A stretch of DNA of 64,000 bases from Bacillota bacterium (GTDB lineage Bacteria; Bacillota; UBA4882; UBA8346), in NCBI GenBank assembly GCA_023429995.1, contig JAEZCE010000046.1, positions 27,283 to 91,282 of the forward strand, given 5' to 3'. This document shows, one piece after another, positions 1-64,000 of this stretch. The position numbers and the translations under genes were made by a program. The notes beneath the pieces were generated by a model. The model searched no databases, had not been told where the DNA came from, and saw only the letters and a list, made by a program, of their open reading frames with translations. Each line of letters opens with the position of its first letter. Position 1 is the first letter of the stretch.

Positions 1-1
1 G

Positions 2-184
2 ATTCCAGCTAAGGATGCTTTACTCATCGAAAACAGCAATTCTCCCTATGCGAATATCTTGGCTGTACGCGCTAAAGATAAAAATAACCCCACTTTAAAA
101 AAACTGGCCAAAGCCTTAACCAGCAAAAAAGTTAAAGATTTTATTCTCACCCAATATAGAGGAAGCATTGTCCCGGTATTTTAA
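2..184 (+). CDS. MetQ/NlpA-family substrate-binding lipoprotein, C-terminal fragment (N-terminus outside window)
   Basis: Frame-2 ORF is open from the window edge to TAA at 182-184. Translation ...IPAKDALLIENSNSPYANILAVRAKDKNNPTLKKLAKALTSKKVKDFILTQYRGSIVPVF resembles MetQ/NlpA C-termini. Confidence 0.6.
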   Translation: MPAKDALLIENSNSPYANILAVRAKDKNNPTLKKLAKALTSKKVKDFILTQYRGSIVPVF

Positions 185-210
185 CGATTCGTCACAATTA
201 ATCCTCCTAA

Positions 211-241
211 GCTCCGGTCTTATTTGCCGGAGCTTTTTATT
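211..241 (+). terminator. Rho-independent terminator after the metQ-like gene
   Basis: GCTCCGG (211-217) pairs with CCGGAGC (227-233), followed by TTTTTAT. Confidence 0.6.
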
Positions 242-534
242 TACTTCATTTAGCTAAAGCCCCGTATAACGTGTATAGTTTCAATCCCAACAATCGAGAC
301 TATTATTTGAGGTATGTTCATAAGGATTTAACATTGTTTTTGTCATATATATGTTATTATTTATTAAAAGCTAACATAATTAATTAGCTTATTTTAGATC
401 TTTAACCTTTTATTTTATATTCTTTGGCTAATCTTTAATTATTTATAATTTGCAGAAATGCAATATGTTATCTTTTTGTCAATTGCTATGTCATACAGTC
501 CTACAGTAATATAAAATGACTATAGGAGTTCCGT

Positions 535-1221
535 ATGTTTAAAAATATCAAAATTAATCGGATCAGCGATGAAATCGCTTTCCAAATCAAAGAAATGGTT
601 TTAAAAAATGAGCTTCAGTCCGGCAATAGACTCCCTACCGAACTGGAACTGGCTGAGATGTTTTCCGTCAGTCGCACCGCTGTCCGTGAAGCTTTATTCA
701 GTCTGGAAGCCCAGGGCCTTATTGAACGAAAAAAAAGCGGTGGGACCATCATCAAACAGTTCAGCGCCAGTAAAATCTTGGAGTCCATCGTTTTTGCGCC
801 CAAAAGCGATTTGGACATGTTTACTGATTTTATGGAAGTCCGCAAAGTGCTGGAAAGTCATATCGTCTCACTTGCCATTGAAAAAAGCCAACCCGGAGAT
901 TTTGAACTGATCCAACAATCCCTACTCAATTTGGAGTCTGAAATTATTCAAGAAGGAAACGGGGTGGAGTCCGATATTATGTTTCATCTCAGTTTGGCTG
1001 CATGCACCCATAACCAGGTTCTCATCAGTTTAATTAAATCCATCAGCGACATGTTGAGGGTTAGCCGCGAAAAGACTTTGCAATATCCCGGGCGGCTTTT
1101 GGAATGCCTAAAAGAACACAAGGCAATTTTTATGGCCATTCAGTCCAAGGATACCGCCGAGGCGAAACGGTTAATGATTCACCACCTGGATCAGGCCCTT
1201 CACATCGCACATCAAATCTAA
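535..1221 (+). CDS. GntR-family (FadR/FCD-type) transcriptional regulator
   Basis: N-terminal winged-helix motif (LPTELELAEMFSVSRTAVREAL) plus a helical C-terminal FCD-like domain. AGGAG lies upstream of the ATG. Confidence 0.85.
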   Translation: MFKNIKINRISDEIAFQIKEMVLKNELQSGNRLPTELELAEMFSVSRTAVREALFSLEAQGLIERKKSGGTIIKQFSASKILESIVFAPKSDLDMFTDFMEVRKVLESHIVSLAIEKSQPGDFELIQQSLLNLESEIIQEGNGVESDIMFHLSLAACTHNQVLISLIKSISDMLRVSREKTLQYPGRLLECLKEHKAIFMAIQSKDTAEAKRLMIHHLDQALHIAHQI

Positions 1222-1244
1222 TCCAATGAATAAGGGGTAAATTT

Positions 1245-2030
1245 ATGGGAGACTCTCAAACTTTATTACAAGTCAGCGAATTGACCAAACAATTTAAAGG
1301 TTTGCTGGCCGTAGACCATTACCAACTCAACATTTCCTCCGGGGAAATTGTGGGCCTAATCGGTCCTAACGGCGCCGGCAAAACCACGGTCTTTAATTTA
1401 CTGACCGGCATATTCCCGCCCAGTTCTGGAAGGATCCAACTCAAAGGCCATGATATTACCGGATTCCGGCCGGATAGAATCGCCAAAAGGGGTATGGCCC
1501 GGACTTTCCAAAACATCCGATTATTTGGAGAATTGTCGGCCTTACAAAATGTATTAGTGGCAGCGCAAATTCACAAAAAATACCATTTAGGCAGCGCCTT
1601 GCTGGGGACCTTCGCATTCGGGAAAGAAGAAAAAATACTGGTCTCCAAAGCCCAGCGATATTTGGAGGCTTTGGGTATTCTTGATATCGGAAATCAATTG
1701 GCGAAAAATCTTCCCTATGGTATGCAACGAAAACTGGAGATTGCCAGGGCTTTGGCAACCGAACCCCAACTCTTGTTATTGGATGAACCAGCCGCTGGAA
1801 TGAATCATCAAGAAAGCGCGGAGCTAACAGAAAATATCCGTAAATTGCGGGATGAGTTTAATTTGGCAATTATCCTCATCGAACACGACATGCATGTCGT
1901 GATGAATCTGTGCCAACGTTTACAGGTTCTGAGTTACGGCAAAATCATCGCCGAGGGAACACCGGATACCATTAAAAGGAATCCCATCGTTATCGAGGCT
2001 TATCTGGGGAGGGCTAAAACCAGTGCTTGA
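1245..2030 (+). CDS. Branched-chain-amino-acid-type ABC transporter ATP-binding protein (LivG-like)
   Basis: Walker A GPNGAGKTT, signature and Walker B LLLLDEPAAGM, and the LivG-type C-terminal extension. Confidence 0.9.
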   Translation: MGDSQTLLQVSELTKQFKGLLAVDHYQLNISSGEIVGLIGPNGAGKTTVFNLLTGIFPPSSGRIQLKGHDITGFRPDRIAKRGMARTFQNIRLFGELSALQNVLVAAQIHKKYHLGSALLGTFAFGKEEKILVSKAQRYLEALGILDIGNQLAKNLPYGMQRKLEIARALATEPQLLLLDEPAAGMNHQESAELTENIRKLRDEFNLAIILIEHDMHVVMNLCQRLQVLSYGKIIAEGTPDTIKRNPIVIEAYLGRAKTSA

Positions 2031-2727
2031 ATTGAAAGAACTCGATCTTTTCTATGGCAATATTCAAGCGGTCAGAAATTTATCGCTAAAAGTAAAGCAA
2101 GGCGAATTAGTGGCCTTGCTCGGAGCCAACGGCGCCGGAAAAACCAGTACCCTGCGAGGCATCTCCGGCATGCTTAAGCCTCGCAAAGGCCAAGTTTTCT
2201 TTAATGGACAAGATTTAACCAAGGTCAGCCCTCATCAGATTGTAGGTTTTGGGTTGGCGCACTGCCCGGAAGGCCGGGGGATTTTCGCCCGTATTAGTGT
2301 GCTCGACAATTTAAAAATTGGCGCCTACCTTTGTACGGACAAAAAACAAATTCAACGGGATCTGGATTGGGTCTTTACGCTCTTCCCGATTCTGGCCGAA
2401 CGCAAAACCCAGATAGCAGGCACACTTTCCGGCGGAGAACAGCAGATGTTGGCTATCGGTCGCTCTCTGATGTCCCGTCCGTCGATGTTGCTCTTTGATG
2501 AGCCCTCCCTTGGGCTCGCTCCCCTTATCATCGAAAAAATTTATACGGTAATCGCCACGTTGAAAAAAGAGGGCAAAACGATTTTACTGGTTGAGCAAAA
2601 TGCCTACGCCGCGCTGGAAGTCGCTGACCGGGCTTACGTGCTGGAATCTGGCTCCCTCAAACTTTCCGGTACTACGGCGGAATTGCTCCAAAATGAAGCT
2701 GTGAAAAATGCCTATCTTGGAGGATAA
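2023..2727 (+). CDS. Branched-chain-amino-acid-type ABC transporter ATP-binding protein (LivF-like)
   Basis: GTG start overlaps the livG-like stop. Walker A GANGAGKTS, signature LSGGEQQ, Walker B LLFDEPS. Confidence 0.9.
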   Translation: MLELKELDLFYGNIQAVRNLSLKVKQGELVALLGANGAGKTSTLRGISGMLKPRKGQVFFNGQDLTKVSPHQIVGFGLAHCPEGRGIFARISVLDNLKIGAYLCTDKKQIQRDLDWVFTLFPILAERKTQIAGTLSGGEQQMLAIGRSLMSRPSMLLFDEPSLGLAPLIIEKIYTVIATLKKEGKTILLVEQNAYAALEVADRAYVLESGSLKLSGTTAELLQNEAVKNAYLGG

Positions 2728-2731
2728 TATT

Positions 2732-3628
2732 ATGAGCCTTGCGTATCTGATTCAAAACACCATCGATGGCCTCAGTCTAGGCAGCATCTATGCATTGATC
2801 GCCATCGGCTTTTCCCTAACTTTCAGCATTTTAAGGCTGATCAACTTTGCACATGGCGATATCTTAATGATCGGCGCTTATTGCGCTCTTTTTATCATCA
2901 CCGGAATGCATCTTCCCTTATGGGCTGCTCTAATTTTAGCAATGGCCTTTGCCGCCCTGTTTGGAATTTTCATTGAACGAATAGCTTACCGTCCCTTGCG
3001 AGGCGCCAATGATGTCGCCGCTTTGATCGCGTCACTGGCAGTCTCGATCATCATCCAAAATACCGGAATCATGACCGTCACCGCTCAACCCCGCAAATTT
3101 GAAATCCCGGAAATACTAACCGTAATTCATAACTTCGGTAAGATTTCCGTCAGCAATATGACTTTACTCATTATCTCGCTCTCGGTGTTGCTGATGATAG
3201 CTTTTTCACTATTCGTCACCCATACGAAGATAGGTGTGGCCATGCGCGCTTGTTCCGAAAACATCGGCGTGGCCCAGTTAATGGGAATCGATATCAACCG
3301 GGTTATTGCGGTTACTTTTGCCTTGGGTTCGGGAATGGCTGCAGTCTCCGGAATTATGCTGGCTGGACAGTATGGACGGATTGAGCCGTTAATGGGTTTC
3401 ATCCCTGGATTAAAAGCCTTTGTAGCCGCTGTAATCGGAGGCATCGGCAGTGTCTCCGGGGCTGCTTTGGGAGGCTTTATTCTGGGACTATCGGAAATTT
3501 TGCTGGTGGCCCTCTTGCCTCCCTCTTACTCCGGTTATCGGGATGCCTTTGTTTTCATCCTGTTGATTCTGGTTTTGCTTTTTAAACCGTCCGGCTTACT
3601 CGGACAAGCCGAAGGGAGAAAAGTATGA
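2732..3628 (+). CDS. Liv-type ABC transporter permease (LivH-like)
   Basis: Polytopic membrane protein with the LivH-like N-terminus (NGLSLGSIYALIAIGFSL). GGAGGA lies 8 nt before the ATG at 2732, which I prefer over the track start at 2708. Confidence 0.85.
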   Translation: MSLAYLIQNTIDGLSLGSIYALIAIGFSLTFSILRLINFAHGDILMIGAYCALFIITGMHLPLWAALILAMAFAALFGIFIERIAYRPLRGANDVAALIASLAVSIIIQNTGIMTVTAQPRKFEIPEILTVIHNFGKISVSNMTLLIISLSVLLMIAFSLFVTHTKIGVAMRACSENIGVAQLMGIDINRVIAVTFALGSGMAAVSGIMLAGQYGRIEPLMGFIPGLKAFVAAVIGGIGSVSGAALGGFILGLSEILLVALLPPSYSGYRDAFVFILLILVLLFKPSGLLGQAEGRKV

Positions 3629-4674
3629 TGAACATCAAAACCGCCAAACTCTTGACCATATCTTTTCTTATCTTGTTCACAGGAGCGCTTTATCTCTTAA
3701 ACCGCTTGTTATCCCCTTACCACATGCAGATCATTAACTTGATCGGCATCAACATCATATTAGTCGTCAGTTTAAATCTCACCAATGGTTTTTGTGGAAT
3801 TTTTTCTTTGGGGCATGCGGGATTTATGGCGGTCGGAGCCTATGTCACCGCCATTTTAACCATACCAGCGGTAAAAAAGGGGGTTCTTTTACCCCAGCTT
3901 CCCGCATGGCTTGCCTCATTAGAACTTCCTTTCATACTGGCTATACTCCTCGGAGGGCTGGCGGCTTCTCTCTGCGCCTTGGTAATCGGTTATCCGGTGC
4001 TTCGTCTCCGCGGCCATTACTTAAGCGTGGCAACTTTAGGTTTTCTGGTTATCATCCAAGTCTTCATCACGCAGATGGATGGCTTGACCCGGGGAGCCCG
4101 GGGCCTCAACGGTTTAGAATCTTATACCAATGTTTGGTGGATCTGGTTTGGAGTGATTTTAACCATTTACGGAGTTGCTAAAGTGATTCATTCCGCTTAC
4201 GGCCGGGGTATGATTGCCATTAAAGAGGATGAACTGGCAGCTGAATGCCTGGGTGTCAATTTAACCGGCCACAAATTATTGGCTTTTTGCCTGAGCGCAT
4301 TTTTCGCCGGTATCGGCGGGGCGTTGTGGGGCCACCTAATCACCGTGATTACTCCGGGGTCTTTCTCGTATAGTCAAACGTTCAATTTAGTCGTTATGTC
4401 GGTGGTGGGCGGCATGAGCAGCATAACCGGGGGTGTGGTTGGCGCCCTGGTAATGACATTAGTGCCGGAACTTTTGCGCAATCTTGAATCAGGAATCACG
4501 CTTTGGGGCATTAGCTTACCGCCGCTATACGGTTTAAGCCAGATTATTCTCGCAGTCGCCCTAATTCTGGTCATACTGTTCCGCCCTAACGGCTTATTAG
4601 GCCGCTGGGAATTTTCCTGGACCAAATTTCATTTCAAAACCAAACTCCGCAAAGGTGGTGGTTACTCTCATTAA
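3625..4674 (+). CDS. Liv-type ABC transporter permease (LivM-like)
   Basis: Polytopic; LivM-like motifs (GHAGFMAVGAY, LRGHYLSVATLGF). The ATG overlaps the upstream stop. Confidence 0.85.
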   Translation: MMNIKTAKLLTISFLILFTGALYLLNRLLSPYHMQIINLIGINIILVVSLNLTNGFCGIFSLGHAGFMAVGAYVTAILTIPAVKKGVLLPQLPAWLASLELPFILAILLGGLAASLCALVIGYPVLRLRGHYLSVATLGFLVIIQVFITQMDGLTRGARGLNGLESYTNVWWIWFGVILTIYGVAKVIHSAYGRGMIAIKEDELAAECLGVNLTGHKLLAFCLSAFFAGIGGALWGHLITVITPGSFSYSQTFNLVVMSVVGGMSSITGGVVGALVMTLVPELLRNLESGITLWGISLPPLYGLSQIILAVALILVILFRPNGLLGRWEFSWTKFHFKTKLRKGGGYSH

Positions 4675-4730
4675 ATTAAACTAACTTGGTATTATCTCAA
4701 TCATATCAAAATTTAATGGAGGCATTTACG

Positions 4731-5879
4731 ATGAAAAAATTTCTTGTACCGTTCCTCATGATCATGCTATTATTCACCTGCAACATCTTTGCTGCGACCG
4801 CACCGATAAAAATCGGCGCAATTTATAACCTAACCGGCGACCAATCTTCCCTTGATGCTCCGTCGCTAAATGGTTTTAAACTGGCTGCCAAAGAGATTAA
4901 CGCTGCCGGCGGAGTGTTGGGACGAAAAATCCAAGTTGTCAGTCTTGATGGAAAAACCGATCAATCCATTTCCACCAATGCTGCTTTAAAATTGGTCAAT
5001 GTTGAAAAAGTCGCGGCAATCGCCGGCTTCAGCGATTCCAACTATGCGCTTGCCGCCGGTCCTATTGCTCAGAAAGCCAAAATTCCTTTCATTACTTCCG
5101 GCGCAACCCTGCCTTCCATGCCGGACCAAGTGGGCGACTATTTCTTTATGACGCCTTATGGCGATAATACTCAAGCCTATGTTGGCGCCGAATTCGCCAG
5201 TAAAGATTTGAAAGCGAAAACCGCATATGTACTAAAGGATACTGCCATGGACTTCACCGTCAATTTAGCAGCCTACTTTGTAGAACGTTTCAAAAAAATC
5301 AACGGGAAAGACGCTATTGTTTTAGAAGATAACTTCAAAACCGGCGACCAAGACTTTTCGGCCCAAGTCAACCGGTTAAAAGCTCTGGCTAAAAAGCCGG
5401 ATTTGCTCTATATTTCTTCAGGTCCTTCCGAATGCGGCATCATTGTGAAACAAATCCGCGCTGCCGGAATCAATACTCCAGTCATCAGCGGTGACGGTTT
5501 TGATACCCCCTTGCTAACCGAATTAGGCGGCAAAGGCGCCAATATTGAAACTTACTTCACCACCCATGCCAGCTTGACCAGCGAAGAACCGAAAGTCAAA
5601 AAGTTCGTTCAAGCCTATAAAAACGAATTTAAATCCGATCCGGAGAATGCTTTTGCAGCTCTAGGCTATGATACCATGTATTTGATTGTTGATGCCGTCA
5701 AACGGGCCAAATCCGTCAATCCCACGGCCATCCGTAATGCTTTGGCCAAAACCTCCAATTTCAAAGCAGTTACCGGAACCATCACGTATCCGGAAAACTC
5801 GCGAGTCCCTTTGAAATCAGTCGCTGTCTTAAAGGTTGTTGACGGCCAGTTCAAATTCGTGAAATCAGTGACTCCATAA
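4731..5879 (+). CDS. Liv-type periplasmic/extracellular substrate-binding protein (type I PBP)
   Basis: Signal peptide MKKFLVPFLMIMLLF...; IKIGAIYNLTG and GGVLGRKI motifs typical of LivJ/K-like binding proteins. GGAGG precedes the ATG at 4731. Confidence 0.85.
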   Translation: MKKFLVPFLMIMLLFTCNIFAATAPIKIGAIYNLTGDQSSLDAPSLNGFKLAAKEINAAGGVLGRKIQVVSLDGKTDQSISTNAALKLVNVEKVAAIAGFSDSNYALAAGPIAQKAKIPFITSGATLPSMPDQVGDYFFMTPYGDNTQAYVGAEFASKDLKAKTAYVLKDTAMDFTVNLAAYFVERFKKINGKDAIVLEDNFKTGDQDFSAQVNRLKALAKKPDLLYISSGPSECGIIVKQIRAAGINTPVISGDGFDTPLLTELGGKGANIETYFTTHASLTSEEPKVKKFVQAYKNEFKSDPENAFAALGYDTMYLIVDAVKRAKSVNPTAIRNALAKTSNFKAVTGTITYPENSRVPLKSVAVLKVVDGQFKFVKSVTP

Positions 5880-5966
5880 TCGAGTCTCTATATGAAATGC
5901 CAGGGCTACCGGGAGATATCCCGGAGCCCTTTTCATCATTTTATTATTGGTAAAGGAGGTTTTATC

Positions 5967-6734
5967 ATGAGTTTACTGCAAAAAATGACCGGTCACCAAT
6001 ACAAGGACGGTCCTAAATTCGATAAAGCGATTATCGCAGTGGGTTCCTGTGAAAATCACGGTTCCCATCTTCCGTTCGGGACGGATACCTTTGTCTCTTC
6101 GATGCTGGCCGAGAAAGTGGCCGAACAAATCGACGGTTTGCTGGTTTTACCTCCCGTTAATGTCGGAATGAGTCAACATTACGCTCATTTTCCTTTCAGT
6201 CTGACCTTACAGCCGGAAACTTTAATTGCTGTTTTAAAAGATATTCTGGAGAGCACCGTCAAAAACGGCATTGAAAAGATCTTCATCATGAACGGGCACG
6301 ATGGCAATATCGCCCCCATTGAGATTGCCGCCCGTGCCATTAAATTGGCCCATCCCAATGTAAAAATCGCAACTCTGGACGCCTGGTGGGTTACAGCCGG
6401 TAAACTATTACCCGCCGATACCTTTGAGGTATGGAATGGACTCGGCCACGCCGGAGAAGGCGAAACTTCTATCGGGCTTGCTCTTTTCCCGGAATTGATC
6501 GAGATGGAATATGCCAAAGGCGTAGTGCCGGTTCTACCGGAACATGTGGAAATCAAATGGAACTTTGCCGAACTCACCAATACCGGTGCAACCGGCGACC
6601 CAAGCAAAGCTACTGTCGCCAAAGGCCAAAAAATGGTTGAGGTGTTGGTAAAAGAAGTCGTCCGCTTCTTCCGAGAAATGGACGACAAGGATTGGAAATA
6701 CTCCTCGAAAGAGTCGGCATTACCTCAAAAATAA
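5967..6734 (+). CDS. Creatininase-family amidohydrolase
   Basis: GSCENHGSHLPFGTD and NGHDGN motifs are typical of the creatininase/ArfB/MftE family. AGGAGG precedes the ATG at 5967. Confidence 0.75.
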   Translation: MSLLQKMTGHQYKDGPKFDKAIIAVGSCENHGSHLPFGTDTFVSSMLAEKVAEQIDGLLVLPPVNVGMSQHYAHFPFSLTLQPETLIAVLKDILESTVKNGIEKIFIMNGHDGNIAPIEIAARAIKLAHPNVKIATLDAWWVTAGKLLPADTFEVWNGLGHAGEGETSIGLALFPELIEMEYAKGVVPVLPEHVEIKWNFAELTNTGATGDPSKATVAKGQKMVEVLVKEVVRFFREMDDKDWKYSSKESALPQK

Positions 6735-6822
6735 GATTGTATGGTTTAAAGATAGGAATTTTCTCCTCCGTCATTTGCTTTTATTCCCGAAAATTCCCGC
6801 CCAAAAAAGCCGGAAATAAAAT

Positions 6823-6860
6823 AAGGGGCCATTTCTTAGGATGGTCCCTTATTCTTTATT
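6823..6860. terminator. Bidirectional hairpin terminator between convergent genes
   Basis: AAGGGGCCAT (6823-6832) pairs with ATGGTCCCTT (6841-6850) with one G-U pair. T-rich runs lie on both sides. Confidence 0.5.
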
Positions 6861-6873
6861 GATGATTCTTAAA

Positions 6874-7827
6874 TTATTGGGCGCTCTGTTTCAACTGTTC
6901 CATAAACCCGGAATAATATTTCTTTTTTTCGTTGATAAATTTTTTGGAAGCCGCAATTCCATAATCCTCTACTTTAAAGCCTAATTTCTCCATTTCCTGT
7001 CTGAATTCAGGGGTGTGGTTAATTTTACTGAAAGCGTCCTCTAAAACTTTCATAACTTTCATCGGAGTCCCCGGAGGAACGGCAATACCCCGGTAAGTAC
7101 CTTCGACAATATTATAGCCTTGTTCTTTAAAAGTAGGAACATTTGGAAAACTACTTACCCGCTTTGCTGATTGAACTGCCAATGCCCTTACTTTATTTCC
7201 ATAACTCACCGCCATTGTAGGAGAAGTCATTAAAGCCAAAACACTATGGCCCAACAAAGCTGGTAAAGCTGTCCCGGAACCAGGATAATTCAAATATGTA
7301 ACTTTAGTTTTTGCCGCTTTCTCCAATTCAATAACGCCCAAATAATTGGCGGTATTAATACCGCTGCCGCCGATTGTAACCACAGAAGGATTGGCCTTAG
7401 CGTATTTAACCAAATCCTTTAAACTGCGAAAAGGGCTATCCTGTGCAACAATAAGTATATTGGGAGTACTGTTGAAAATATAAACCATATTAATATCTTC
7501 CGTTTTAAACCCAATATTGGGTTTTTCAATCGGTTGAATGATGATATGGGGCAAATTACAAACAGTGAGATTGTAACCATCCGGCTGACTCTTGACCAAT
7601 TCCGCCCAAGCGGTCGCTCCCCCGGCTCCCGGTTTAAAAACAATATTGACGGTCTGTCCCAAAAGGGTCGTTAATTGTGTTTGTTGCAATTTAGCGGCAA
7701 AATCGGATTCTCCACCCGCAGTAAACGGGATAATATAATTAATTGATTTTTCCGGGTACCCGGCTGCTAAGCATGGTACGACGAAACATAAACAAAGAAA
7801 AGCAACAACTAAAATTTTTCGCATCAT
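6874..7827 (-). CDS. Tripartite tricarboxylate transporter substrate-binding protein (TctC/Bug family)
   Basis: Signal peptide, then YPEKSINYIIPFTAGGESD and PGAGGATAW motifs typical of the Bug/TctC family. No tctA/tctB is adjacent. Confidence 0.8.
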   Translation of the reverse strand: MMRKILVVAFLCLCFVVPCLAAGYPEKSINYIIPFTAGGESDFAAKLQQTQLTTLLGQTVNIVFKPGAGGATAWAELVKSQPDGYNLTVCNLPHIIIQPIEKPNIGFKTEDINMVYIFNSTPNILIVAQDSPFRSLKDLVKYAKANPSVVTIGGSGINTANYLGVIELEKAAKTKVTYLNYPGSGTALPALLGHSVLALMTSPTMAVSYGNKVRALAVQSAKRVSSFPNVPTFKEQGYNIVEGTYRGIAVPPGTPMKVMKVLEDAFSKINHTPEFRQEMEKLGFKVEDYGIAASKKFINEKKKYYSGFMEQLKQSAQ

Positions 7828-7975
7828 CGAACTCTCCTTTAAAATCCTGTGATAATTTTTTCAAGTATTTTGCCCTGCAAATTTAGGTTTTCCCCCAACA
7901 CCTCCTTCAACAAAATAACTCCGCAAAATGCTAGGTTCAAAAATTAGCATCCTATAACATCCCACCCGTAAAGCT

Positions 7976-9706
7976 TTATCGACCATGGCCAATTTTAAAA
8001 GAAGCTACCGATTTACGTAAATCATCTGCAATATCATTTAAATTATCGGCAAGTGCCGCAACTTCTTCAACAGCAGCGCTTTGTTCTTCGGTAGTCGCCG
8101 AAATTTCCTCGGTGCTGGCCATACTTTCTTCGCTAATTGCCGCGATGGCACTGATGGCATCAATAACATTCTGATTCCGGGCAACCATTTTTTTTGCCGT
8201 TTCCGCCACTTCTTCTATTTGGTCCTTATTGGAAATCAGTAATTTAAAAATATCCGACAAAGTTACATTAGACTTTGCTATCAGGTCTTTTCCCACCTGG
8301 GAATGTTCAATTCCTTCTTGCATTACGGCTACGGCTTGTTCAATCTTAAGTTTCATTTCGGAAATAATCGTAGCAATGTCATTGGCTGCTTGTTTAGACT
8401 GTTCGGCCAATTTGCCGGTTTCTTGCGCAACAACGGCAAAACCTTTACCATGTTCTCCAGCCCGTGCCGCCTCAATTGCCGCATTTAAAGCCAACAAAGT
8501 TGTCTGGTCGGCAATCGTCGTAATGGCTGAAGATATATCACTAATCCTAACAGAGGCTTTGTTCAATTCATCAACAGAATCCGCCGCCTGTTGAGCGGTA
8601 CTAAAAACTTGATTAATAATATTGACGATATCGTTATTTGTTTTTTGCCCTAGTTGAGCCGATTCGGTTACTTTCTCCGATCCTGCCGCCATTTCTTGAT
8701 TATCCTTCGAAACTTTCATGACCAAATCAGAAAGCAAGTGGGCGCCCTGAGCGATTTGGGAAATCTGATTCGTTTGCTCACTTGCGCCGGCCGCCAATTG
8801 TTCCATAACTTGCGCCACTTGGTTGGCTGAGTCTCCGGTTTCCGAAGAAGCCTTTTTTAATTCCTGACTCGCTGAAAGCAGAGACTCGGATTGAAAATTA
8901 ATCTTTTTTACCAATTCTCGCAAACTGTTGATAGCTTGATTCAATCCTTCAACAACTCCAACAACTTCCGGGCAACCATAGTGATCAATGCTTTGGGTCA
9001 AATCTCCCAAAGCCAAAGCTTTCGAAGCAAATAAAATATTTTTAAGCGGGTTGGTGATCGAACGCGAAATTAATAGCCCCAGAAAAAAGGCGATGAATCC
9101 GCTTATAACCAGAATGAAAAGGGTAATCATTTTAGCCGATTCGGAAAACTGTTTGTTCTTGGTAAAAGTCTCTAAACTCAAATCCATTAATTTTTTTTGA
9201 ATGCGGTTTAACGGACCGTTACAGGCCTCCAGCTGTTCCCGAAAAGTGGCAAAATTAACTTGACTAGCTGGTGACTGACAAATCTCCTGAGCAGTTTGGT
9301 AATGATTCAAAATAATCTCGGTAGACTTTTTATCAATTCCGTTAAAATAATCAATGGTTGGTTCTGTATCATCGGGGAATGCTTGGGAAAGATCAGCTTG
9401 TCCGGAAATAGCCAGTTGATAATTATTTTGTGCTTGCGCAAAATAAACACGAATATTGGAGAGGTTCGATAATAAATTATTGCTGTTTACAAACGAAACA
9501 TAAGTGGACTGTTGCATCGTATTAATAATAGCGACGCTGGAAAATCCCAGGATGATTAAAAAAACGATCATTACCAAAACGATTGCTTGAATCTGATAAA
9601 AAATTTTAAGCCTTGAAAAATTGAAAAAATGAATTTTTTCCGATAAAAACTTAATAAAACCAAGGAATCGCTGTTTCAATAATTTCTCCTCCATTTTTGT
9701 CGCCAC
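7976..9706 (-). CDS. Methyl-accepting chemotaxis protein
   Basis: Two TM segments flank a sensor region, followed by a HAMP domain and the conserved signalling hairpin ([30 protein letters not shown]). The exact start is uncertain: GTG 9706, ATG 9694, or TTG 9679 with GGAGGAG upstream. Confidence 0.85.
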
Positions 9707-10059
9707 ATCATTTCAATCTTATGAAATCACTATAACGTTCCACCCAGTTTTCAAATTCATCTATTATTCTTTAATCGGCAATAATCCGTAAATTAGTATA
9801 TTAATTTTTAATAATATTTATTTAACACATATCAAATTATCTAAAATAAATAGTAATTTAGTATGTTATATCCCTAGTTATTTTTACGTCTCCCCTAAAA
9901 AAAGATTAATCTTTCTTCAGCCAATCAGTAATTATTCATTAAAAAATCGCCAACCCGGGATTTAAATCAAAGGCCTTTAACGTCAAAAAATATTAATTTT
10001 AATAAATATAGGCCTTATAATTTAAATCCCAAGTTAAAGCGATTATTTTACCCAAGAAA

Positions 10060-11499
10060 TTAGGGAAGCGGATTTCCAGCCGGCATTCCGGCAATCATAA
10101 ACCCGATGCTAATGATGACCGCACAAAAAACAGTCAAGATGATACCGATTTTCAGAAAATCTTTAAAACTGAAGTAATTATAAGCATACGGCAATACGAA
10201 CGATGGGCTCTCGGTAACTAAAATAAAGTGAGTTGAGGCGGCAAAGCCTCCAATCATCGCAAATGACAAAACCGGTAATGAATTTTGTTGTGCAAAAGCG
10301 ATCAAAAAAGGTACATTTACGGAAGCTGCTGCCGTAAAGCTTGAAAATCCGAGTGAATCCACAGCTACCAGTAGAGTAGCAGCAAATGGCTGTAAAAACG
10401 CAGGCAAACTAGCCATAGGCTTTAAAGCAACTTCAGCCACCCAACTGGCTAACCCACTTTGTGAAGCGGCAATCCCCAAGGAAAAACCGCCAATTACCAG
10501 TAATAAAGCTCCCCATTCCAGGTGTTTTTCCACATCGCCCCAAGTCTTAAAAGGCCCAAAACCCGGAAAAGCCAATAAACCTAATATAAGTAAAGAAACC
10601 AAGGCAATTGGGAGCTTGTTCCAAGCGCCGGTAAGCCACAAAACCACTGCGAGTAAAAATACGATGAAAGTAACGATTTCTTGCATTGTCCAGGCACCCA
10701 TGTTTTTGAGTTCCTTATGAAACACATCCTTGCTCAAAGGTAACTCTTTCAATTCCGGCGGAAAAATTCTCAAAATAAGCCACCAGGCAAAAAAACCAAC
10801 GACCACAAAAATGGGCGTGGCAATGGCGGTCCACTGAAGGAATGATATGCTCAATTTGGCATTTTTGGCAATGAAACCCATGGTTATAATATTGGCGGCA
10901 ACTCCCGAGGGCGTACAAATACCGCCAAGAGTCGAACCAAACATGATTGCCATCATCAAATCCTTACCCAAATTACTGCTTCCCGGTTTAGCATCAATTG
11001 ATTTCAATAAACCTACAGTAATCGGCAACATCATCGCTACAACCGCCACATCGGTGATAAACATGGAAATAACAAATGATACCCAAAAATAAATACCTAC
11101 GACCCGGTTTACTTTGGTTCCGGAAAGAGATAACAGTATATAAGTTACCCGTTTCCCCAAACCGGAAATACTGAAAGCAACCGAAAGCGCCAACACACCT
11201 ATGAGGAAAGGAACAAATCCGTCTCCGAAACTTTGAGCAACCGTTTGATCAATTGGAAGTACCCCGGTAAAATGCAGCATTACCGGAATCATCATCGCTG
11301 TTATTGAAATAGGGAGGGTTTCAGTAAGCCACCAAAAAACCGTTGTTGCCATAACACCCAAAGTGCACATCGCAGTTGATTTCATTCCGGCAGGCGCCGG
11401 TAAGAGATAAAAGATTCCCAAAAGTAACAACCCGCTCACAAAAAAAATAATTTTTCGGTTGACACTCGCTTTCGTATTGCTTTGTACTACAGTCTCCAT
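10060..11499 (-). CDS. DASS/SLC13-type (ArsB/NhaD-superfamily) anion transporter
   Basis: 479-aa polytopic membrane protein with an inverted-repeat-like topology and DASS-like segments. This is a family-level call only. Confidence 0.7.
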   Translation of the reverse strand: METVVQSNTKASVNRKIIFFVSGLLLLGIFYLLPAPAGMKSTAMCTLGVMATTVFWWLTETLPISITAMMIPVMLHFTGVLPIDQTVAQSFGDGFVPFLIGVLALSVAFSISGLGKRVTYILLSLSGTKVNRVVGIYFWVSFVISMFITDVAVVAMMLPITVGLLKSIDAKPGSSNLGKDLMMAIMFGSTLGGICTPSGVAANIITMGFIAKNAKLSISFLQWTAIATPIFVVVGFFAWWLILRIFPPELKELPLSKDVFHKELKNMGAWTMQEIVTFIVFLLAVVLWLTGAWNKLPIALVSLLILGLLAFPGFGPFKTWGDVEKHLEWGALLLVIGGFSLGIAASQSGLASWVAEVALKPMASLPAFLQPFAATLLVAVDSLGFSSFTAAASVNVPFLIAFAQQNSLPVLSFAMIGGFAASTHFILVTESPSFVLPYAYNYFSFKDFLKIGIILTVFCAVIISIGFMIAGMPAGNPLP

Positions 11500-11587
11500 C
11501 CATTTTCCCCTTTCTTAACCGATGATAAACTAAATTTACAAAGCCGGACTGCAGAAATTGCGCCAAACATGACTTTTTAGGGATCGT

Positions 11588-12667
11588 TTATTCGATTGTA
11601 ATAACTACTTTCATGGCGCCGTCTTTACGATTAACAAAATAATCAAGTCCTTTATGGAATTCCTCCAGTGGGAAAGTGTGCGTTAATATCGGCTTGGTAT
11701 CAATTCTCCCTTGAGACATTAAAGATAGCGCCCGCTTGCAATTATTCCTGCCCTCCCCCCTCACGGTGTACAGACTGATTCCATTAAAAACTATATGCTC
11801 CAGATCTGCGGTAACCGCTTCTTTATAAAAGGCAATTAGACAAACGGAACTGCCTTTTTTCGTTGACTTAATCGCCAGGTCAAACGATGCATTATTTCCG
11901 GCGCATTCAAAAACAGATTCACAACCTTTTCCAGCGGTAATTTCCATGATCTTTGCCAATGGATCGGCCTCATTTTGAATATTGATGGTATGAGTGGCTC
12001 CAAGCTTCCGTCCCATCGTAAGCCGGTCTTCCCGGGTGCCTACCAAGATAATCTTTTCCGCCCCAAGCGCCTTTGCGCCTTGAACCACTGACAGTCCAAT
12101 CGGTCCGGGACCTATCACCAATAGAGAGTCTCCGGCGATATACCCGCCCACCATGTCGATGGCATAAAGAGCACAACCTAAGGTAGTTACATATGTGGCT
12201 TCCACAAAAGATAAATTATCCGGAATCTTATAGATAGAATTGATATGGTGAACTGCATACTGGGCAAATCCACCATCCACAGTCAATCCTGAGGCGCGAT
12301 GAGTTTTATCGATCCGCCCGTAATTCAAACACGATGTATATTTTCCGGCTATACAGTTTTCACAACGGCCACACCCCTTATGAGCTTCAATGGCTACGCG
12401 ATCTCCAATTTTGAATTCATCAACCGTGTCACCTAAAGCTACAATCGTACCGGCCCATTCATGTCCGAAAGTAAATTCCCCGTAAGCCGGCATCCTTGGT
12501 ATACCCTTATGGATAATTTTAGCATCGGTACCGCAAATCCCGCATGCGGCGACCTTAATCAATACTTCACCGGAACCAGGCTTGGGAACAGGTTTTTCCA
12601 CCATCCGTACATCATCGGGCGCAAAAAGTACTAAAGCTTTCATTTTATCCGGGAGTTGTTGATTCAT
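11588..12667 (-). CDS. Zinc-dependent alcohol/polyol dehydrogenase (MDR family)
   Basis: GICGTD, GHEWAG and CGRCENC zinc motifs plus the GPGPIG Rossmann motif. GGAGGG precedes the ATG at 12667. Confidence 0.85.
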   Translation of the reverse strand: MNQQLPDKMKALVLFAPDDVRMVEKPVPKPGSGEVLIKVAACGICGTDAKIIHKGIPRMPAYGEFTFGHEWAGTIVALGDTVDEFKIGDRVAIEAHKGCGRCENCIAGKYTSCLNYGRIDKTHRASGLTVDGGFAQYAVHHINSIYKIPDNLSFVEATYVTTLGCALYAIDMVGGYIAGDSLLVIGPGPIGLSVVQGAKALGAEKIILVGTREDRLTMGRKLGATHTINIQNEADPLAKIMEITAGKGCESVFECAGNNASFDLAIKSTKKGSSVCLIAFYKEAVTADLEHIVFNGISLYTVRGEGRNNCKRALSLMSQGRIDTKPILTHTFPLEEFHKGLDYFVNRKDGAMKVVITIE

Positions 12668-13185
12668 TCTCCAAGTACCCTCCTTCATTTTTGGTTTTTC
12701 TTTGAAAACAAGGTAAAATTTTAAAATTTGTTAAAATTAATTTTTAATTAGAAAAATCTTTAAAACCCAACAAAAAATCAACTGATTTTTCGGTAACCTG
12801 GCTGTCATGACTAAAGATACAAGTTTAGTTTTAGACCCACGGCTTTGCGTCTTCGGCTTTTACCGAATTTGCCATTATCGTCATTAGTTGATTATTATTA
12901 ATTATTGATTATATTATATACCTATTTTAAAAAAATGACAATTTGTAAACATTAATATTAAATCATTATTTTTATAGAACGGTTTATTGCTATTATTCCG
13001 CCCTGTGGTTACTATGATGAATATTCAAAATTAGAATCATCGGACAAATAAGGCAGATCATTCAATCCTATAATTAATTTACTAATATTTCGTATTTATT
13101 AGTCCTTTTTCTAAGCTATTTAAGAAGGGTTTATTCACATTTTCACGAATGTTATGGATATCTTTTAAGGAAGGTTTTTGAGACA

Positions 13186-13911
13186 ATGGCATTATCGGCA
13201 ATTTTATGGGATTATGACGGAACACTGGTCGATAGCACTAAAAAAAATATGGCTGTTACGATTGAGGTTTTACAAAACTTTATTCCTGATATTCAACAAA
13301 ATCTGCCATTCGTTCTAACCGATGCCGAAGAATACCGCAGGGCCAATCACAAATTTAAAGACTGGCGGGAAATGTACCGTGAGTGTTATAGCTTATCCGA
13401 AAGCCAAATCGATAGGGCCGGTGATTTATGGAGCGCATTTCAGTTAAAAAACCAATTCACACCCGAACTTTTCCCCGGTCTTGATAATCTTTTCAAAACG
13501 TTTGGAGATTTTAAGCAGGGCATTTGTTCCCGGAATTGTGCGATTACAATAAGGAAAGCACTGAATGAATTGGGAATATCGCCTTATTTTCAAGCGATTG
13601 TTGGTTATGAAGAAGTAACCTGGACAGAGCAAAAGCCGAACCCTGCCGGTTTCCTCCAATGCCTGAACATACTGAATGTTAGCCTAGACCATACGACTGT
13701 CTTTTATATCGGTGATCATCAGGAAGATGTGATGTTTGGCAAAAACGCCGAGGCGGTGTTGAATCATAGAGGCCACCAGGTTGAAGTAAAATGTATTGCC
13801 GTTGATTACAGCGGTTCAAAACCTTCCGAGTGGATTTTAAAACCGGATTTTGTCGCTTCCTCCCCTGATGACATTCAGTCAATCATCAATGGTTTCATAC
13901 ATCCATCATAA
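13186..13911 (+). CDS. HAD-superfamily hydrolase (phosphoglycolate-phosphatase-like)
   Basis: DYDGTLVDS motif I and a late GDHxxD motif. Confidence 0.75.
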   Translation: MALSAILWDYDGTLVDSTKKNMAVTIEVLQNFIPDIQQNLPFVLTDAEEYRRANHKFKDWREMYRECYSLSESQIDRAGDLWSAFQLKNQFTPELFPGLDNLFKTFGDFKQGICSRNCAITIRKALNELGISPYFQAIVGYEEVTWTEQKPNPAGFLQCLNILNVSLDHTTVFYIGDHQEDVMFGKNAEAVLNHRGHQVEVKCIAVDYSGSKPSEWILKPDFVASSPDDIQSIINGFIHPS

Positions 13912-13921
13912 AATTTTACAC

Positions 13922-13970
13922 AAACCGACGGCCCGCTATCTTTACAGATAATGGGCCGTCGGTTTTTAAA
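13922..13970. terminator. Hairpin terminator between the convergent HAD and lon genes
   Basis: AAACCGACGGCCC (13922-13934) pairs with GGGCCGTCGGTTT (13953-13965), followed by TTTAAAA. Confidence 0.6.
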
Positions 13971-14046
13971 ATACTATAAAAGAAATATTATCAGCGTTCT
14001 CTTTCTTTTTTTAAACAACTCCATAAACGGGCTTTAATTAACCCAT

Positions 14047-16455
14047 CTACGACGCCTTATCGGTAACTTGGAAAGTTCCCTCTCCATATAACTTCCCATG
14101 AATCACATGCTCAATTCGCGGCAGGGAAATCCCTAAGGTTTCTTTCAGCACATCTTCAATGGTCTCAACGGGTATAATGGCAAGTTGCTTCTTCACCTCT
14201 TCCGGCACATCCTTCAGGTCAACCGCATTATCCTGGGGAATCAAAACTTTGGTGATCCCCGCCCGCTGGGCTCCAAATAATTTTTCCTTGAGGCCTCCGA
14301 TTGGCAATACGGCTCCCCTTAAAGTGATTTCGCCGGTCATGGCAATTTTGGAATCGACCTTTATGCCGGTGAACAAGGAAGCGAGGGCAGTAAATAATGC
14401 AATACCCGCCGACGGGCCATCTTTGGGAACCGCCCCTGATGGAACATGAATGTGCAAGTCTCTTTCCTTAAAATTAACCGCGTTCATGGGCAATCTCGAT
14501 TTCAGCAAGCTTAGGGAAATTCTGGCCGATTCCTTCATCACATCACCCAATTTACCGGTTAGGGTCACTTCGCCGCTACCCGACATATCGGTTGCTTCAA
14601 TGAAAAGGATTTCGCCTCCCACCGGAGTCCAGGCCAGGCCGGTAACCACTCCCGGCGGGTTTTCCAGCTCCGCCTTATCATGTCGGGAAACTTTTGTTCC
14701 TAACAATTCCTCTAATTGCTCCATTTTAACTCGATAAGGCAATTCTATTTTGGTCGATACGATTTTCTCCGAGGCCACTCTGGCAAGGGCAGCCAATTGT
14801 TTTTTCAATCCCCTGACTCCGGCTTCCAAGGTGTAGTCGCTGATTATGGCTTGTAACACCTCATCCTCGATTACCAATTGTTCGGCGGTTAGTCCGTGAT
14901 CTTCCAAAACTGCAGGAAATAAATGATTTCTCCCAATATGGAACTTTTCATTCGTTGTATAGCTGGAGATTTGAATCACTTCCATTCTATCCAGCAACGG
15001 ACCGGGAATGCTCTCCAGAGAATTCGCGGTAGCGATAAAGAAAACATCCGATAAATCATAGGGCAGATCCAAATAATGATCGGTAAAACTGTTGTTTTGT
15101 TCCGGATCCAGCACCTCCAGTAAAGCGCTGGCAGGATCGCCGCTATAACCGCCAACCATCAGCTTGTCGACTTCATCTAAAACCATCACCGGGTTGGTTG
15201 CTCCGGCCTTTTTGATACTTTGAATAATTCTTCCCGGCATCGCCCCAATATAAGTCCGGCGGTGGCCCCGAATCTCCGCTTCGTCCCTGATCCCGCCCAA
15301 GCTCAAACGGACATACTTCCTATCCAAAGCTTCGGCAATACTCTTTCCCAGACTAGTCTTTCCGGTTCCGGGCGGTCCGACCAGCAACAGAATCGAACCC
15401 TTTTTGTCTTTTTTAAGCTGCATTACCGCCAAGTGCTGTATGATTCGTTCCTTCACTTTGTCCAATCCATAGTGTTGTTCATCTAAAATCCGTCTCGCTT
15501 CCATCAACTTAATGGGTTTACCTTCACTCTTTTTCCAGGGCAGTTGCACCAACAGATCCAAGTAGTTGCGAATGCCGTTCGATTCCGGACTATTCGGACC
15601 CCCGGCATCCAATTTATTCAATTCATCCAGCGCCGTATTCTTTACATCCAGGGGCATACCGGCTTCTTCGATTTTTCTTACATAATCGTTATCCTTTTTA
15701 GCGCCGGGACCCTTACCTTCGTTTAATTCTTCTTGAATGGCTTTTAATTGTTCCCTAAGTACGGATTCTCTGTAACTTTTATTGGTTTTTTCAGAAAATC
15801 TTTCCGCCATCTCCAACTGCAGCTCCACGGTTTCCTTTAGTTTGATCAGATAATCGATAAACTTTAAGCCTCTGGCCTTTAGGGACTGTGTTTCCAGTAA
15901 GTCATACTTTTCGCTGTTGGATATGGGCATAAATTGCGATAAAAACATCATCAATGAATTTAAGTCCTTAAATTCATCAAATACCTTCATGAATCGCTCT
16001 GACCCTTTGTATTTCTCGCTGAGTTCCCGGGTGATTTTTTTCAGATAAGCCACCATTTCGGCTTGGCTCGTTTCGTTGAGATCGATATCATCAGGAGAAA
16101 TACCATATTCGGCATGGATAAAATCGGTTTCAATTCGCAGGGCTTTGATTTCCACCCTATCTAAAACCTTAATCTTCAGCCGGTAGCCCTTTTCGGCTTC
16201 CTCCACTTCATCAACAAGAAAGGAAACGCCTATCTTGTAGAAATCCTCTTCTTTTAACCGTTTACGGCTAAAGTTCTGTTTGAGGGTTAAGGCAATGCTG
16301 GTACTATCTTCCTTGCTCAGATTTTCAAGTTCCTCTTCACTGAGCCTGGGTACCCAAAGAATGGAATTTACCCCCGGTAATAAAACCGTATCCGATATGG
16401 GGATAACCATTCCCGCCTGATAGTTTTTTTCAAAATTGTTTTTGCCAAAGTTCAT
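14047..16455 (-). CDS. lon: ATP-dependent Lon protease (LonA type)
   Basis: LON N-domain, AAA+ Walker A GPPGTGKTS and the protease motif PKDGPSAGIA. AAAGGGTG precedes the ATG at 16455; the alternative upstream ATG is at 16485. Confidence 0.9.
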   Translation of the reverse strand: MNFGKNNFEKNYQAGMVIPISDTVLLPGVNSILWVPRLSEEELENLSKEDSTSIALTLKQNFSRKRLKEEDFYKIGVSFLVDEVEEAEKGYRLKIKVLDRVEIKALRIETDFIHAEYGISPDDIDLNETSQAEMVAYLKKITRELSEKYKGSERFMKVFDEFKDLNSLMMFLSQFMPISNSEKYDLLETQSLKARGLKFIDYLIKLKETVELQLEMAERFSEKTNKSYRESVLREQLKAIQEELNEGKGPGAKKDNDYVRKIEEAGMPLDVKNTALDELNKLDAGGPNSPESNGIRNYLDLLVQLPWKKSEGKPIKLMEARRILDEQHYGLDKVKERIIQHLAVMQLKKDKKGSILLLVGPPGTGKTSLGKSIAEALDRKYVRLSLGGIRDEAEIRGHRRTYIGAMPGRIIQSIKKAGATNPVMVLDEVDKLMVGGYSGDPASALLEVLDPEQNNSFTDHYLDLPYDLSDVFFIATANSLESIPGPLLDRMEVIQISSYTTNEKFHIGRNHLFPAVLEDHGLTAEQLVIEDEVLQAIISDYTLEAGVRGLKKQLAALARVASEKIVSTKIELPYRVKMEQLEELLGTKVSRHDKAELENPPGVVTGLAWTPVGGEILFIEATDMSGSGEVTLTGKLGDVMKESARISLSLLKSRLPMNAVNFKERDLHIHVPSGAVPKDGPSAGIALFTALASLFTGIKVDSKIAMTGEITLRGAVLPIGGLKEKLFGAQRAGITKVLIPQDNAVDLKDVPEEVKKQLAIIPVETIEDVLKETLGISLPRIEHVIHGKLYGEGTFQVTDKAS

Positions 16456-16574
16456 GATGGGATTCACCCTTTCCGAAGCATTCATAAGCGAACGCTCGTT
16501 TAATTATTTGTTAAAATATAACGAGATTTTTGGGTCTCGCCTTCAAAATTTCTTCCATTTATATGGAAATACCT

Positions 16575-17141
16575 TTATATCAATAAAGCGTCCTGGATCA
16601 TTTGAATCATTTCCTGAAGCAGCGCCGCTCTTTCGGATTCAGTTTTGCGGCGATTGACTGCAATTGATTTGACCGGATAAAATATCACCGCAAACAAATT
16701 TTCGTTGCTATAATCCTTGATGATATGTTTATTTTTCATCTCGACTATCAAATGATTGATTTTGCACATGCCGTTTATTTCGGAACAACAACCACTCGCT
16801 AGTGAGGGACAATTGGAAAACTGGTCGACAAAGTGAAAAATTTCTTCATGCTCTTGAATGTAGTTATAATAACTTCGGATCAGGATTTCGATAAGTTGGC
16901 GGCCCTCCATTTCTTGCTGGACTCGATTTAAAAGATAATTAAAAATTTCTTCGGAGTACTCACGGTAAATATCCTGAAGCATAATTTCTTTGTTTTCAAA
17001 ATAAATATAGACGGTGGCCGGAGAAACACCCGCTTCTTTAGCGATTTTTGAAATCGATGTCCCTTGAAACCCCTCTTCCAGGATTAACTTAATAACTGCT
17101 TCTTTGATACTTCTTTCTTTTTCGTCATCTCTTCTTCTCAT
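16575..17141 (-). CDS. TetR/AcrR-family transcriptional regulator
   Basis: N-terminal HTH (FQGTSISKIAKEAGVSPATVYIYF). AGGGGTG precedes the ATG at 17141. Confidence 0.8.
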   Translation of the reverse strand: MRRRDDEKERSIKEAVIKLILEEGFQGTSISKIAKEAGVSPATVYIYFENKEIMLQDIYREYSEEIFNYLLNRVQQEMEGRQLIEILIRSYYNYIQEHEEIFHFVDQFSNCPSLASGCCSEINGMCKINHLIVEMKNKHIIKDYSNENLFAVIFYPVKSIAVNRRKTESERAALLQEMIQMIQDALLI

Positions 17142-17227
17142 CGGAGCACCCCTATTGATATTTTCTATCATAAACGATCGTTCATTTATTGTCAAGATAA
17201 TTCACGTTCCATTCCGTCAAATAAGTC

Positions 17228-17261
17228 GTAAGCCGTCCAAAAAGAGCAGCGGACGGCTTAC
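17228..17261 (-). terminator. Hairpin downstream of the 144-aa ORF
   Basis: GTAAGCCGTCC (17228-17238) pairs with GGACGGCTTAC (17251-17261). The T-run on the minus strand is only modest. Confidence 0.4.
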
Positions 17262-17285
17262 CCGATCAAATTTATCTACGGATGA

Positions 17286-17720
17286 CTAATTGGGGTTCAA
17301 AAGAAAGTACGGTTTAGGGTAACATATTTTGACCAGTTCGCGAAAGAAAACAGTATTGCCCTCTTGGCTTGTATAAGGCGGGACACTTCTACCGAAACAA
17401 TTGATGATGATAAATTCATTCTCAGGGAGTGTAAATCGCATTTCATACAATAAAGTGTTATGGATACCTACATCAGCCCATAGCACCGCTAAATGTTGCG
17501 GGTCAAGTAAATATGGCTCAGTCACCGGAACATTATCGCCTATATGAACCGGGAGTTTTACGGGCTGATCATAAGAAGACCAGTCCCACACTTCAACAAG
17601 AATATCATAAGCCGCATGGTAACCTAAATTAACAATGTTCGCCACTGCACTTACTGTAGATGGTTCTCTTCCTAATACTCCCGTCGATAATACGGAAGTC
17701 AATACTTTCTGGTCATCCAT
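17286..17720 (-). CDS. Hypothetical protein (144 aa), last gene of the glycan operon region
   Basis: Clean ORF with no family recognisable by eye, no TM segment and no signal peptide. Confidence 0.5.
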   Translation of the reverse strand: MDDQKVLTSVLSTGVLGREPSTVSAVANIVNLGYHAAYDILVEVWDWSSYDQPVKLPVHIGDNVPVTEPYLLDPQHLAVLWADVGIHNTLLYEMRFTLPENEFIIINCFGRSVPPYTSQEGNTVFFRELVKICYPKPYFLLNPN

Positions 17721-17910
17721 TCAATCATCTCCCGCGTTATTCCTATCATAAACTTATGTTTAAATAATCCAAAGTGTTACAATTCATCGGAATAACATTG
17801 CAAAAGCTCTATGCGGGGAATATGAAAGATGGATTCAACAGATTTCTTTACTCTTTTCATCGAATGCCAATTGCTCATTATCCATGACCATAACATCCTT
17901 GGCGGCTCGT

Positions 17911-19260
17911 TTACGAAAGTTTGAGAACCCGCTGCAGCCAATGGTGCATAACAACAAAGGCGGCCACCAGCAAAAGATTAGTCATCATCACCGCATACAT
18001 CGTACCGGTAATTCCAAGGTATCGGGTAAAGTAATATTGAATGAGGAGGGCGACGGGGATGGTAAAGCTTAACGGAATGAGGCAAAATTTAGCGCCTTGG
18101 TTCCCTTCCATCGTAAAAATGGAGTTGTAGATTTGAAATATTGAATAGAATCCAATTGCTGAAGAAGTTAATAAAATATAACCCGGATTGAGCGGATATT
18201 CTTTTCCGGATAACAACACAACTACCGTAGTGAACCCTGCTGTCAGCAAAACTATGGTTAACCACAGAACCGGAACAAATCGTTGAATGGTGTGAAAAAG
18301 CCGGTTTTTATTTGCTCCGGAAATCGCAGGCAAGAACACAACCGCAAAGACTTCATAAAACATAATGGAAAATAAGCCCCGTACAAAACCTTGATAAATG
18401 GAATATATCCCCAAATCCCTGCCTGGGTAAAAGTAATTGACCATAAAAAAATCACTGGAACTGATCAGCATAATCAGTAAGCTATTAAACATATTGAAAG
18501 CGCCATAATGATATATCTGTTTAAAAGCCGATCCGGACAGGGAAAAAGAATGGAAATCGCTTTTATAGAGCGCCGCCATAACAAACAGGACTTGGGCTGC
18601 GAAAAATGAATAAAAGTAATGATCGAAATCCATCGTTTGGAAATAATACCAAAACAGAAACATTAAAAAGAAAATGAAACTGCCGGCCACTTTCAAGTGG
18701 GCTAACGGAAGATACTTTTTTTGGCCGCGCATAAAAGATTCGCTTAAAATATATAAGTCCAGAACTATCGTAGCCGCGATTCCCATTTGCCAGATGGGGA
18801 TCCCAATTTTAAGGGTGTTTTTAACGAAAATACCTATCTGAAAATAGAATAGCGAGAAAAAACCCATCAAACTGAAGTTTCCAATCAAAGCCGCCGTTTT
18901 GAGCCGGTCATTTTGGCGGGAGAGGCTGTCCGGCAAGTATTTATACATGGAGAAGTTGATCCCAGCCATCATTGGCAGCAACAGTATATTGGAGATATTG
19001 TTGACCAGATTGATTTCTCCATATCCGGAGGGGCCAAGCAAATGTGCCGCCAAGATGGAAATTACCGCTGTAAATACGGAACCGATTACCTTATATAGAA
19101 AAACCATCCCCAAATCGTTCATGAATTCTTTGATGGATGATTTCCCCTGGGAATCTTCAAATCTCGAGAGAACCCAATTTCTGGAAAGCATCCAATCCAT
19201 GAAACGATTTTGCCGCCTGGTGAAGTAGCTTCGGAATTTATTGACCCATTTGGCCGTCAT
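17911..19260 (-). CDS. Polysaccharide/oligosaccharide flippase (MOP/Wzx-like)
   Basis: 449 aa with roughly 12-14 TM segments and an N-terminal basic region. The ATGA start overlaps the upstream GT2 stop. Confidence 0.7.
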   Translation of the reverse strand: MTAKWVNKFRSYFTRRQNRFMDWMLSRNWVLSRFEDSQGKSSIKEFMNDLGMVFLYKVIGSVFTAVISILAAHLLGPSGYGEINLVNNISNILLLPMMAGINFSMYKYLPDSLSRQNDRLKTAALIGNFSLMGFFSLFYFQIGIFVKNTLKIGIPIWQMGIAATIVLDLYILSESFMRGQKKYLPLAHLKVAGSFIFFLMFLFWYYFQTMDFDHYFYSFFAAQVLFVMAALYKSDFHSFSLSGSAFKQIYHYGAFNMFNSLLIMLISSSDFFMVNYFYPGRDLGIYSIYQGFVRGLFSIMFYEVFAVVFLPAISGANKNRLFHTIQRFVPVLWLTIVLLTAGFTTVVVLLSGKEYPLNPGYILLTSSAIGFYSIFQIYNSIFTMEGNQGAKFCLIPLSFTIPVALLIQYYFTRYLGITGTMYAVMMTNLLLVAAFVVMHHWLQRVLKLS

Positions 19261-20093
19261 CGAAAATCAATGAACCTTTCAAGATACACTTTAACTAGCA
19301 TGGCCCGTAAAATCAAATGGGCCCTCATATCCCCCCGGCACTTTTTGATCATGTATTTTAAATTCTTTCGGGAATCCCCGAATTGTTCTTTGGTATTGCT
19401 CGGATGGGACAGGTGATAATTTAAAATAGCCGATTTTTGAAAACGAACCCCCTTCTTATGAAGGCGGTATCCAAGTTCGAGATCTTCATGGCCCCAGCCG
19501 CGGAATTTTTCATCGAAACAACCCGCTGCGATTAAGTCTTTTCTGGGTACGGAGACGTTACCGGTAAAAAAAGTCATCCATCCCAGCGAACCCTCGGGTT
19601 GAAACAATAAGCGACGCCGGATTTTTGGAACGGATTCTTTAGCTACAATTGCTTTATCGATGATTTGCCGGTAACGCTGAGTTTGATCCGTAACAAAAAA
19701 CAAATTTTGAATTTCGCTGTCGGTTAAATAAACATCCCGCCGCTGTCCCAGCAATACACAAGGTTCCTTCTGCCCTTCCAGATGCTGCTGGATAAAATCT
19801 TCACAGGGTATCCGGTCATCATCCAAAAAAATGATCACCTTGCCCCGGGCAAGTTTAATCCCTAAATTCCGGGCTGCGGAACGCCCGTTATTCCTCATGC
19901 AAATGATTTGCAAGGGGTTGAATGAAAACTGATAGGCTTCAAAACTGTCGATGGTTTCCGGACAACACCCGTCAAAAACGATGATGACTTCAATTTCATC
20001 GGTCATTTGGTTTTCTAAAAACTTTAAAACCAACCGTAACCGGGCTAATTTATCTTTAGTCGGGATGATAATACTCGCTTTGATGTTAGCCAT
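19257..20093 (-). CDS. Family-2 glycosyltransferase
   Basis: SIIIPTKDK ... VIIFLDDD (DxD) GT-A signature. The ATG at 20093 overlaps the upstream TAA (ATGGCTAA), with GGAG upstream. Confidence 0.8.
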   Translation of the reverse strand: MANIKASIIIPTKDKLARLRLVLKFLENQMTDEIEVIIVFDGCCPETIDSFEAYQFSFNPLQIICMRNNGRSAARNLGIKLARGKVIIFLDDDRIPCEDFIQQHLEGQKEPCVLLGQRRDVYLTDSEIQNLFFVTDQTQRYRQIIDKAIVAKESVPKIRRRLLFQPEGSLGWMTFFTGNVSVPRKDLIAAGCFDEKFRGWGHEDLELGYRLHKKGVRFQKSAILNYHLSHPSNTKEQFGDSRKNLKYMIKKCRGDMRAHLILRAMLVKVYLERFIDFR

Positions 20094-20958
20094 TGAACCG
20101 CTCCTGACAATGTTCGACCATCTCTTGCAAGAAAAATCCGGTGTTTCTGACCATCCGGATGACAATCAACGACAATCGGGTAATATGGTCCCCTTGGGTT
20201 TTGACATAAAAATATAGATAATTATTCAATTCCTCTTCCTTGTAATTCTTGGACTTCGAGTGAACGATGTGATAATTGATGATCTGAGATTTTTTAATGA
20301 GCTTGATCTTCTTTTTTAAAAACCGGTAGCCCAGATCACTGTCTTCCCATCCCCAACCGACAAAATTTTCATCAAACAAACCGACTTCCATCATATCCTC
20401 TCTACCGACCGATAAGTTGGAGGTCACACAGGCAAGCCAAGGAACAGGGCTTACCAAAGGCAATAAACATATTTTATTTTTAAGCCAAGTTATATCGCGC
20501 TTCGCCGAGGATAAAATATTTCCCATCCGGCGGTGAAATTCCTCAGCATCGCCCAATTCCCCGATGGTTTCCTCGGCTAAAAATATTTGCATCCTTTTGC
20601 CTAAAATCATGCAGCGCTGCTGCTGATGGGCCAAAACATGATCTTGAATAAAATGAGGCCCGGGGATACGATCGTCATCCATAAAAATCAAAATTTCACC
20701 GGATGCCTTCCTGATTCCATGATTCCTGGCTGCGGCCCGGCCTACATTTTGATCGATAACAATTAAAACGTTTTTAAAGGGTAAATCGATTTTATGAAAC
20801 GCCGCTACATCCTCTCGATTATAACCATCCATGACTACAATGACTTCATGGTTTTGGTTGACTTGGAATGATAATGCGTATAAAACCAGCCGCAACCGGG
20901 ATATTTTATTTCGGGTCGGAATAATGATTGAAGCTTCCAATGGGTTCAAATCAATCAT
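20086..20958 (-). CDS. Family-2 glycosyltransferase (paralogue of the downstream gene)
   Basis: SIIIPTRNK ... ILIFMDDD GT-A signature. The two GT2 proteins align along their full length. Confidence 0.8.
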   Translation of the reverse strand: MIDLNPLEASIIIPTRNKISRLRLVLYALSFQVNQNHEVIVVMDGYNREDVAAFHKIDLPFKNVLIVIDQNVGRAAARNHGIRKASGEILIFMDDDRIPGPHFIQDHVLAHQQQRCMILGKRMQIFLAEETIGELGDAEEFHRRMGNILSSAKRDITWLKNKICLLPLVSPVPWLACVTSNLSVGREDMMEVGLFDENFVGWGWEDSDLGYRFLKKKIKLIKKSQIINYHIVHSKSKNYKEEELNNYLYFYVKTQGDHITRLSLIVIRMVRNTGFFLQEMVEHCQERFNG

Positions 20959-21018
20959 TCCCTTCTTTTCTAAACATATTGATTCCGGCGAAGTATGATT
21001 AGGAAAGTATAAACACTT

Positions 21019-21651
21019 TCACTGCTCCGTTGAATTCATCCATTGATCAAACGGCAGGCAATTGATAATGATCAATAGGATGAAGTGGATTGCCATAAAA
21101 ACAATTAATTCATTCAAGCTTGGGACATGGCCGATAATGACCTGAATGTGAGGAATTGTGCCCACAGTTTTGGCATAGTCCAAGCGGTTGGTGACAAACC
21201 ACATCAGATCTAAAAATCCGGAAAAAATCAAAATCATACCGTTTAAGCCGGTTTTTAAGCATTTACCCGGAGAGCCGCCCCCCAAACGGTATGCCAAACA
21301 GATGGCCATAATGAATCCGGGATATAAAAAGTTGAATTCCAATGAATAATACGGATCCATTTTTCCCTGACAGGCCAGATAAGTCATTTTTGGAGAAAAA
21401 AAACCCAGATATATTATGAACGGAACCGTTAACAACAGATAACGGGATTTCATTTTATTGGGAAAAAGACTGACGGCTAACAAAAAAATGATGAATAGGA
21501 TGATTTGAATGACATATTGAATCAAGGTGGCTTTTTCCCGGTGGTGGGGAAAAGCCACCCAGCTTAAGAAAAAACCGACGGCGCCGATTGCCAGAAAAAA
21601 CAACCATAAATACTTTGAAAATCCATGTCCATGCTTTAATTGATCCATCAA
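21019..21651 (-). CDS. Integral membrane protein of unknown function (about 6 TM)
   Basis: Hydrophobic 210-aa ORF that starts 4 nt after the carbamoyltransferase stop. No recognisable family. Confidence 0.55.
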   Translation of the reverse strand: MMDQLKHGHGFSKYLWLFFLAIGAVGFFLSWVAFPHHREKATLIQYVIQIILFIIFLLAVSLFPNKMKSRYLLLTVPFIIYLGFFSPKMTYLACQGKMDPYYSLEFNFLYPGFIMAICLAYRLGGGSPGKCLKTGLNGMILIFSGFLDLMWFVTNRLDYAKTVGTIPHIQVIIGHVPSLNELIVFMAIHFILLIIINCLPFDQWMNSTEQ

Positions 21652-21654
21652 TCC

Positions 21655-23376
21655 TTACCCGACTTTCTCTTTTTCAATAATGAAGTTTTCCATCACCAAG
21701 TAATCGATTCCGGTGGACTCAAAACACCTATACGCCTCCCGCGGCGTGCAAACAATCGGTTCACCCATGACATTAAATGACGTATTGACGACTACGGGAA
21801 CCGAGGTGAGTTCCTGGAACTTTTTGATTAATTTCCAGTATCTCGGGCTTTGATGCTTGTTGACGGTTTGAAAACGGGCGGTGCCGTCAACATGGGTTAT
21901 AGCCGGGACGGTTTTCTGCTTGTCCTTTTTTACGTCGACTACAAAAAGCATATAGGGAGAAGGCCGGTCACAATCAAAGTATTCGGAAGCGCACTCTTCA
22001 AGGACGGAAGGCGCAAAAGGCCGGAAGCCTTCACGGTGTTTAACTTTTAAATTGAGGATATCCTGCATATCGGGACGGCGCGGATCCGCCAGAATACTGC
22101 GGGCCCCCAAAGCTCTCGGGCCTAATTCCATCCGCCCCTGAAACCAGCCGATAACATTGCCATCCGCAATTAATTGGGCGGCATTACCCAGTAATTCATC
22201 TTCCCCCTCAAAGTATTGGTATTGAATGCTGTTATTGTCCAGGAAGTTTCGGATCTCTTCATTACCAAATTGAGGGCCTAAATAAGCGGTATTGAATACA
22301 AAATTGCGGGGCTGATTCAAAATTGAATTGTAAATATAATAGGCGCTTCCGATGCAGGTTCCCGCATCATTGGCGGCGGGTTGTACGAAAATGTCTTTAA
22401 ACGGTCCTTCTTTCAGCAATTTCCCATTCATCACCGAGTTCAATGCGGTGCCGCCGGCAATACATAAATAATCCTTCTTGGTTTCCCGGTGGATATATTC
22501 CGCAATATGCATCGCCACATCTTCAAGCCGTTTTTGAAAGGCCCAGGCAAGATTTTGATGTCCCTCGGCGATGGGTTCATCTTTTTGGCGAATGGGACCG
22601 AAAGTTTCAATAAATTTCTGAGATACCCATGGGTCGCGGATTCCTTTGTCGTAATTAAAATAACTCAGGTCAACCGAATATTCCCCACCGGGTTTTAATT
22701 GAATGATTTCTTTGACTACATCATAATAATGATCTTCCATCCCGTAAGATTTTAAGGACATTAATTTATATTCGTCGCTATTGGGTGTAAAGCCAAGATA
22801 ATGAGTGATTGCCACAAATATATAGCCAAGGGAATGCGGAAAATTTATTTCTTTGATGGTTTTGATGGTATTGCCTTCGCCTACGGAAATCGTGGTGCTG
22901 GCGATTTCACCACTGCCATCCATGGTTAAAATGGCGGCTTCCTGAAAGGGCGAAACCAAAAAGGCGCTGGCCGCATGGCATACAGGGTGCTTGACCCGGT
23001 AAAACTTGAAAGGTTTTTGGCGTTCTTGTAACTGGGCGGCGAAATGTTCTTTAAAAAGTTTTTTCGCGTACACCATGTGGATCCATTCGCCGGAATATGT
23101 ATGATAGATGTGGGGCGATTTCGGCAAATTCTTAATTACCTGAGCTATCCGCAGATGGAATTTATGAAACGGTTGCCAGTGAAAACCGACATAATCAACC
23201 TCATTGATGGTAATTCCCGCTTCCTTCAGGCAATACTCGATGGAATACGCGGGGAAATCCCCGGTGTGTTTTTCCCTGGTAAACCTTTCTTCCTGCGCAT
23301 AGGCAACCAGTTGGCCGTCTTTTATCAAACAAGCGGCAGCATTAAAAACATAACAATTATAAGCAAGGATATACAT
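21655..23376 (-). CDS. NodU/CmcH-family carbamoyltransferase
   Basis: N-terminal ASKHA-like region (ILAYNCYVFNAAACLIKDG, EERFTREKH) and C-terminal YrdC-like region (NTSFNVMGEPIV) typical of the Carbam_trans N/C domains. Confidence 0.85.
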   Translation of the reverse strand: MYILAYNCYVFNAAACLIKDGQLVAYAQEERFTREKHTGDFPAYSIEYCLKEAGITINEVDYVGFHWQPFHKFHLRIAQVIKNLPKSPHIYHTYSGEWIHMVYAKKLFKEHFAAQLQERQKPFKFYRVKHPVCHAASAFLVSPFQEAAILTMDGSGEIASTTISVGEGNTIKTIKEINFPHSLGYIFVAITHYLGFTPNSDEYKLMSLKSYGMEDHYYDVVKEIIQLKPGGEYSVDLSYFNYDKGIRDPWVSQKFIETFGPIRQKDEPIAEGHQNLAWAFQKRLEDVAMHIAEYIHRETKKDYLCIAGGTALNSVMNGKLLKEGPFKDIFVQPAANDAGTCIGSAYYIYNSILNQPRNFVFNTAYLGPQFGNEEIRNFLDNNSIQYQYFEGEDELLGNAAQLIADGNVIGWFQGRMELGPRALGARSILADPRRPDMQDILNLKVKHREGFRPFAPSVLEECASEYFDCDRPSPYMLFVVDVKKDKQKTVPAITHVDGTARFQTVNKHQSPRYWKLIKKFQELTSVPVVVNTSFNVMGEPIVCTPREAYRCFESTGIDYLVMENFIIEKEKVG

Positions 23377-23638
23377 GGTAATACCTCCCGAAAATTGTTA
23401 AAAGTCTGAAGTTTAACCAAGTTGTTATTAACTGGGGCAATTCAACGGATGGATTAAATTTCCAATTAATGTTTTTTATTATATACCCAATATTGTATAT
23501 TTTCAAGTGCATTACCAATATATCAAAATTAAATATTAATCAATCCTTTATTAAAATTTTTGAACACCGGCATCTTCAGTATAAAAATGAACCAACATGT
23601 GAAAATTATGGTAAAGCTAATGGCTAAAAGGGAGCGCC

Positions 23639-25222
23639 ATGTTGGGATTTCTTTTAAAAAAATTGCAATTTCTAAAAGAATTGGCTAAGTACAAAGCACA
23701 AGATAATAAACCTGGCGAGGCGCCTGAGAGCGAGCTGAATTCTAGCTTAAACCGTAATTTAAACCGGATTTCTCAAAAATTGGGGGACAGTCCGGATATT
23801 GTCAACCGGCAGTTTATGATCGGCCATTCTCCTCCCCGGATAGCCGTTATTTTATATATCGACGGTTTAGCGGATCAAAAAATTATTAACGAAAGTATCT
23901 TAAGACCCCTTTTAAATATCGATGAAGTTTCCTCGGCCTTCACTCCAGAAGTGCTGGAACAATATTTATTAACGGTTGGGGGAATCAAGCAAGTCAAAAA
24001 TTTGGCGGGTCTGGTGGAAGGTATTTTGACCGGAGATACCGCTTTACTATTGGATGGATCGTCTACCGGACTATTATTAAGTTCTAAGGGTTGGGAAAAA
24101 CGGAGTATCAGCGAACCGGATACGGAAACCATTGTCAAAGGACCCCGGGATGGCTTTACCGAGGACCTGCGGACCAATACGGCGTTATTGCGGCGGCGAA
24201 TCGAACATCCTTCCTTGAGATTTGATGCCATTAAGATTGGTAAAAAAACGCGGACCGATATCAATATCGCCTATATTCAAGGTGTAGCCAACCCCGATTT
24301 AGTCAATGAGGTTAAGCGGCGGATTCAACGGATTCATACGGATGGGATATTGGCTGCCGGATTTATAGAACAATTCATTGAAGATGCGCCATTTTCTCTT
24401 TTTCCAACCGTAGGTTATACCGAGCGGCCCGATGTATGTTGCGCAAAACTGATGGAGGGACGGGTAGCCATTCTCATCGACGGGACTCCGGTAGTCAATA
24501 CGGTGCCATTTATGTTTGTTGAAAGTTTTCAGAGTCCGGATGATTACAATTTTCGGCCGTTTTATATGACCTTGGTACGCTGGTTCCGGTATGTGGCCTT
24601 TGCCATTAGCATCTTGCTGCCTCCGATATATGTCGCCATATCCAGCTATCATCAGGAATTGATTCCGACCTCCCTGCTGATCTCGATGGCGGCGGCCACA
24701 GAAGGGACACCGTTCCCGGCATTGGTTGAGGCGATCGGCATGGGGTTTATTTTTGAAATCCTGCGGGAAGCCGGTATTCGGATCCCCCGTCCTTACGGGC
24801 AGGCGGTTTCGATTGTCGGAGCCTTAGTTATCGGAGACGCTACGGTATCAGCCGGATTGGTAGGCGCTCCCCTGGTTATCGTGGTTGCATTTACCGCCAT
24901 CGCATCATTTCTCGTACCGACCCTGGCGGACCTTGCCGCAATACTCCGGGTGATTTTAACTATTTTAGCCGGCATACTGGGCGCTTTCGGCCTTAACGGC
25001 GGATTAATCGTGATCTATGTTCATCTTGCTTCCCTACGCTCTTTTGGGGTCCCCTATCTATCGCCTTTGGCGCCGTTGATGCCGGATGATCTGAAGGATG
25101 TCGCAGTTCGGGCTCCTCTATGGGCCATGTTTACTCGCCCGAAAGCCCTTGATTCAGAAGACGCAATTCGGCAGGAATTCAGGTTGCTCCCTCATCCGCC
25201 GGAAAATGAGGAAGAAGCATAG
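23639..25222 (+). CDS. Spore germinant receptor A subunit (GerA/GerKA family)
   Basis: GerA-family core (RSISEPDTETIVKGPRDGFTE, LLRRRI) followed by C-terminal TM segments. Confidence 0.9.
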   Translation: MLGFLLKKLQFLKELAKYKAQDNKPGEAPESELNSSLNRNLNRISQKLGDSPDIVNRQFMIGHSPPRIAVILYIDGLADQKIINESILRPLLNIDEVSSAFTPEVLEQYLLTVGGIKQVKNLAGLVEGILTGDTALLLDGSSTGLLLSSKGWEKRSISEPDTETIVKGPRDGFTEDLRTNTALLRRRIEHPSLRFDAIKIGKKTRTDINIAYIQGVANPDLVNEVKRRIQRIHTDGILAAGFIEQFIEDAPFSLFPTVGYTERPDVCCAKLMEGRVAILIDGTPVVNTVPFMFVESFQSPDDYNFRPFYMTLVRWFRYVAFAISILLPPIYVAISSYHQELIPTSLLISMAAATEGTPFPALVEAIGMGFIFEILREAGIRIPRPYGQAVSIVGALVIGDATVSAGLVGAPLVIVVAFTAIASFLVPTLADLAAILRVILTILAGILGAFGLNGGLIVIYVHLASLRSFGVPYLSPLAPLMPDDLKDVAVRAPLWAMFTRPKALDSEDAIRQEFRLLPHPPENEEEA

Positions 25223-25240
25223 TCGCCTCAGGGAGGGTCA

Positions 25241-26404
25241 ATGACAAAATTTAAATTATTAAGCATCTCGCTGCTCATTGGTTTATTACTGGGAGGTTGT
25301 TGGGACCGGAGAGAACTGAATGATATCGCGATTACAATGGGTGTGGGAGTAGATTATGATCCGGCGGTAAAAAACGTTCACCTTAGCATGCAAATCATTA
25401 AACCCGATCAAATGAAAGGGCCGGGAGGAGGAAACGGTGGCAAAGGAGGCGGCGGTGGCCAGCAAGCTTCATTTTTACTGGAAAGTCAGGGACGTACTGT
25501 ATTTGAGGCAATCCGACAGGCTAATTTTAAGTCGACCCATAAAATAAACTGGACTCATAGCATGGTGATTATTTTAGGAAAGAGCGCGGTTGATAACGGG
25601 GTGAGTCCTTTTTTAGACTTGTTTATCCGCGATCCGGAACCCCGCCCCACCCAATGGATTTTGGTGACTGAAACAGAGTCTAAGACGATTTTAGAGGCTA
25701 CTTCTCCACTGGAAAAAGTTTCGGCCATGAGCATTGACAACATAATAAAAAATACCGTGAATACCTCCAAGGCGGTAGCCGTTGATTTGCACTCGTTTAT
25801 CGAAAAATTAATCAGCAAAACAACCTCGGCCGTGGCCCCGATTATTAAAACCAGTTCCGAAGAACCCAAGGAGTTAATCTTGGACGGGACGGCTGTTTTT
25901 AAAAAAGATAAGATGGTCGGAAAGCTTAATCCCAGTGAAACACGGGGACTGTTGTGGGTAACCGGTCAAGTAAAAGGCGGCGTGATCTCATTTGAGGCCA
26001 AGAGAGAAGAACCGGTTACCTTAGAAATTATCCAAGCTTCCGGCTCATTTAAGCCTCAATTGAACAAAGGCCAACCGTTGATCCATCTTCGAATTAAGGT
26101 GGTATGCAATTTAGGAGAACAGGAAACAAAAGAAGATATGTCCGACCCGGAAAAACTAGATTATTTAGCCAAAAAAGCAGCAAAAGTAATCCAGGCCGAA
26201 ATAACGGCTACAGTTAAGAAAACGCAACAATTACGGGCTGACGTGTTCGGCTTTGGTCAGGCGATTTATGTAAAATATCCAAAACAATGGCAGCCGATGG
26301 AATCCCGGTGGGACGAGTTGTTTCCCCAAGTAAAGATGGACGTCAAAGTGGATATCGCCATTAAACAAGTGGGAGAAACCACAAAATCGTTGCGGTCCAT
26401 ATAA
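25241..26404 (+). CDS. Spore germinant receptor C subunit (Ger(x)C lipoprotein)
   Basis: Lipobox LLGGCWD followed by RRELNDIAI, typical of the GerAC family. Confidence 0.85.
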   Translation: MTKFKLLSISLLIGLLLGGCWDRRELNDIAITMGVGVDYDPAVKNVHLSMQIIKPDQMKGPGGGNGGKGGGGGQQASFLLESQGRTVFEAIRQANFKSTHKINWTHSMVIILGKSAVDNGVSPFLDLFIRDPEPRPTQWILVTETESKTILEATSPLEKVSAMSIDNIIKNTVNTSKAVAVDLHSFIEKLISKTTSAVAPIIKTSSEEPKELILDGTAVFKKDKMVGKLNPSETRGLLWVTGQVKGGVISFEAKREEPVTLEIIQASGSFKPQLNKGQPLIHLRIKVVCNLGEQETKEDMSDPEKLDYLAKKAAKVIQAEITATVKKTQQLRADVFGFGQAIYVKYPKQWQPMESRWDELFPQVKMDVKVDIAIKQVGETTKSLRSI

Positions 26405-26413
26405 GGAGGAACC

Positions 26414-27523
26414 GTGGGAAAGAGTGAACAACTTCAGCTTGAAAGAGGGAAAATCTCCGGCCCGGAATTGACCTTTTTATTAGCCGGGTTTCTGTTTGGC
26501 TCCTCCGTGCTGATTACGCCCGCTGGGGCCGGAGAACATCAGGCTTGGCTGGCAATTTTGCTGGGGATGGGAGAAGGGCTGGCCTTTGCCGCAATTTATC
26601 TTTTCGTGTTACGAAAATTCCCCGGTAAAACCCTGGTTGAGATTTGTGAGGCGGTTTTCGGCAAGCTTATTGGAAAAACCACAGCTATCATTTTTCTGAT
26701 GTACCTGTTTTATCTTGCGGCGACCGTTGTTACTAATTTTCACGATTTCATTAAAATGTCTATTTTAGTGAACACGCCTTCCTTTATTTTGGTTTTAGTC
26801 GGATTGGGGTATTGCAGTTATGGAGCAAAAAACGGAATTGAAGTGTTGGCTCGGGTGGCTCAGGGAATGGTGATTTTAACCATTGGCCTATTTTTGCTTA
26901 CGCTGGTTTTGATAATAACCAAAATCAAGTTCACCAATTTTTTGCCCCTGTTCGTAATACCGGCTTCCAAGATGCTTTGGGGAATTCATCAGGCAGCCAC
27001 GTTTCCTTTCGGGGAATCAGTCGCCTTTATGATGATTATTCCATTCCTCAACAAGCAGAAAGATGCTATGAAGTCGGTGTTTAAAGGTTTTATAATGGCT
27101 TGCCTCATTTTTTTGCTCATTGCGTTACGTATGACCGGGGTTTTAGGAGAAACGGCCAAGTTAGTCATATACCCTTCATACTATGTTACCCGCTTGATCA
27201 ATGTGGCGGATGTTTTTACACGCTTGGAAATCATTACTGCGACCAACTTTTTAGTGACGGGTTTCATTAAAATCGCCGTTTTGTTATATGCCACATCCTT
27301 AGGAGTCGCTCAGGTGTTTGAATTGAAGGATTATAAAATATTGGTATTGCCGTTTGGCCTTTTAGCCGGTTTGATCGGCATCACCAATTTTTCAAGTGTT
27401 ACGGAAAATATCAAATTCGCCAGTGAAGTTTATCCGCTTTTTGCGCTCCCGTTTCAAGTGGGTATCCCTTTATTCATATTGATCGTATCTATCATCCGAA
27501 AACTACCCAAAAAAGGAAAATGA
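26414..27523 (+). CDS. Spore germinant receptor B subunit (GerAB/APC-type permease)
   Basis: GTG start with AAGGAGG upstream. 10-TM permease with a GerAB-like N-terminus (ISGPELTFLLAGFLFGSSVL). Confidence 0.85.
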   Translation: MGKSEQLQLERGKISGPELTFLLAGFLFGSSVLITPAGAGEHQAWLAILLGMGEGLAFAAIYLFVLRKFPGKTLVEICEAVFGKLIGKTTAIIFLMYLFYLAATVVTNFHDFIKMSILVNTPSFILVLVGLGYCSYGAKNGIEVLARVAQGMVILTIGLFLLTLVLIITKIKFTNFLPLFVIPASKMLWGIHQAATFPFGESVAFMMIIPFLNKQKDAMKSVFKGFIMACLIFLLIALRMTGVLGETAKLVIYPSYYVTRLINVADVFTRLEIITATNFLVTGFIKIAVLLYATSLGVAQVFELKDYKILVLPFGLLAGLIGITNFSSVTENIKFASEVYPLFALPFQVGIPLFILIVSIIRKLPKKGK

Positions 27524-27748
27524 ATGGTCATTATGGTAACTTTGATTTTATACACCCTGATGGTGGCGCCCAAAATGGTTTCGGATAAAAGATGGAAAGA
27601 TTTAACGGTTTTTCTCTTGATCACGATGGCCGGGATAACTACCGCCGGGTTAATCGCTCTCGGGGTAGATTTGCCAAGAGTCGGGTCATTCCTCACCTCA
27701 ATTTTTGAAGGGGTCTATCATCAATTGGGACTTAAAATACCGGGCTAA
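27524..27748 (+). CDS. Small two-TM membrane protein, candidate germinant-receptor D subunit
   Basis: 74 aa with two hydrophobic helices. The ATG directly follows the gerB-type TGA. Size, topology and position match the small D genes described next to Bacillus GR operons. Confidence 0.5.
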   Translation: MVIMVTLILYTLMVAPKMVSDKRWKDLTVFLLITMAGITTAGLIALGVDLPRVGSFLTSIFEGVYHQLGLKIPG

Positions 27749-27885
27749 AAAGTATAGGATTGAGGCAGGGGGCCGATGGTTTGGGTATTTAGCCTTGAAT
27801 GTCAATCCGGAATACCGTCACCGGAATTTGGAACCCATCGGAATAATATTCCTTTGGACGGTAACTTTCAGCTAGCCCAACCTTT

Positions 27886-29220
27886 TCACTGGTTCTTTCC
27901 ATCTCTCCCAACAGCCAAATCCAATTTTGCTTCTGCCGTCAGGTAAAGCGCGATTCCCCGGTAATATCCATTTAAAGCTTGATCCAGCGCTAATTGCGAG
28001 TCCATGATATCCATGGTGGTAGCCATTCCTTCCAGGAACCGCGCTTGAGTCAATCCCAAGCTTTCCTTGGCCATATCAATATTCGACTGATTGGCGCGGA
28101 TGACTTCCAAACTTTCCTGGATATTCTGCACCGATTGCTCCACATCCAACCGGATTTGATCCCGCAGGCCGGACTCCTTAATAACGGTTAGCTGCACATT
28201 TTCTTTAGCCCCGGTTACTTTCGCCGCTGTGGAAAAACCGTCGAAAATATTCCCGGCAATATTAAAGGTAAGCGTCCAATATTTACTCTCATTCCAGCTG
28301 CTTATATCATGATCCAGACTCTGTTCCTGATATTTGGCAACCAGAGAAACATTGGGTTTAAAACCGGCTTCCGCCAATTTCAGTTGATACCGGCTGATTT
28401 CTCCGGTCAGCTTGATTTGGTGCATTTCCGGCCTGTCTTGACAGGCCGCCTCTAAAACTTGTTCCAATTCCGCGGAAAATTTTTTGGGAAGATCTATTTT
28501 ATCCCCGTCATAGTCTACGGCAATCAACTGCTCTTTCGGAATTCCCGTTAAGATTGCCATGTTCAGTACAGCAAGCTTAAGGCCATTTTCAGCGGTAATC
28601 ACTTGCGGCTTTAACGAATCCCGCTGTACTTCGGCGCGTAACAAATCAAACTTCGAGACAGTCCCTTCCTGATAATAACTTTCGACTTGTGCGACATGAT
28701 GGCACAAGTTATCAAAAGAAGCCTGGGCTACCTTAAGAATGCATTCCGCCAGCCAAACCTGGTAAAAGACCTGTTTTACCTGAAAAGTCAATTGTTGTTT
28801 GGCTTTCCGCTCATTTTCGAGGGCCATAACATATTGGCCTTTCGCTAATTTAAGTCCGTTGCTTAATTTTCCTCCCAAATAAAGCGGTTGGGTAAGGGAA
28901 ACGTTTACCCCCGAACATTCCGTGGAAAGGTTATACGGTGTTACGGTATACGGATAAATCGCTTCTTCCGCTTTCATGGCGACGATTGAGTAGTCAAGTT
29001 TGGGCCAAAAACCTCCTTCCGCTTCCTTAACCCCAGCCTGAGCTATAGCAACATTTTTAGCGGCAGCTTGAATTAGCCGGCTATTTTTGAAAGCTAAATC
29101 CAAACATTGGGTCAAGGATAATACTTCTTGATTTCCAACCGGGGAGTTATCGGCAATTGCCATTTCCGGTATAATGAATAACAAGATTATCCCCATCATG
29201 AGCCTAACTTTTTTAGGCAT
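27886..29220 (-). CDS. TolC-family outer-membrane efflux protein
   Basis: Signal peptide followed by two OEP repeats with long coiled-coil segments (LSLTQCLDLAFKNSRLIQAA..., ...LGLTQARFLEG...). Confidence 0.8.
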   Translation of the reverse strand: MPKKVRLMMGIILLFIIPEMAIADNSPVGNQEVLSLTQCLDLAFKNSRLIQAAAKNVAIAQAGVKEAEGGFWPKLDYSIVAMKAEEAIYPYTVTPYNLSTECSGVNVSLTQPLYLGGKLSNGLKLAKGQYVMALENERKAKQQLTFQVKQVFYQVWLAECILKVAQASFDNLCHHVAQVESYYQEGTVSKFDLLRAEVQRDSLKPQVITAENGLKLAVLNMAILTGIPKEQLIAVDYDGDKIDLPKKFSAELEQVLEAACQDRPEMHQIKLTGEISRYQLKLAEAGFKPNVSLVAKYQEQSLDHDISSWNESKYWTLTFNIAGNIFDGFSTAAKVTGAKENVQLTVIKESGLRDQIRLDVEQSVQNIQESLEVIRANQSNIDMAKESLGLTQARFLEGMATTMDIMDSQLALDQALNGYYRGIALYLTAEAKLDLAVGRDGKNQ

Positions 29221-29290
29221 TTTCGAACCCCCTCTGAAATAATAGATGACCGTTGCGGTAATTTCCTTTTTAATCGTGAGATATGTAAGG

Positions 29291-30850
29291 TTATTCCGTG
29301 GTTATTGCAGCCGCGGATTTATTTTCTCCCTTTTTCCCGCCCGGCATCAACAAGACCGCCACAAACGCCGCCAACACCGTTATGGTGCATACCATAAGCG
29401 CATAATCGATGGCATCAACATTGGCCTGTTTCTGAACAAATCCGGTAAGCGCCGACATGGTCACGGCGCCTGCTTGGTCGGCGGAATAACCGTTTTGTAC
29501 AAATAGCCCCTGAAACTTAGCAATCATTTCACTTGCCGCCGGATTAAAACCCGTCACCTGCTCCGAAAGTCTTCCATAATTAAAATTGGTCCTGTTTTGC
29601 ATAATGGTGGTTATAATGGTGACCCCGAGCGACATGGCAATTTGCTTAATCATATTGTTGAATGCCGATGCTTTTCCGGCCAACTCGTTGGAGACGGCAT
29701 TCATCCCGATTGTGACAATGGGCATCATGACGATTCCAAGTCCAGCACCGCGTATCGTCATAATTAAAATTATAGTCGATTTACTGGTATCCATATTAAT
29801 AAAGGCTAATGCGTACGAGCTGATGGCCAAAATAACAAGCCCGGCAATTGATAAAACTTTGGCGCCCACTTTGTAGAATAACTTGCCGCTAACCGGCATC
29901 ATGAACGCTTGGGCCATCGCCGGCCAAAATAATATCAGCCCGGTCTCCAAAGACGTATAGCCTCTTAAATTTTGCAAGAACAAAGGCACGACATACATTC
30001 CGCCCATCAATACAAAAACCAAAATGCATTGCACAATTTGACTGATGCTGAATTCAAATTTTTTTAATATCCGCAATTCAAGGATGGGGTCTGGATGGCT
30101 TAATTCATGGACTGTAAATAGTACCAAGCTGAAACATCCGAGAGTAATTAAAAGGGGATTTTCTACTTTGTTCCAATCGATAGTGGAGCCTTCGCCCAAA
30201 ACGTACAGCAAACTAACAATACCTACAGTCGAAGATATGAAACCAATAAAATCAAGTCCCGTAAACACTTTCTTCGGAGTCTCCCGCAGCCAAAACCCCC
30301 CCAAAATAATCGCTATGATTCCGATCGGAATATTAATATAGAAAATAAGCCTCCAGTCCATACATTGAATAATATACCCTCCCAGCGTAGGTCCGATAGC
30401 GGGAGCAGCCATAGCTGCAACACCATAGAATCCAACAGCGGTGCCGCGTTCTTCCGGGGGAAATAACTGCATCACCAGGGCCATACCCACAGGCATAATC
30501 ATGCCGCCGCCTAAAGCTTGAATAATCCGAAATATAATCATCGCCGTGTTGCTCCAGGCTAAACCGCATAAAAATGACCCCACTGTAAATATGGCCAAAG
30601 AACCCAAAAAAAGTTTTTTATATCCTACCAAGTCACCGATATAGCCCGCCAACGGAACAATTGCCCCTAAAGTAAGCGTATAGGCGGTTAATACCCATTT
30701 GACATCATCCAACGACACCCCATATACTGCCATCATTTTGGAAATGGCGATATTGACAATACTTGTATCCAGTGTCGACATAAACGTTCCAATGATAATG
30801 ACCAATAACGCCAGCCATTTGGAAGAAACATTTTTCCTGGTATCCTCCAT
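29291..30850 (-). CDS. MFS drug:H+ antiporter, DHA2 (EmrB/QacA, 14-TM) family
   Basis: 519 aa. GTFMSTLDTSIVNIA and the motif-C-like GPTLGG are typical of EmrB/QacA transporters. Confidence 0.9.
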   Translation of the reverse strand: MEDTRKNVSSKWLALLVIIIGTFMSTLDTSIVNIAISKMMAVYGVSLDDVKWVLTAYTLTLGAIVPLAGYIGDLVGYKKLFLGSLAIFTVGSFLCGLAWSNTAMIIFRIIQALGGGMIMPVGMALVMQLFPPEERGTAVGFYGVAAMAAPAIGPTLGGYIIQCMDWRLIFYINIPIGIIAIILGGFWLRETPKKVFTGLDFIGFISSTVGIVSLLYVLGEGSTIDWNKVENPLLITLGCFSLVLFTVHELSHPDPILELRILKKFEFSISQIVQCILVFVLMGGMYVVPLFLQNLRGYTSLETGLILFWPAMAQAFMMPVSGKLFYKVGAKVLSIAGLVILAISSYALAFINMDTSKSTIILIMTIRGAGLGIVMMPIVTIGMNAVSNELAGKASAFNNMIKQIAMSLGVTIITTIMQNRTNFNYGRLSEQVTGFNPAASEMIAKFQGLFVQNGYSADQAGAVTMSALTGFVQKQANVDAIDYALMVCTITVLAAFVAVLLMPGGKKGENKSAAAITTE

Positions 30851-30864
30851 TCCGATACCCCCTG

Positions 30865-31524
30865 TTATTTAAGATGGATTCTAACAACAACATTGGTTCC
30901 GGGCAATAATTTGGCATTATATTTGGCAAGCTCAATTTTAACCGGTATTCTTTGGACTACTTTCGTAAAGGTCCCTCCGGTGGTTGTGGGAAGTAACGAA
31001 AAAGTGGAATTGCTGGCCTGCCCGATTGATTTTACTTTTCCGGTAAATTTGATCCCGGCAAATTGATCAACCGTGATATCTACGGTTTGACCCGGTTTCA
31101 CCTTTCCCAAGGATGTTTCTTCGATATTCGCGGTGACATAGAGCCGATCCGGATCGACAAGTATCGCTAAGGTCTGGCCGGTCGATTCGAATTCGCCGAC
31201 ATTGGCTATTTTTTTAATGATAATGCCGCTGATTGGAGCCCTAACGATCGATTGGTCGATATTATTATCAGGAAGATTAACCGTTTCTTGGCGGCCGAGA
31301 ATTTGGTCTTCCAACACCATGTCTCCTTCTTCAGCATCAAACTCCAGCAATTTACCGGTAATCTGAGGACAAACCTTGACAAGGTCTCCCGCAACTTTGG
31401 CATCCTCGCTAATAACGTAAAATGTATTATTATACCAATAATAGAAGCCAATAGCGCTTAATGCGGCAACCATACCGGCCAATACGAACAATATCAGAAC
31501 CTTCCGTTTTTCCATGGGTTTCAC
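30865..31524 (-). CDS. HlyD/EmrA-type membrane-fusion protein, TM-anchored, lacking the alpha-helical hairpin
   Basis: N-terminal TM helix. The two lipoyl half-motifs (GDLVKVCPQITGKLLEF ... VRAPISGIIIKK) are separated by only about 15 aa, followed by a beta-barrel domain. Confidence 0.75.
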   Translation of the reverse strand: MKPMEKRKVLILFVLAGMVAALSAIGFYYWYNNTFYVISEDAKVAGDLVKVCPQITGKLLEFDAEEGDMVLEDQILGRQETVNLPDNNIDQSIVRAPISGIIIKKIANVGEFESTGQTLAILVDPDRLYVTANIEETSLGKVKPGQTVDITVDQFAGIKFTGKVKSIGQASNSTFSLLPTTTGGTFTKVVQRIPVKIELAKYNAKLLPGTNVVVRIHLK

Positions 31525-31582
31525 CCGCCTTTAATTTTTAAATGAATCATCCCCGGTCATTTTAAGAAAATCTCCGCTACGT

Positions 31583-32419
31583 TTATATGCCGATTTTCGC
31601 AAACATTCCCGGTTTTAAAGCTGGAGAAAGTTTATTGAACTTTACCTTGACGAGTGTACTTTTGCTTTTAGAATCAATCACCGGGCCAATCACCAGTATT
31701 TCTCCGCCGTATGTTTGGCCCGGAATTTCCGAAACCTTGATAACCACTTTTTGCCCGGTTTTAATTCTACCGACGAACCTTGCAGGTAAATAAGCGTTTA
31801 CGATTAAATCGGCGGGACTTACAACCGTGACCAAAGGAACTCCGGCTACCGCCAATTCTCCACTTTGAATGTTTTTAGCGCTAATGATTCCGGAAATCGG
31901 CGATATGATTGTCCCTTTATCCAGTTGGTTCCGGGCAAATTCCAGCGCTGCCCGGGCCGATTTAAAAGAACCTTCCGCGCCGGCAAAGGCCGTTTGGGAT
32001 TGCTCATACTGTGATTTGGAAATTAAACCGCCATTAAAAAGGCGATTGCTTCGTTCATAATTGTTCTTGGCATTCTGATAACCGGTGGCAGCGCTATCCA
32101 AAGCCGCCTTTGCTTGCTCTTCCTGCGCCGCGAGATCCTTTGAGTCCAGATTGATGATCACATTCCCCTTCTCAACGGCAGATCCGACATCCACGTTAAT
32201 TGCCACCACTCTGGCGGTAATTTTTGAGGATATATCGGCTTTTTCGTTGGCGTCAATTTTTCCGGCCATCAGATAAACCGGGCTTTTACTCTTACCGCCG
32301 GTTTGCGCGATTCTCAAAAAAGCAGTCTTGCTGGCGCCTTGATTATCCGGAGCGCAACCGCTCAAAACAAATGCCCCGAAGAATACCAGCATAAACAGTG
32401 AAAAAATAATTTTACGCAT
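31583..32419 (-). CDS. Membrane-fusion (periplasmic adaptor) lipoprotein with a coiled-coil hairpin
   Basis: Lipobox LSGCAP. Lipoyl halves (ITARVVAINVDVG ... IISPISGIISAK) are separated by a coiled coil of about 70 aa. Confidence 0.75.
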   Translation of the reverse strand: MRKIIFSLFMLVFFGAFVLSGCAPDNQGASKTAFLRIAQTGGKSKSPVYLMAGKIDANEKADISSKITARVVAINVDVGSAVEKGNVIINLDSKDLAAQEEQAKAALDSAATGYQNAKNNYERSNRLFNGGLISKSQYEQSQTAFAGAEGSFKSARAALEFARNQLDKGTIISPISGIISAKNIQSGELAVAGVPLVTVVSPADLIVNAYLPARFVGRIKTGQKVVIKVSEIPGQTYGGEILVIGPVIDSKSKSTLVKVKFNKLSPALKPGMFAKIGI

Positions 32420-32503
32420 ATTTCCTCGCCCCTTTCCCTATCAATAACCCTCAATACCCTTACAATCAATCACTTTCCATTCCATGGCTCATTTCTTGCA
32501 ATA

Positions 32504-32519
32504 TTGAACACTTGTTCAA
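32504..32519 (-). promoter_or_regulatory. Candidate TetR operator O2 (palindrome TTGAACAAGTGTTCAA)
   Basis: 7+7 perfect inverted repeat in the 117-bp gap between the TetR gene and the first adaptor gene. It is near-identical to the palindrome at 33141-33156. Confidence 0.4.
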
Positions 32520-32536
32520 AAATGTTTAAAAAAAAT

Positions 32537-33124
32537 TTACTGTAAGAAAGCATTAATTCCGTAGCAATAATGTTTAGCCACTAGTTCCAACATTTGTTCC
32601 GCCCATTTTTTACCCTTATAATGGCGGATAATTTCACAGATGCCTTCGATCAAACTACTCGCCCAAATGTGAAACAACAAACTGTCATACTGAATTTTCT
32701 GATCTGAAACAACAGTCTTCATATGCAATTCCATCCGCCGAATGATACTGTCTTTAAAATCTTGATACCGGGTACCGAAACTTTTATCCATTAAAACCAC
32801 CAGCGATTTGGGATTATCTATCGAATTAAAAATCGAATCCGTCACAATTCGCCGCAAATTATCAAAGGGATCCGCATTGCGCTTTTCTTCCACTCTCGAT
32901 TCCTCAGTTTTCATCAAATTGTCCATATTGGTTGCAATCGGTTCCACGATCGCATAAAAAAGATCTTCTTTACTTTCATAATATGAATATACCAGACCAA
33001 CCGGGACTTCCGCCCTCCCGGCGATATCCCGAATGGTGGCCGTCTTATAATCCTTTTCATAGAACTCTTCCACCGCAGCATCATAAATTCTCTGTTTGAC
33101 ATCCTCTTTCAGCACTTGAGCCAT
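32537..33124 (-). CDS. TetR/AcrR-family regulator of the efflux operon
   Basis: HTH (YKTATIRDIAGRAEVPVGLVYSYY). GGAGA precedes the ATG at 33124; the track start at 33166 would read through the promoter and operator. Confidence 0.85.
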   Translation of the reverse strand: MAQVLKEDVKQRIYDAAVEEFYEKDYKTATIRDIAGRAEVPVGLVYSYYESKEDLFYAIVEPIATNMDNLMKTEESRVEEKRNADPFDNLRRIVTDSIFNSIDNPKSLVVLMDKSFGTRYQDFKDSIIRRMELHMKTVVSDQKIQYDSLLFHIWASSLIEGICEIIRHYKGKKWAEQMLELVAKHYCYGINAFLQ

Positions 33125-33140
33125 GGCGTCTCCTTTAATA

Positions 33141-33156
33141 TTGAACATACATTCAA
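33141..33156 (-). promoter_or_regulatory. Candidate TetR operator O1 (TTGAATGTATGTTCAA)
   Basis: Inverted repeat TTGAA-N6-TTCAA overlaps the predicted -10/+1 of the TetR promoter. It shares TTGAAYRWRTGTTCAA with O2. Confidence 0.4.
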
Positions 33157-33183
33157 TATATAGCAAGCCTCCATTCCTGTCAA
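33155..33183 (-). promoter_or_regulatory. Sigma-A-type promoter of the TetR/efflux operon
   Basis: On the minus strand: TTGACA (33183-33178), 17-nt spacer, TATATT (33160-33155). Confidence 0.5.
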
Positions 33184-33290
33184 GAACTTTTGTGTTTTTT
33201 TTATTTTAAAGTAAGTACCGTATTCCAGCATCAGAAAGGCCGATGGATTGGTGAAGGCATTACGATATGGGATATTTCTCTGCGCCTCCG

Positions 33291-33360
33291 CGCCTCTGCG
33301 CGAGAATAAATAGGCGGCTTGAGCTACAAGCTGATTTATCTTTATAATCATGATATTTTA
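33291..33360. repeat. Copy 1 of a dispersed element of about 70 nt (second copy at 53059-53131)
   Basis: CGCCTCTGCGCGAGAATAAATAGGCGGCTTGAG..CAAGCTGATTTATCTTTATAATCATGATATTTTA matches 53059-53131 in the same orientation. By hand alignment identity is about 80%, with one 3-nt indel. Confidence 0.6.
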
Positions 33361-33498
33361 TATGATACGAAATATCACGACGAGTGGCGGAACAAACATA
33401 TTCTTTGGCGCATCGCCATGTTTCACGCGGTGTTTGAGAGCATTCACCCATTTGTGAATGGGAATGGCAGAACCGGTCGGTTAATCCTGGGCTGGTGA
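33310..33498 (+). pseudogene. Fic/DOC-family protein remnant (core motif only)
   Basis: Frame-1 translation ...HILWRIAMFHAVFESIHPFVNGNGRTGRLILGW* contains the Fic motif HPFxxGNGRxxR. There is no start codon and both ends are truncated. Confidence 0.6.
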
Positions 33499-33513
33499 AA
33501 CAGTTCGCTTCAT

Positions 33514-33696
33514 TCATCGATTTATGTACGCCGGATAAATAATTAAATATGGAAATCCGTGAATAAGCCATTTTCTTCGGCCGCACTCGTCAGAATATTC
33601 GAGTGACGGACTTTGTTGCAAAATAGCCAGTGCTGCAGTTACCGCATCCAAAAATCTGTGCCCTAGACCGGTTCCTTTTTCCTCGTGGAAACGGAG
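33514..33696 (-). pseudogene. ParE/RelE-like toxin remnant
   Basis: Stop-to-stop translation LRFHEEKGTGLGHRFLDAVTAALAILQQSPSLEYSDECGRRKWLIHGFPYLIIY... resembles ParE/RelE (rF..e...a...l...P ... R.....FPY.iiY). It lacks a start codon and the C-terminal third. Confidence 0.3.
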
Positions 33697-34027
33697 TCAC
33701 AAATAATAATGCATCCGGTCACCCTGCCGGTTCCCCTGCGAGCCACGGAGATAAGCAAGTCCGAACCCCTCCTTATTGTCAGGTTCATGTCAGGAAAATA
33801 AGGTGGAATATTGTAGTACTTGTTGTACGGAATTAACCGTAGGTTTTAAATTTCAATATGGTTGGTAGTAATTACCTTTTTAAATGATAATCGTTGACCT
33901 ACAATTTTTTAGCAAACTACTCTTCAGGTTTCTTCAAAACTTTAAACTCCCGAAAGCCATATGGATATATTTTACATAATATGTTATTATTGTATTAATC
34001 GGAATCAATATAAAGGAGGATTATGCA

Positions 34028-34948
34028 ATGATGAAAAAAACACTTCTAATGATTTTGGTTTTTGTCTTTGTTATGCCTTTTTGTTTTTCCCCGGTAATAT
34101 TTGGTGCATCAGAGTTAAATCACATTATTATATATGAGAGTATCAATTTCAAAGGTGGACATACGCATATCTTCGGCAGTGCTGCCACCCTCCCTGAACT
34201 GAATAACGAAGTATCATCTTTTATTGTTGTGTCTGGTAGATGGACTTTTTATAATGGTGTAAATTTCACCAATGAAATTGTTGGTGATTTTCCTAGTTTT
34301 GGTCCTGGACAATACACAGATGTTGCAAACTGGGGTATACCCAATGATTCGATCTCATCAGCAGCTTCCGAGGATTATTACGGAAATTCTATGAACAAAG
34401 CCAATCTGGGTGATCAGTTTGGTCATATTATTCTTTATGAGGATAGTGATTTTGGCGGAGCGCATTCTCATATCTTCGGTTCCGCATCACCTCTCCCTGA
34501 ATTGAATAATGAAGTATCTTCCTTCATTATTGAATCAGGTTGTTGGGTGTTGTATGATATTGAAGGTTACAATATACCACGTGGTGTTATTCTTGGACCT
34601 GGAAAATACTCAAATGTTGCCAATTATGACATACCTAATGATTGTATCTCAGCAGTATCTAATCGGCCGGATGATGCAGATGAAAATGCCGCGTTAAGAA
34701 GCCATATTATTCTATTTCAACATGAAAATTTTAAAGGAGCACACAATCATGTTTTTGGTGATGCTGCAACTCTCCCCGGAATGAACGATAAGGCAACTTC
34801 GTTCGTTATTCTAAAAGGCGGTTGGTATTTGTATAAAGATGCAAACTATATTAACCTACTTGGTAGTTTTAATGGCGGAAAATACTCAAATGTCGCCAAT
34901 TATAATATGCCTAATGATTCTATCTCATCATTAAGATCGCCAAATTAA
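34028..34948 (+). CDS. Secreted protein with three tandem beta-gamma-crystallin domains
   Basis: Signal peptide, then three units of about 95 aa. Each unit has two Greek-key signatures (hIIlYEx.nFkGxh..iFG and GxW.lY), and each carries LNNEVSSF and IPNDSISS type N/D-N/D-x-x-S-S calcium-binding motifs. GGAGGA lies 8 nt upstream of the start. Confidence 0.8.
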   Translation: MMKKTLLMILVFVFVMPFCFSPVIFGASELNHIIIYESINFKGGHTHIFGSAATLPELNNEVSSFIVVSGRWTFYNGVNFTNEIVGDFPSFGPGQYTDVANWGIPNDSISSAASEDYYGNSMNKANLGDQFGHIILYEDSDFGGAHSHIFGSASPLPELNNEVSSFIIESGCWVLYDIEGYNIPRGVILGPGKYSNVANYDIPNDCISAVSNRPDDADENAALRSHIILFQHENFKGAHNHVFGDAATLPGMNDKATSFVILKGGWYLYKDANYINLLGSFNGGKYSNVANYNMPNDSISSLRSPN

Positions 34949-35011
34949 GCTCATCTTTTCTGGTAACCTCTTTACTCTGGACGTGAGATTCTGATTATGT
35001 ATGTTACAAAA

Positions 35012-35055
35012 AAGCCGACCGAGAATATTTAATACTGGTCGGCTTCTTATCTTCT
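35012..35055 (+). terminator. Rho-independent terminator of the crystallin gene
   Basis: AAGCCGACC (35012-35020) pairs with GGTCGGCTT (35037-35045), followed by CTTATCTTCT. Confidence 0.6.
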
Positions 35056-35156
35056 ACATTAAAAAACCTCTTCCATATTACCACGAAAGAGGACACTTTA
35101 AAAGTTTAACTTAAAATCATTCAACGATACAAATTCTCAAGCTCTTGATATTACTG

Positions 35157-35209
35157 CATTTGGTAGTCCTAACGAGATTCGAACTCGTGTCTTTGCCGTG
35201 AGAGGGCGA
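35157..35209 (-). repeat. Duplicated 3' half of tRNA-Glu (att-like direct repeat; not a functional tRNA)
   Basis: The 53 nt CATTTGGTAGTCCTAACGAGATTCGAACTCGTGTCTTTGCCGTGAGAGGGCGA match 38385-38437 at 51/53 positions. That stretch is the anticodon arm through CCA of the intact tRNA-Glu. No D-arm or 5' acceptor strand follows. Confidence 0.75.
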
Positions 35210-35417
35210 CGGATTGGACTTCCAAATGAAACAGCAGCCAAAATTGTTTTTCTCTCCCAAACTCTCTTCCAGGGACTTCGCCCTTTTGAAAACAATTTTG
35301 GCTTTTTCGTTCGGTTTTTCAAGGACGTTTGCTATAGCTACATAAATCCCAATGGCGGAAACCACTTCGGAAATGAATCCTAAATTAGGTCTTTAAGATT
35401 AAATTGGGATTATTCAA

Positions 35418-35450
35418 AAACCTCCCATTTTCGGGAGGTTTATTTTTTTC
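35418..35450. terminator. Orphan bidirectional hairpin terminator
   Basis: AAACCTCCC (35418-35426) pairs with GGGAGGTTT (35433-35441), flanked by T/A runs on both sides. No intact gene lies immediately upstream on either strand. Confidence 0.45.
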
Positions 35451-35615
35451 TTTTTACCAAACCCTACGCCAACCTCCCCGCCCTTCCCGCTCCAAACCCG
35501 ATTTTAGACAACAAAAACTGCAATAATAGGCTTCATTTCGCTTTGTTAGTCCTAAACCGTACTTAACCTTATTCACGTCCGTGAAACGAAAACTTTTGTA
35601 CAAATAATACCTATA

Positions 35616-35645
35616 AAACCCCTGATTGTTAAGAACAGGGGTTTT
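35616..35645 (-). terminator. Hairpin terminator after the MNT/HEPN-remnant unit
   Basis: AAAACCCCTG (35616-35625) pairs with CAGGGGTTTT (35636-35645). Confidence 0.5.
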
Positions 35646-35675
35646 ATTAACCCATTTTTCCTTTAATAAATTCTT

Positions 35676-35815
35676 TTATTTTTCAGCACTTTGTTGACAA
35701 TGAAAACAAATAAGATCTTTATATTCCGGTTTGTTAGCAATAGCCAATTCCGCCATTCCCAAATCATGCCCGGCTTTTATAATCCACTCGTCACCAATAG
35801 TTTCTTTTTATCCAT
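35676..35815 (-). pseudogene. HEPN-domain toxin remnant (frameshifted and truncated)
   Basis: The ATG at 35815-35813 overlaps the MNT stop (ATGGATAA). Frame +1 stops after 12 codons. The adjacent frame reads KETIGDEWIIKAGHDLGMAELAIANKPEYKDLICFHCQQSAEK*, a HEPN N-terminus. A 1-nt loss in the A-run would explain the frame shift. The C-terminal two-thirds, including the Rx4-6H motif, are absent. Confidence 0.5.
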
Positions 35816-36140
35816 ATAAAACCTGACCTTGATCGACAATTTGGGTTATAAACGCAGCTTTTGTACCACGCCATTCTTCGATTTCCTGAGGGGTATAAAC
35901 CAAGAAATCGATGGGAATCCCAGTTCCCCTTAAATATTTCCGAATTTCACGGCCCCTTTGAAGACGTTTTTGGGGCATATCTTTGATTATTAATAAATCT
36001 AAGTCGCTATCTTCTCCGGGATTTCCATTTGCGTATGAGCCAAATAAAATAACTTTATCAGGACGAACATTCTGAACAATCGCCTCAACCACTTGGTTAA
36101 TCTGTTCTTTGGTAATCAATTTATTCACCCCGATGATCAT
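35808..36140 (-). CDS. MNT-type nucleotidyltransferase-domain protein (antitoxin partner of HEPN)
   Basis: GS..G (ILFGSYANG) and DLDLLI motifs of the minimal nucleotidyltransferase fold. Confidence 0.8.
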   Translation of the reverse strand: MIIGVNKLITKEQINQVVEAIVQNVRPDKVILFGSYANGNPGEDSDLDLLIIKDMPQKRLQRGREIRKYLRGTGIPIDFLVYTPQEIEEWRGTKAAFITQIVDQGQVLYG

Positions 36141-36196
36141 CTTTATCGTATAAATCGCAGAACTAAACTGAGCTTTTAGTACTTTAAATCATAAAA

Positions 36197-37924
36197 TCAG
36201 ACTCTTGATAACTCGTCTCTAAATGCAGGCCTATTTGCATATTGGCTAAAAAGCTTCTGTTTAATCTCCAATGCCTGTTCTCTCCCGCCAGCCTTTCTGA
36301 GATTCCGGATTATGGCGCATACCCCCTGATAGCCCTTTCTGGTATTTGCCCGGGCCGCAGTCTGCTCAATATATTGCCGAAATAGCCCGTAAACCTCTTC
36401 CGTGAATTCAGGAATAAGATACTTGTAAAAATACTCCACCGCTGAAGGCCTTTCTTTGACGTATTCATATAGCTTTTGTTTTTCGCCTTCTTCGATCAAA
36501 ATAGAGGTGTAGACATGCCCTTGGGTTTGCTTTTGGTTTTTCAATCGCAGAATGATTTCAGGATAAACAGAAGGCCACTCTTTAGTGTCATAAGTGTTTT
36601 TCAGTTCGCTGTAATATTCAAAGTCTCCTTTTAAAATAAAATCCCTAGCAATTCCACGCTGCTCGTCTACATTTCCGGAAAGTTTATATGCTTTATACCG
36701 GTATCCCATCCATTGAGCGACTAATCCGGGGAAGCCTTGATCCTTCTCTTCCCCGGCGAGGGCGAGCGTAATAACTTGATTATAATCTTTTTTCTTCATT
36801 GCGCTTTCGATGGCCATTTTTCTAAAGTCAGAATATTGCAAGTTTTGTTCGATAAATTCCTCTGTCTTTTTCGCTCCGTCATATTTTTCAATCATATGAT
36901 ATCGGATGAGATTTATCTTCTCTACAAGGTACTTAATGTTCCATGAATCGCCTGGCTCTTTTTCTATCATTGAAACCAAATGATTCTCCAATTTATTTCG
37001 CAAATGCCGGTTATCCGCAAGTTCCGAACACTTGGCAAGCAAATCCAGTGTCCAATCGGTCCAGCCATCATAGCGTTTCTGAACCGCTTCCGTCATCAAC
37101 TGATCAAAAATATTTTCTTTCTGCGCCGGACTTAATTCTGGATCATCAATGATTTCAGCAATAAACGCAAAACTTTCGTCAATCATTCCACCAATGAATC
37201 CATCGGAATCATCGGCCCCTTCAAGTAAATCGATCATTTCCCGTGCGATACAAAGGGCCAACTTAACAGCATGGGTGGTTTTATTCTGTTTCAAAGCGTG
37301 ACGGGCCTTTTCCAAAACCATACCGGCGCCTTTGACGACTTCGGATGTGTTTCCATAGCTCACAAATCCCCATGGGTTGGAATTATTATCGATGTAAGTA
37401 TGGATAAGCGCAATCGACTTATTGATTTCATCCTCATCATTTCCAATATTAAAATCCAGTTCAATACGCCGCTTGATTTCTTCATACTCAGAGGCAATAT
37501 CCATCAGCAGTTCAACGAGCTCATCTTTGGTCCGGTCGGAAAGTATTTTCTTGATATCGATTTCTTTTATCTTTTTTTGAACTGGAAATTCAAGCGCTGC
37601 TCCTAAGTCCATACAAAGATTTTTGGACACCGGGCTTTTCTCATCGGATATATTGTTTTTCATTTCCTGTAACGTATAAAAAACCGCTATTTGATGCTTG
37701 CAACATTCTCCCAAGTCATAAGGACAATCACATTGGGTATCGATTATGTTCTCCGCATGATCAAGTTCAACTTTCACAGTATACAGATCAGTCCCTTCAA
37801 CTTTCGCCACAAATACATTTTCCTTACTTTCCTCCACTGAGGTTACATACTCATTCTCATAGTAGTCATAGCCCCTTGCCAATATTTTGGGGTCGATATA
37901 ATTCTCAAAATTGTTAAGGTTCAT
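36197..37924 (-). CDS. SWIM zinc-finger domain protein (575 aa) with a long helical C-terminal region
   Basis: N-terminal SWIM signature CDCPYDLGECCKH (CxC...CxH) after a beta-rich head. I recognised no further domain in the remainder. Confidence 0.75.
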   Translation of the reverse strand: MNLNNFENYIDPKILARGYDYYENEYVTSVEESKENVFVAKVEGTDLYTVKVELDHAENIIDTQCDCPYDLGECCKHQIAVFYTLQEMKNNISDEKSPVSKNLCMDLGAALEFPVQKKIKEIDIKKILSDRTKDELVELLMDIASEYEEIKRRIELDFNIGNDEDEINKSIALIHTYIDNNSNPWGFVSYGNTSEVVKGAGMVLEKARHALKQNKTTHAVKLALCIAREMIDLLEGADDSDGFIGGMIDESFAFIAEIIDDPELSPAQKENIFDQLMTEAVQKRYDGWTDWTLDLLAKCSELADNRHLRNKLENHLVSMIEKEPGDSWNIKYLVEKINLIRYHMIEKYDGAKKTEEFIEQNLQYSDFRKMAIESAMKKKDYNQVITLALAGEEKDQGFPGLVAQWMGYRYKAYKLSGNVDEQRGIARDFILKGDFEYYSELKNTYDTKEWPSVYPEIILRLKNQKQTQGHVYTSILIEEGEKQKLYEYVKERPSAVEYFYKYLIPEFTEEVYGLFRQYIEQTAARANTRKGYQGVCAIIRNLRKAGGREQALEIKQKLFSQYANRPAFRDELSRV

Positions 37925-38349
37925 TTTATCAATCCTCTTTCATCAAATTCTTCACGAGGGCAATCCCTTACAAGCAAGCAACTTACAGCTATACACATGT
38001 TAAAACATTATCTGATTCGGTTCCACGCAAAGTTATCTACAAAAAATATTAAAGCATAACCTCTAACCAATATCAAGGTTAAAGGATGTTCTGATAATCC
38101 CTGTGCTTTACGATGAAGTAGAAAAAATCTAGCCACTCTTCCCAAGGTATCGTTTCTACCAGGATTCTCTTTGGTTCAGGTGTGATTTAGGCATAATAAA
38201 AACTCCTTTCGAATTTTTTTCAAACAGGAGTTTGTTTAATTCCACGCCCTATGGGTTTTCGTATAGGGCGAAGTCATTTTTTGACCTCTCCAAGGTACCA
38301 TGCCCTGTTACTTTTTGACCCGTTTTTTAAGCTCGATTAGTTTCAGGCG

Positions 38350-38377
38350 GAAAACAAAAAACCAGCATTTAGCTGGT
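38350..38377 (-). terminator. Rho-independent terminator of the tRNA operon
   Basis: On the minus strand, ACCAGC-TAAAT-GCTGGT is followed by TTTTTTGTTTT. Confidence 0.6.
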
Positions 38378-38388
38378 ATATTGTCATT

Positions 38389-38464
38389 TGGTAGTCCTAA
38401 CGAGATTCGAACTCGTGTCTCCGCCGTGAGAGGGCGATGTCCTAGGCCTCTAGACGATAGGACC
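38389..38464 (-). tRNA. tRNA-Glu (anticodon CTC)
   Basis: The reverse complement GGTCCTATCGTCTAGAGGCCTAGGACATCGCCCTCTCACGGCGGAGACACGAGTTCGAATCTCGTTAGGACTACCA folds as a cloverleaf. The anticodon loop is CTCTCAC and CCA is encoded. Confidence 0.9.
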
Positions 38465-38551
38465 AAATAAAGTGTAAATTGAAAAGTGACAAGGGTAAAA
38501 TAAAAACTTTCACATTTTTCTCTTTTCCCTTTTAACTTTTCACTTTTTTGT

Positions 38552-38625
38552 TGGCTGGGGGGGAAGGAATCGAACCCTCACAGACAGAGTCAGAGTCTGT
38601 TGTCCTACCGTTAGACGACCCCCCA
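38552..38625 (-). tRNA. tRNA-Gln (anticodon CTG)
   Basis: The reverse complement TGGGGGGTCGTCTAACGGTAGGACAACAGACTCTGACTCTGTCTGTGAGGGTTCGATTCCTTCCCCCCAGCCA has a U1-A72 acceptor pair, anticodon loop CTCTGAC and encoded CCA. Confidence 0.9.
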
Positions 38626-38638
38626 ACACGCATATTAT

Positions 38639-38667
38639 ATTATAGCAGCGATTATAAATACAGTCAA
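38639..38667 (-). promoter_or_regulatory. Sigma-A consensus promoter of the tRNA-Gln/tRNA-Glu operon
   Basis: On the minus strand: TTGACT (38667-38662), 17-nt spacer, TATAAT (38644-38639). It lies about 14 nt upstream of the tRNA-Gln 5' end. Confidence 0.6.
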
Positions 38668-38722
38668 GCAAAAGTTATATTAGAGGCCAGAGAATTTTAA
38701 CATCCCTTTTATTTTTTTTACG

Positions 38723-38871
38723 CCTCATTCCCCTCCTGCCCCTCATTTCCATTTCTAACTGGGCTTTTAACTTTCCCATTCCAAATTGAAATCCGGTTGT
38801 CATACCCCATCAACCGGTATATCGCCACTACCTGGGGAAAAGAAAAACTGAGGGGAATGAGGGGCAGGAGG
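38723..38871 (+). other. Long-range inverted repeat (C/T-rich arm against G/A-rich arm) enclosing a 7-bp hairpin; the right arm contains an AGGAGG
   Basis: CCTCCTGCCCCTCATT (38732-38747) is the exact complement of AATGAGGGGCAGGAGG (38856-38871). In an alternative register, 38723-38735 pairs with 38850-38862. The inner hairpin is CCGGTTG...CAACCGG (38794-38818). Confidence 0.4.
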
Positions 38872-38881
38872 TTTAAAAAAA

Positions 38882-39136
38882 ATGAAGCCGCTTATTGCCT
38901 CGAAAGACTCAGAAATTTCTAAAAACCAGCCCAAATTGTACTCCGACTTTTGCGTAAGCATACGCAACCGTTGCGCATACATACTTAACTCTCGCGTATG
39001 CTTACGCAACCATCCGGTAGACATACCCAACCGTCGCGCATACATACTTAACTCTCGCGTATGCTTACGCAACTCTCCGGCAAACATACTCAACCGTTGC
39101 GCGAAGGTGCGAAGTCGTTGCTTGACTCCGTTTTAA
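38882..39136 (+). CDS. Speculative 84-aa Arg/Cys-rich repeat peptide; may be non-coding
   Basis: The ATG lies 10 nt after AGGAGG (38866-38871). The ORF runs through the 63-bp (21-codon) tandem repeats, giving (R/P)NR(C/R)AYILNSRVCLRN units. The opposite strand is also open here, so the open frame may simply be a by-product of the repeats. Confidence 0.2.
   Translation: MKPLIASKDSEISKNQPKLYSDFCVSIRNRCAYILNSRVCLRNHPVDIPNRRAYILNSRVCLRNSPANILNRCAKVRSRCLTPF
38950..39105. repeat. 63-bp tandem repeat (2.2 copies) preceded by an inverted partial copy; each unit carries a GCGTA-N4-TACGC palindrome
   Basis: Units 38966-39028 and 39029-39091 differ at 6 of 63 positions, and a third unit starts at 39092. 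TTGCGTAAGCATACGC (38950-38965) is the reverse complement of 38993-39008 and of 39056-39071. Confidence 0.7.
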
Positions 39137-39208
39137 GGCTTAGACATCCTATCCAGGGATGTCAATCCTCATTCTTTCTGAGGCTGTCTATAAAGCAATT
39201 CGAAATCA

Positions 39209-39267
39209 ATAAGAAATACAATATATAGCTTCATCGAATAGGTCGGTTTCAATATATTGTATTTCTT
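39209..39267. repeat. Perfect 16-bp inverted repeat with a 27-nt loop
   Basis: AAGAAATACAATATAT (39209-39224) pairs with ATATATTGTATTTCTT (39252-39267). Confidence 0.6.
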
Positions 39268-39707
39268 GATCGTAAAATTTTCTTTTGGGACAGCCCCACG
39301 AACCGCCCAATCTGTTGGCTTTTAAAAACTCCATAGCCTAAGTGATCTGTCAGCCTTTAATGCTTCTTAAGCCAAAACTTTCCTTCCTCCTTCAGGTCGA
39401 ATACTTTGTATTCGCGGAAGCCAAGAAGAAGGATTGGCTGAATTTCTGCCACATGGACAAAAGCAAACAACCATTTAACTTTTCTAATATTTTAATATTT
39501 CTAAAACAAGATCTAGGTTTTATCATTATGCTTCGTAGTCTATACCGCTGCCCTTAGATCCGCAATCCCAGCCATTTCCCTTTAAGGGCTAGGGTCGCAT
39601 TTAGGCTTTTTTTCATCCTTTCACGTTTACCCGGCTCCAAGACAAACCGCGCAGGCCCGGCAAGTTTTCTGCTAGCCTTGTTAGCAGCACTTGCCGTGGG
39701 TGGGCGA

Positions 39708-41192
39708 CTATTTCAGCACCGCAACCGCATTGTGAATCCGTTTCATCACCCGGTCTTTCCCCAACACACGCATGGTCTCAAAAATACCCGGCGTGGCGGT
39801 GCGGCCGGAAATGGCCACCCGGACCGGCATGAAAACCTGTCCATCGTAAATCCCCAACTCCACAGCCACACTCCGTAGAGCGGCCTCCGTATCCCCCTCC
39901 TTAAACTCCGGCGATACTTCGGCAAGGGCTTTGGCCGCCCCTTCCAGTGATGTCAAAGTTTGCTCTTGGTCCATTTTTTTGGGAATCAAAAGCTCTTTGG
40001 TGGGTGTAGGGATATCCTCCTGTAAAAAATAATTGGTCATCTCCGCCACTTCCGGAACGGACTTCAACCGCTCCCGGATCAAGGGAACAATCTGTAACCA
40101 ATATTGATAGCGTTCCTCCGGACAGGGATCAGGCAACAATCCGGCTTGCTGCAGATAAGGCAGGCAGCGTTTGGCTAAATCCTCCTCAGATAAGCTCCGG
40201 ATATAAACGCCGTTGAACCAGTCCAGTTTCTCAAAAGACAAGGCCACCGGAGAAGCGTTAATCCGTTCAATGGTGAACACTTCCGACGCTTCCTTCAAGG
40301 AAAACATCTCTTGATCGGTGCCCGGATTCCAGCCCAATAACAACAAGAAATTATTTAAAGCCTCCGGCAAAATCCCTTTTTCACGATATTCCCGGACACT
40401 GGTGGCGCCGTGCCTCTTACTGAGCTTGCCTCCGCCCGGCGCCATGAAAAGCGGCAAATGGGCAAATAGAGGCGGCTCCCAGCCAAAAGCCTGATACAGT
40501 AAAATATGCCGCGGCGTACTGGGAATCCACTCTTCCCCCCGCATCACATGGGAAATCTTCATCAAATGATCATCGATGATGTTGGCCAGGTGATAGGTGG
40601 GATAACCGTCAGACTTTAACAACACCAAGTCATCCAGGGTGGAGTTATCGAAATGAAGCTCGCCCCGGAGCAAATCCTTGACCACCGTATGCCCTTCCCG
40701 GGGAATTTTAAAGCGGATTACCGATTTCAAACCGGCCGCCTCTTTTTCACGGCGTTCCGCTTCCGATAAGTTCAGACAGAAACGGTCATAACCGACAGCT
40801 ACCTTTTGCTCTTCCTGTTCTTTCCGGAGGTTTTCCAAACGCTCCGAGGTACAATAGCAACGGTAAGCCTTTCCTTCATCCACCAGTTGCTGGGCGTATT
40901 TTTGATAAAGTTCCAGCCGTTCGGACTGAAAATAAGAGCCGTAATCGCCGCCGACCTCCGGTCCCTCATCCCAATCAATGCCCAGCCAATGCAGGCTGGC
41001 CATGATATCGGTCAAGGCATCCGGCACGTAACGGTTCCGGTCGGTATCCTCAATCCGCAATATGAATTTTCCGCCGTAATGTTTGGCGATCAACCAATTA
41101 TAAAGGGCAGTCCTGGCGCCGCCAATATGTAAATATCCAGTGGGACTGGGGGCAAATCTCACGCGTACTTCGGTATCACTCAATTTTTTCAC
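39708..41192 (-). CDS. gltX: Glutamate--tRNA ligase
   Basis: Class I HIGH motif (PTGYLHIGGARTALYNW) and KMSKS motif (KLSKRHG). Length and layout are GluRS-like. Confidence 0.92.
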   Translation of the reverse strand: MKKLSDTEVRVRFAPSPTGYLHIGGARTALYNWLIAKHYGGKFILRIEDTDRNRYVPDALTDIMASLHWLGIDWDEGPEVGGDYGSYFQSERLELYQKYAQQLVDEGKAYRCYCTSERLENLRKEQEEQKVAVGYDRFCLNLSEAERREKEAAGLKSVIRFKIPREGHTVVKDLLRGELHFDNSTLDDLVLLKSDGYPTYHLANIIDDHLMKISHVMRGEEWIPSTPRHILLYQAFGWEPPLFAHLPLFMAPGGGKLSKRHGATSVREYREKGILPEALNNFLLLLGWNPGTDQEMFSLKEASEVFTIERINASPVALSFEKLDWFNGVYIRSLSEEDLAKRCLPYLQQAGLLPDPCPEERYQYWLQIVPLIRERLKSVPEVAEMTNYFLQEDIPTPTKELLIPKKMDQEQTLTSLEGAAKALAEVSPEFKEGDTEAALRSVAVELGIYDGQVFMPVRVAISGRTATPGIFETMRVLGKDRVMKRIHNAVAVLK

Positions 41193-41271
41193 TCCTGGAA
41201 AGGTTATTGAACCAAACGGAAGTTGGGGGAAACGCTCCTCTCAAGCCGCAAATCGTTTAGTTCGCTTTCTT

Positions 41272-41300
41272 ATCATAATGCGCGGCAGGGGTCAAGTCAA
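41272..41300 (-). promoter_or_regulatory. Candidate sigma-A promoter of gltX
   Basis: On the minus strand: TTGACT (41300-41295), 17-nt spacer, TATGAT (41277-41272). It lies about 75 nt upstream of the start codon. Confidence 0.5.
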
Positions 41301-41407
41301 TATGTTCGGTTAAATTTAATCATCGAAGAATATCCAGTTCGACCGTCAATGAATATCCGGTTGGGGCCATGTTTGTAGATCCAGCGGATGAAAATTTGTT
41401 TCCCTGA

Positions 41408-41992
41408 TCATTTCCCTTTCGCCCACAGCCCATGTTGATTGCAAAAAAAGTAGAACTTCCCGTCGAACATTTTAGGAAAACGTAATTCTGCCGTCTGCTC
41501 CGGGTAAAGCTTCACCAGAAGCATTCTGTCACAGGCCACATAGGCGACAAACGAAATATAGTGGGACTTGCTCATCTCATGCGAAATGGTTACATAGTAA
41601 TCTTCTTCGATTTCTTCCACCATCATCCGGTGCCCGTCATCTTCCGGCCTCACCACCAAAGACTTCAGCTTTCTGCCGCAGCACGAAATTTCCGCTTCGC
41701 CTGTGTTACTGACTACATTTCCGCAGTTTGGACAGACATAAAATTTAATTCGTTTCATATTTCCTCCGTCAGCATCATTCGGGTCCAAATCACCCGCCAG
41801 AATTTTTTCAACATCGACTCCGAATATGTGCGATAGTTCGCTGAGCAAAGATACATCCGGGCAGCCGAGGCCCCGCTCCCATTTGGAAATTGTTTTGTCG
41901 CTGATGTTCATGGCATCCCCAATTTCTTTTTGGGTCATCTGCTTTTCTTGGCGCAGGCGTAAAAGGAGTTTTCCAACTTTGCCGCAATCCAT
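41408..41992 (-). CDS. XRE-type HTH domain fused to a complete desulfoferrodoxin (desulforedoxin + superoxide-reductase domains)
   Basis: N-terminal HTH (MTQKEIGDAMNISDKTISKWERG). Centre I is CPNCG-x13-CCG. Centre II ligands are GHRMMV, SHEMSKSH and the hallmark FFCNQHGLW. GGAGGTG precedes the ATG at 41992. Confidence 0.75.
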   Translation of the reverse strand: MDCGKVGKLLLRLRQEKQMTQKEIGDAMNISDKTISKWERGLGCPDVSLLSELSHIFGVDVEKILAGDLDPNDADGGNMKRIKFYVCPNCGNVVSNTGEAEISCCGRKLKSLVVRPEDDGHRMMVEEIEEDYYVTISHEMSKSHYISFVAYVACDRMLLVKLYPEQTAELRFPKMFDGKFYFFCNQHGLWAKGK

Positions 41993-42129
41993 TGCGCTCA
42001 CCTCCATATCCTAAGAGTAACTGCTGACAGAGGATTTTTCAATCAACGCTCCGTAGAGTTGGGTACGTAATCTATTTTTTTCTTTGGCCCGCCCCGGCGA
42101 ACCGGCTTTGGCGGAAGCCGCCGGAGTTT

Positions 42130-42363
42130 TTAATCGGGATTGATTTTTGAAAAAACCTCAATATCTAGTCTTTTCTGCCATCCGGCTTTTGTCCAAAACC
42201 TTTTCCCCAATTCATTATCGGAAAAAACAAACAAATGGCATTTTGCGATTCCTGCTTCTTGAAGCCGTTGGAGACTTTTCAATATTAATTGCTTGGCTAT
42301 TCCCCGGGAGCGATATTCCGGGGTTACCGCAAGATGATAAATGTACCCCCTATTCTTTTTTCA
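42130..42363 (-). pseudogene. N-terminally truncated GNAT acetyltransferase remnant, in frame behind the upstream TGA
   Basis: It reads KKNRGYIYHLAVTPEYRSRGIAKQLILKSLQRLQEAGIAKCHLFVFSDNELGKRFWTKAGWQKRLDIEVFSKINPD*. That is GNAT motif A onward, with no start codon and about 60 N-terminal residues missing. Confidence 0.55.
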
Positions 42364-42759
42364 TCAAAATATTTTCATTTCATAAAGAGCATAATCCCTT
42401 TCTCCTACAGTTTCCTTGCCTACTTGAACAAACCCCATACTCTCATATAAGGCACAAAGTTTATAGCGGTTCCAGCCGGTGTCCAGTCGTAAATACCGGA
42501 TTCCTTTTTGCTTACATTCCTCCATCGCCGAATTTATCATCCATTGGGATAATCCTTTTCCCGAGTACTTTCTCCTTACGCATAGCTTATGGATAAACCC
42601 GGATTCGCCCTCTTCGATCCGGGGCCAAAACAAGGGGTCGTGCCATTGGACTATCATGGCTGCGGCATTTTCATGACCGACTTTCCCGACCCAGAAATTT
42701 TCCCTCTCGATTCCCTGAAGCAATTTTTCTTTGGACAACTCATCCATGGTCCACATCAA
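42364..42759 (-). CDS. GNAT-family N-acetyltransferase (short, 131 aa)
   Basis: Motif A is IHKLCVRRKYSGKGLSQWMINSAMEE and motif B is LYESMGF. Confidence 0.7.
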   Translation of the reverse strand: MMWTMDELSKEKLLQGIERENFWVGKVGHENAAAMIVQWHDPLFWPRIEEGESGFIHKLCVRRKYSGKGLSQWMINSAMEECKQKGIRYLRLDTGWNRYKLCALYESMGFVQVGKETVGERDYALYEMKIF

Positions 42760-42841
42760 AATACCTTAGGCCCCAACGGCATCGGTTACTCTCCCCCATT
42801 AGGGGAGAGCAAGAGAGAGGTCTAGATTTTCATTTTCTTTG

Positions 42842-43648
42842 CTAAAGTCCATACCCGCTTTCGACCAATTCCGTCAGCCTTGAAACAAACCGGGCAGCCG
42901 GAGCGCCATCCACAACATCATGGTCAATGAGGATGGTCATGTGGAGGTATTCCCGGATCGCGATTTGATCCTTAACCACACCCGGTTTCTTGACGATGGA
43001 CCCCAAAGCGAAACAAACCGGGAGAATGCTGACCGGGATGACCCACCCTCTGACATGGCCCATCATTCCGACGGAAGTTACCACAACCGTTCCGGACATC
43101 TTTTTCATTAAAAAAGGATTGGTTAAGATGAATCGTTTCCAAATCATAATTCGGATAAATTGCGGCAAGGCAACGTAAAATTTCATGGCCCACTTGTATT
43201 GATTTTCCCCCAGTACGTAATCCTGCTCATTTTTCACTTCTTGTTCTTTGGCTTGTTGAATTTCCCGCTGAATTTCGGGTGGGGTTTTTTGGTTCACTTT
43301 CCGGATCACCAGGGGGAGGGGAACTTTCTCTCCCCGGATTTCTTTTTCAATGATCACCGAGATATCAATATCGTCGAAAAGAATCAGTTTATTCTTGCCT
43401 TTTCGGATGGCGTGGACGGTTTTATGTTCATCAATCGCCTGACCGATACATTTTAGGATCCAAGCCGTAAAGGAAAGGTTTTCTTTCTTCTGGTTGCGGT
43501 ATTTTTTGATCCATTGCCGGGCCTCGGTCACATCCAGCTCAATAAGGGCCTTGATATGGTGTTTTCTCAGACCAAGGAAACCGGCGTCGAAGGTTCCTTG
43601 CCTGCTGGACGGGAATTCTTTCACTTCATATTGAATTTTTTCCCTCAC
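42842..43648 (-). CDS. Stand-alone 2-oxoacid-dehydrogenase E2-type (CAT-superfamily) acyltransferase catalytic domain
   Basis: C-terminal catalytic motif LIDHDVVDGAPAARF (DHxxxDG). AAGGAGGG lies 7 nt upstream of the GTG at 43648; the track TTG at 43666 is the alternative start. The gene starts 44 nt after the PKS stop. Confidence 0.7.
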   Translation of the reverse strand: MREKIQYEVKEFPSSRQGTFDAGFLGLRKHHIKALIELDVTEARQWIKKYRNQKKENLSFTAWILKCIGQAIDEHKTVHAIRKGKNKLILFDDIDISVIIEKEIRGEKVPLPLVIRKVNQKTPPEIQREIQQAKEQEVKNEQDYVLGENQYKWAMKFYVALPQFIRIMIWKRFILTNPFLMKKMSGTVVVTSVGMMGHVRGWVIPVSILPVCFALGSIVKKPGVVKDQIAIREYLHMTILIDHDVVDGAPAARFVSRLTELVESGYGL

Positions 43649-43691
43649 GGTTCTGCCCTCCTTCAAAGGCGGCTAAAAGCCTACGCTTAAC

Positions 43692-46600
43692 CTATAAATT
43701 GGCCGCGGCGATCTCGCTTTCACTCTTCCCAATTTCTGGCAGAGAAAGCAACCGGTCGCGATGGGCTTCGAGAAAGTATCCGGTTAAATCTTTAAGGGTT
43801 GGGTATTCATAAAACAAGGTTTGCGACAGGGCGCCAAAGATTTTCTCCAGTCTCATGTTGAGTTCCAGCATCATGACGGAGTCGATCCCGTATTCCTCGA
43901 AGGGAGCATCCGCCGGGATCCGCCCCGCCGGGAGATTGATGGCCTTTGCAATCAGATTTTTCAGGTAGTTCTGCGTTTTTTCCCGGAGCGCCTCTTCTCC
44001 AACGCCCGCTTGATCTTCCATTTTCACAGCGGCCGGCCCGTTTTCAGCGGCTGTTGGTCCTGGGGTCAACCTTTGCCTGAGCCGTTCCAACCGGCCCTCC
44101 AACACCATCAGCCTACTTTTTCCGGAGGAAAATCCCTTATATAAAGCCTGGATGCCTGCGGAACTTTCCATCGCCACCATTCCGGTTTTTTCCATCATCA
44201 TTTTCGCGGTTTCCGCTTCCATGCGCATTCCGCCATTCTTCCACAACGGCCAGTTCACCGAGAGCGTCCATCCCTGACGCTGTCCGCACTCAACCAACCG
44301 GTTCCGGTATTCGGCATAAGCATCCATAAAAGCATTGGCCATCGAATAATCAGCCTGTCCCGCATTACCCAAAGATCCCGCGATCGAGGAAAAAAGAATC
44401 ACCCAGTCAAGCTGGAAATCCCGGCTCGCCTGATCAATATTTACCAGCCCCGCCACTTTGGGGGCCAATACCTCTCTAGCTTCGGCCCGGCTCTTTTTAA
44501 GGATGTAATTGTCCTTGATTACGCCGGCGCTATGGATGATCCCGTCGAGTCCTCCAAACTCCTCCCGGATACTCCGGATTAACCCGTTAACAGCTTCCCT
44601 GTTGCTAACGTCGACCGACTTGTACACTACTTTGGCGCCCGGAGCTTCCAATTTTTGAATCTCCTTTTGCATCGCGGCAGACAGCGGGGAGCGTCCGGTC
44701 AGGATTAAGTTGACATTTTTGGCTTGGGCCGCTATCTCACGGGCAAATATCATTCCCAAACCTCCGGCGCCACCCGTGATCAGATAAATGCCGCGTTCTT
44801 TCCAAGGCATGATCCCTTTTTCGTGAGATTTCCCCATTTCATTCCATTCCAAAACATAGCGCCGTCCCTGGCTATAACGGATTTGACCATCATCAGGGAT
44901 GCAGCTGTTTTCCCGCAATGTCTCAACGATTTTTTCCGCCTCTTCGATTGCGATCACCTGACCCACGAATTGCGGATTTTCAATCCCGGCGGTCTTCAAA
45001 AGCCCGGCTAACCCCTGGAATATTTCTCCTTCTCCTTCGCCCCAGCGGGGCACTACGATTTGGGCCAGTACTTTTCCAGGCTGGCTGTGGGATAGCACTC
45101 TTTGTATTTCCTCCAATGCCTGACAGGCATAACTCTGGAAGCGCTTTTCGAGCTCCGGCCCCTCGGACTGGAAATGAATGCAGCGGACCTCGGGCATTTC
45201 CCCGGCAATCCTGTTCCCGGCCCCCACAGGCATTTCGCAAAGTATCACCAGGTGCCGGCCATAATTGATTTCCGTAGGAAGAAGATGATTTCGTTCCCGC
45301 CATACCGGCTCAAGCATCAGTGTCCCCAGGGCCTCCGCCAAATCCCCTTTTTCTTCCGCTACCTTAAAGGAAACTCCTTTCATTCTTACCCGAATCATTC
45401 CTTGATCATCACAAAGATCGATGTCGATTGATTGTTTCTTTTCCTCGATTGGCCGGTCTTCCCGGAGCCGGAGATACGCCCACATGGAAGAAGTTGATTT
45501 ATCAATAATTTCCAACTCCTCCATCGCAAAAGGCAAGGCCAATTTGGGATTATCAAGGCCCTTAAATCCGATGAACGCCTGTAAGGCTGAATCCATTATG
45601 CTGGGGTGCAGGAAATACTGGTCCTTGGTAGCGGCCAGGAATTCAGGCAAGGATAACCGCGCCAGAATTTGTCTCTTACCGATATATAGCTCTTTTATCC
45701 CTTGATGCCCCGGTCCGTAAAGGATTCCCGCCTTCTTAAAAGCTTCATACACTTCAGTCGGGAAAAGAACGGTTTGGTTGCACCCGGCCTTCAGCGATGC
45801 AAGATCCAAAGTTGGCCCGATGGTCTTCTCACCTAGCTCGGCACGGCCCCGGCTATCCACGGATGGATCATTGGGGGAATTCTCGCTTTCAGAGGATACT
45901 TCATAAACTATCTCGCCGTTGCTCTCCGGGAACAATCCGATGTTCACCCGGACCGGTTGCGCCCCTACGCGAATGAAGCGGGTCCAAACGATGTTTTTAA
46001 GCCGGATAGTCGTCCTGCTTTCTTCCACGCCGCCGACTGCTTGTATCACTGCGGCTCTGGCCATCTCCAAATAAGCGACCCCCGGTAATATCCGTTCTTC
46101 CTTCACCCGGTGATCCGCCAGGAAAAACTCCCGGCCGTTAAAAATGGAACGAAACCGCAAACCGGACAAGTTGGAGGTGTTTTGCTGTAACAAAGGATGA
46201 ATGAAAGTCAAGGCATTCGTGGGAATGGCCTCTTGAGTCGAACTTCCATTTTCCGGCAGCCAATATCGCTCCCCGGCAAAGGAATAGGCCGGTAAATGGA
46301 TGCGCTGAGGTTTTCTTTCCCCATACAGCAAGTTCCAGTCCACCGCTCCCCCTTGGCTCCAGTACTCCGCCACCTTACCCAGACCCGGCTCTCCTTGGGC
46401 AAGCCACTTGCAAATCCGTTCCCGGGCATCTTCCCCGCTCTCAGAAGACTGCGGATTTTGTTGCTTCCTATACCCTTGCCAGCAATTGCCGATGGGTTCC
46501 TTCCCCTGCTCAAAATCGGCCATTTTCTGAAGCAATTCCGGAATTCCGTTGATCACAAAGACTATCCGCTCTTCCATTGCGGCCCGGCCTGTTTGAAGCG

Positions 46601-49600
46601 TATAAGCCGCATTGAATAAATCAACTTCCGACCGGCGGAGAAACGCCTGCAATTTTTGGACGGAAGACCGTAAACATTGCTTCGTTTTGGCTGAAAGAGG
46701 AATAATTACCGGTTCCTCTTTCGCTGCAACCCCTGAAACTGAAGGATCCGTAACGGAGGGAATATACTCTTCCACAACTACATGGGCATTTACACCGCCA
46801 AGTCCGAAAGAACTAATCCCGGCCCGATTGGGAATGTCCCTTCCCCCGGAGTCTTGACGCCTATTCCATTCTTGGGTTTTTTCAACAATGTAAAAAGGGC
46901 TGTCTTTCAAATGGATATAGGGATTGAGCTGATTAAAATGAATAATTCCCGGCAGCGTCCGATGTTTCATGGACATCAGCACTTTAATCACACCGGCGAT
47001 TCCCGAAGCCGATTCGCAATGCCCGATATTGGTTTTGGCAGTCCCCAGCCCACATAGGGAATGGGGACTCCTGGGGTTGATTTCCTGAAACGCTTCCTGC
47101 AAAGCTTGAATTTCAATGGGATCGCCAAGAGATGTCCCGGTTCCATGGGTTTCAATATAGCTGACCGTTTCAGCGGCACTATTCAGGTCTTCGTAGGCCG
47201 ACTTGATCAATTCCCTTTGGGCGTTCATATTGGGCGCCCGCAGTGAATTGGATTGCCCATCATGATTAACGACGGCCTTTTTAATCATTCCGTAAATCGG
47301 ATCCCCATCTTTGACTGCCTGTCCATAGGGTTTAAGAAGAAGGGCCCCATAACCTTCCGAGCGCACAATCCCGTCGGCTGATTGGTCAAAAGTTTTACAG
47401 CGGCCGTCTTCCGATAACATTCCGCCGCGATAGCAGGCGCGATGGACTCTAGAGGTCAAGATGATATTAATGCCTGCCGCAATAGCCAGATTGCATTCCC
47501 CTTGTTGAATGGACCGTACCCCATGATGAACCGCCACCAGCGAACTGGAGCAAGCCGTATTCACAATCTCACTGGGACCGTGGAAATCAAACCAACGGGA
47601 TACCCGATTGGCGATCATACCCAAATGGATCCCGGAATCCAAATAGGCGCCGTAGGTTTTCATCAATTCCGGCCGCCTGATCACTAAATCCGCATAGTCG
47701 TTATTATGGACGCCGACAAATAAAGCGATTTTTTCCCCGGCCATTTGCAAAGGATTGTACCCGCCGTCTTCAATCACACTCCAGGTGAGTTCCAAAAGCT
47801 TCCGTTGTTGGGGATCCATACTTTCCGCTTCCAAGGGTGAAATATTGAAAAAAGCGGCGTCAAATTGGTCAACCCCGCCGATAAAGCCTCCCCATTCCGG
47901 GAAACGTTCACCCGTTTCCCCGTAATAACGTTGGTCCTCCGCTAAGATTTCGGGCCGGCTTTGGGAAAAAGATGTGATACAATCTTTTTGAGCCGATAGT
48001 ATTTCCCAAAAACTCTCCGGATCGACAGCCCCTCCTGGAAAATGACAACTCACACCGATAATCGCGATATCTTCGTTCCGGCTCTTGCCGGAAAAATCCA
48101 AGGGGTCCGTTCCGGTTAACCTCGAAGCCATACATGGAACCGGGGTCCCCGCGATTTGGCCCCGAATATAGCCGGCTAAATTTTCAAAGCTACGGTGTTT
48201 AAAGAACAACACCGGTGGAAATTGGATCTGGAAAACTTCCTCGATCTTCCGGGCAATCCGGACATATTGGATGGAGTCCAATCCCAATTCGCTCAAGGAT
48301 GAAGCTTCGGTAGTTTTAGGGGAGTCGCTTTTGAGAACCGGCAGGAAAACCGCTTGCTTTAAAGTTTGGATGATCTCTTGATCGAACAGCCCGGGAGATT
48401 CTTCCCCGGGGGGCGGGGATACAACATCCCCTTGCCGGTATTGATGAACTACCGGTAATGTCTGATTCAAAAAAGCATTGCGGCAGGCCTTCCTCTGAAT
48501 CTTGCCGCTTCCGGTTCGGGGAATGCTTCCTTGGGCCACCAATTGAATGGTATACAGTTCCAGTCCATGATTTTCAGATACCGCGGCAATAATCGACTGA
48601 ATGAAACTTTTTAACTGCCGCCCGGTATGGGAGGCTTCGACTTCCTGAACCACCACCACTTTTTCTTGTTCTTCAATATCGCAAGAAAAGACCGAAACCG
48701 GTAAAGAAAGACCGGGGACATATTTTTTGATGGTCCATTCGATGTCCACCGGATGATGATTTTTGCCGTGAATAATCATCACTTCCTTCTCCCGGCCAAC
48801 GATATAAAGATGGTTATCTTCGGTAAATCCCAGATCTCCGGTGCGAAAGAATCCCCTTTCTTTTGTTGAGCTTAAGGTTCCTGCAAACGAGTCTTTAGTT
48901 TCCTGTTTCCGGTTTAAATAACCAACTGCAACGGAGGGAGATTTTACCCAGATTTCACCGATTTCCCCCGCCGGGCACGGTTGACAATTATCGGGATTTA
49001 CGATCACCAGTTGCGTGGGCTCATGGATCTCTCCACAACTGGTTACCGGTTTACTCTTTTTATCCTGGTTCTTCAATTTCACTTTTCGCAGTTCGAGGCT
49101 GGGAATATCGAGGGATAGAAAACGCATGGGAGCCCCCGGTCTCAACGTTGTCAGCGAGCCGGTTTCCGACATTCCGTAATGCGGACAAAACACGTTATCT
49201 CCCAGGCCCAACGTTTTAAATTTACTTTGAAAGTTTTCATACGTTTCTTTGCGAACGGGTTCTCCGCCGCAAATAATTCCTTGAAGCGAGCGCAGGGATA
49301 AATTTGGGACAGCTTCTGGATTTATTGAGGAGCAACAATAATCAAAGGCAAAATTGGGAGCTCCGGTGTGAGTGGCCTGATGCCTGCCGATCGTCATCAG
49401 CCAATCTTCCGGCTTTCCGATAAAAGAGCCGGGCGACATGATCACGCTGCAAGCCCCGCTAATGAGGGGAGTCAATATATTCAAAAAAAGTCCGAAATTA
49501 TGAAACTGCGGCATCCATGAAACAATACGGCTATCCTCGCTTATTCCCCATTGAATGGCGCCAATGGCAGCCTGAGACCTTACATTGCCGTGACTGAGCA

Positions 49601-50153
49601 TTACCCCTTTGGGCTGGGATGTGGAGCCCGAAGTATATAGCAGTAAAGCAATATCATCCGGATTTCCGGTTCTAGCTTTTGCGTCTTTACAATTTCCGGA
49701 GGATAACTCCTGAATATTGCATAGGGGAACCGAGCCGAATAGGTTTTTGGATTCAAGGTAGGCTTTAAAGTGAGAGTCCGTCAAAATGCAAGCCGCGTTT
49801 GAATCTTTAAGTATCGGACCAACCTTTTCCGGAATAAGCTCCTGCTGCTCCGGGTCGGTGATCGGAGTCGGGATGGCAATCACATTCGCATCGAAACAGG
49901 CCAATAATCCGCAAATATAATCCAGCCCTTGAGGGAAGATAAGAATTACTTTCTCCCCGGGATCCAGTTTGCGTTGGAAAAATTGGCTGATGACTTTGGC
50001 TTTATCGGCTAAGTCCTTTCCCGTCAAGAAATCTTTCTCGTCGTTTTCTCGATGGAAAGTAAATAATTTCTTTCCTGAAAAGCGTTGACATTGATCCATA
50101 AACCATAATGGGACCCGTTCCGAGGAATTTTCCGCTCCGGGTATATTTTTCAT
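43692..50153 (-). CDS. Hybrid loading/extension trans-AT polyketide synthase: FAAL-ACP-KS-(AT-docking linker)-DH-KR-ACP, 2153 aa
   Basis: Domain motifs are listed in the sub-features below. AAGGAGGAG precedes the ATG. There is no AT, ER or TE domain. Confidence 0.92.
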   Translation of the reverse strand: MKNIPGAENSSERVPLWFMDQCQRFSGKKLFTFHRENDEKDFLTGKDLADKAKVISQFFQRKLDPGEKVILIFPQGLDYICGLLACFDANVIAIPTPITDPEQQELIPEKVGPILKDSNAACILTDSHFKAYLESKNLFGSVPLCNIQELSSGNCKDAKARTGNPDDIALLLYTSGSTSQPKGVMLSHGNVRSQAAIGAIQWGISEDSRIVSWMPQFHNFGLFLNILTPLISGACSVIMSPGSFIGKPEDWLMTIGRHQATHTGAPNFAFDYCCSSINPEAVPNLSLRSLQGIICGGEPVRKETYENFQSKFKTLGLGDNVFCPHYGMSETGSLTTLRPGAPMRFLSLDIPSLELRKVKLKNQDKKSKPVTSCGEIHEPTQLVIVNPDNCQPCPAGEIGEIWVKSPSVAVGYLNRKQETKDSFAGTLSSTKERGFFRTGDLGFTEDNHLYIVGREKEVMIIHGKNHHPVDIEWTIKKYVPGLSLPVSVFSCDIEEQEKVVVVQEVEASHTGRQLKSFIQSIIAAVSENHGLELYTIQLVAQGSIPRTGSGKIQRKACRNAFLNQTLPVVHQYRQGDVVSPPPGEESPGLFDQEIIQTLKQAVFLPVLKSDSPKTTEASSLSELGLDSIQYVRIARKIEEVFQIQFPPVLFFKHRSFENLAGYIRGQIAGTPVPCMASRLTGTDPLDFSGKSRNEDIAIIGVSCHFPGGAVDPESFWEILSAQKDCITSFSQSRPEILAEDQRYYGETGERFPEWGGFIGGVDQFDAAFFNISPLEAESMDPQQRKLLELTWSVIEDGGYNPLQMAGEKIALFVGVHNNDYADLVIRRPELMKTYGAYLDSGIHLGMIANRVSRWFDFHGPSEIVNTACSSSLVAVHHGVRSIQQGECNLAIAAGINIILTSRVHRACYRGGMLSEDGRCKTFDQSADGIVRSEGYGALLLKPYGQAVKDGDPIYGMIKKAVVNHDGQSNSLRAPNMNAQRELIKSAYEDLNSAAETVSYIETHGTGTSLGDPIEIQALQEAFQEINPRSPHSLCGLGTAKTNIGHCESASGIAGVIKVLMSMKHRTLPGIIHFNQLNPYIHLKDSPFYIVEKTQEWNRRQDSGGRDIPNRAGISSFGLGGVNAHVVVEEYIPSVTDPSVSGVAAKEEPVIIPLSAKTKQCLRSSVQKLQAFLRRSEVDLFNAAYTLQTGRAAMEERIVFVINGIPELLQKMADFEQGKEPIGNCWQGYRKQQNPQSSESGEDARERICKWLAQGEPGLGKVAEYWSQGGAVDWNLLYGERKPQRIHLPAYSFAGERYWLPENGSSTQEAIPTNALTFIHPLLQQNTSNLSGLRFRSIFNGREFFLADHRVKEERILPGVAYLEMARAAVIQAVGGVEESRTTIRLKNIVWTRFIRVGAQPVRVNIGLFPESNGEIVYEVSSESENSPNDPSVDSRGRAELGEKTIGPTLDLASLKAGCNQTVLFPTEVYEAFKKAGILYGPGHQGIKELYIGKRQILARLSLPEFLAATKDQYFLHPSIMDSALQAFIGFKGLDNPKLALPFAMEELEIIDKSTSSMWAYLRLREDRPIEEKKQSIDIDLCDDQGMIRVRMKGVSFKVAEEKGDLAEALGTLMLEPVWRERNHLLPTEINYGRHLVILCEMPVGAGNRIAGEMPEVRCIHFQSEGPELEKRFQSYACQALEEIQRVLSHSQPGKVLAQIVVPRWGEGEGEIFQGLAGLLKTAGIENPQFVGQVIAIEEAEKIVETLRENSCIPDDGQIRYSQGRRYVLEWNEMGKSHEKGIMPWKERGIYLITGGAGGLGMIFAREIAAQAKNVNLILTGRSPLSAAMQKEIQKLEAPGAKVVYKSVDVSNREAVNGLIRSIREEFGGLDGIIHSAGVIKDNYILKKSRAEAREVLAPKVAGLVNIDQASRDFQLDWVILFSSIAGSLGNAGQADYSMANAFMDAYAEYRNRLVECGQRQGWTLSVNWPLWKNGGMRMEAETAKMMMEKTGMVAMESSAGIQALYKGFSSGKSRLMVLEGRLERLRQRLTPGPTAAENGPAAVKMEDQAGVGEEALREKTQNYLKNLIAKAINLPAGRIPADAPFEEYGIDSVMMLELNMRLEKIFGALSQTLFYEYPTLKDLTGYFLEAHRDRLLSLPEIGKSESEIAAANL
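43749..43976 (-). other. PKS domain: carrier protein 2 (Ser about 2092, codon 43878-43880)
   Basis: FEEYGIDSVMMLELNMRLEK motif. The protein ends about 60 aa later with no thioesterase. Confidence 0.8.
44229..44792 (-). other. PKS domain: ketoreductase catalytic subdomain
   Basis: GIYLITGGAGGLG (Gly 1788), GIIHSAGV and SSIAGSLGNAGQADYSMANAF motifs. Confidence 0.85.
45354..46211 (-). other. PKS domain: dehydratase (double hot-dog)
   Basis: HPLLQQN...LADHRVKEERILPGVAYLEM (HxxxGxxxxP-type motif, His about 1348) and HPSIMDSALQ. It is preceded by a trans-AT-type post-KS linker (PLSAKT..., AYTLQTGRAAMEER, LPAYSFAGERYW). Confidence 0.8.
46764..48071 (-). other. PKS domain: ketosynthase (Cys 868, codon 47550-47552)
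   Basis: DIAIIGVSCHFPG, VNTACSSSLVAVH, ETHGTGTSLGDP and NIGHCESASG give the complete C-H-H triad. Confidence 0.9.
48144..48371 (-). other. PKS domain: carrier protein 1 (Ser about 627, codon 48273-48275)
   Basis: LSELGLDSIQYVRIARKIEE phosphopantetheine-attachment motif. Confidence 0.8.
48399..50153 (-). other. PKS domain: acyl-AMP ligase (FAAL/FadD-type adenylation), approximately aa 1-585
   Basis: LLYTSGSTSQPKGVMLSHGN, APNFAFDYC, YGMSETG, FFRTGDLGF and GKIQRKACR motifs. Boundaries are approximate. Confidence 0.8.
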
Positions 50154-50170
50154 CCATTCTCCTCCTTAAG

Positions 50171-50194
50171 GCATAAGGTTACCTGAAACCTTAT
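50171..50194 (-). other. 9-bp hairpin immediately 5' of the PKS ribosome-binding site
   Basis: CATAAGGTT (50171-50179) pairs with AACCTTATG (50186-50194) across a 6-nt loop. No U-run follows on the minus strand. Confidence 0.4.
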
Positions 50195-50234
50195 GATCAA
50201 TCAGTTTACGCCAACTCTTGGTTTTTTCCTTCTT

Positions 50235-51194
50235 TCATGTCTCTTTAACGAGGTCCAGAATGACTTTTAAATTTTTCAGTTCTTGATCAAAGGGTGTGAT
50301 CATCGCGCCAAACCGGGAGGAAGAATCCGTCCGAAGATTATATTTGACAAAAGTGGCCAAGGTTCCCGAGGGTCCAAGATCCAAATAGAGGTAACTCCCT
50401 TTCTTTTCCAACTCCTGAATCGTTTGTTGAAACCGAATCGGGTTTCGAACAACCTTCCAGAAATAATCCCCAGAAATCTCAGGGATCTCGGTTCCCATTA
50501 AACAAGAGATGTAAGGTATCCTGGGTCTTTGAAGCGATATGGTTTTTAAACAATCCCTGCAGATTGGGGCGGCCGGATCAATGCGCGCCGAATGAAAACC
50601 GAAAGAGACGGGCAACCGTAAAGAAATAATTCCCTTACTTTTTAAAATGGCGGCAATTTCGGCTATTTTTTCATTTTTCCCGGAAATGACGAAATGGGAA
50701 TGGAAATTGATCGAGGCGATCTCGGTCTCTTCAAATAATTGAGGATGGTCATCATAAAGAGCGGGATTAGCGATTATCGTCAGCATGCTGCTATTTTGGC
50801 AAAGATCTTCCAACGTTTCCGCCTGTTTTAAGAGGCATTCGATACTCTCTTCAAGTCCCATAACCCCGGAAAGGGCGGCGGCTGTGAATTCTCCCAAACT
50901 GGCGCCCAGAACATAATCGGGCTTCACGCCGCTTTCCAACAAAACTTGGGCCAGGGAATATTCCAGCATAAAAATAGCCGGACTGGTAAACAAAGTCCGA
51001 AGAAACGGTTCTTCTTTCCGCTGCTTCGGATTATAAATTTCACCGATAATGGATACAGCGATTTTTCGCCTAACCATATCATCGATGGTAATCATCCAAT
51101 GGCGAAACGTGGAATTCTGATGAAACAATTCCGTTCCCATGTGGTAATACTGGGAGCCCTGCCCGGAAAACATGAATATGATTGGTTTACCCAT
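50235..51194 (-). CDS. Discrete acyltransferase (FabD-like malonyl-CoA:ACP transacylase; trans-AT)
   Basis: FMFSGQGSQYYHMG, active-site GASLGEF (GxSxG) and VSFGFHS (xxFHS specificity region). Confidence 0.85.
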   Translation of the reverse strand: MGKPIIFMFSGQGSQYYHMGTELFHQNSTFRHWMITIDDMVRRKIAVSIIGEIYNPKQRKEEPFLRTLFTSPAIFMLEYSLAQVLLESGVKPDYVLGASLGEFTAAALSGVMGLEESIECLLKQAETLEDLCQNSSMLTIIANPALYDDHPQLFEETEIASINFHSHFVISGKNEKIAEIAAILKSKGIISLRLPVSFGFHSARIDPAAPICRDCLKTISLQRPRIPYISCLMGTEIPEISGDYFWKVVRNPIRFQQTIQELEKKGSYLYLDLGPSGTLATFVKYNLRTDSSSRFGAMITPFDQELKNLKVILDLVKET

Positions 51195-51206
51195 TAGAAG
51201 TATCCT

Positions 51207-51287
51207 TTACGGCCCTTCATGAATGACATCGATTCTATCCAAAAACAACTGCATGAGTTCTCTTTTGTTGCTGGGGTCAAAAATCAT
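51207..51287 (-). CDS. Candidate 26-aa micro-ORF (MIFDPSNKRELMQLFLDRIDVIHEGP)
   Basis: Not in the ORF track because it is under 60 aa. Its ATG overlaps the chorismate-lyase TGA (ATGA), with AAGGAGGGGAG upstream. Its TAA lies 12 nt before the trans-AT ATG, so it fills the intergenic gap exactly. Confidence 0.3.
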   Translation of the reverse strand: MIFDPSNKRELMQLFLDRIDVIHEGP

Positions 51288-51826
51288 TCACTCCCCTCCT
51301 TAAAAAAGGTCGCGGGAAATTTTTCGGTAATTGCCCCGAATGCGATCTTGTTCTGATAGATTAAATAGGTTCTTGATAATATCGGGGTCTGAGGCTGTAT
51401 ATCAAAGTAAGGTACCAATGATTGAGCGGACTCGACTTTGTAATCAATCACTTCCCGATAAGTTTCGAGTTTTTCCTCCCTCCACATCAGTCCAACCGGC
51501 TGATCGGTTTCCAGAAGCTTATATTGAACAGAACGGGAAAGCAATTGAAACACAAAAATAGATTCACAATAAACATAATTTCGGTTTTTACCACATAGTA
51601 AAATGTCCCTTTTCAACACCGGAGTTTCCAGGGAGCATAGTAACTCTTCCGATTTTCCGCTAAGCGCTATTTCCTGCCGAATTTTTTTAACTTTGATCAT
51701 TTCACCGGTGTAAAGTTTCAAAAGATTCGTGACCGTCCCATCCGTGGTCAAAAGAATTTTTTGAAATAAACTTAAGGAGTTATCGCCAATGATCGTTTCG
51801 ACCATTAAATTTTCTTGTAAGGACAA
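51284..51826 (-). CDS. Chorismate-lyase-like (UbiC/Chor_lyase/UTRA-fold) protein
   Basis: ILLTTDGTVTNLLKLYTGEMIKVKK matches the LL.tDGs.T..Le....e.i.v.v signature of chorismate pyruvate-lyases. TTG start with GGAGG upstream; the alternative ATG is at 51805. Confidence 0.6.
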   Translation of the reverse strand: MSLQENLMVETIIGDNSLSLFQKILLTTDGTVTNLLKLYTGEMIKVKKIRQEIALSGKSEELLCSLETPVLKRDILLCGKNRNYVYCESIFVFQLLSRSVQYKLLETDQPVGLMWREEKLETYREVIDYKVESAQSLVPYFDIQPQTPILSRTYLIYQNKIAFGAITEKFPATFFKEGSE

Positions 51827-51886
51827 AATAGTGAGCCTCCATATTTTTAATAAAACATATGCCGGTTGCGTCTGCTTTCCAGGAGG

Positions 51887-52690
51887 TTACTTTTCAGCTA
51901 ATCCTAACAACCTTTTGGCATTATCACACAAGATTTTTTGCTTCTCCATTTCCAAAATAGGTAAGGCCTTTAAATGTTGGATTTCGGTTTTCCCATTACT
52001 CCACGGCGCATCGGTGGCAAATAACACTTTATCCGCGCCGTGGTTTTTGACGATTCTTAAAAATTGTTCTTGTTTGTAGTGCTCAAAGCCCATTGAGGTA
52101 TCAAGATAGATATTTTTGCCCACCAGATACTTTTCAACATCATCCCACTGGTCATATCCGCCCAAATGGGCGGCAATGATAATACCGCCCTTCATGGCAT
52201 CAACGATTCTTGCAAATTGCCCGGGACTGCTTTTGTAAGGCTTCGGCATGCCGGGGTCGGCCCCGGCGTGATATAAAATCATCAGGCCTTTGCTTAAAGC
52301 ATAGTCGTATATTTTCAGCATTTTAGGATCATCAATGGTGAAGTTTTGATATTCCGCGTGAAATTTAAGGCCTTTCAGACCCAAGCCGGCCACGAAATCG
52401 ATATCCCTTTTGTAATCGTCCGTATGGGGATAAATGCCGCCGAAGGATATGATGCGATCCGAACAAATACTTCTAGCCCACTCATTGGTTTTTCGCGTTT
52501 GGGATTGTTTGGTAACAACCGGCTGGATAACGGAAATATCAATGTTCCATGCATCCATGTTCTTTAGCAGGCTGGAAATAGTCCCATTGTGGACCGGAGT
52601 ATAGATATAGTCAATATTTGCCGTAATGGTCGCCAGCGCTTTCTCTGCCAAATCATCCGGAAAAGCATGCGTATGAAAATCAATAACCAT
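51887..52690 (-). CDS. Metal-dependent amidohydrolase-2 family (TIM-barrel hydrolase/decarboxylase) protein
   Basis: MVIDFHTHAFPD N-terminal HxH motif, plus later H and D ligands (AAHLGG, FATDAPW). Confidence 0.75.
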   Translation of the reverse strand: MVIDFHTHAFPDDLAEKALATITANIDYIYTPVHNGTISSLLKNMDAWNIDISVIQPVVTKQSQTRKTNEWARSICSDRIISFGGIYPHTDDYKRDIDFVAGLGLKGLKFHAEYQNFTIDDPKMLKIYDYALSKGLMILYHAGADPGMPKPYKSSPGQFARIVDAMKGGIIIAAHLGGYDQWDDVEKYLVGKNIYLDTSMGFEHYKQEQFLRIVKNHGADKVLFATDAPWSNGKTEIQHLKALPILEMEKQKILCDNAKRLLGLAEK

Positions 52691-53058
52691 TGGTTATGCC
52701 TCGTTTTCTTTGCCCCAGGATCCTAGTAGAGCGTATCGTAAATAAATGGTAATCAGAAATGGGAAGACACGCTCTACTTAAGTAAAACGTACACCATCAT
52801 TGAGTAGTTATTTAGCGAACGTTTTACTATATAGGTTGAAATAAATTTTGTTATATCAGAGAGCATCGCTAAAAAGTGAATGCCGACTTGACCTAACCCG
52901 CGCGTCCCATTGGATGCGACCCTTCCCCTTGTGTAGCTCAAATAGCTGATCCCTAGATGTTTCCTATTCACGAGTTTGCAACCGATATCACGAATTACCA
53001 AAAAATATTTTGCAAAGCGCATCTTGCACTCTGTGCCTGCAGCACCAACAGGTGCTGA

Positions 53059-53131
53059 CGCCTCTGCGCGAAAACAAATAGGCGGCTTAAGTCGAACCAA
53101 GCTGATTTATTTTTATAACCATGTTATCTTA
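53059..53131. repeat. Copy 2 of the dispersed element of about 70 nt (first copy at 33291-33360)
   Basis: See 33291-33360. Here the element overlaps the last two codons and the stop of the DinB-family gene. Confidence 0.6.
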
Positions 53132-53816
53132 AATGAAGCGCTCGACATTTTCCTTTCAAACGAATCGAATCATGGATGTGAACCATTTGATGCCGGGTTA
53201 CCGGCATCAGTAATATACCGGCTACATTTTTCCTGCCCCAAAAATCAACCAGCCATTTAGAGTCGGGATGTTCCAGGACCGCCCCTTCCTCCAATATCCT
53301 GGCGAGATTTTGGGGATTATTCATCTTCCTTTTCAAATCAACTGCTTTGAATCCCGAGATAATTTCCCGGGTTTTTCGGCCCACCGCAATTCGATAATTA
53401 CGCAACGCCTGCATATTAAGACGGGAGCTGAAATCCACGATCTCTTCATCGGTCATTGCATTTCCCGTATCCTGAATCTGAACATTCATTTTTTCCAGCC
53501 ATTTTTCACTATGAATGACTTGGGCTTGACTCGCCACCAAAATATTCATGGTGATGTCTTCGATCCTGGCCAAATGCCATAAGTTCCAGGCAATCGTTCT
53601 ATCTTTCAGAGTCGGTTTGCAGCGAAATGACTTTTCATCCAAGCCTTCCCACACTTCATCTTCAAAGGTTGATGTTTTACCGGACGACATCTCTGATGAA
53701 TGAACCATGGCATGGAGTTCCAGGCATAGATTGATGGCCTCCTCAAACCGCTCCGGTTTTAAAACGATGCTCTTCAATAATTGATGTTGCTCTCCCCAGG
53801 ATTTTTGATTGATCAT
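53124..53816 (-). CDS. DinB-superfamily (four-helix-bundle metalloenzyme-like) protein
   Basis: WNLWHLARIED and C-terminal H-containing helices typical of DinB/DinB_2. The start overlaps the tautomerase stop by 4 nt. Confidence 0.65.
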   Translation of the reverse strand: MINQKSWGEQHQLLKSIVLKPERFEEAINLCLELHAMVHSSEMSSGKTSTFEDEVWEGLDEKSFRCKPTLKDRTIAWNLWHLARIEDITMNILVASQAQVIHSEKWLEKMNVQIQDTGNAMTDEEIVDFSSRLNMQALRNYRIAVGRKTREIISGFKAVDLKRKMNNPQNLARILEEGAVLEHPDSKWLVDFWGRKNVAGILLMPVTRHQMVHIHDSIRLKGKCRALHLR

Positions 53817-54214
53817 TTTTTATTCCTTACGGTCATGGGGATGCCATCCAAGCCCCAGGCGTCGGGATTCAGTTCATCCATGATAAAATAATTGGTCTCT
53901 TCCGAGTTGCCTAAAACATCGATCATCAATTTTTTTGTCTCTTGCATCATTTTGGCCATTTCTTCCGGATTGCTGGTCCCCTTGGAAATTTTGATGTTGA
54001 CAAAGGATACCTTACGGGCGTCATCATTCAGCTCTTCAAGGGTTTTTCCGCCGATAGCCCATTGATTCTTTTCCAATTCGTCAACGGTTATCACCGTAAA
54101 ATCTCTTTTTCTTCCCATTACGTTTCCAATCAATTCCGTCAAGCCCTTTATGATATTCTGTCTTTGTTCCGGAGTGGTTTGCCCTTTCACAAGCTTTAAA
54201 TTAACATACGGCAT
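53813..54214 (-). CDS. Tandem-fused 4-oxalocrotonate-tautomerase-family protein (two 4-OT units, Pro1)
   Basis: MPYVNLKLVKGQTTPEQRQNIIKGLTELI and a second unit VSFVNIKISKGTSNPEEMAKMMQETKKLM. The catalytic Pro follows the initiator Met. Confidence 0.75.
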   Translation of the reverse strand: MPYVNLKLVKGQTTPEQRQNIIKGLTELIGNVMGRKRDFTVITVDELEKNQWAIGGKTLEELNDDARKVSFVNIKISKGTSNPEEMAKMMQETKKLMIDVLGNSEETNYFIMDELNPDAWGLDGIPMTVRNKK

Positions 54215-54237
54215 TTTTTCTTACCCCCTGCTTTACT

Positions 54238-54792
54238 TTATTCGATGACGAATACAGCAGTATTTTGAAATCCGTAATCGCCGTCGCCATAAACACTTAA
54301 ATATTCAGGCGCCATATAATCTTTCACCGCGGACTCCTTATCATGGACTCTTTTGAAACCGGCTTTTTCATAAGCCCGAATCGCCCGGGTATTTTTTTCC
54401 GAGGGACGGATCATAAACTTTTCAATTCCTTTTTCCATTTTTAAATACTCGATCAGTTTTCTTAAGGCGGCAGTTCCATAACCTTTCCCGCATTTCTCCT
54501 TTTTATTAAGCCAAATATCCAGTTCGGCCCAGTTGGATTGCAAATGAAAACAGGCGTAACATAAACAGCCGATTTCTTCTTGTTCGTGGGAAATAATCAT
54601 CACGGAGCCAAGTTCCTGATGCTCCGTCTGATAATAAAAATCCTCAAAATTATTTTGAAATTGATCCCAATCAAGAATCGGGTTTTCGGGGTAATCGGGT
54701 TCTCCCATGTGCAACCCGGCTGTATCGGATAAACTAAGCCACTCGAATGTTTTATATTTTTCAGCGAGGTTTGCATGTCTTATCGTAATCAT
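54238..54792 (-). CDS. GNAT-family N-acetyltransferase
   Basis: Motif A is GKGYGTAALRKLIEYL and motif B is YEKAGF. AAGGGGAGAG precedes the ATG at 54792. Confidence 0.8.
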   Translation of the reverse strand: MITIRHANLAEKYKTFEWLSLSDTAGLHMGEPDYPENPILDWDQFQNNFEDFYYQTEHQELGSVMIISHEQEEIGCLCYACFHLQSNWAELDIWLNKKEKCGKGYGTAALRKLIEYLKMEKGIEKFMIRPSEKNTRAIRAYEKAGFKRVHDKESAVKDYMAPEYLSVYGDGDYGFQNTAVFVIE

Positions 54793-54838
54793 AAACCATC
54801 TCTCCCCTTTACATTGAAGTGAATTCAATGAATCAAAC

Positions 54839-57022
54839 TTAACCCACCACCAACCGGGTCTTTAAAAGGTCCTGATCTCTGGAGCTTGAACCGACCATCA
54901 CCGTAAATTCCCCCGGTTCGATCCAATACTTTTCCTCAGCAGTCACGATCCATAAATCCAAAGTGGATAATGGGATTTCAACCCTTTGCGTTTCCCCTTT
55001 TGGAATCTTAACCTTTTTAAATCCCTTCAGCTGTTTGACCGGAGTAACCACCGAACTCACCATGTCTTGCACGTAAAGTTGAACCGTCTCCATTCCGTCA
55101 ACCGCTCCACTATTGGTGACATCAACCTGAACCGTAACCGAATCTCCAGGCAGGCAATGATCTTTGGACAGGGTTAGGTTGGCATATTGAAAATGGGTAT
55201 AGGATAATCCATATCCAAAGCTGAAAAGGGGAGAATCCGGCATGTCCATATATTGGGCAGGGCCGTGCCAACCGGGAAGCTGATTATAATAAACAGGAAG
55301 TTGCCCGGTATGGTAGGGGAAAGATATACTCAGTTTACCGCTGGGGTTAATCTCTCCAAATAAAATTTCCGCTGCGGCTTGTCCTCCCAAGGCCCCGGAA
55401 TTGAAGGTTTCCAAAATCGCATCGGCTTGTTCCGCCACCTCGGGGATGGCCAGCGGTTTCCCATTCACCAATATGACAACCAACGGTTTGCCCAACTCTT
55501 TCAACCCTTTGATCAACAATGATTGAGCACCGGAGAGACTTAAATCCGCCCGATCCTTGATCTCGCCGTTTTGGGCCAGGCAATCGCCTATAACCGCAAT
55601 GATGACCTCAGCCCCGGATGCCAGTTTTACCGCCGCTTCGATATTCTGAGAATCAGCATCCATGATATCGCAGCCTTTGTCATATAAAACTTCAATCCTC
55701 CGCACTTCAGCCAAATTCTTGATTCCGGTCAGCATGGTCTGGTGTGGGGCCAACGGCACCGCATGGGGATTGGGATCGGGATGGGAGAAAAATGTCCAAT
55801 CTCCGAACTGGGCCTGGATGTCATCGGCATTGGGGCCGATCACGGCAATTCGTTTCAAATGGCTGCCGAGGGGAAGAATATGGTTTTCATTCTTCAGAAG
55901 CACCATGGACTCACGGGTGATCTGTAAATTTTGCTCTTGGTGTTCCGGACAATTAAAGATCGCCGCATCAACACTAAATTGAGCCCGGCGTTTTTGATCG
56001 AAAAGACCTAGCGCGAATTTAACGGTCAAAATCCGCTTTACCGATTCATTGATATAGCTCTCGGGAATAAGGCCTTTTTGGGCCAACTTGAACGCAGAGT
56101 CATAAAAAACGTTGGTATTCATAATCATATCATTACCGGCCGCCACGGCTTTTTGAGCGGCCTCGTCCATATCTGAAGCCAGATGCTGAGTCGTAACCAG
56201 ACTACCGGTATTATTCCAATCCGTTACCACAAAACCCTTGAAGCCAATCTCTTCTTTTAATATTTTCCGCAGTATTTTAGGGTTTGCCGACACCGGAGTT
56301 CCATCAATGGACTGATACCCGGCCATAAAAGTCGCGCATCCGGCATCTATAGCCTTTTGAAAAGGGGGTAAAAAGATGGAACGGATACTCCGGGTGGAGA
56401 CCTCCGAATCGTATGAATCCCGTCCGCCTGTGCTTTCGCCGTAAGCCAAAAAATGTTTGGCGCAGGCCAGGATGCTGTCCGGGTCAGCCAAAGATTTTCC
56501 CTGATAGCCTTTGATAATCGCCGCTCCAAGGACTCCGATTAAATACGGATCCTCGCCGAAGGTTTCATCGATCCGGCCCCACCGCAAATCCCGGCCGATA
56601 CACAAAACCGGAGAAAAAGTCCAGTGTAGGCCGTCCGCTGCAACCTCCCGGGCGGTAACCCGCCCGACTGTTTCCAGCGCGCTTTGGTTCCAACTGCATG
56701 ATAAGGCCAATTGGGATGGAAATACGGTGGCCCGGGTATTCAGGGCATGTCCATGAATGGCGTCAATTCCAAACAATATCGGAATCCCATGCGGGGTTGA
56801 TTCGGTAAGTTCCTGGAGGCGCCTGGCGTTATCGCCGAGTACATGTAAAAAAGAACCGGCAAATTTTTGGGTGACCCAGTCCTCGGCCTCACTCGGGCTA
56901 ACCTGGTTGTAACTGACCTGGAGCATTTGACCGATCTTTTCTTCAAGCGACAGTTTGGAAAGTAAGTCGTTAACCCGTTGTTCGATAGGAAGTGAGGAAT
57001 TTTGATAGCCAGGCGTCGTCAT
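54839..57022 (-). CDS. Glycoside hydrolase family 3 (beta-glucosidase/BglX-like)
   Basis: LEEKIGQM, the GFVVTDW nucleophile region and a C-terminal fibronectin-like domain. There is no signal peptide. Confidence 0.9.
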   Translation of the reverse strand: MTTPGYQNSSLPIEQRVNDLLSKLSLEEKIGQMLQVSYNQVSPSEAEDWVTQKFAGSFLHVLGDNARRLQELTESTPHGIPILFGIDAIHGHALNTRATVFPSQLALSCSWNQSALETVGRVTAREVAADGLHWTFSPVLCIGRDLRWGRIDETFGEDPYLIGVLGAAIIKGYQGKSLADPDSILACAKHFLAYGESTGGRDSYDSEVSTRSIRSIFLPPFQKAIDAGCATFMAGYQSIDGTPVSANPKILRKILKEEIGFKGFVVTDWNNTGSLVTTQHLASDMDEAAQKAVAAGNDMIMNTNVFYDSAFKLAQKGLIPESYINESVKRILTVKFALGLFDQKRRAQFSVDAAIFNCPEHQEQNLQITRESMVLLKNENHILPLGSHLKRIAVIGPNADDIQAQFGDWTFFSHPDPNPHAVPLAPHQTMLTGIKNLAEVRRIEVLYDKGCDIMDADSQNIEAAVKLASGAEVIIAVIGDCLAQNGEIKDRADLSLSGAQSLLIKGLKELGKPLVVILVNGKPLAIPEVAEQADAILETFNSGALGGQAAAEILFGEINPSGKLSISFPYHTGQLPVYYNQLPGWHGPAQYMDMPDSPLFSFGYGLSYTHFQYANLTLSKDHCLPGDSVTVQVDVTNSGAVDGMETVQLYVQDMVSSVVTPVKQLKGFKKVKIPKGETQRVEIPLSTLDLWIVTAEEKYWIEPGEFTVMVGSSSRDQDLLKTRLVVG

Positions 57023-57125
57023 GTTTGTTTCATCCTTTTTGGAGAAATTTTAAACCTGTTTACTAATAATATGCCGAATAATCTTTAAAATCAATTCTAT
57101 TCTATTGTTTTTTGATATATTAGTC

Positions 57126-57168
57126 AAAAACTATTTAACCCCGGATAAGCCGGGGTTAAATAGTTTTT
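57126..57168. terminator. Strong bidirectional terminator between GH31 and GH3
   Basis: AAAAACTATTTAACCCCGG (57126-57144) pairs with CCGGGGTTAAATAGTTTTT (57150-57168) in a 19-bp stem. Confidence 0.7.
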
Positions 57169-57304
57169 TTATAACAAACGGGATTAAACACTTATCTATT
57201 TAGCTGAAATGTTGGTCCACCCCAGGACAACACTTTCATTAAACATATGAAGTGGTTAACTTTATTTTTTTGAAACGATAAGATCTGAGCTTGTCCATAT
57301 ATCT

Positions 57305-59308
57305 TTAAATATAAATCGGCAACTTCATTCCATCTCGTAAAAAAACCGAAATGACTCCGATTGGCGCATCACTTTCTATCCATTGGCCACCCTGATGGAT
57401 AAGTCCGCTATGAACTTCTTCCCACTTAGTTCCTGCAGGCAAATATACTTTTCTTGAACGCATCCCTTCATAAAGTACCGGCGCCACCATAATATCGGGT
57501 CCGAACATTAATTGGTCTTCAATGTCCCAACTTTCTTTATCATCCGGGAAATCATAGAATAGCGGCCGCATCGGAGGAGTGCCTTTTTCATGGGCTGCAG
57601 TCATTATCTTTGTAATATATGGACGTAATTGCTCCCGGATTTCCAAATATTTTTTAAAAATCAGGTAAGCTTCTTCACCATAACTCCAGACTTCATTGGC
57701 GGCGCCACTTCCGAATAATCCTCCTCCGGAACCTGACAAAGGAGCGGAATGGGGTTCCCGATCACCGTGAAGGCGAAGAACCGGGCAAAAAGTCGCATAC
57801 TGGAACCAACGGATAATGCATTCCCGAAAAGCGGGGTCTTCCGGATTACCTCCGTGAAAGCCTCCAATATCTGTTGTCCACCAGGAAATCCCTGCCAATC
57901 CCATATTTAATCCGGCTTTGACCTGGTTTCTTAAAGAAGCGAAACTTGAATCGATGTCCCCCGACCAAACCAATGCTCCATAACGCTGGCTACCCGCCCA
58001 GGCGCAACGGAGCAGGTTTAAAATGTTTTTCTGTCCCGACTGAGCCATTCCTTCATAGAAGGTCTTGGCATGCATCACCGGGTAAATATTGCCGATTTCC
58101 AAATCGGAGCCAAGGTAATAACGGTAATTCTCATAATCATACACCGTATATTCCGGTTCCGCTTCGTCCAACCAAAAGATTTTAATGCCCTTGTCATAAT
58201 AATTTTGCTTGGCTTTCCGCCATACAAACTCACGGGCCTCCGGATGGGTGGCATCATAAAAAACCGTATCGCCTTCAAAATCCATGCTAACCCGTATACC
58301 GCGTTCGGTTCGGATTAGGTAGCCTTTTTGCAGCATCTCCTGGAAATTTTCACTGGTTTTATCGACTGTGGGCCAAATTGAGACCATCAATTCAACACCC
58401 ATCTCTTTTAGCTCACGAACCATACCCTCCGGGTCAGGCCAGTATTCCATATCAAACTTCCATTCCCCCTGTTTGGTCCAATGGAAGAAATCGATAACAA
58501 TCACCGAAAGGGGCAACCCCCGGCGTTTGTACTCCCTGGCTACCTCGAGCAGTTCTTCCTGGGTCTGATAGCGCAGTTTGCACTGCCAAAAACCCATGCC
58601 ATAATCGGGCATCATCGGAACAGTTCCGGTTGCTTTGGCATAGGCCTCTTCGATTTCCGAAGGCGAATCCCCGGCGGTGATCCAATAGTCCAACTGTTTG
58701 GTGGAATCGGCAACCCACTCTGTAATATTCTTTCCAAAAGTAACCTTGCCAATGGCCGGATTGTTCCACAAAAAGCCATAACCCAGGCTGGACAGGGCAA
58801 AGGGGACACTTGCCTGTGAATTTCTATGGGCTAACTCCAAAGTACAATTTTTCACATTCAAATACGGTTGTTGGTATTGGCCCATCCCGAAAATTTTCTC
58901 CCGCGGGTCGGACTCCAGTCGCAGAGTCAGCTGATAATTACCGCCCATCATCGGTTTCAATTCACGGGCGGTGATATTCAGCGCACTGCAGAACTCCCGG
59001 ATATCGTCCCGGTTTCTCACATATTCCTCTAGCAAAATTTCACTTTTCTGATTATAAAACGTTATCTTCCCTGCAGCAGAAACTGTGGCCCTGATTTTTC
59101 CGTTTTTTAAAACTGCAGTCCGGCCGGTTATCGAAATTTCGCCGGTAGACGATGCTGGTGGAAGTAATGCCCAATCCTCGGATTGCATAGCTGCAAAGTG
59201 GGTAGCCCGCACTCGCAAACTATTTTCTCCCCACGGCTCAATCCACAATTTCTCATTATCATACTGGCAAACGAGACGATGGCCCTCGATTTTAAAAATA
59301 TACTCCAA
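57305..59308 (-). CDS. Glycoside hydrolase family 31 (alpha-xylosidase/alpha-glucosidase type)
   Basis: GIKIFWLDEAEPE (nucleophile region) and WSGDI/TTDIGGF motifs. Cytoplasmic, 667 aa. Confidence 0.88.
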   Translation of the reverse strand: MEYIFKIEGHRLVCQYDNEKLWIEPWGENSLRVRATHFAAMQSEDWALLPPASSTGEISITGRTAVLKNGKIRATVSAAGKITFYNQKSEILLEEYVRNRDDIREFCSALNITARELKPMMGGNYQLTLRLESDPREKIFGMGQYQQPYLNVKNCTLELAHRNSQASVPFALSSLGYGFLWNNPAIGKVTFGKNITEWVADSTKQLDYWITAGDSPSEIEEAYAKATGTVPMMPDYGMGFWQCKLRYQTQEELLEVAREYKRRGLPLSVIVIDFFHWTKQGEWKFDMEYWPDPEGMVRELKEMGVELMVSIWPTVDKTSENFQEMLQKGYLIRTERGIRVSMDFEGDTVFYDATHPEAREFVWRKAKQNYYDKGIKIFWLDEAEPEYTVYDYENYRYYLGSDLEIGNIYPVMHAKTFYEGMAQSGQKNILNLLRCAWAGSQRYGALVWSGDIDSSFASLRNQVKAGLNMGLAGISWWTTDIGGFHGGNPEDPAFRECIIRWFQYATFCPVLRLHGDREPHSAPLSGSGGGLFGSGAANEVWSYGEEAYLIFKKYLEIREQLRPYITKIMTAAHEKGTPPMRPLFYDFPDDKESWDIEDQLMFGPDIMVAPVLYEGMRSRKVYLPAGTKWEEVHSGLIHQGGQWIESDAPIGVISVFLRDGMKLPIYI

Positions 59309-59376
59309 TTTATTGCCCCCCTTGTAAACTTGCTCGATATTTCTTTCAAAACCGATTTCTTTCAGCCCTTGAATGA

Positions 59377-60219
59377 TTACCCCTTGACTGCGCCACTGGT
59401 CAATCCGGTAATGATATACTTTTGCATGAAAATAAAAACCATCACCACCGGGAAGACGGTTAAAGCGCCGAAAGCCATCACCCGGTTCCAGGAAACGCCA
59501 TACTGCCCGATGAAGTTATAGATTCCGGCGGTCATCGGCATTAAATTCGGTTGATTCATAAAAGTATTGGCGTAAATCAAGTCGCCCCAGGCAAAAAGGA
59601 AGGAAAAAACCGCTATCACAATGATACCCGGCCTGGCAATGGGCAACATGATTCTCCAAAAAGCGCTGAAGGCATTGCATCCATCCACTCTGGCCGAATC
59701 ATCCAATTCTTTGGGAATGGATAAAAAGTAGGTCCGCAACATCAAGACGGAAAAAGGAATTCCCAGAGTCGCATCGGCGATAATCGGACCACAATAGGTG
59801 TTATAAAACTGGAATTTATTAAAAATAATAAATAATGGGGTCAAAATCAAGGTGGCCGGTAACATTTGCGTGATTAAAAACGATAGAATGAGAATTTTCC
59901 GGCCCCGGAAATTAAAGCGGGCCAGTCCGTAAGCAGCCGTTACAGATAGCGCCAAACTGATTATCATCGCGCCCGACGAGATTACACAACTGTTCAAAAA
60001 CGAACGGAGCATGTTATATTGACCCTTAAATTGATCGATATAGGGCGCTAAATATAAGCGGGACGGAAACAATGTCGGGGGGGATTTAAAAATCTCCGCC
60101 TCCATTTTGAATGAGCTTGACAATAACCAAAACAAGGGAAATAAGAAGACGATGGCAATGATGATGCTTAAAACATTTTGATAAACCATGGCGGATTCGG
60201 TTTCTTGACGGCTTTTCAT
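59377..60219 (-). CDS. Carbohydrate ABC transporter permease (MalG-like)
   Basis: 6 TM with the EAA loop (ELDDSARVDGCNAFSAFWRIMLPIARPG). Confidence 0.88.
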   Translation of the reverse strand: MKSRQETESAMVYQNVLSIIIAIVFLFPLFWLLSSSFKMEAEIFKSPPTLFPSRLYLAPYIDQFKGQYNMLRSFLNSCVISSGAMIISLALSVTAAYGLARFNFRGRKILILSFLITQMLPATLILTPLFIIFNKFQFYNTYCGPIIADATLGIPFSVLMLRTYFLSIPKELDDSARVDGCNAFSAFWRIMLPIARPGIIVIAVFSFLFAWGDLIYANTFMNQPNLMPMTAGIYNFIGQYGVSWNRVMAFGALTVFPVVMVFIFMQKYIITGLTSGAVKG

Positions 60220-60220
60220 G

Positions 60221-61129
60221 CTACATCGTCTCCTCTTCTTTAATGGTTCGTAAATACCCCAAACTTACAATGAAAAGTATGATAAATAAGATATTGGCCA
60301 CGGCAGCCCCTTTACTGAAGCTGAATTCGGTAAACGAGAGCCGGTAAGAGAAAGTTGAAAGGACTTCTGTTGCGTTTACCGGCCCGCCTTTGGTCATCAC
60401 ATACACCAAATCGAATACTTTAAAAGTGTAAATAAATCCCAAAATCAACACCGACTGGATCGCCGGTTTTAATAAGGGGACTGTTATGTGGATGAATTGT
60501 TGCCGTTTATTGGCCCCGTCGATACTGGCGCTTTCATAGACATCCTGGGGAATGGTGCTTAGCCCGGTAATTAAAAGAATCATATTAAAAGGAATTCCAA
60601 TCCAAATGTTGGTAATGATTAGAGCCCACAAAGCCGTTACGGGCTGCAATAACCATTCAATGGGTTGGCGCAACAAATGGGCGCCGACCAGAAATTCATT
60701 AATAATCCCCCCATTGGTACTGAAAATAAACTTAAAAATCAGCCCGGTAATGGTTATCGGCATTAACCAAGCCACCATCATCAATCCCCGGATACTTTTA
60801 GCCAAACGAAACGACTTGTTAAAAAATATCGCCAGCGCAAATCCAATTGTAAATTGAAAAACAATACAAGCAACCGTGTAATAAAGCGTGTTGATGACCG
60901 TCGTCTTCAGGACAGGGTCGGCCATGAGTTGTATGTAATTACGGAAACCGTTCCATTCCTTCACCGGATTATTAAATGTCATTACGCTTACATCCTGAAA
61001 ACTAAGTATCAAATTATAGAGAATCGGATAACCGATGAAAACCGCCATAAAAAGTAAAGCCGGTAAAACGAATAGAAAACCGATCGATTGTCCTTTTTGA
61101 AAGCTATCCTTCATTTTTGTCACCACCAT
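60221..61129 (-). CDS. Carbohydrate ABC transporter permease (MalF-like)
   Basis: 6 TM with the EAA loop (YESASIDGANKRQQFIHITVPLLKP). The alternative start is at 61114. Confidence 0.88.
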   Translation of the reverse strand: MVVTKMKDSFQKGQSIGFLFVLPALLFMAVFIGYPILYNLILSFQDVSVMTFNNPVKEWNGFRNYIQLMADPVLKTTVINTLYYTVACIVFQFTIGFALAIFFNKSFRLAKSIRGLMMVAWLMPITITGLIFKFIFSTNGGIINEFLVGAHLLRQPIEWLLQPVTALWALIITNIWIGIPFNMILLITGLSTIPQDVYESASIDGANKRQQFIHITVPLLKPAIQSVLILGFIYTFKVFDLVYVMTKGGPVNATEVLSTFSYRLSFTEFSFSKGAAVANILFIILFIVSLGYLRTIKEEETM

Positions 61130-61263
61130 AATGCAGCATTTGATCTATGCCAGCAATTTCTGAAACTTATCTCTAAAAGAACTTGCCGGATTGAGTTTAA
61201 ATAAATTGGAGTACATGTCGCCACATACTCCAATTTTCAATCCTGTCTCCATCTAAATTCAAT

Positions 61264-62466
61264 TCATTTCAAAACTCCCGCCACTTTGAGCTGTGCATCT
61301 TTACCTGCTTGGGCAGGAGTTTTCGCCCCTGTCAATACTTCTTGAAGAGCAGTCGACATTGCGTTGGAAATTTCAGGCCATTTAGGATGGGGTCCACGCG
61401 GCATGGCGTATTTCATCTCGTCCATGAAGACCCGCATAATCGGATCCTGCGTCCAGGCCTTATCGGTTGCTACATCCTGGCGGGGAGGAAACATATTATA
61501 CCTTAATTCATACTCTTTAACGATTTTAGGATCAGCCGCAAACTCTAAAAATTTACAGGCCGCCTTAATATTATTCCCTTTGACGACACCCAAATTTTCT
61601 CCGCCAAGAACGGAAGCATAGACCTTATCCTTGGGGATCTTAACCACACTCCACTTCATATCGGGGGCATCGCTTTTAACAGCTGGAATATTCCAAGGAC
61701 CATTCACCATCATGGCCAGTTTCCCGGCGGCGAATTGTTTCTCAACATCGGCCTGGGTCCAGTTGATCACTTCTTTGGGCATCGAACCGTCTTTTACGAG
61801 ATTACTCAAAACTGTAAAAGAATTGATTGCTTGTTTACTATCTAATTTATCGATTTTGGCGCCTGAAGATAGTAGCCAGGGCAAAAACTGGAACGTACCC
61901 TCCTCCGATTTCACCGCTGAGATTCCCAATCCATAAACACCATTGCCTGATAATTTCTTGGCCGCAGCGCGTAATTCAATCCAGGTTGTCGGCGGATTCA
62001 CACCGGCTTTTTTAAGCATATCGATGTTGTAAAAAAGAGCGAGACAGTTACTGGTAAAAGGAATTCCGTAACATTTTCCGTTTAAAGACGCAGATTTCCA
62101 AGGGCCCGGGAAAAATTGTTTTGACCATTTTGAAACATACGGGGTCACATCGGCAAATAGACCCATTTGAGCGTATGCCGCATGATCGGGATTATCAATA
62201 ACCACCAAATCCGGTAATTTACCGGCGGCCATACCAATCGAAAGTTGTTTTTTAAAATCAGCAAAAGGGACATAGACATGAGAAACTTCCATGTCAGACT
62301 GGGATTTATTAAAAGTTTCGCAAATCCAGTCAAAAGTCTCCAATTGGGATTTACCTTCCATATAAGACCAGAGAATCAGTTTGGTTTTGGCTGAAGCCGC
62401 TCCGCTGAACGCGATGAGGGCAATAAGTAGAACAACCGTCATTACAAGGAAAACTCTCTTTTTCAT
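61264..62466 (-). CDS. Extracellular solute-binding protein family 1 (oligosaccharide-binding)
   Basis: Signal peptide followed by a SBP_bac_1-like layout (LILWSY..., NGPWN). Confidence 0.85.
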   Translation of the reverse strand: MKKRVFLVMTVVLLIALIAFSGAASAKTKLILWSYMEGKSQLETFDWICETFNKSQSDMEVSHVYVPFADFKKQLSIGMAAGKLPDLVVIDNPDHAAYAQMGLFADVTPYVSKWSKQFFPGPWKSASLNGKCYGIPFTSNCLALFYNIDMLKKAGVNPPTTWIELRAAAKKLSGNGVYGLGISAVKSEEGTFQFLPWLLSSGAKIDKLDSKQAINSFTVLSNLVKDGSMPKEVINWTQADVEKQFAAGKLAMMVNGPWNIPAVKSDAPDMKWSVVKIPKDKVYASVLGGENLGVVKGNNIKAACKFLEFAADPKIVKEYELRYNMFPPRQDVATDKAWTQDPIMRVFMDEMKYAMPRGPHPKWPEISNAMSTALQEVLTGAKTPAQAGKDAQLKVAGVLK

Positions 62467-62594
62467 TGATTGCCTCCCAGATTCTAAATTTAATTTAACC
62501 GGAACCGGTGCGCACCTTTCTCTTTTACTATAAGGGAATAGGCCGTCTTGCGAAATTCTAAATTTGTAAAGAAGGTGTAAAAATGTAATGTCAT

Positions 62595-64000
62595 TTATTT
62601 TAAATATTTACTGGCCGGGACGCCGGTTATTTCTTTAAAAACACGACAGAAATACTTAGGGTCCCCATAGCCTACTTTTTCAGCGATTTCGTAGATTTTA
62701 AGCTCCGAGTCAATTAACAGCTCTTTCGCTTTATTGATCCGGTAATTCTTGAGATAAGCTGTAAAGCTTTGGCCTACTTCTTTATAAAACAACATACTGA
62801 AATATTCCGGAGTAATATGAAGCTTTTCGGCGATTGCTTCCCGGGAAATACCGGTTTGATAGTTGTCGGCAATGATTTTGAGCGCTCGAATCACCGGCAG
62901 GCTATAAGCGGGTTGCCTTTCATTTCCATTGAAACTTAAATTCTTCTGCAAATCCATTAAAACGGTTTCCAATTGATCCATGGTCATTGCATTGATAACT
63001 TGCTTCAGAATTTCCGGTTGTTTAAGACGCTTAAACCGGTCCAAATCCGTCTCTTTGACTGCGTTGGTGATGGAGGATATAAATTGTAAAAAGGCGGCGA
63101 TCATTTGATCCGGATAATATTTTCCCCGAGTCCACCAACTTAAAAAATTTTCAAAAACCCCCGGTAGATTTTGAAAATGTTGGCGGGATACTTCCGTAAC
63201 AGCTTGCCTTTCGATTTCGGCCGGATAAATAGCGGGCTGAACATGAAGTCCGGCAATCGCCGATTGGGTAATCATCTTATCCTTGCCTAAGAGTAATGCC
63301 CATTTAAACATTTCACTCAGTTGCTGAAATTTGGTGGGCAACTCTTCCAATAAATCCACAGCAATCCATCCCATCACCAAATCGGGAAAGTCCCGACAAT
63401 GAATGTTGTCCAAAAATTCACCCGCTAAAAGACTTTCAAGGTCGCCCAAACCACTTTTACATGAAACAATCATCAAGGTTACACCATTCATTTCACCATC
63501 CAAGATTAGATATTGGTTACCTGAATCAGCGCCCAATAACTCACTGAATCCCTGCTGTAACTCCTCGATGTCGTAAATTTTGTTCCCTGTATAAGCCGCC
63601 GCCAAAATAAAGGGTTGTATCCATTGGAAACTGCTGTCGGAATTGATTATTCGCTTTAAGTCTTTGACTTTTTCGATCTTACCCAGCAACAGGTCTTGAA
63701 ACAAATGTTTTATTGTAAAAAGACGCGAAGCCTTTCCCCGATCCCGTTCGTCCAATAACTCCCGTTCAATCGCAAGCAAACTTTGGCGCATTTTTTCGGC
63801 TGTGATTGGCTTTACCAAATACTCGGATACTCCTAAACCGATCGCTTGCTGGGCAAAGGAAAAATCCGAAAATGCGCTTAAAATAATGGCTTTATATTTT
63901 AACTCACGTTCTTTCAAAGCCTGGAGCATTTCCAATCCGCTGCATTCCGGCATCCTGATATCCGCAATGACTAAATCCGGTTTCAATTCACTGATCATCT
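62595..64000 (-). CDS. YesN-type two-component response regulator with an AraC-family output domain (N-terminus outside window)
   Basis: The receiver domain is cut at the window edge (KPDLVIADIRMPECSGLEM). The C-terminal AraC HTH is YEIAEKVGYGDPKYFCRVFK. Confidence 0.85.
   Translation of the reverse strand, partial: MISELKPDLVIADIRMPECSGLEMLQALKERELKYKAIILSAFSDFSFAQQAIGLGVSEYLVKPITAEKMRQSLLAIERELLDERDRGKASRLFTIKHLFQDLLLGKIEKVKDLKRIINSDSSFQWIQPFILAAAYTGNKIYDIEELQQGFSELLGADSGNQYLILDGEMNGVTLMIVSCKSGLGDLESLLAGEFLDNIHCRDFPDLVMGWIAVDLLEELPTKFQQLSEMFKWALLLGKDKMITQSAIAGLHVQPAIYPAEIERQAVTEVSRQHFQNLPGVFENFLSWWTRGKYYPDQMIAAFLQFISSITNAVKETDLDRFKRLKQPEILKQVINAMTMDQLETVLMDLQKNLSFNGNERQPAYSLPVIRALKIIADNYQTGISREAIAEKLHITPEYFSMLFYKEVGQSFTAYLKNYRINKAKELLIDSELKIYEIAEKVGYGDPKYFCRVFKEITGVPASKYLK

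Follow-up and report, generated by a model that had tools for sequence, protein, structure and literature searches.

We propose that the minus-strand operon in this 64-kb window (the whole stretch of DNA analyzed here) contains a three-gene functional unit, consisting of a chorismate pyruvate-lyase, a PksD-type acyl hydrolase (AH), and an AT-less polyketide synthase (PKS), or a four-gene unit if an intervening micro-ORF is real. This cassette would be a homologue of the initiation section of elansolid-type trans-AT lines that ends after module 1, a reading to which we assign a probability of roughly 0.6. Its product is most likely (E)-4-hydroxycinnamoyl-S-ACP. The cassette would be an unusual version of familiar chemistry, pared down to the opening part of a known antibiotic assembly-line type, with which this Firmicute probably makes a p-coumaric-acid-like unit.

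Organization of the locus

All six minus-strand ORFs of the preliminary description, including the 26-codon micro-ORF, are present (Table 1). The co-oriented genes are separated by short gaps of 43 to 88 nt, a search of the coding strand between them returned no terminator-like site, and a search upstream of the operon returned no Rfam element. The window also carries a GerA germination gene, so the source is a spore former, as had been suggested.

Table 1. Features of the cassette region and of the window
Feature	Position	Strand	Basis
Six ORFs of the cassette region	42842-52690	minus	
Amidohydrolase-2, TIM-barrel metal hydrolase, 267 aa	51887..52690	minus	PF04909 (Amidohydro_2), 7e-18
Chorismate pyruvate-lyase family protein, 180 aa, TTG start	51284..51826	minus	PF01947, Rv2949c-like, 3.5e-19, above gathering score
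Micro-ORF, 26 codons, MIFDPSNKRELMQLFLDRIDVIHEGP	51207..51287	minus	Read from sequence
PksD-type AH, 319 aa	50235..51194	minus	Acyl_transf_1, 1.7e-32; PDB 8AVZ match
AT-less type I PKS, 2153 aa, FAAL-ACP-KS-(KS/AT linker remnant)-DH-KR-ACP	43692..50153	minus	Pfam and NCBIfam
FAAL-type adenylation domain, aa 20-571	48441..50096	minus	PF00501 and PF23024
Loading carrier ACP1, about aa 594-665, Ser627	48159..48374	minus	First of two PP-binding stretches; LGLDS motif
Ketosynthase (KS), aa 694-1073	46935..48074	minus	Pfam; Cys868, His1003, His1045
KS-AT-linker remnant, RhiE/CurL-type, no AT, aa 1077-1220	46494-46925	minus	Pfam
Dehydratase (DH), aa 1319-1604	45342..46199	minus	PF21089 and PF14765
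Ketoreductase (KR), aa 1788-1972	44238..44792	minus	PF08659, 8e-53
Terminal carrier ACP2, aa 2063-2126, Ser2092	43776..43967	minus	PP-binding; GIDS motif
Stand-alone E2 (2-oxoacid dehydrogenase) catalytic-domain acyltransferase	42842..43666	minus	PF00198, 5e-22
GerA germination gene	23639-25222		

Lyase, acyl hydrolase, and synthase

The 180-aa protein was taken earlier to be chorismate-lyase-like, and its placement in the Rv2949c/UbiC lineage agrees. All 20 homologues compared retain its catalytic residues Arg73 and Glu168, which align with Arg76 and Glu155 of Escherichia coli UbiC. The protein also matches the NCBIfam model for cyanobacterial chorismate lyase at 6.9e-12, under the cutoff of that model, and its AF2 model (pLDDT, 91.5) finds its best fold match in the DUF98 structure 2NWI. 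The assignment to this lineage, together with a search for a DNA-binding domain in the protein that returned none, rules out a GntR/UTRA regulator. The protein is best described as the predicted supplier of the 4-hydroxybenzoate (4-HBA) starter.

The protein at 50235-51194, which the preliminary description called a discrete FabD-like acyltransferase, proved to be of a different kind. It aligns over its full length with PDB 8AVZ, the PksD protein of Bacillus subtilis (2.9e-98, 332 bits, about 58% identity), while its scores against PksC and PksE of the same species are 69 and 59 bits. It shares with PksD, a protein of the bacillaene system, Ser99, His201, Gln12, Gln124, and the C-terminal extension; Ser99 lies in a GASL motif rather than GHSL, and Gln124 stands where FabD has Arg117. 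Such GASL/Gln-type features have been stated to be diagnostic of AHs (PMC11775670). Judged by these features, the protein is a trans-AT PKS proofreading hydrolase and not a malonyl-CoA:ACP transacylase; the PksD match, GASL, and Gln124 rule out the FabD-like identity. PksD works alongside the true ATs PksC and PksE, whereas this AH is the only AT-fold protein encoded in the cluster and, indeed, in the window. No malonyl-transferring AT, thioesterase, or PPTase was found in the 64-kb window, and a complete pathway would therefore depend on unlinked genes.

Pfam domains and motifs uphold the FAAL-ACP-KS-DH-KR-ACP order assigned earlier to the 2153-aa synthase. Within the FAAL domain, the AMP-binding part covers aa 20 to 413, and the C-terminal subdomain continues to aa 571. 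The domain matches the NCBIfam fatty-acid--AMP ligase model PRK05850 at 3e-103, under the cutoff of that model, and its top PDB matches, at 325 to 334 bits, are 7R7F ("Polyketide synthase") and 3KXW ("Saframycin Mx1 synthetase B"); the fatty-acid FAALs FadD23, FadD32, and FadD28 rank next. All catalytic motifs of the PKS are intact as read from the translation, including His1348...Pro1357 and Asp1521xxxGln1525 in the DH domain and Lys1899, Ser1923, Tyr1936, and the B-type Asp1881 in the KR domain.

The protein ends 27 residues past its second ACP. Stopping directly after module 1 is the distinctive feature of this synthase, and it is common to the window and three related Bacillota metagenome-assembled genomes (MAGs), that is, to four lineages. 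The orthologues at two of these related loci (L002 and L004) are intact ORFs of 2149 to 2150 codons with the same end point as the 2153-codon ORF of the window. Purifying selection acts on the PKS despite the stop after its first module, as evidenced by a dN/dS of about 0.25 in comparison with L002 to L004; the corresponding values are 0.18 to 0.21 for the AH gene and 0.15 to 0.21 for the lyase gene.

The cassette in other bacteria

A lyase gene lies immediately upstream of FAAL-PKS genes at 21 distinct loci in several phyla. The pairing of the lyase with FAAL-ACP-KS-DH-KR-ACP occurs, for example, in Bacillota (L005), Cyclobacteriaceae (L006), Gammaproteobacteria (L008 and L043), Flavivirga (L014), Aquimarina (L015), Clostridiaceae (L016), Janthinobacterium (L017 and L071), Chitinophaga sp. 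YR627 (L034), Chryseobacterium (L035), and Bacillus cereus (L068). Compared with the first KS domains (KS1) of lyase-linked PKSs from other phyla, the KS of the window shows 53 to 71% identity. Because the pairing recurs, a hydroxybenzoate starter, as originally suggested, is the best reading of these sequences. In a neighbor-joining tree of the lyases, the clade of the window is mostly PKS linked among members with enough flanking sequence, with the exceptions of L012 and one gammaproteobacterial subclade; the PKS-linked lyases are not monophyletic, and stand-alone homologues are common in proteobacterial genomes (e.g., L074).

Judged from gene and domain order, the same starter cassette also begins multimodular trans-AT PKSs in Chitinophaga sp. 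YR627, Flavivirga, Aquimarina, Chryseobacterium, Janthinobacterium, Clostridiaceae, and B. cereus. The pathway type itself is thus not new, contrary to what had been proposed. Nor is the window without counterparts among the Firmicutes, for which the preliminary description knew of no type I trans-AT version: orphan lyase-primed PKSs with the same starter cassette occur in B. cereus (L068), a Clostridiaceae MAG (L016), and Desulfosporosinus nitroreducens (L069). Unlike the window, these go on to a further KS where the contig shows it; the L069 contig stops within the first PKS gene. In B. cereus GCA_002562165.1 (L068), module 1 has an identical architecture with residues at nearly the same positions, but the protein runs on into a second KS at aa 2197 (KS2-DH...), whereas that of the window stops at aa 2153. 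An AH homologue with 40% identity to that of the window lies upstream. Loci of the L069 and L156 type differ by a B12-binding enzyme inserted between lyase and PKS. No characterized product was found for the orphans L068, L016, and L069.

Relation to characterized systems

Elansolid is reportedly primed by chorismate-derived 4-HBA. The organisms linked to this system are C. sancti, C. pinensis, and Chitinophaga sp. YR627, of which the last has been reported with a complete elansolid BGC (PMC9248904). From the strain and its gene content, which includes the trans-AT accessory genes for a NusG-like protein, an AT-ER, an AH, a free KS, and a P450, we infer that L034 is the elansolid BGC (MIBiG BGC0000178). 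Initiation at L034 resembles that in the window, with an Rv2949c-like lyase directly upstream of FAAL-ACP-KS-DH-KR-ACP and a PksD-type AH present; identities to the window are 48% for the lyase, 46% for the FAAL, 56% for the KS, and 43% for the KR. The elansolid line, however, covers about 80 kb with many further modules, the AT-ER, a beta-branching KS, and the P450, whereas the window has module 1 only.

The mycobacterial phenolic glycolipid pathway is a second point of comparison, since its Rv2949c belongs to the same Pfam family (PF01947) as the lyase of the window. As in the window, mycobacteria fuse a FAAL-type adenylation domain to a carrier and lengthen the aryl starter with a reducing type I PKS. 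In their case, though, FadD22 is a protein apart from Pks15/1, which contains its own AT and ER and works iteratively to give saturated chains; in the window, all domains are fused and both AT and ER are missing.

A third system, likened to the window by pathway logic and not by sequence, makes the N-terminal methyl-coumaroyl unit of albicidin. In Xanthomonas albilineans, AlbI and a UbiC-like 4-HBA synthase are said to start from 4-HBA made from chorismate, which is reportedly activated by an acyl-ligase, loaded onto an ACP, and extended once, by a PKS module with no AT of its own, to a coumaroyl-type thioester. The albicidin module differs in having a C-methyltransferase and a dedicated trans-AT and in feeding an NRPS line.

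Proposed mechanism

We infer the starter, the extender supply, the single (non-iterative) action of the module, and the mode of release as follows. The lyase would convert chorismate to 4-HBA and pyruvate, and the FAAL domain would adenylate 4-HBA and load it onto ACP1 without a CoA ester. The malonyl unit on ACP2 would come from an AT whose gene lies elsewhere, the simplest candidate being the FabD of fatty acid synthesis. The KS would then join the two units, and the B-type KR and the DH would yield (E)-4-hydroxycinnamoyl-S-ACP2 (p-coumaroyl-S-ACP2) in one pass, which was the first of two alternatives in the preliminary description and is the one favored here. The AH would remove mis-primed acetyl-ACP and may also be the sole hydrolytic exit. 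PksD-type AHs prefer short acyl groups (PMC11775670), which makes it doubtful that the AH releases the coumaroyl chain. The product would leave as p-coumaric acid or pass to an unnamed acceptor.

Flanking genes and alternative readings

The six genes had been treated as one pathway. Under this reading, the amidohydrolase-2 would tailor or decarboxylate the aromatic acid, and the E2-type acyltransferase would release the chain from its ACP to CoA or to a different thiol, amine, or alcohol. Several observations fit such a pathway: the shared orientation and tight spacing without terminator-like sites, the retention of the six-gene arrangement across L001 to L004, the intact HxxxDG site of the E2-like protein (DHDVVDG), the natural ability of E2 enzymes to shift acyl groups among pantetheine- or lipoyl-type thiols, and the need for some release enzyme where a thioesterase is missing. 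We nevertheless regard it as unlikely, because the families of the two proteins are far wider than the lyase/PKS family. The amidohydrolase-2 has 1842 homologues at E<=1e-10, of which the best 120 are 67 to 98% identical, and the E2-like protein has 2196, of which the best 120 are 56 to 93% identical. Two E2-like homologues examined, in Clostridium formicaceticum and Hydrogenispora, sit in unrelated, non-PKS contexts, and an E2-like gene is absent at every one of the other lyase-PKS loci. Close copies of the amidohydrolase-2 gene adjoin the lyase only in L001 to L004, with one weak 22% match at L013; its nearest PDB entries, 3CJP and 3IRS, are both uncharacterized. The synteny of L001 to L004 is that of close relatives only, and in L002 an additional 367-aa gene separates the E2-like gene from the GNAT gene. 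The two genes are thus probably conserved neighbors from large, highly conserved Bacillota families and not specific to the pathway, although the E2-like gene is co-oriented and probably cotranscribed with the cassette.

Repeated use of the KS-DH-KR module, giving an aryl-polyene-like 4-hydroxyphenyl polyenoyl chain, is improbable. It would suit a synthase with neither an ER nor a downstream module, and there is precedent for one-module iterative type I PKSs behind a FAAL or aryl loader, such as Pks15/1 and the micacocidin synthase. In all multimodular relatives, however, the same module is used once and is followed by KS2, and no chain-length or release factor is present. The KSs of trans-AT PKSs are also known to discriminate between incoming chains by their alpha/beta state, so a starter-type KS is not expected to re-accept the enoyl product. 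The aryl-polyene analogy drawn earlier is weak in any case, because the synthase of the window is a type I module.

We likewise give little credence to a decaying remnant of a larger trans-AT line that has lost its downstream modules, AT, and thioesterase and makes nothing useful. All other relatives are multimodular, the AT, thioesterase, and PPTase are missing from the window, and the micro-ORF is frameshifted in L003; against decay stand the intact PKS ORFs of L002 and L004 with their shared end point, the low dN/dS of all three cassette genes, and the preserved catalytic motifs. Hardly credible is the loading of an ordinary fatty acid, with the lyase adjacent by chance or making 4-HBA for another use, such as quinone synthesis: the best matches include FAAL-family models and structures of fatty-acid FAALs, and many proteobacterial lyase homologues stand alone, but the lyase-FAAL adjacency is repeated across phyla, once in the strain reported with the elansolid BGC, and the elansolids include a p-quinone methide, elansolid A3 (PMC12843350).

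The coding status of the micro-ORF is uncertain from its sequence. Its ATG start codon and the lyase stop codon overlap in an ATGA, and it persists in L002 and L004, where it differs by a 3-nt indel that keeps the frame and by mostly conservative substitutions; on inspection, no likeness was apparent to the N termini of the B12-binding genes at the same position in L156 and L069. At the other end of the operon, the true start of the E2-like gene is most likely the GTG at 43648, which is preceded by a separate GAAGGAGG ribosome-binding site and would give a protein of 268 aa.

A one-module, probably lyase-primed cassette

Three minus-strand genes, coding for a chorismate pyruvate-lyase homolog, an acyl hydrolase (AH), and a 2153-residue polyketide synthase (PKS), remain best described as a stripped-down, selectively maintained, one-module version of the lyase-primed initiation cassette of trans-acyltransferase (trans-AT) PKSs. 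The preliminary description of this region had listed six minus-strand open reading frames (ORFs), all of which are present between 42.8 and 52.7 kb, and its reading of the large protein as FAAL-ACP-KS-DH-KR-ACP is borne out by Pfam domain order and by sequence motifs.

No terminator-like site or Rfam element breaks up this gene string, and searches within the operon and ahead of it found neither a riboswitch nor a terminator. The GC and GC3 values of the cassette lie inside the range of the neighboring genes, with no sign of recent horizontal transfer. On one flank are gltX and genes for an XRE-type regulator and a small GNAT protein; on the other are genes for DinB-like, tautomerase, GNAT, GH3, and GH31 proteins and an ABC sugar transporter. 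These flanks consist of housekeeping or sugar-utilization genes. The nearest genomes are three uncultured Bacillota metagenome-assembled genomes (MAGs). The putative 26-codon ORF of the string persists in two related MAGs (L002 and L004), where it differs by an in-frame indel and by substitutions that are mostly conservative, and is frameshifted in a third (L003).

Coordinates of the gene string and of other loci described in the text
Feature	Sequence	Coordinates	Strand	Basis or remark
Amidohydro_2 protein	Window	51887-52690	-	Pfam
Rv2949c-like chorismate pyruvate-lyase (predicted)	Window	51284-51826	-	Pfam
26-codon ORF	Window	51287-51207	-	ATG overlaps lyase stop codon; between lyase and AH
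Acyl_transf_1 protein (AH)	Window	50235-51194	-	Pfam
2153-aa PKS	Window	43692-50153	-	Pfam
2-oxoacid-dehydrogenase catalytic domain (E2-like)	Window	42842-43666	-	Pfam
Region with 108-codon ORF	Window	52691-53123		
Glycan-modification cluster	Window	17911-23376	-	
Germination genes	Window	23639-27523	+	
Beta/gamma-crystallin repeat protein	Window	34028-34948	+	
SWIM zinc-finger/DUF6880 protein	Window	36197-37924	-	
Sister cluster, metagenome contig	L156	8389-18293		
Sister cluster, Desulfosporosinus nitroreducens	L069	10001-16940		
Endozoicomonas sp. SM1973 locus	L075	2726-11634		
Gammaproteobacterial locus	L076	8001-15413		

Several other features of the window deserve mention. The approximately 430 bp upstream of the amidohydrolase-2 gene hold only a 108-codon ORF without a family match; in L002, a 135-aa ORF abuts the amidohydrolase gene in its place. 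Farther away, a gene for a GerA-family spore germination receptor and the two ORFs that come after it probably form a gerABC-type operon; the receptor gene confirms that the host is a spore former. A small glycan-modification cluster comprises genes for a carbamoyltransferase, a 210-aa protein without a Pfam match, two family-2 glycosyltransferases, and a Polysacc_synt-type flippase. Two products are unusual for the neighborhood: one combines three beta/gamma-crystallin repeats with an I36 inhibitor-like segment, and the other is a SWIM zinc-finger/DUF6880 protein.

The chorismate pyruvate-lyase homolog

The first gene of the cassette encodes a stand-alone domain of 180 residues that scores above the gathering score of PF01947 (69.7 bits versus a cutoff of 22), which upholds at the family level its description as chorismate-lyase-like. 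No HTH domain was found in it with Pfam, which disfavors reading it as a GntR/HutC-type regulator. Arg73 and Glu168 are invariant across 20 diverse homologs, and hhalign places them opposite Arg76 and Glu155 of Escherichia coli UbiC, which we take to be its product-binding and catalytic residues, although this alignment has a weak E-value (5e-4) and used a manually entered UbiC sequence. The AF2 model is confident (pLDDT of 91.5). When it was used in a Foldseek search, an archaeal DUF98 structure, 2NWI, came first (TM of 0.79 to 0.89), and UTRA domains and UbiC matched alike (TM of 0.55 to 0.63). Because lyase and UTRA regulator domains have a common fold, we assigned the family from sequence and context, by which the protein is predicted to be an Rv2949c-like member of the chorismate pyruvate-lyase family within the UbiC superfamily.

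Some homologs have no PKS neighbor. In Steroidobacteraceae, the homolog is a single gene. In Endozoicomonas sp. SM1973, it lies amid genes for a PabAB-like fusion, a thioesterase, a TauD dioxygenase, and a nonribosomal peptide synthetase fragment, which suggests an aminobenzoate/hydroxybenzoate peptide cluster. The closest homologs of this kind (56 to 58% identity) come from a gammaproteobacterial group in which, at locus L076, the lyase gene is followed by a phosphopantetheinyl transferase (PPTase) gene and then by 2-oxoglutarate dehydrogenase E1, E2, and E3 genes. These settings are compatible with a general role in forming 4-hydroxybenzoate (4-HBA).

An AT-less synthase accompanied by a proofreading hydrolase

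Pfam resolves the PKS into AMP-binding, ACP, KS, AT-less KS-AT linker remnant, DH, KR, and ACP domains. The KS is followed by a truncated linker (PF22336 plus PF22621, residues 1150 to 1220), and the 2153-aa protein has no match to PF00698, the integrated AT; the window PKS is thus an AT-less, trans-AT modular type I enzyme by its truncated linker. Every catalytic residue that is recognizable in the sequence is in place: Cys868, His1003, and His1045 in the KS; His1348 and Asp1521xxxGln1525 in the DH; Lys1899, Ser1923, and Tyr1936 in the KR, in which Asp1881 marks a B-type reductase; and Ser627 and Ser2092 in the two ACPs. The AMP-binding domain is of the FAAL type by NCBIfam, being nearer to the fatty-acid--AMP ligase model PRK05850 (3e-103) than to the long-chain acyl-CoA ligase model PRK06187 (1e-45), with all scores under whole-protein cutoffs, and ACP1 follows it directly. 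Its closest solved structures include fatty-acid FAALs, and an aryl-acid substrate is predicted from gene context.

The AT-fold protein encoded beside the PKS had been taken for a discrete FabD-like acyltransferase, an assignment contradicted by its sequence. In an alignment that also contained E. coli FabD and AT-fold proteins from related clusters, it reads G-A-Ser99-L rather than GHSL, keeps His201, and has Gln124 at the position of FabD Arg117; it falls in a group with a G-(A/S)-S-L motif and Gln or Thr at this malonyl-binding position. A missing Arg117 is diagnostic of the proofreading AHs of trans-AT PKSs (PMC11775670), whose features also include a G(A/S/V)SL motif and a C-terminal extension (PMC11775670). 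We therefore used as criteria for a PksD/PedC-type AH the replacement of Arg117, usually by Gln or His, together with that motif, a Ser-His dyad, and the extension (PMC11775670). The window protein shows all of these, and among PDB sequences it matches Bacillus subtilis PksD, the AH studied in PMC11775670, over its whole length, with the alignment running through residue 312 (2.9e-98, 332 bits), versus 69 and 59 bits for the true ATs PksC and PksE. By these sequence features, it is a PksD/PedC-type AH.

No discrete malonyl-specific AT (GHSxG plus an Arg117 equivalent) and no PPTase gene were found within the 64-kb window, in which the AH gene is the only AT-fold gene. Hence, the cluster has a proofreader but lacks an enzyme for loading the extender, and malonyl would have to be supplied by an unlinked AT, for which FabD is the simplest candidate. 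For genome mining, this means that such clusters should be called complete only once their AT-fold genes have been assigned to the AT or the AH type.

Probable lyase-primed cassettes in other bacteria

The preliminary description had proposed an undescribed pathway type. We scanned one genome per species (66 loci) and JGI metagenomes (77 loci) with an alignment of lyase homologs and added the Bacillus cereus and D. nitroreducens loci through protein look-ups. At 21 distinct loci, a FAAL-ACP-KS... gene comes after the lyase gene at a distance of a few hundred to a few thousand bases, and its FAAL domain is 43 to 58% identical to that of the window; the taxa are Bacillota, Clostridiaceae, Cyclobacteriaceae, Flavivirga, Aquimarina, Chitinophaga, Chryseobacterium, Janthinobacterium, and Gammaproteobacteria. 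Wherever the contig is long enough, the PKS runs on to further modules, as in B. cereus (FAAL-ACP-KS-DH-KR-ACP-KS-DH..., 3138 aa) and Chitinophaga sp. YR627 (...-ACP-KS, 2727 aa, with another PKS gene after it). The metagenome scan yielded more lyase-FAAL pairs and neither a further one-module version nor further co-occurrence with the amidohydrolase-2 or E2-like gene.

Elansolid biosynthesis is reportedly primed by chorismate-derived 4-HBA, and the N-terminal methyl-coumaroyl unit of albicidin is built likewise, with the same priming. A lyase gene adjoining FAAL-ACP-KS-DH-KR-ACP is common to the window and to elansolid-type assembly lines, which differ in having the downstream extension modules that the window lacks. 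Chitinophaga sp. YR627 carries a complete elansolid cluster of about 80 kb (PMC9248904), and elansolid A3 is a p-quinone methide (PMC12843350). Upstream of the YR627 lyase locus found here are genes for NusG-like, AT-ER, AH, free KS, and P450 proteins, which fit a trans-AT cluster. As judged from these gene arrangements, the logic of lyase followed by FAAL-ACP-KS appears to be already known from trans-AT PKSs, and the claim of a new pathway type does not hold. For genome mining, an Rv2949c-like lyase gene directly before FAAL-ACP-KS is a widespread initiation signature, one that points to orphan trans-AT PKSs among Bacteroidota, Proteobacteria, and Bacillota.

A sister cluster type, represented by a metagenome contig (L156) and D. 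nitroreducens (L069), has a gene for a 650- to 663-aa B12-binding protein between the lyase and FAAL-PKS genes; L156 also has carbamoyltransferase and AT-ER genes upstream and a PKS of the order FAAL-ACP-KS-KR-ACP-KS, in which the KS is the last domain. The window's 26-codon ORF was considered as a deletion scar, and by-eye comparison with the N termini of these B12-binding genes revealed no likeness.

One-module ending, selection, and proposed route

Synthases that stop after module 1 were found only in the window, a near-identical Logan contig (L001), and MAGs L002 to L004. The B. cereus homolog matches it domain for domain, at almost identical residue positions, yet continues into KS2, whereas the window protein ends 27 residues past ACP2; no second KS was found in the window, where the E2-like gene comes directly after the PKS gene. 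The orthologs are intact, with 2150 codons in L002 and 2149 in L004 and the same end point. In pairwise comparisons with L002 to L004, dN/dS is 0.25 for the PKS, 0.18 to 0.21 for the AH, 0.15 to 0.21 for the lyase, and mostly 0.08 to 0.14 for flanking genes, indicating that selection maintains the cassette, though it constrains it somewhat less than the neighboring genes. Values slightly above those of neighbors are usual for secondary metabolism, and the pattern argues against a dead remnant.

In the route that we propose, the lyase would convert chorismate to 4-HBA, which the FAAL domain would adenylate and load onto ACP1, while an unlinked AT would place malonyl on ACP2. One condensation by the KS, keto reduction by the B-type KR, and dehydration by the DH would then give (E)-4-hydroxycinnamoyl-S-ACP2. 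We favor a single use of the module over iteration because each multimodular relative uses its orthologous module only once and because trans-AT PKSs have KSs that discriminate by the state of the chain they receive. We judge the earlier reading of a hydroxybenzoate starter and of the module to be right, with the aryl specificity of the FAAL domain predicted from gene context; the likeness then drawn to aryl-polyene clusters is weak, since those use discrete type II KS/CLF, ACP, KR, and DH enzymes and all domains here are fused in one type I protein.

Most likely, the AH would remove acetyl groups left by malonyl decarboxylation. PksD-type AHs favor short chains (PMC11775670), and a role for the AH in release is therefore doubtful. 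Candidate modes of release are hydrolysis to p-coumaric acid, either slowly by the AH or spontaneously, an unlinked thioesterase, transfer by the E2-like protein, and hand-over to another enzyme.

If functional, this would be about the smallest trans-AT system found here, with one module and neither a dedicated AT nor a thioesterase, and would offer a PKS route to hydroxycinnamate in a Firmicute that is independent of tyrosine ammonia-lyase. It would also be a tractable model for aryl starter choice by FAAL-type loaders, for the recruitment of housekeeping FabD by AT-less modules, and for chain exit from a PKS that lacks a thioesterase.

The outer genes

The amidohydrolase-2 and E2-like genes, formerly counted as pathway genes, are probably neighbors. 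The E2-like protein has 2196 homologs, the best 120 of which are 56 to 93% identical and about 267 aa long, and amidohydrolase-2 has 1842 homologs at an E-value of ≤1e-10, the best 120 of which are 67 to 98% identical. Beyond the close MAGs, the nearest lyase relatives reach 64 to 77% identity, and the nearest PKS domains reach up to 58 to 71%. The two outer families are thus far wider and better conserved than the lyase/PKS pair, and neither gene was found beside other lyase-PKS loci in the genome or metagenome scans. The E2-like genes of Clostridium formicaceticum and Hydrogenispora ethanolica have unrelated surroundings with no PKS near; that of the window has its own strong ribosome-binding site and a likely GTG start at 43648. 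Amidohydrolase-2 has no NCBIfam match, and its structural matches are uncharacterized structural-genomics proteins and, faintly, 2,3-dihydroxybenzoate decarboxylase. Co-transcription with the cassette is possible, and a functional role for the two genes in the pathway is nonetheless unlikely.

We consider very improbable a combined reading in which the cassette is a self-sufficient route from chorismate to a p-coumaroyl unit, one that dispenses with tyrosine ammonia-lyase and takes malonyl through FabD, and in which the co-transcribed E2-type protein replaces a thioesterase by passing the acyl group from the pantetheine arm of the ACP to CoA or a different acceptor. Release of this kind, if true, would be an off-loading chemistry new to PKSs, and a very large family of orphan E2-like proteins would gain a function. 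Only PF00198 was found in the E2-like protein, with no lipoyl or peripheral-subunit-binding domain, and all E2 equivalog models score far under their cutoffs. Stand-alone E2 catalytic-domain proteins of this size, without lipoyl or E3-binding domains (the window product and homologs P0121 to P0240), form a very large family that is highly conserved in Bacillota and other bacteria and that its sources name only generically, as E2 components.
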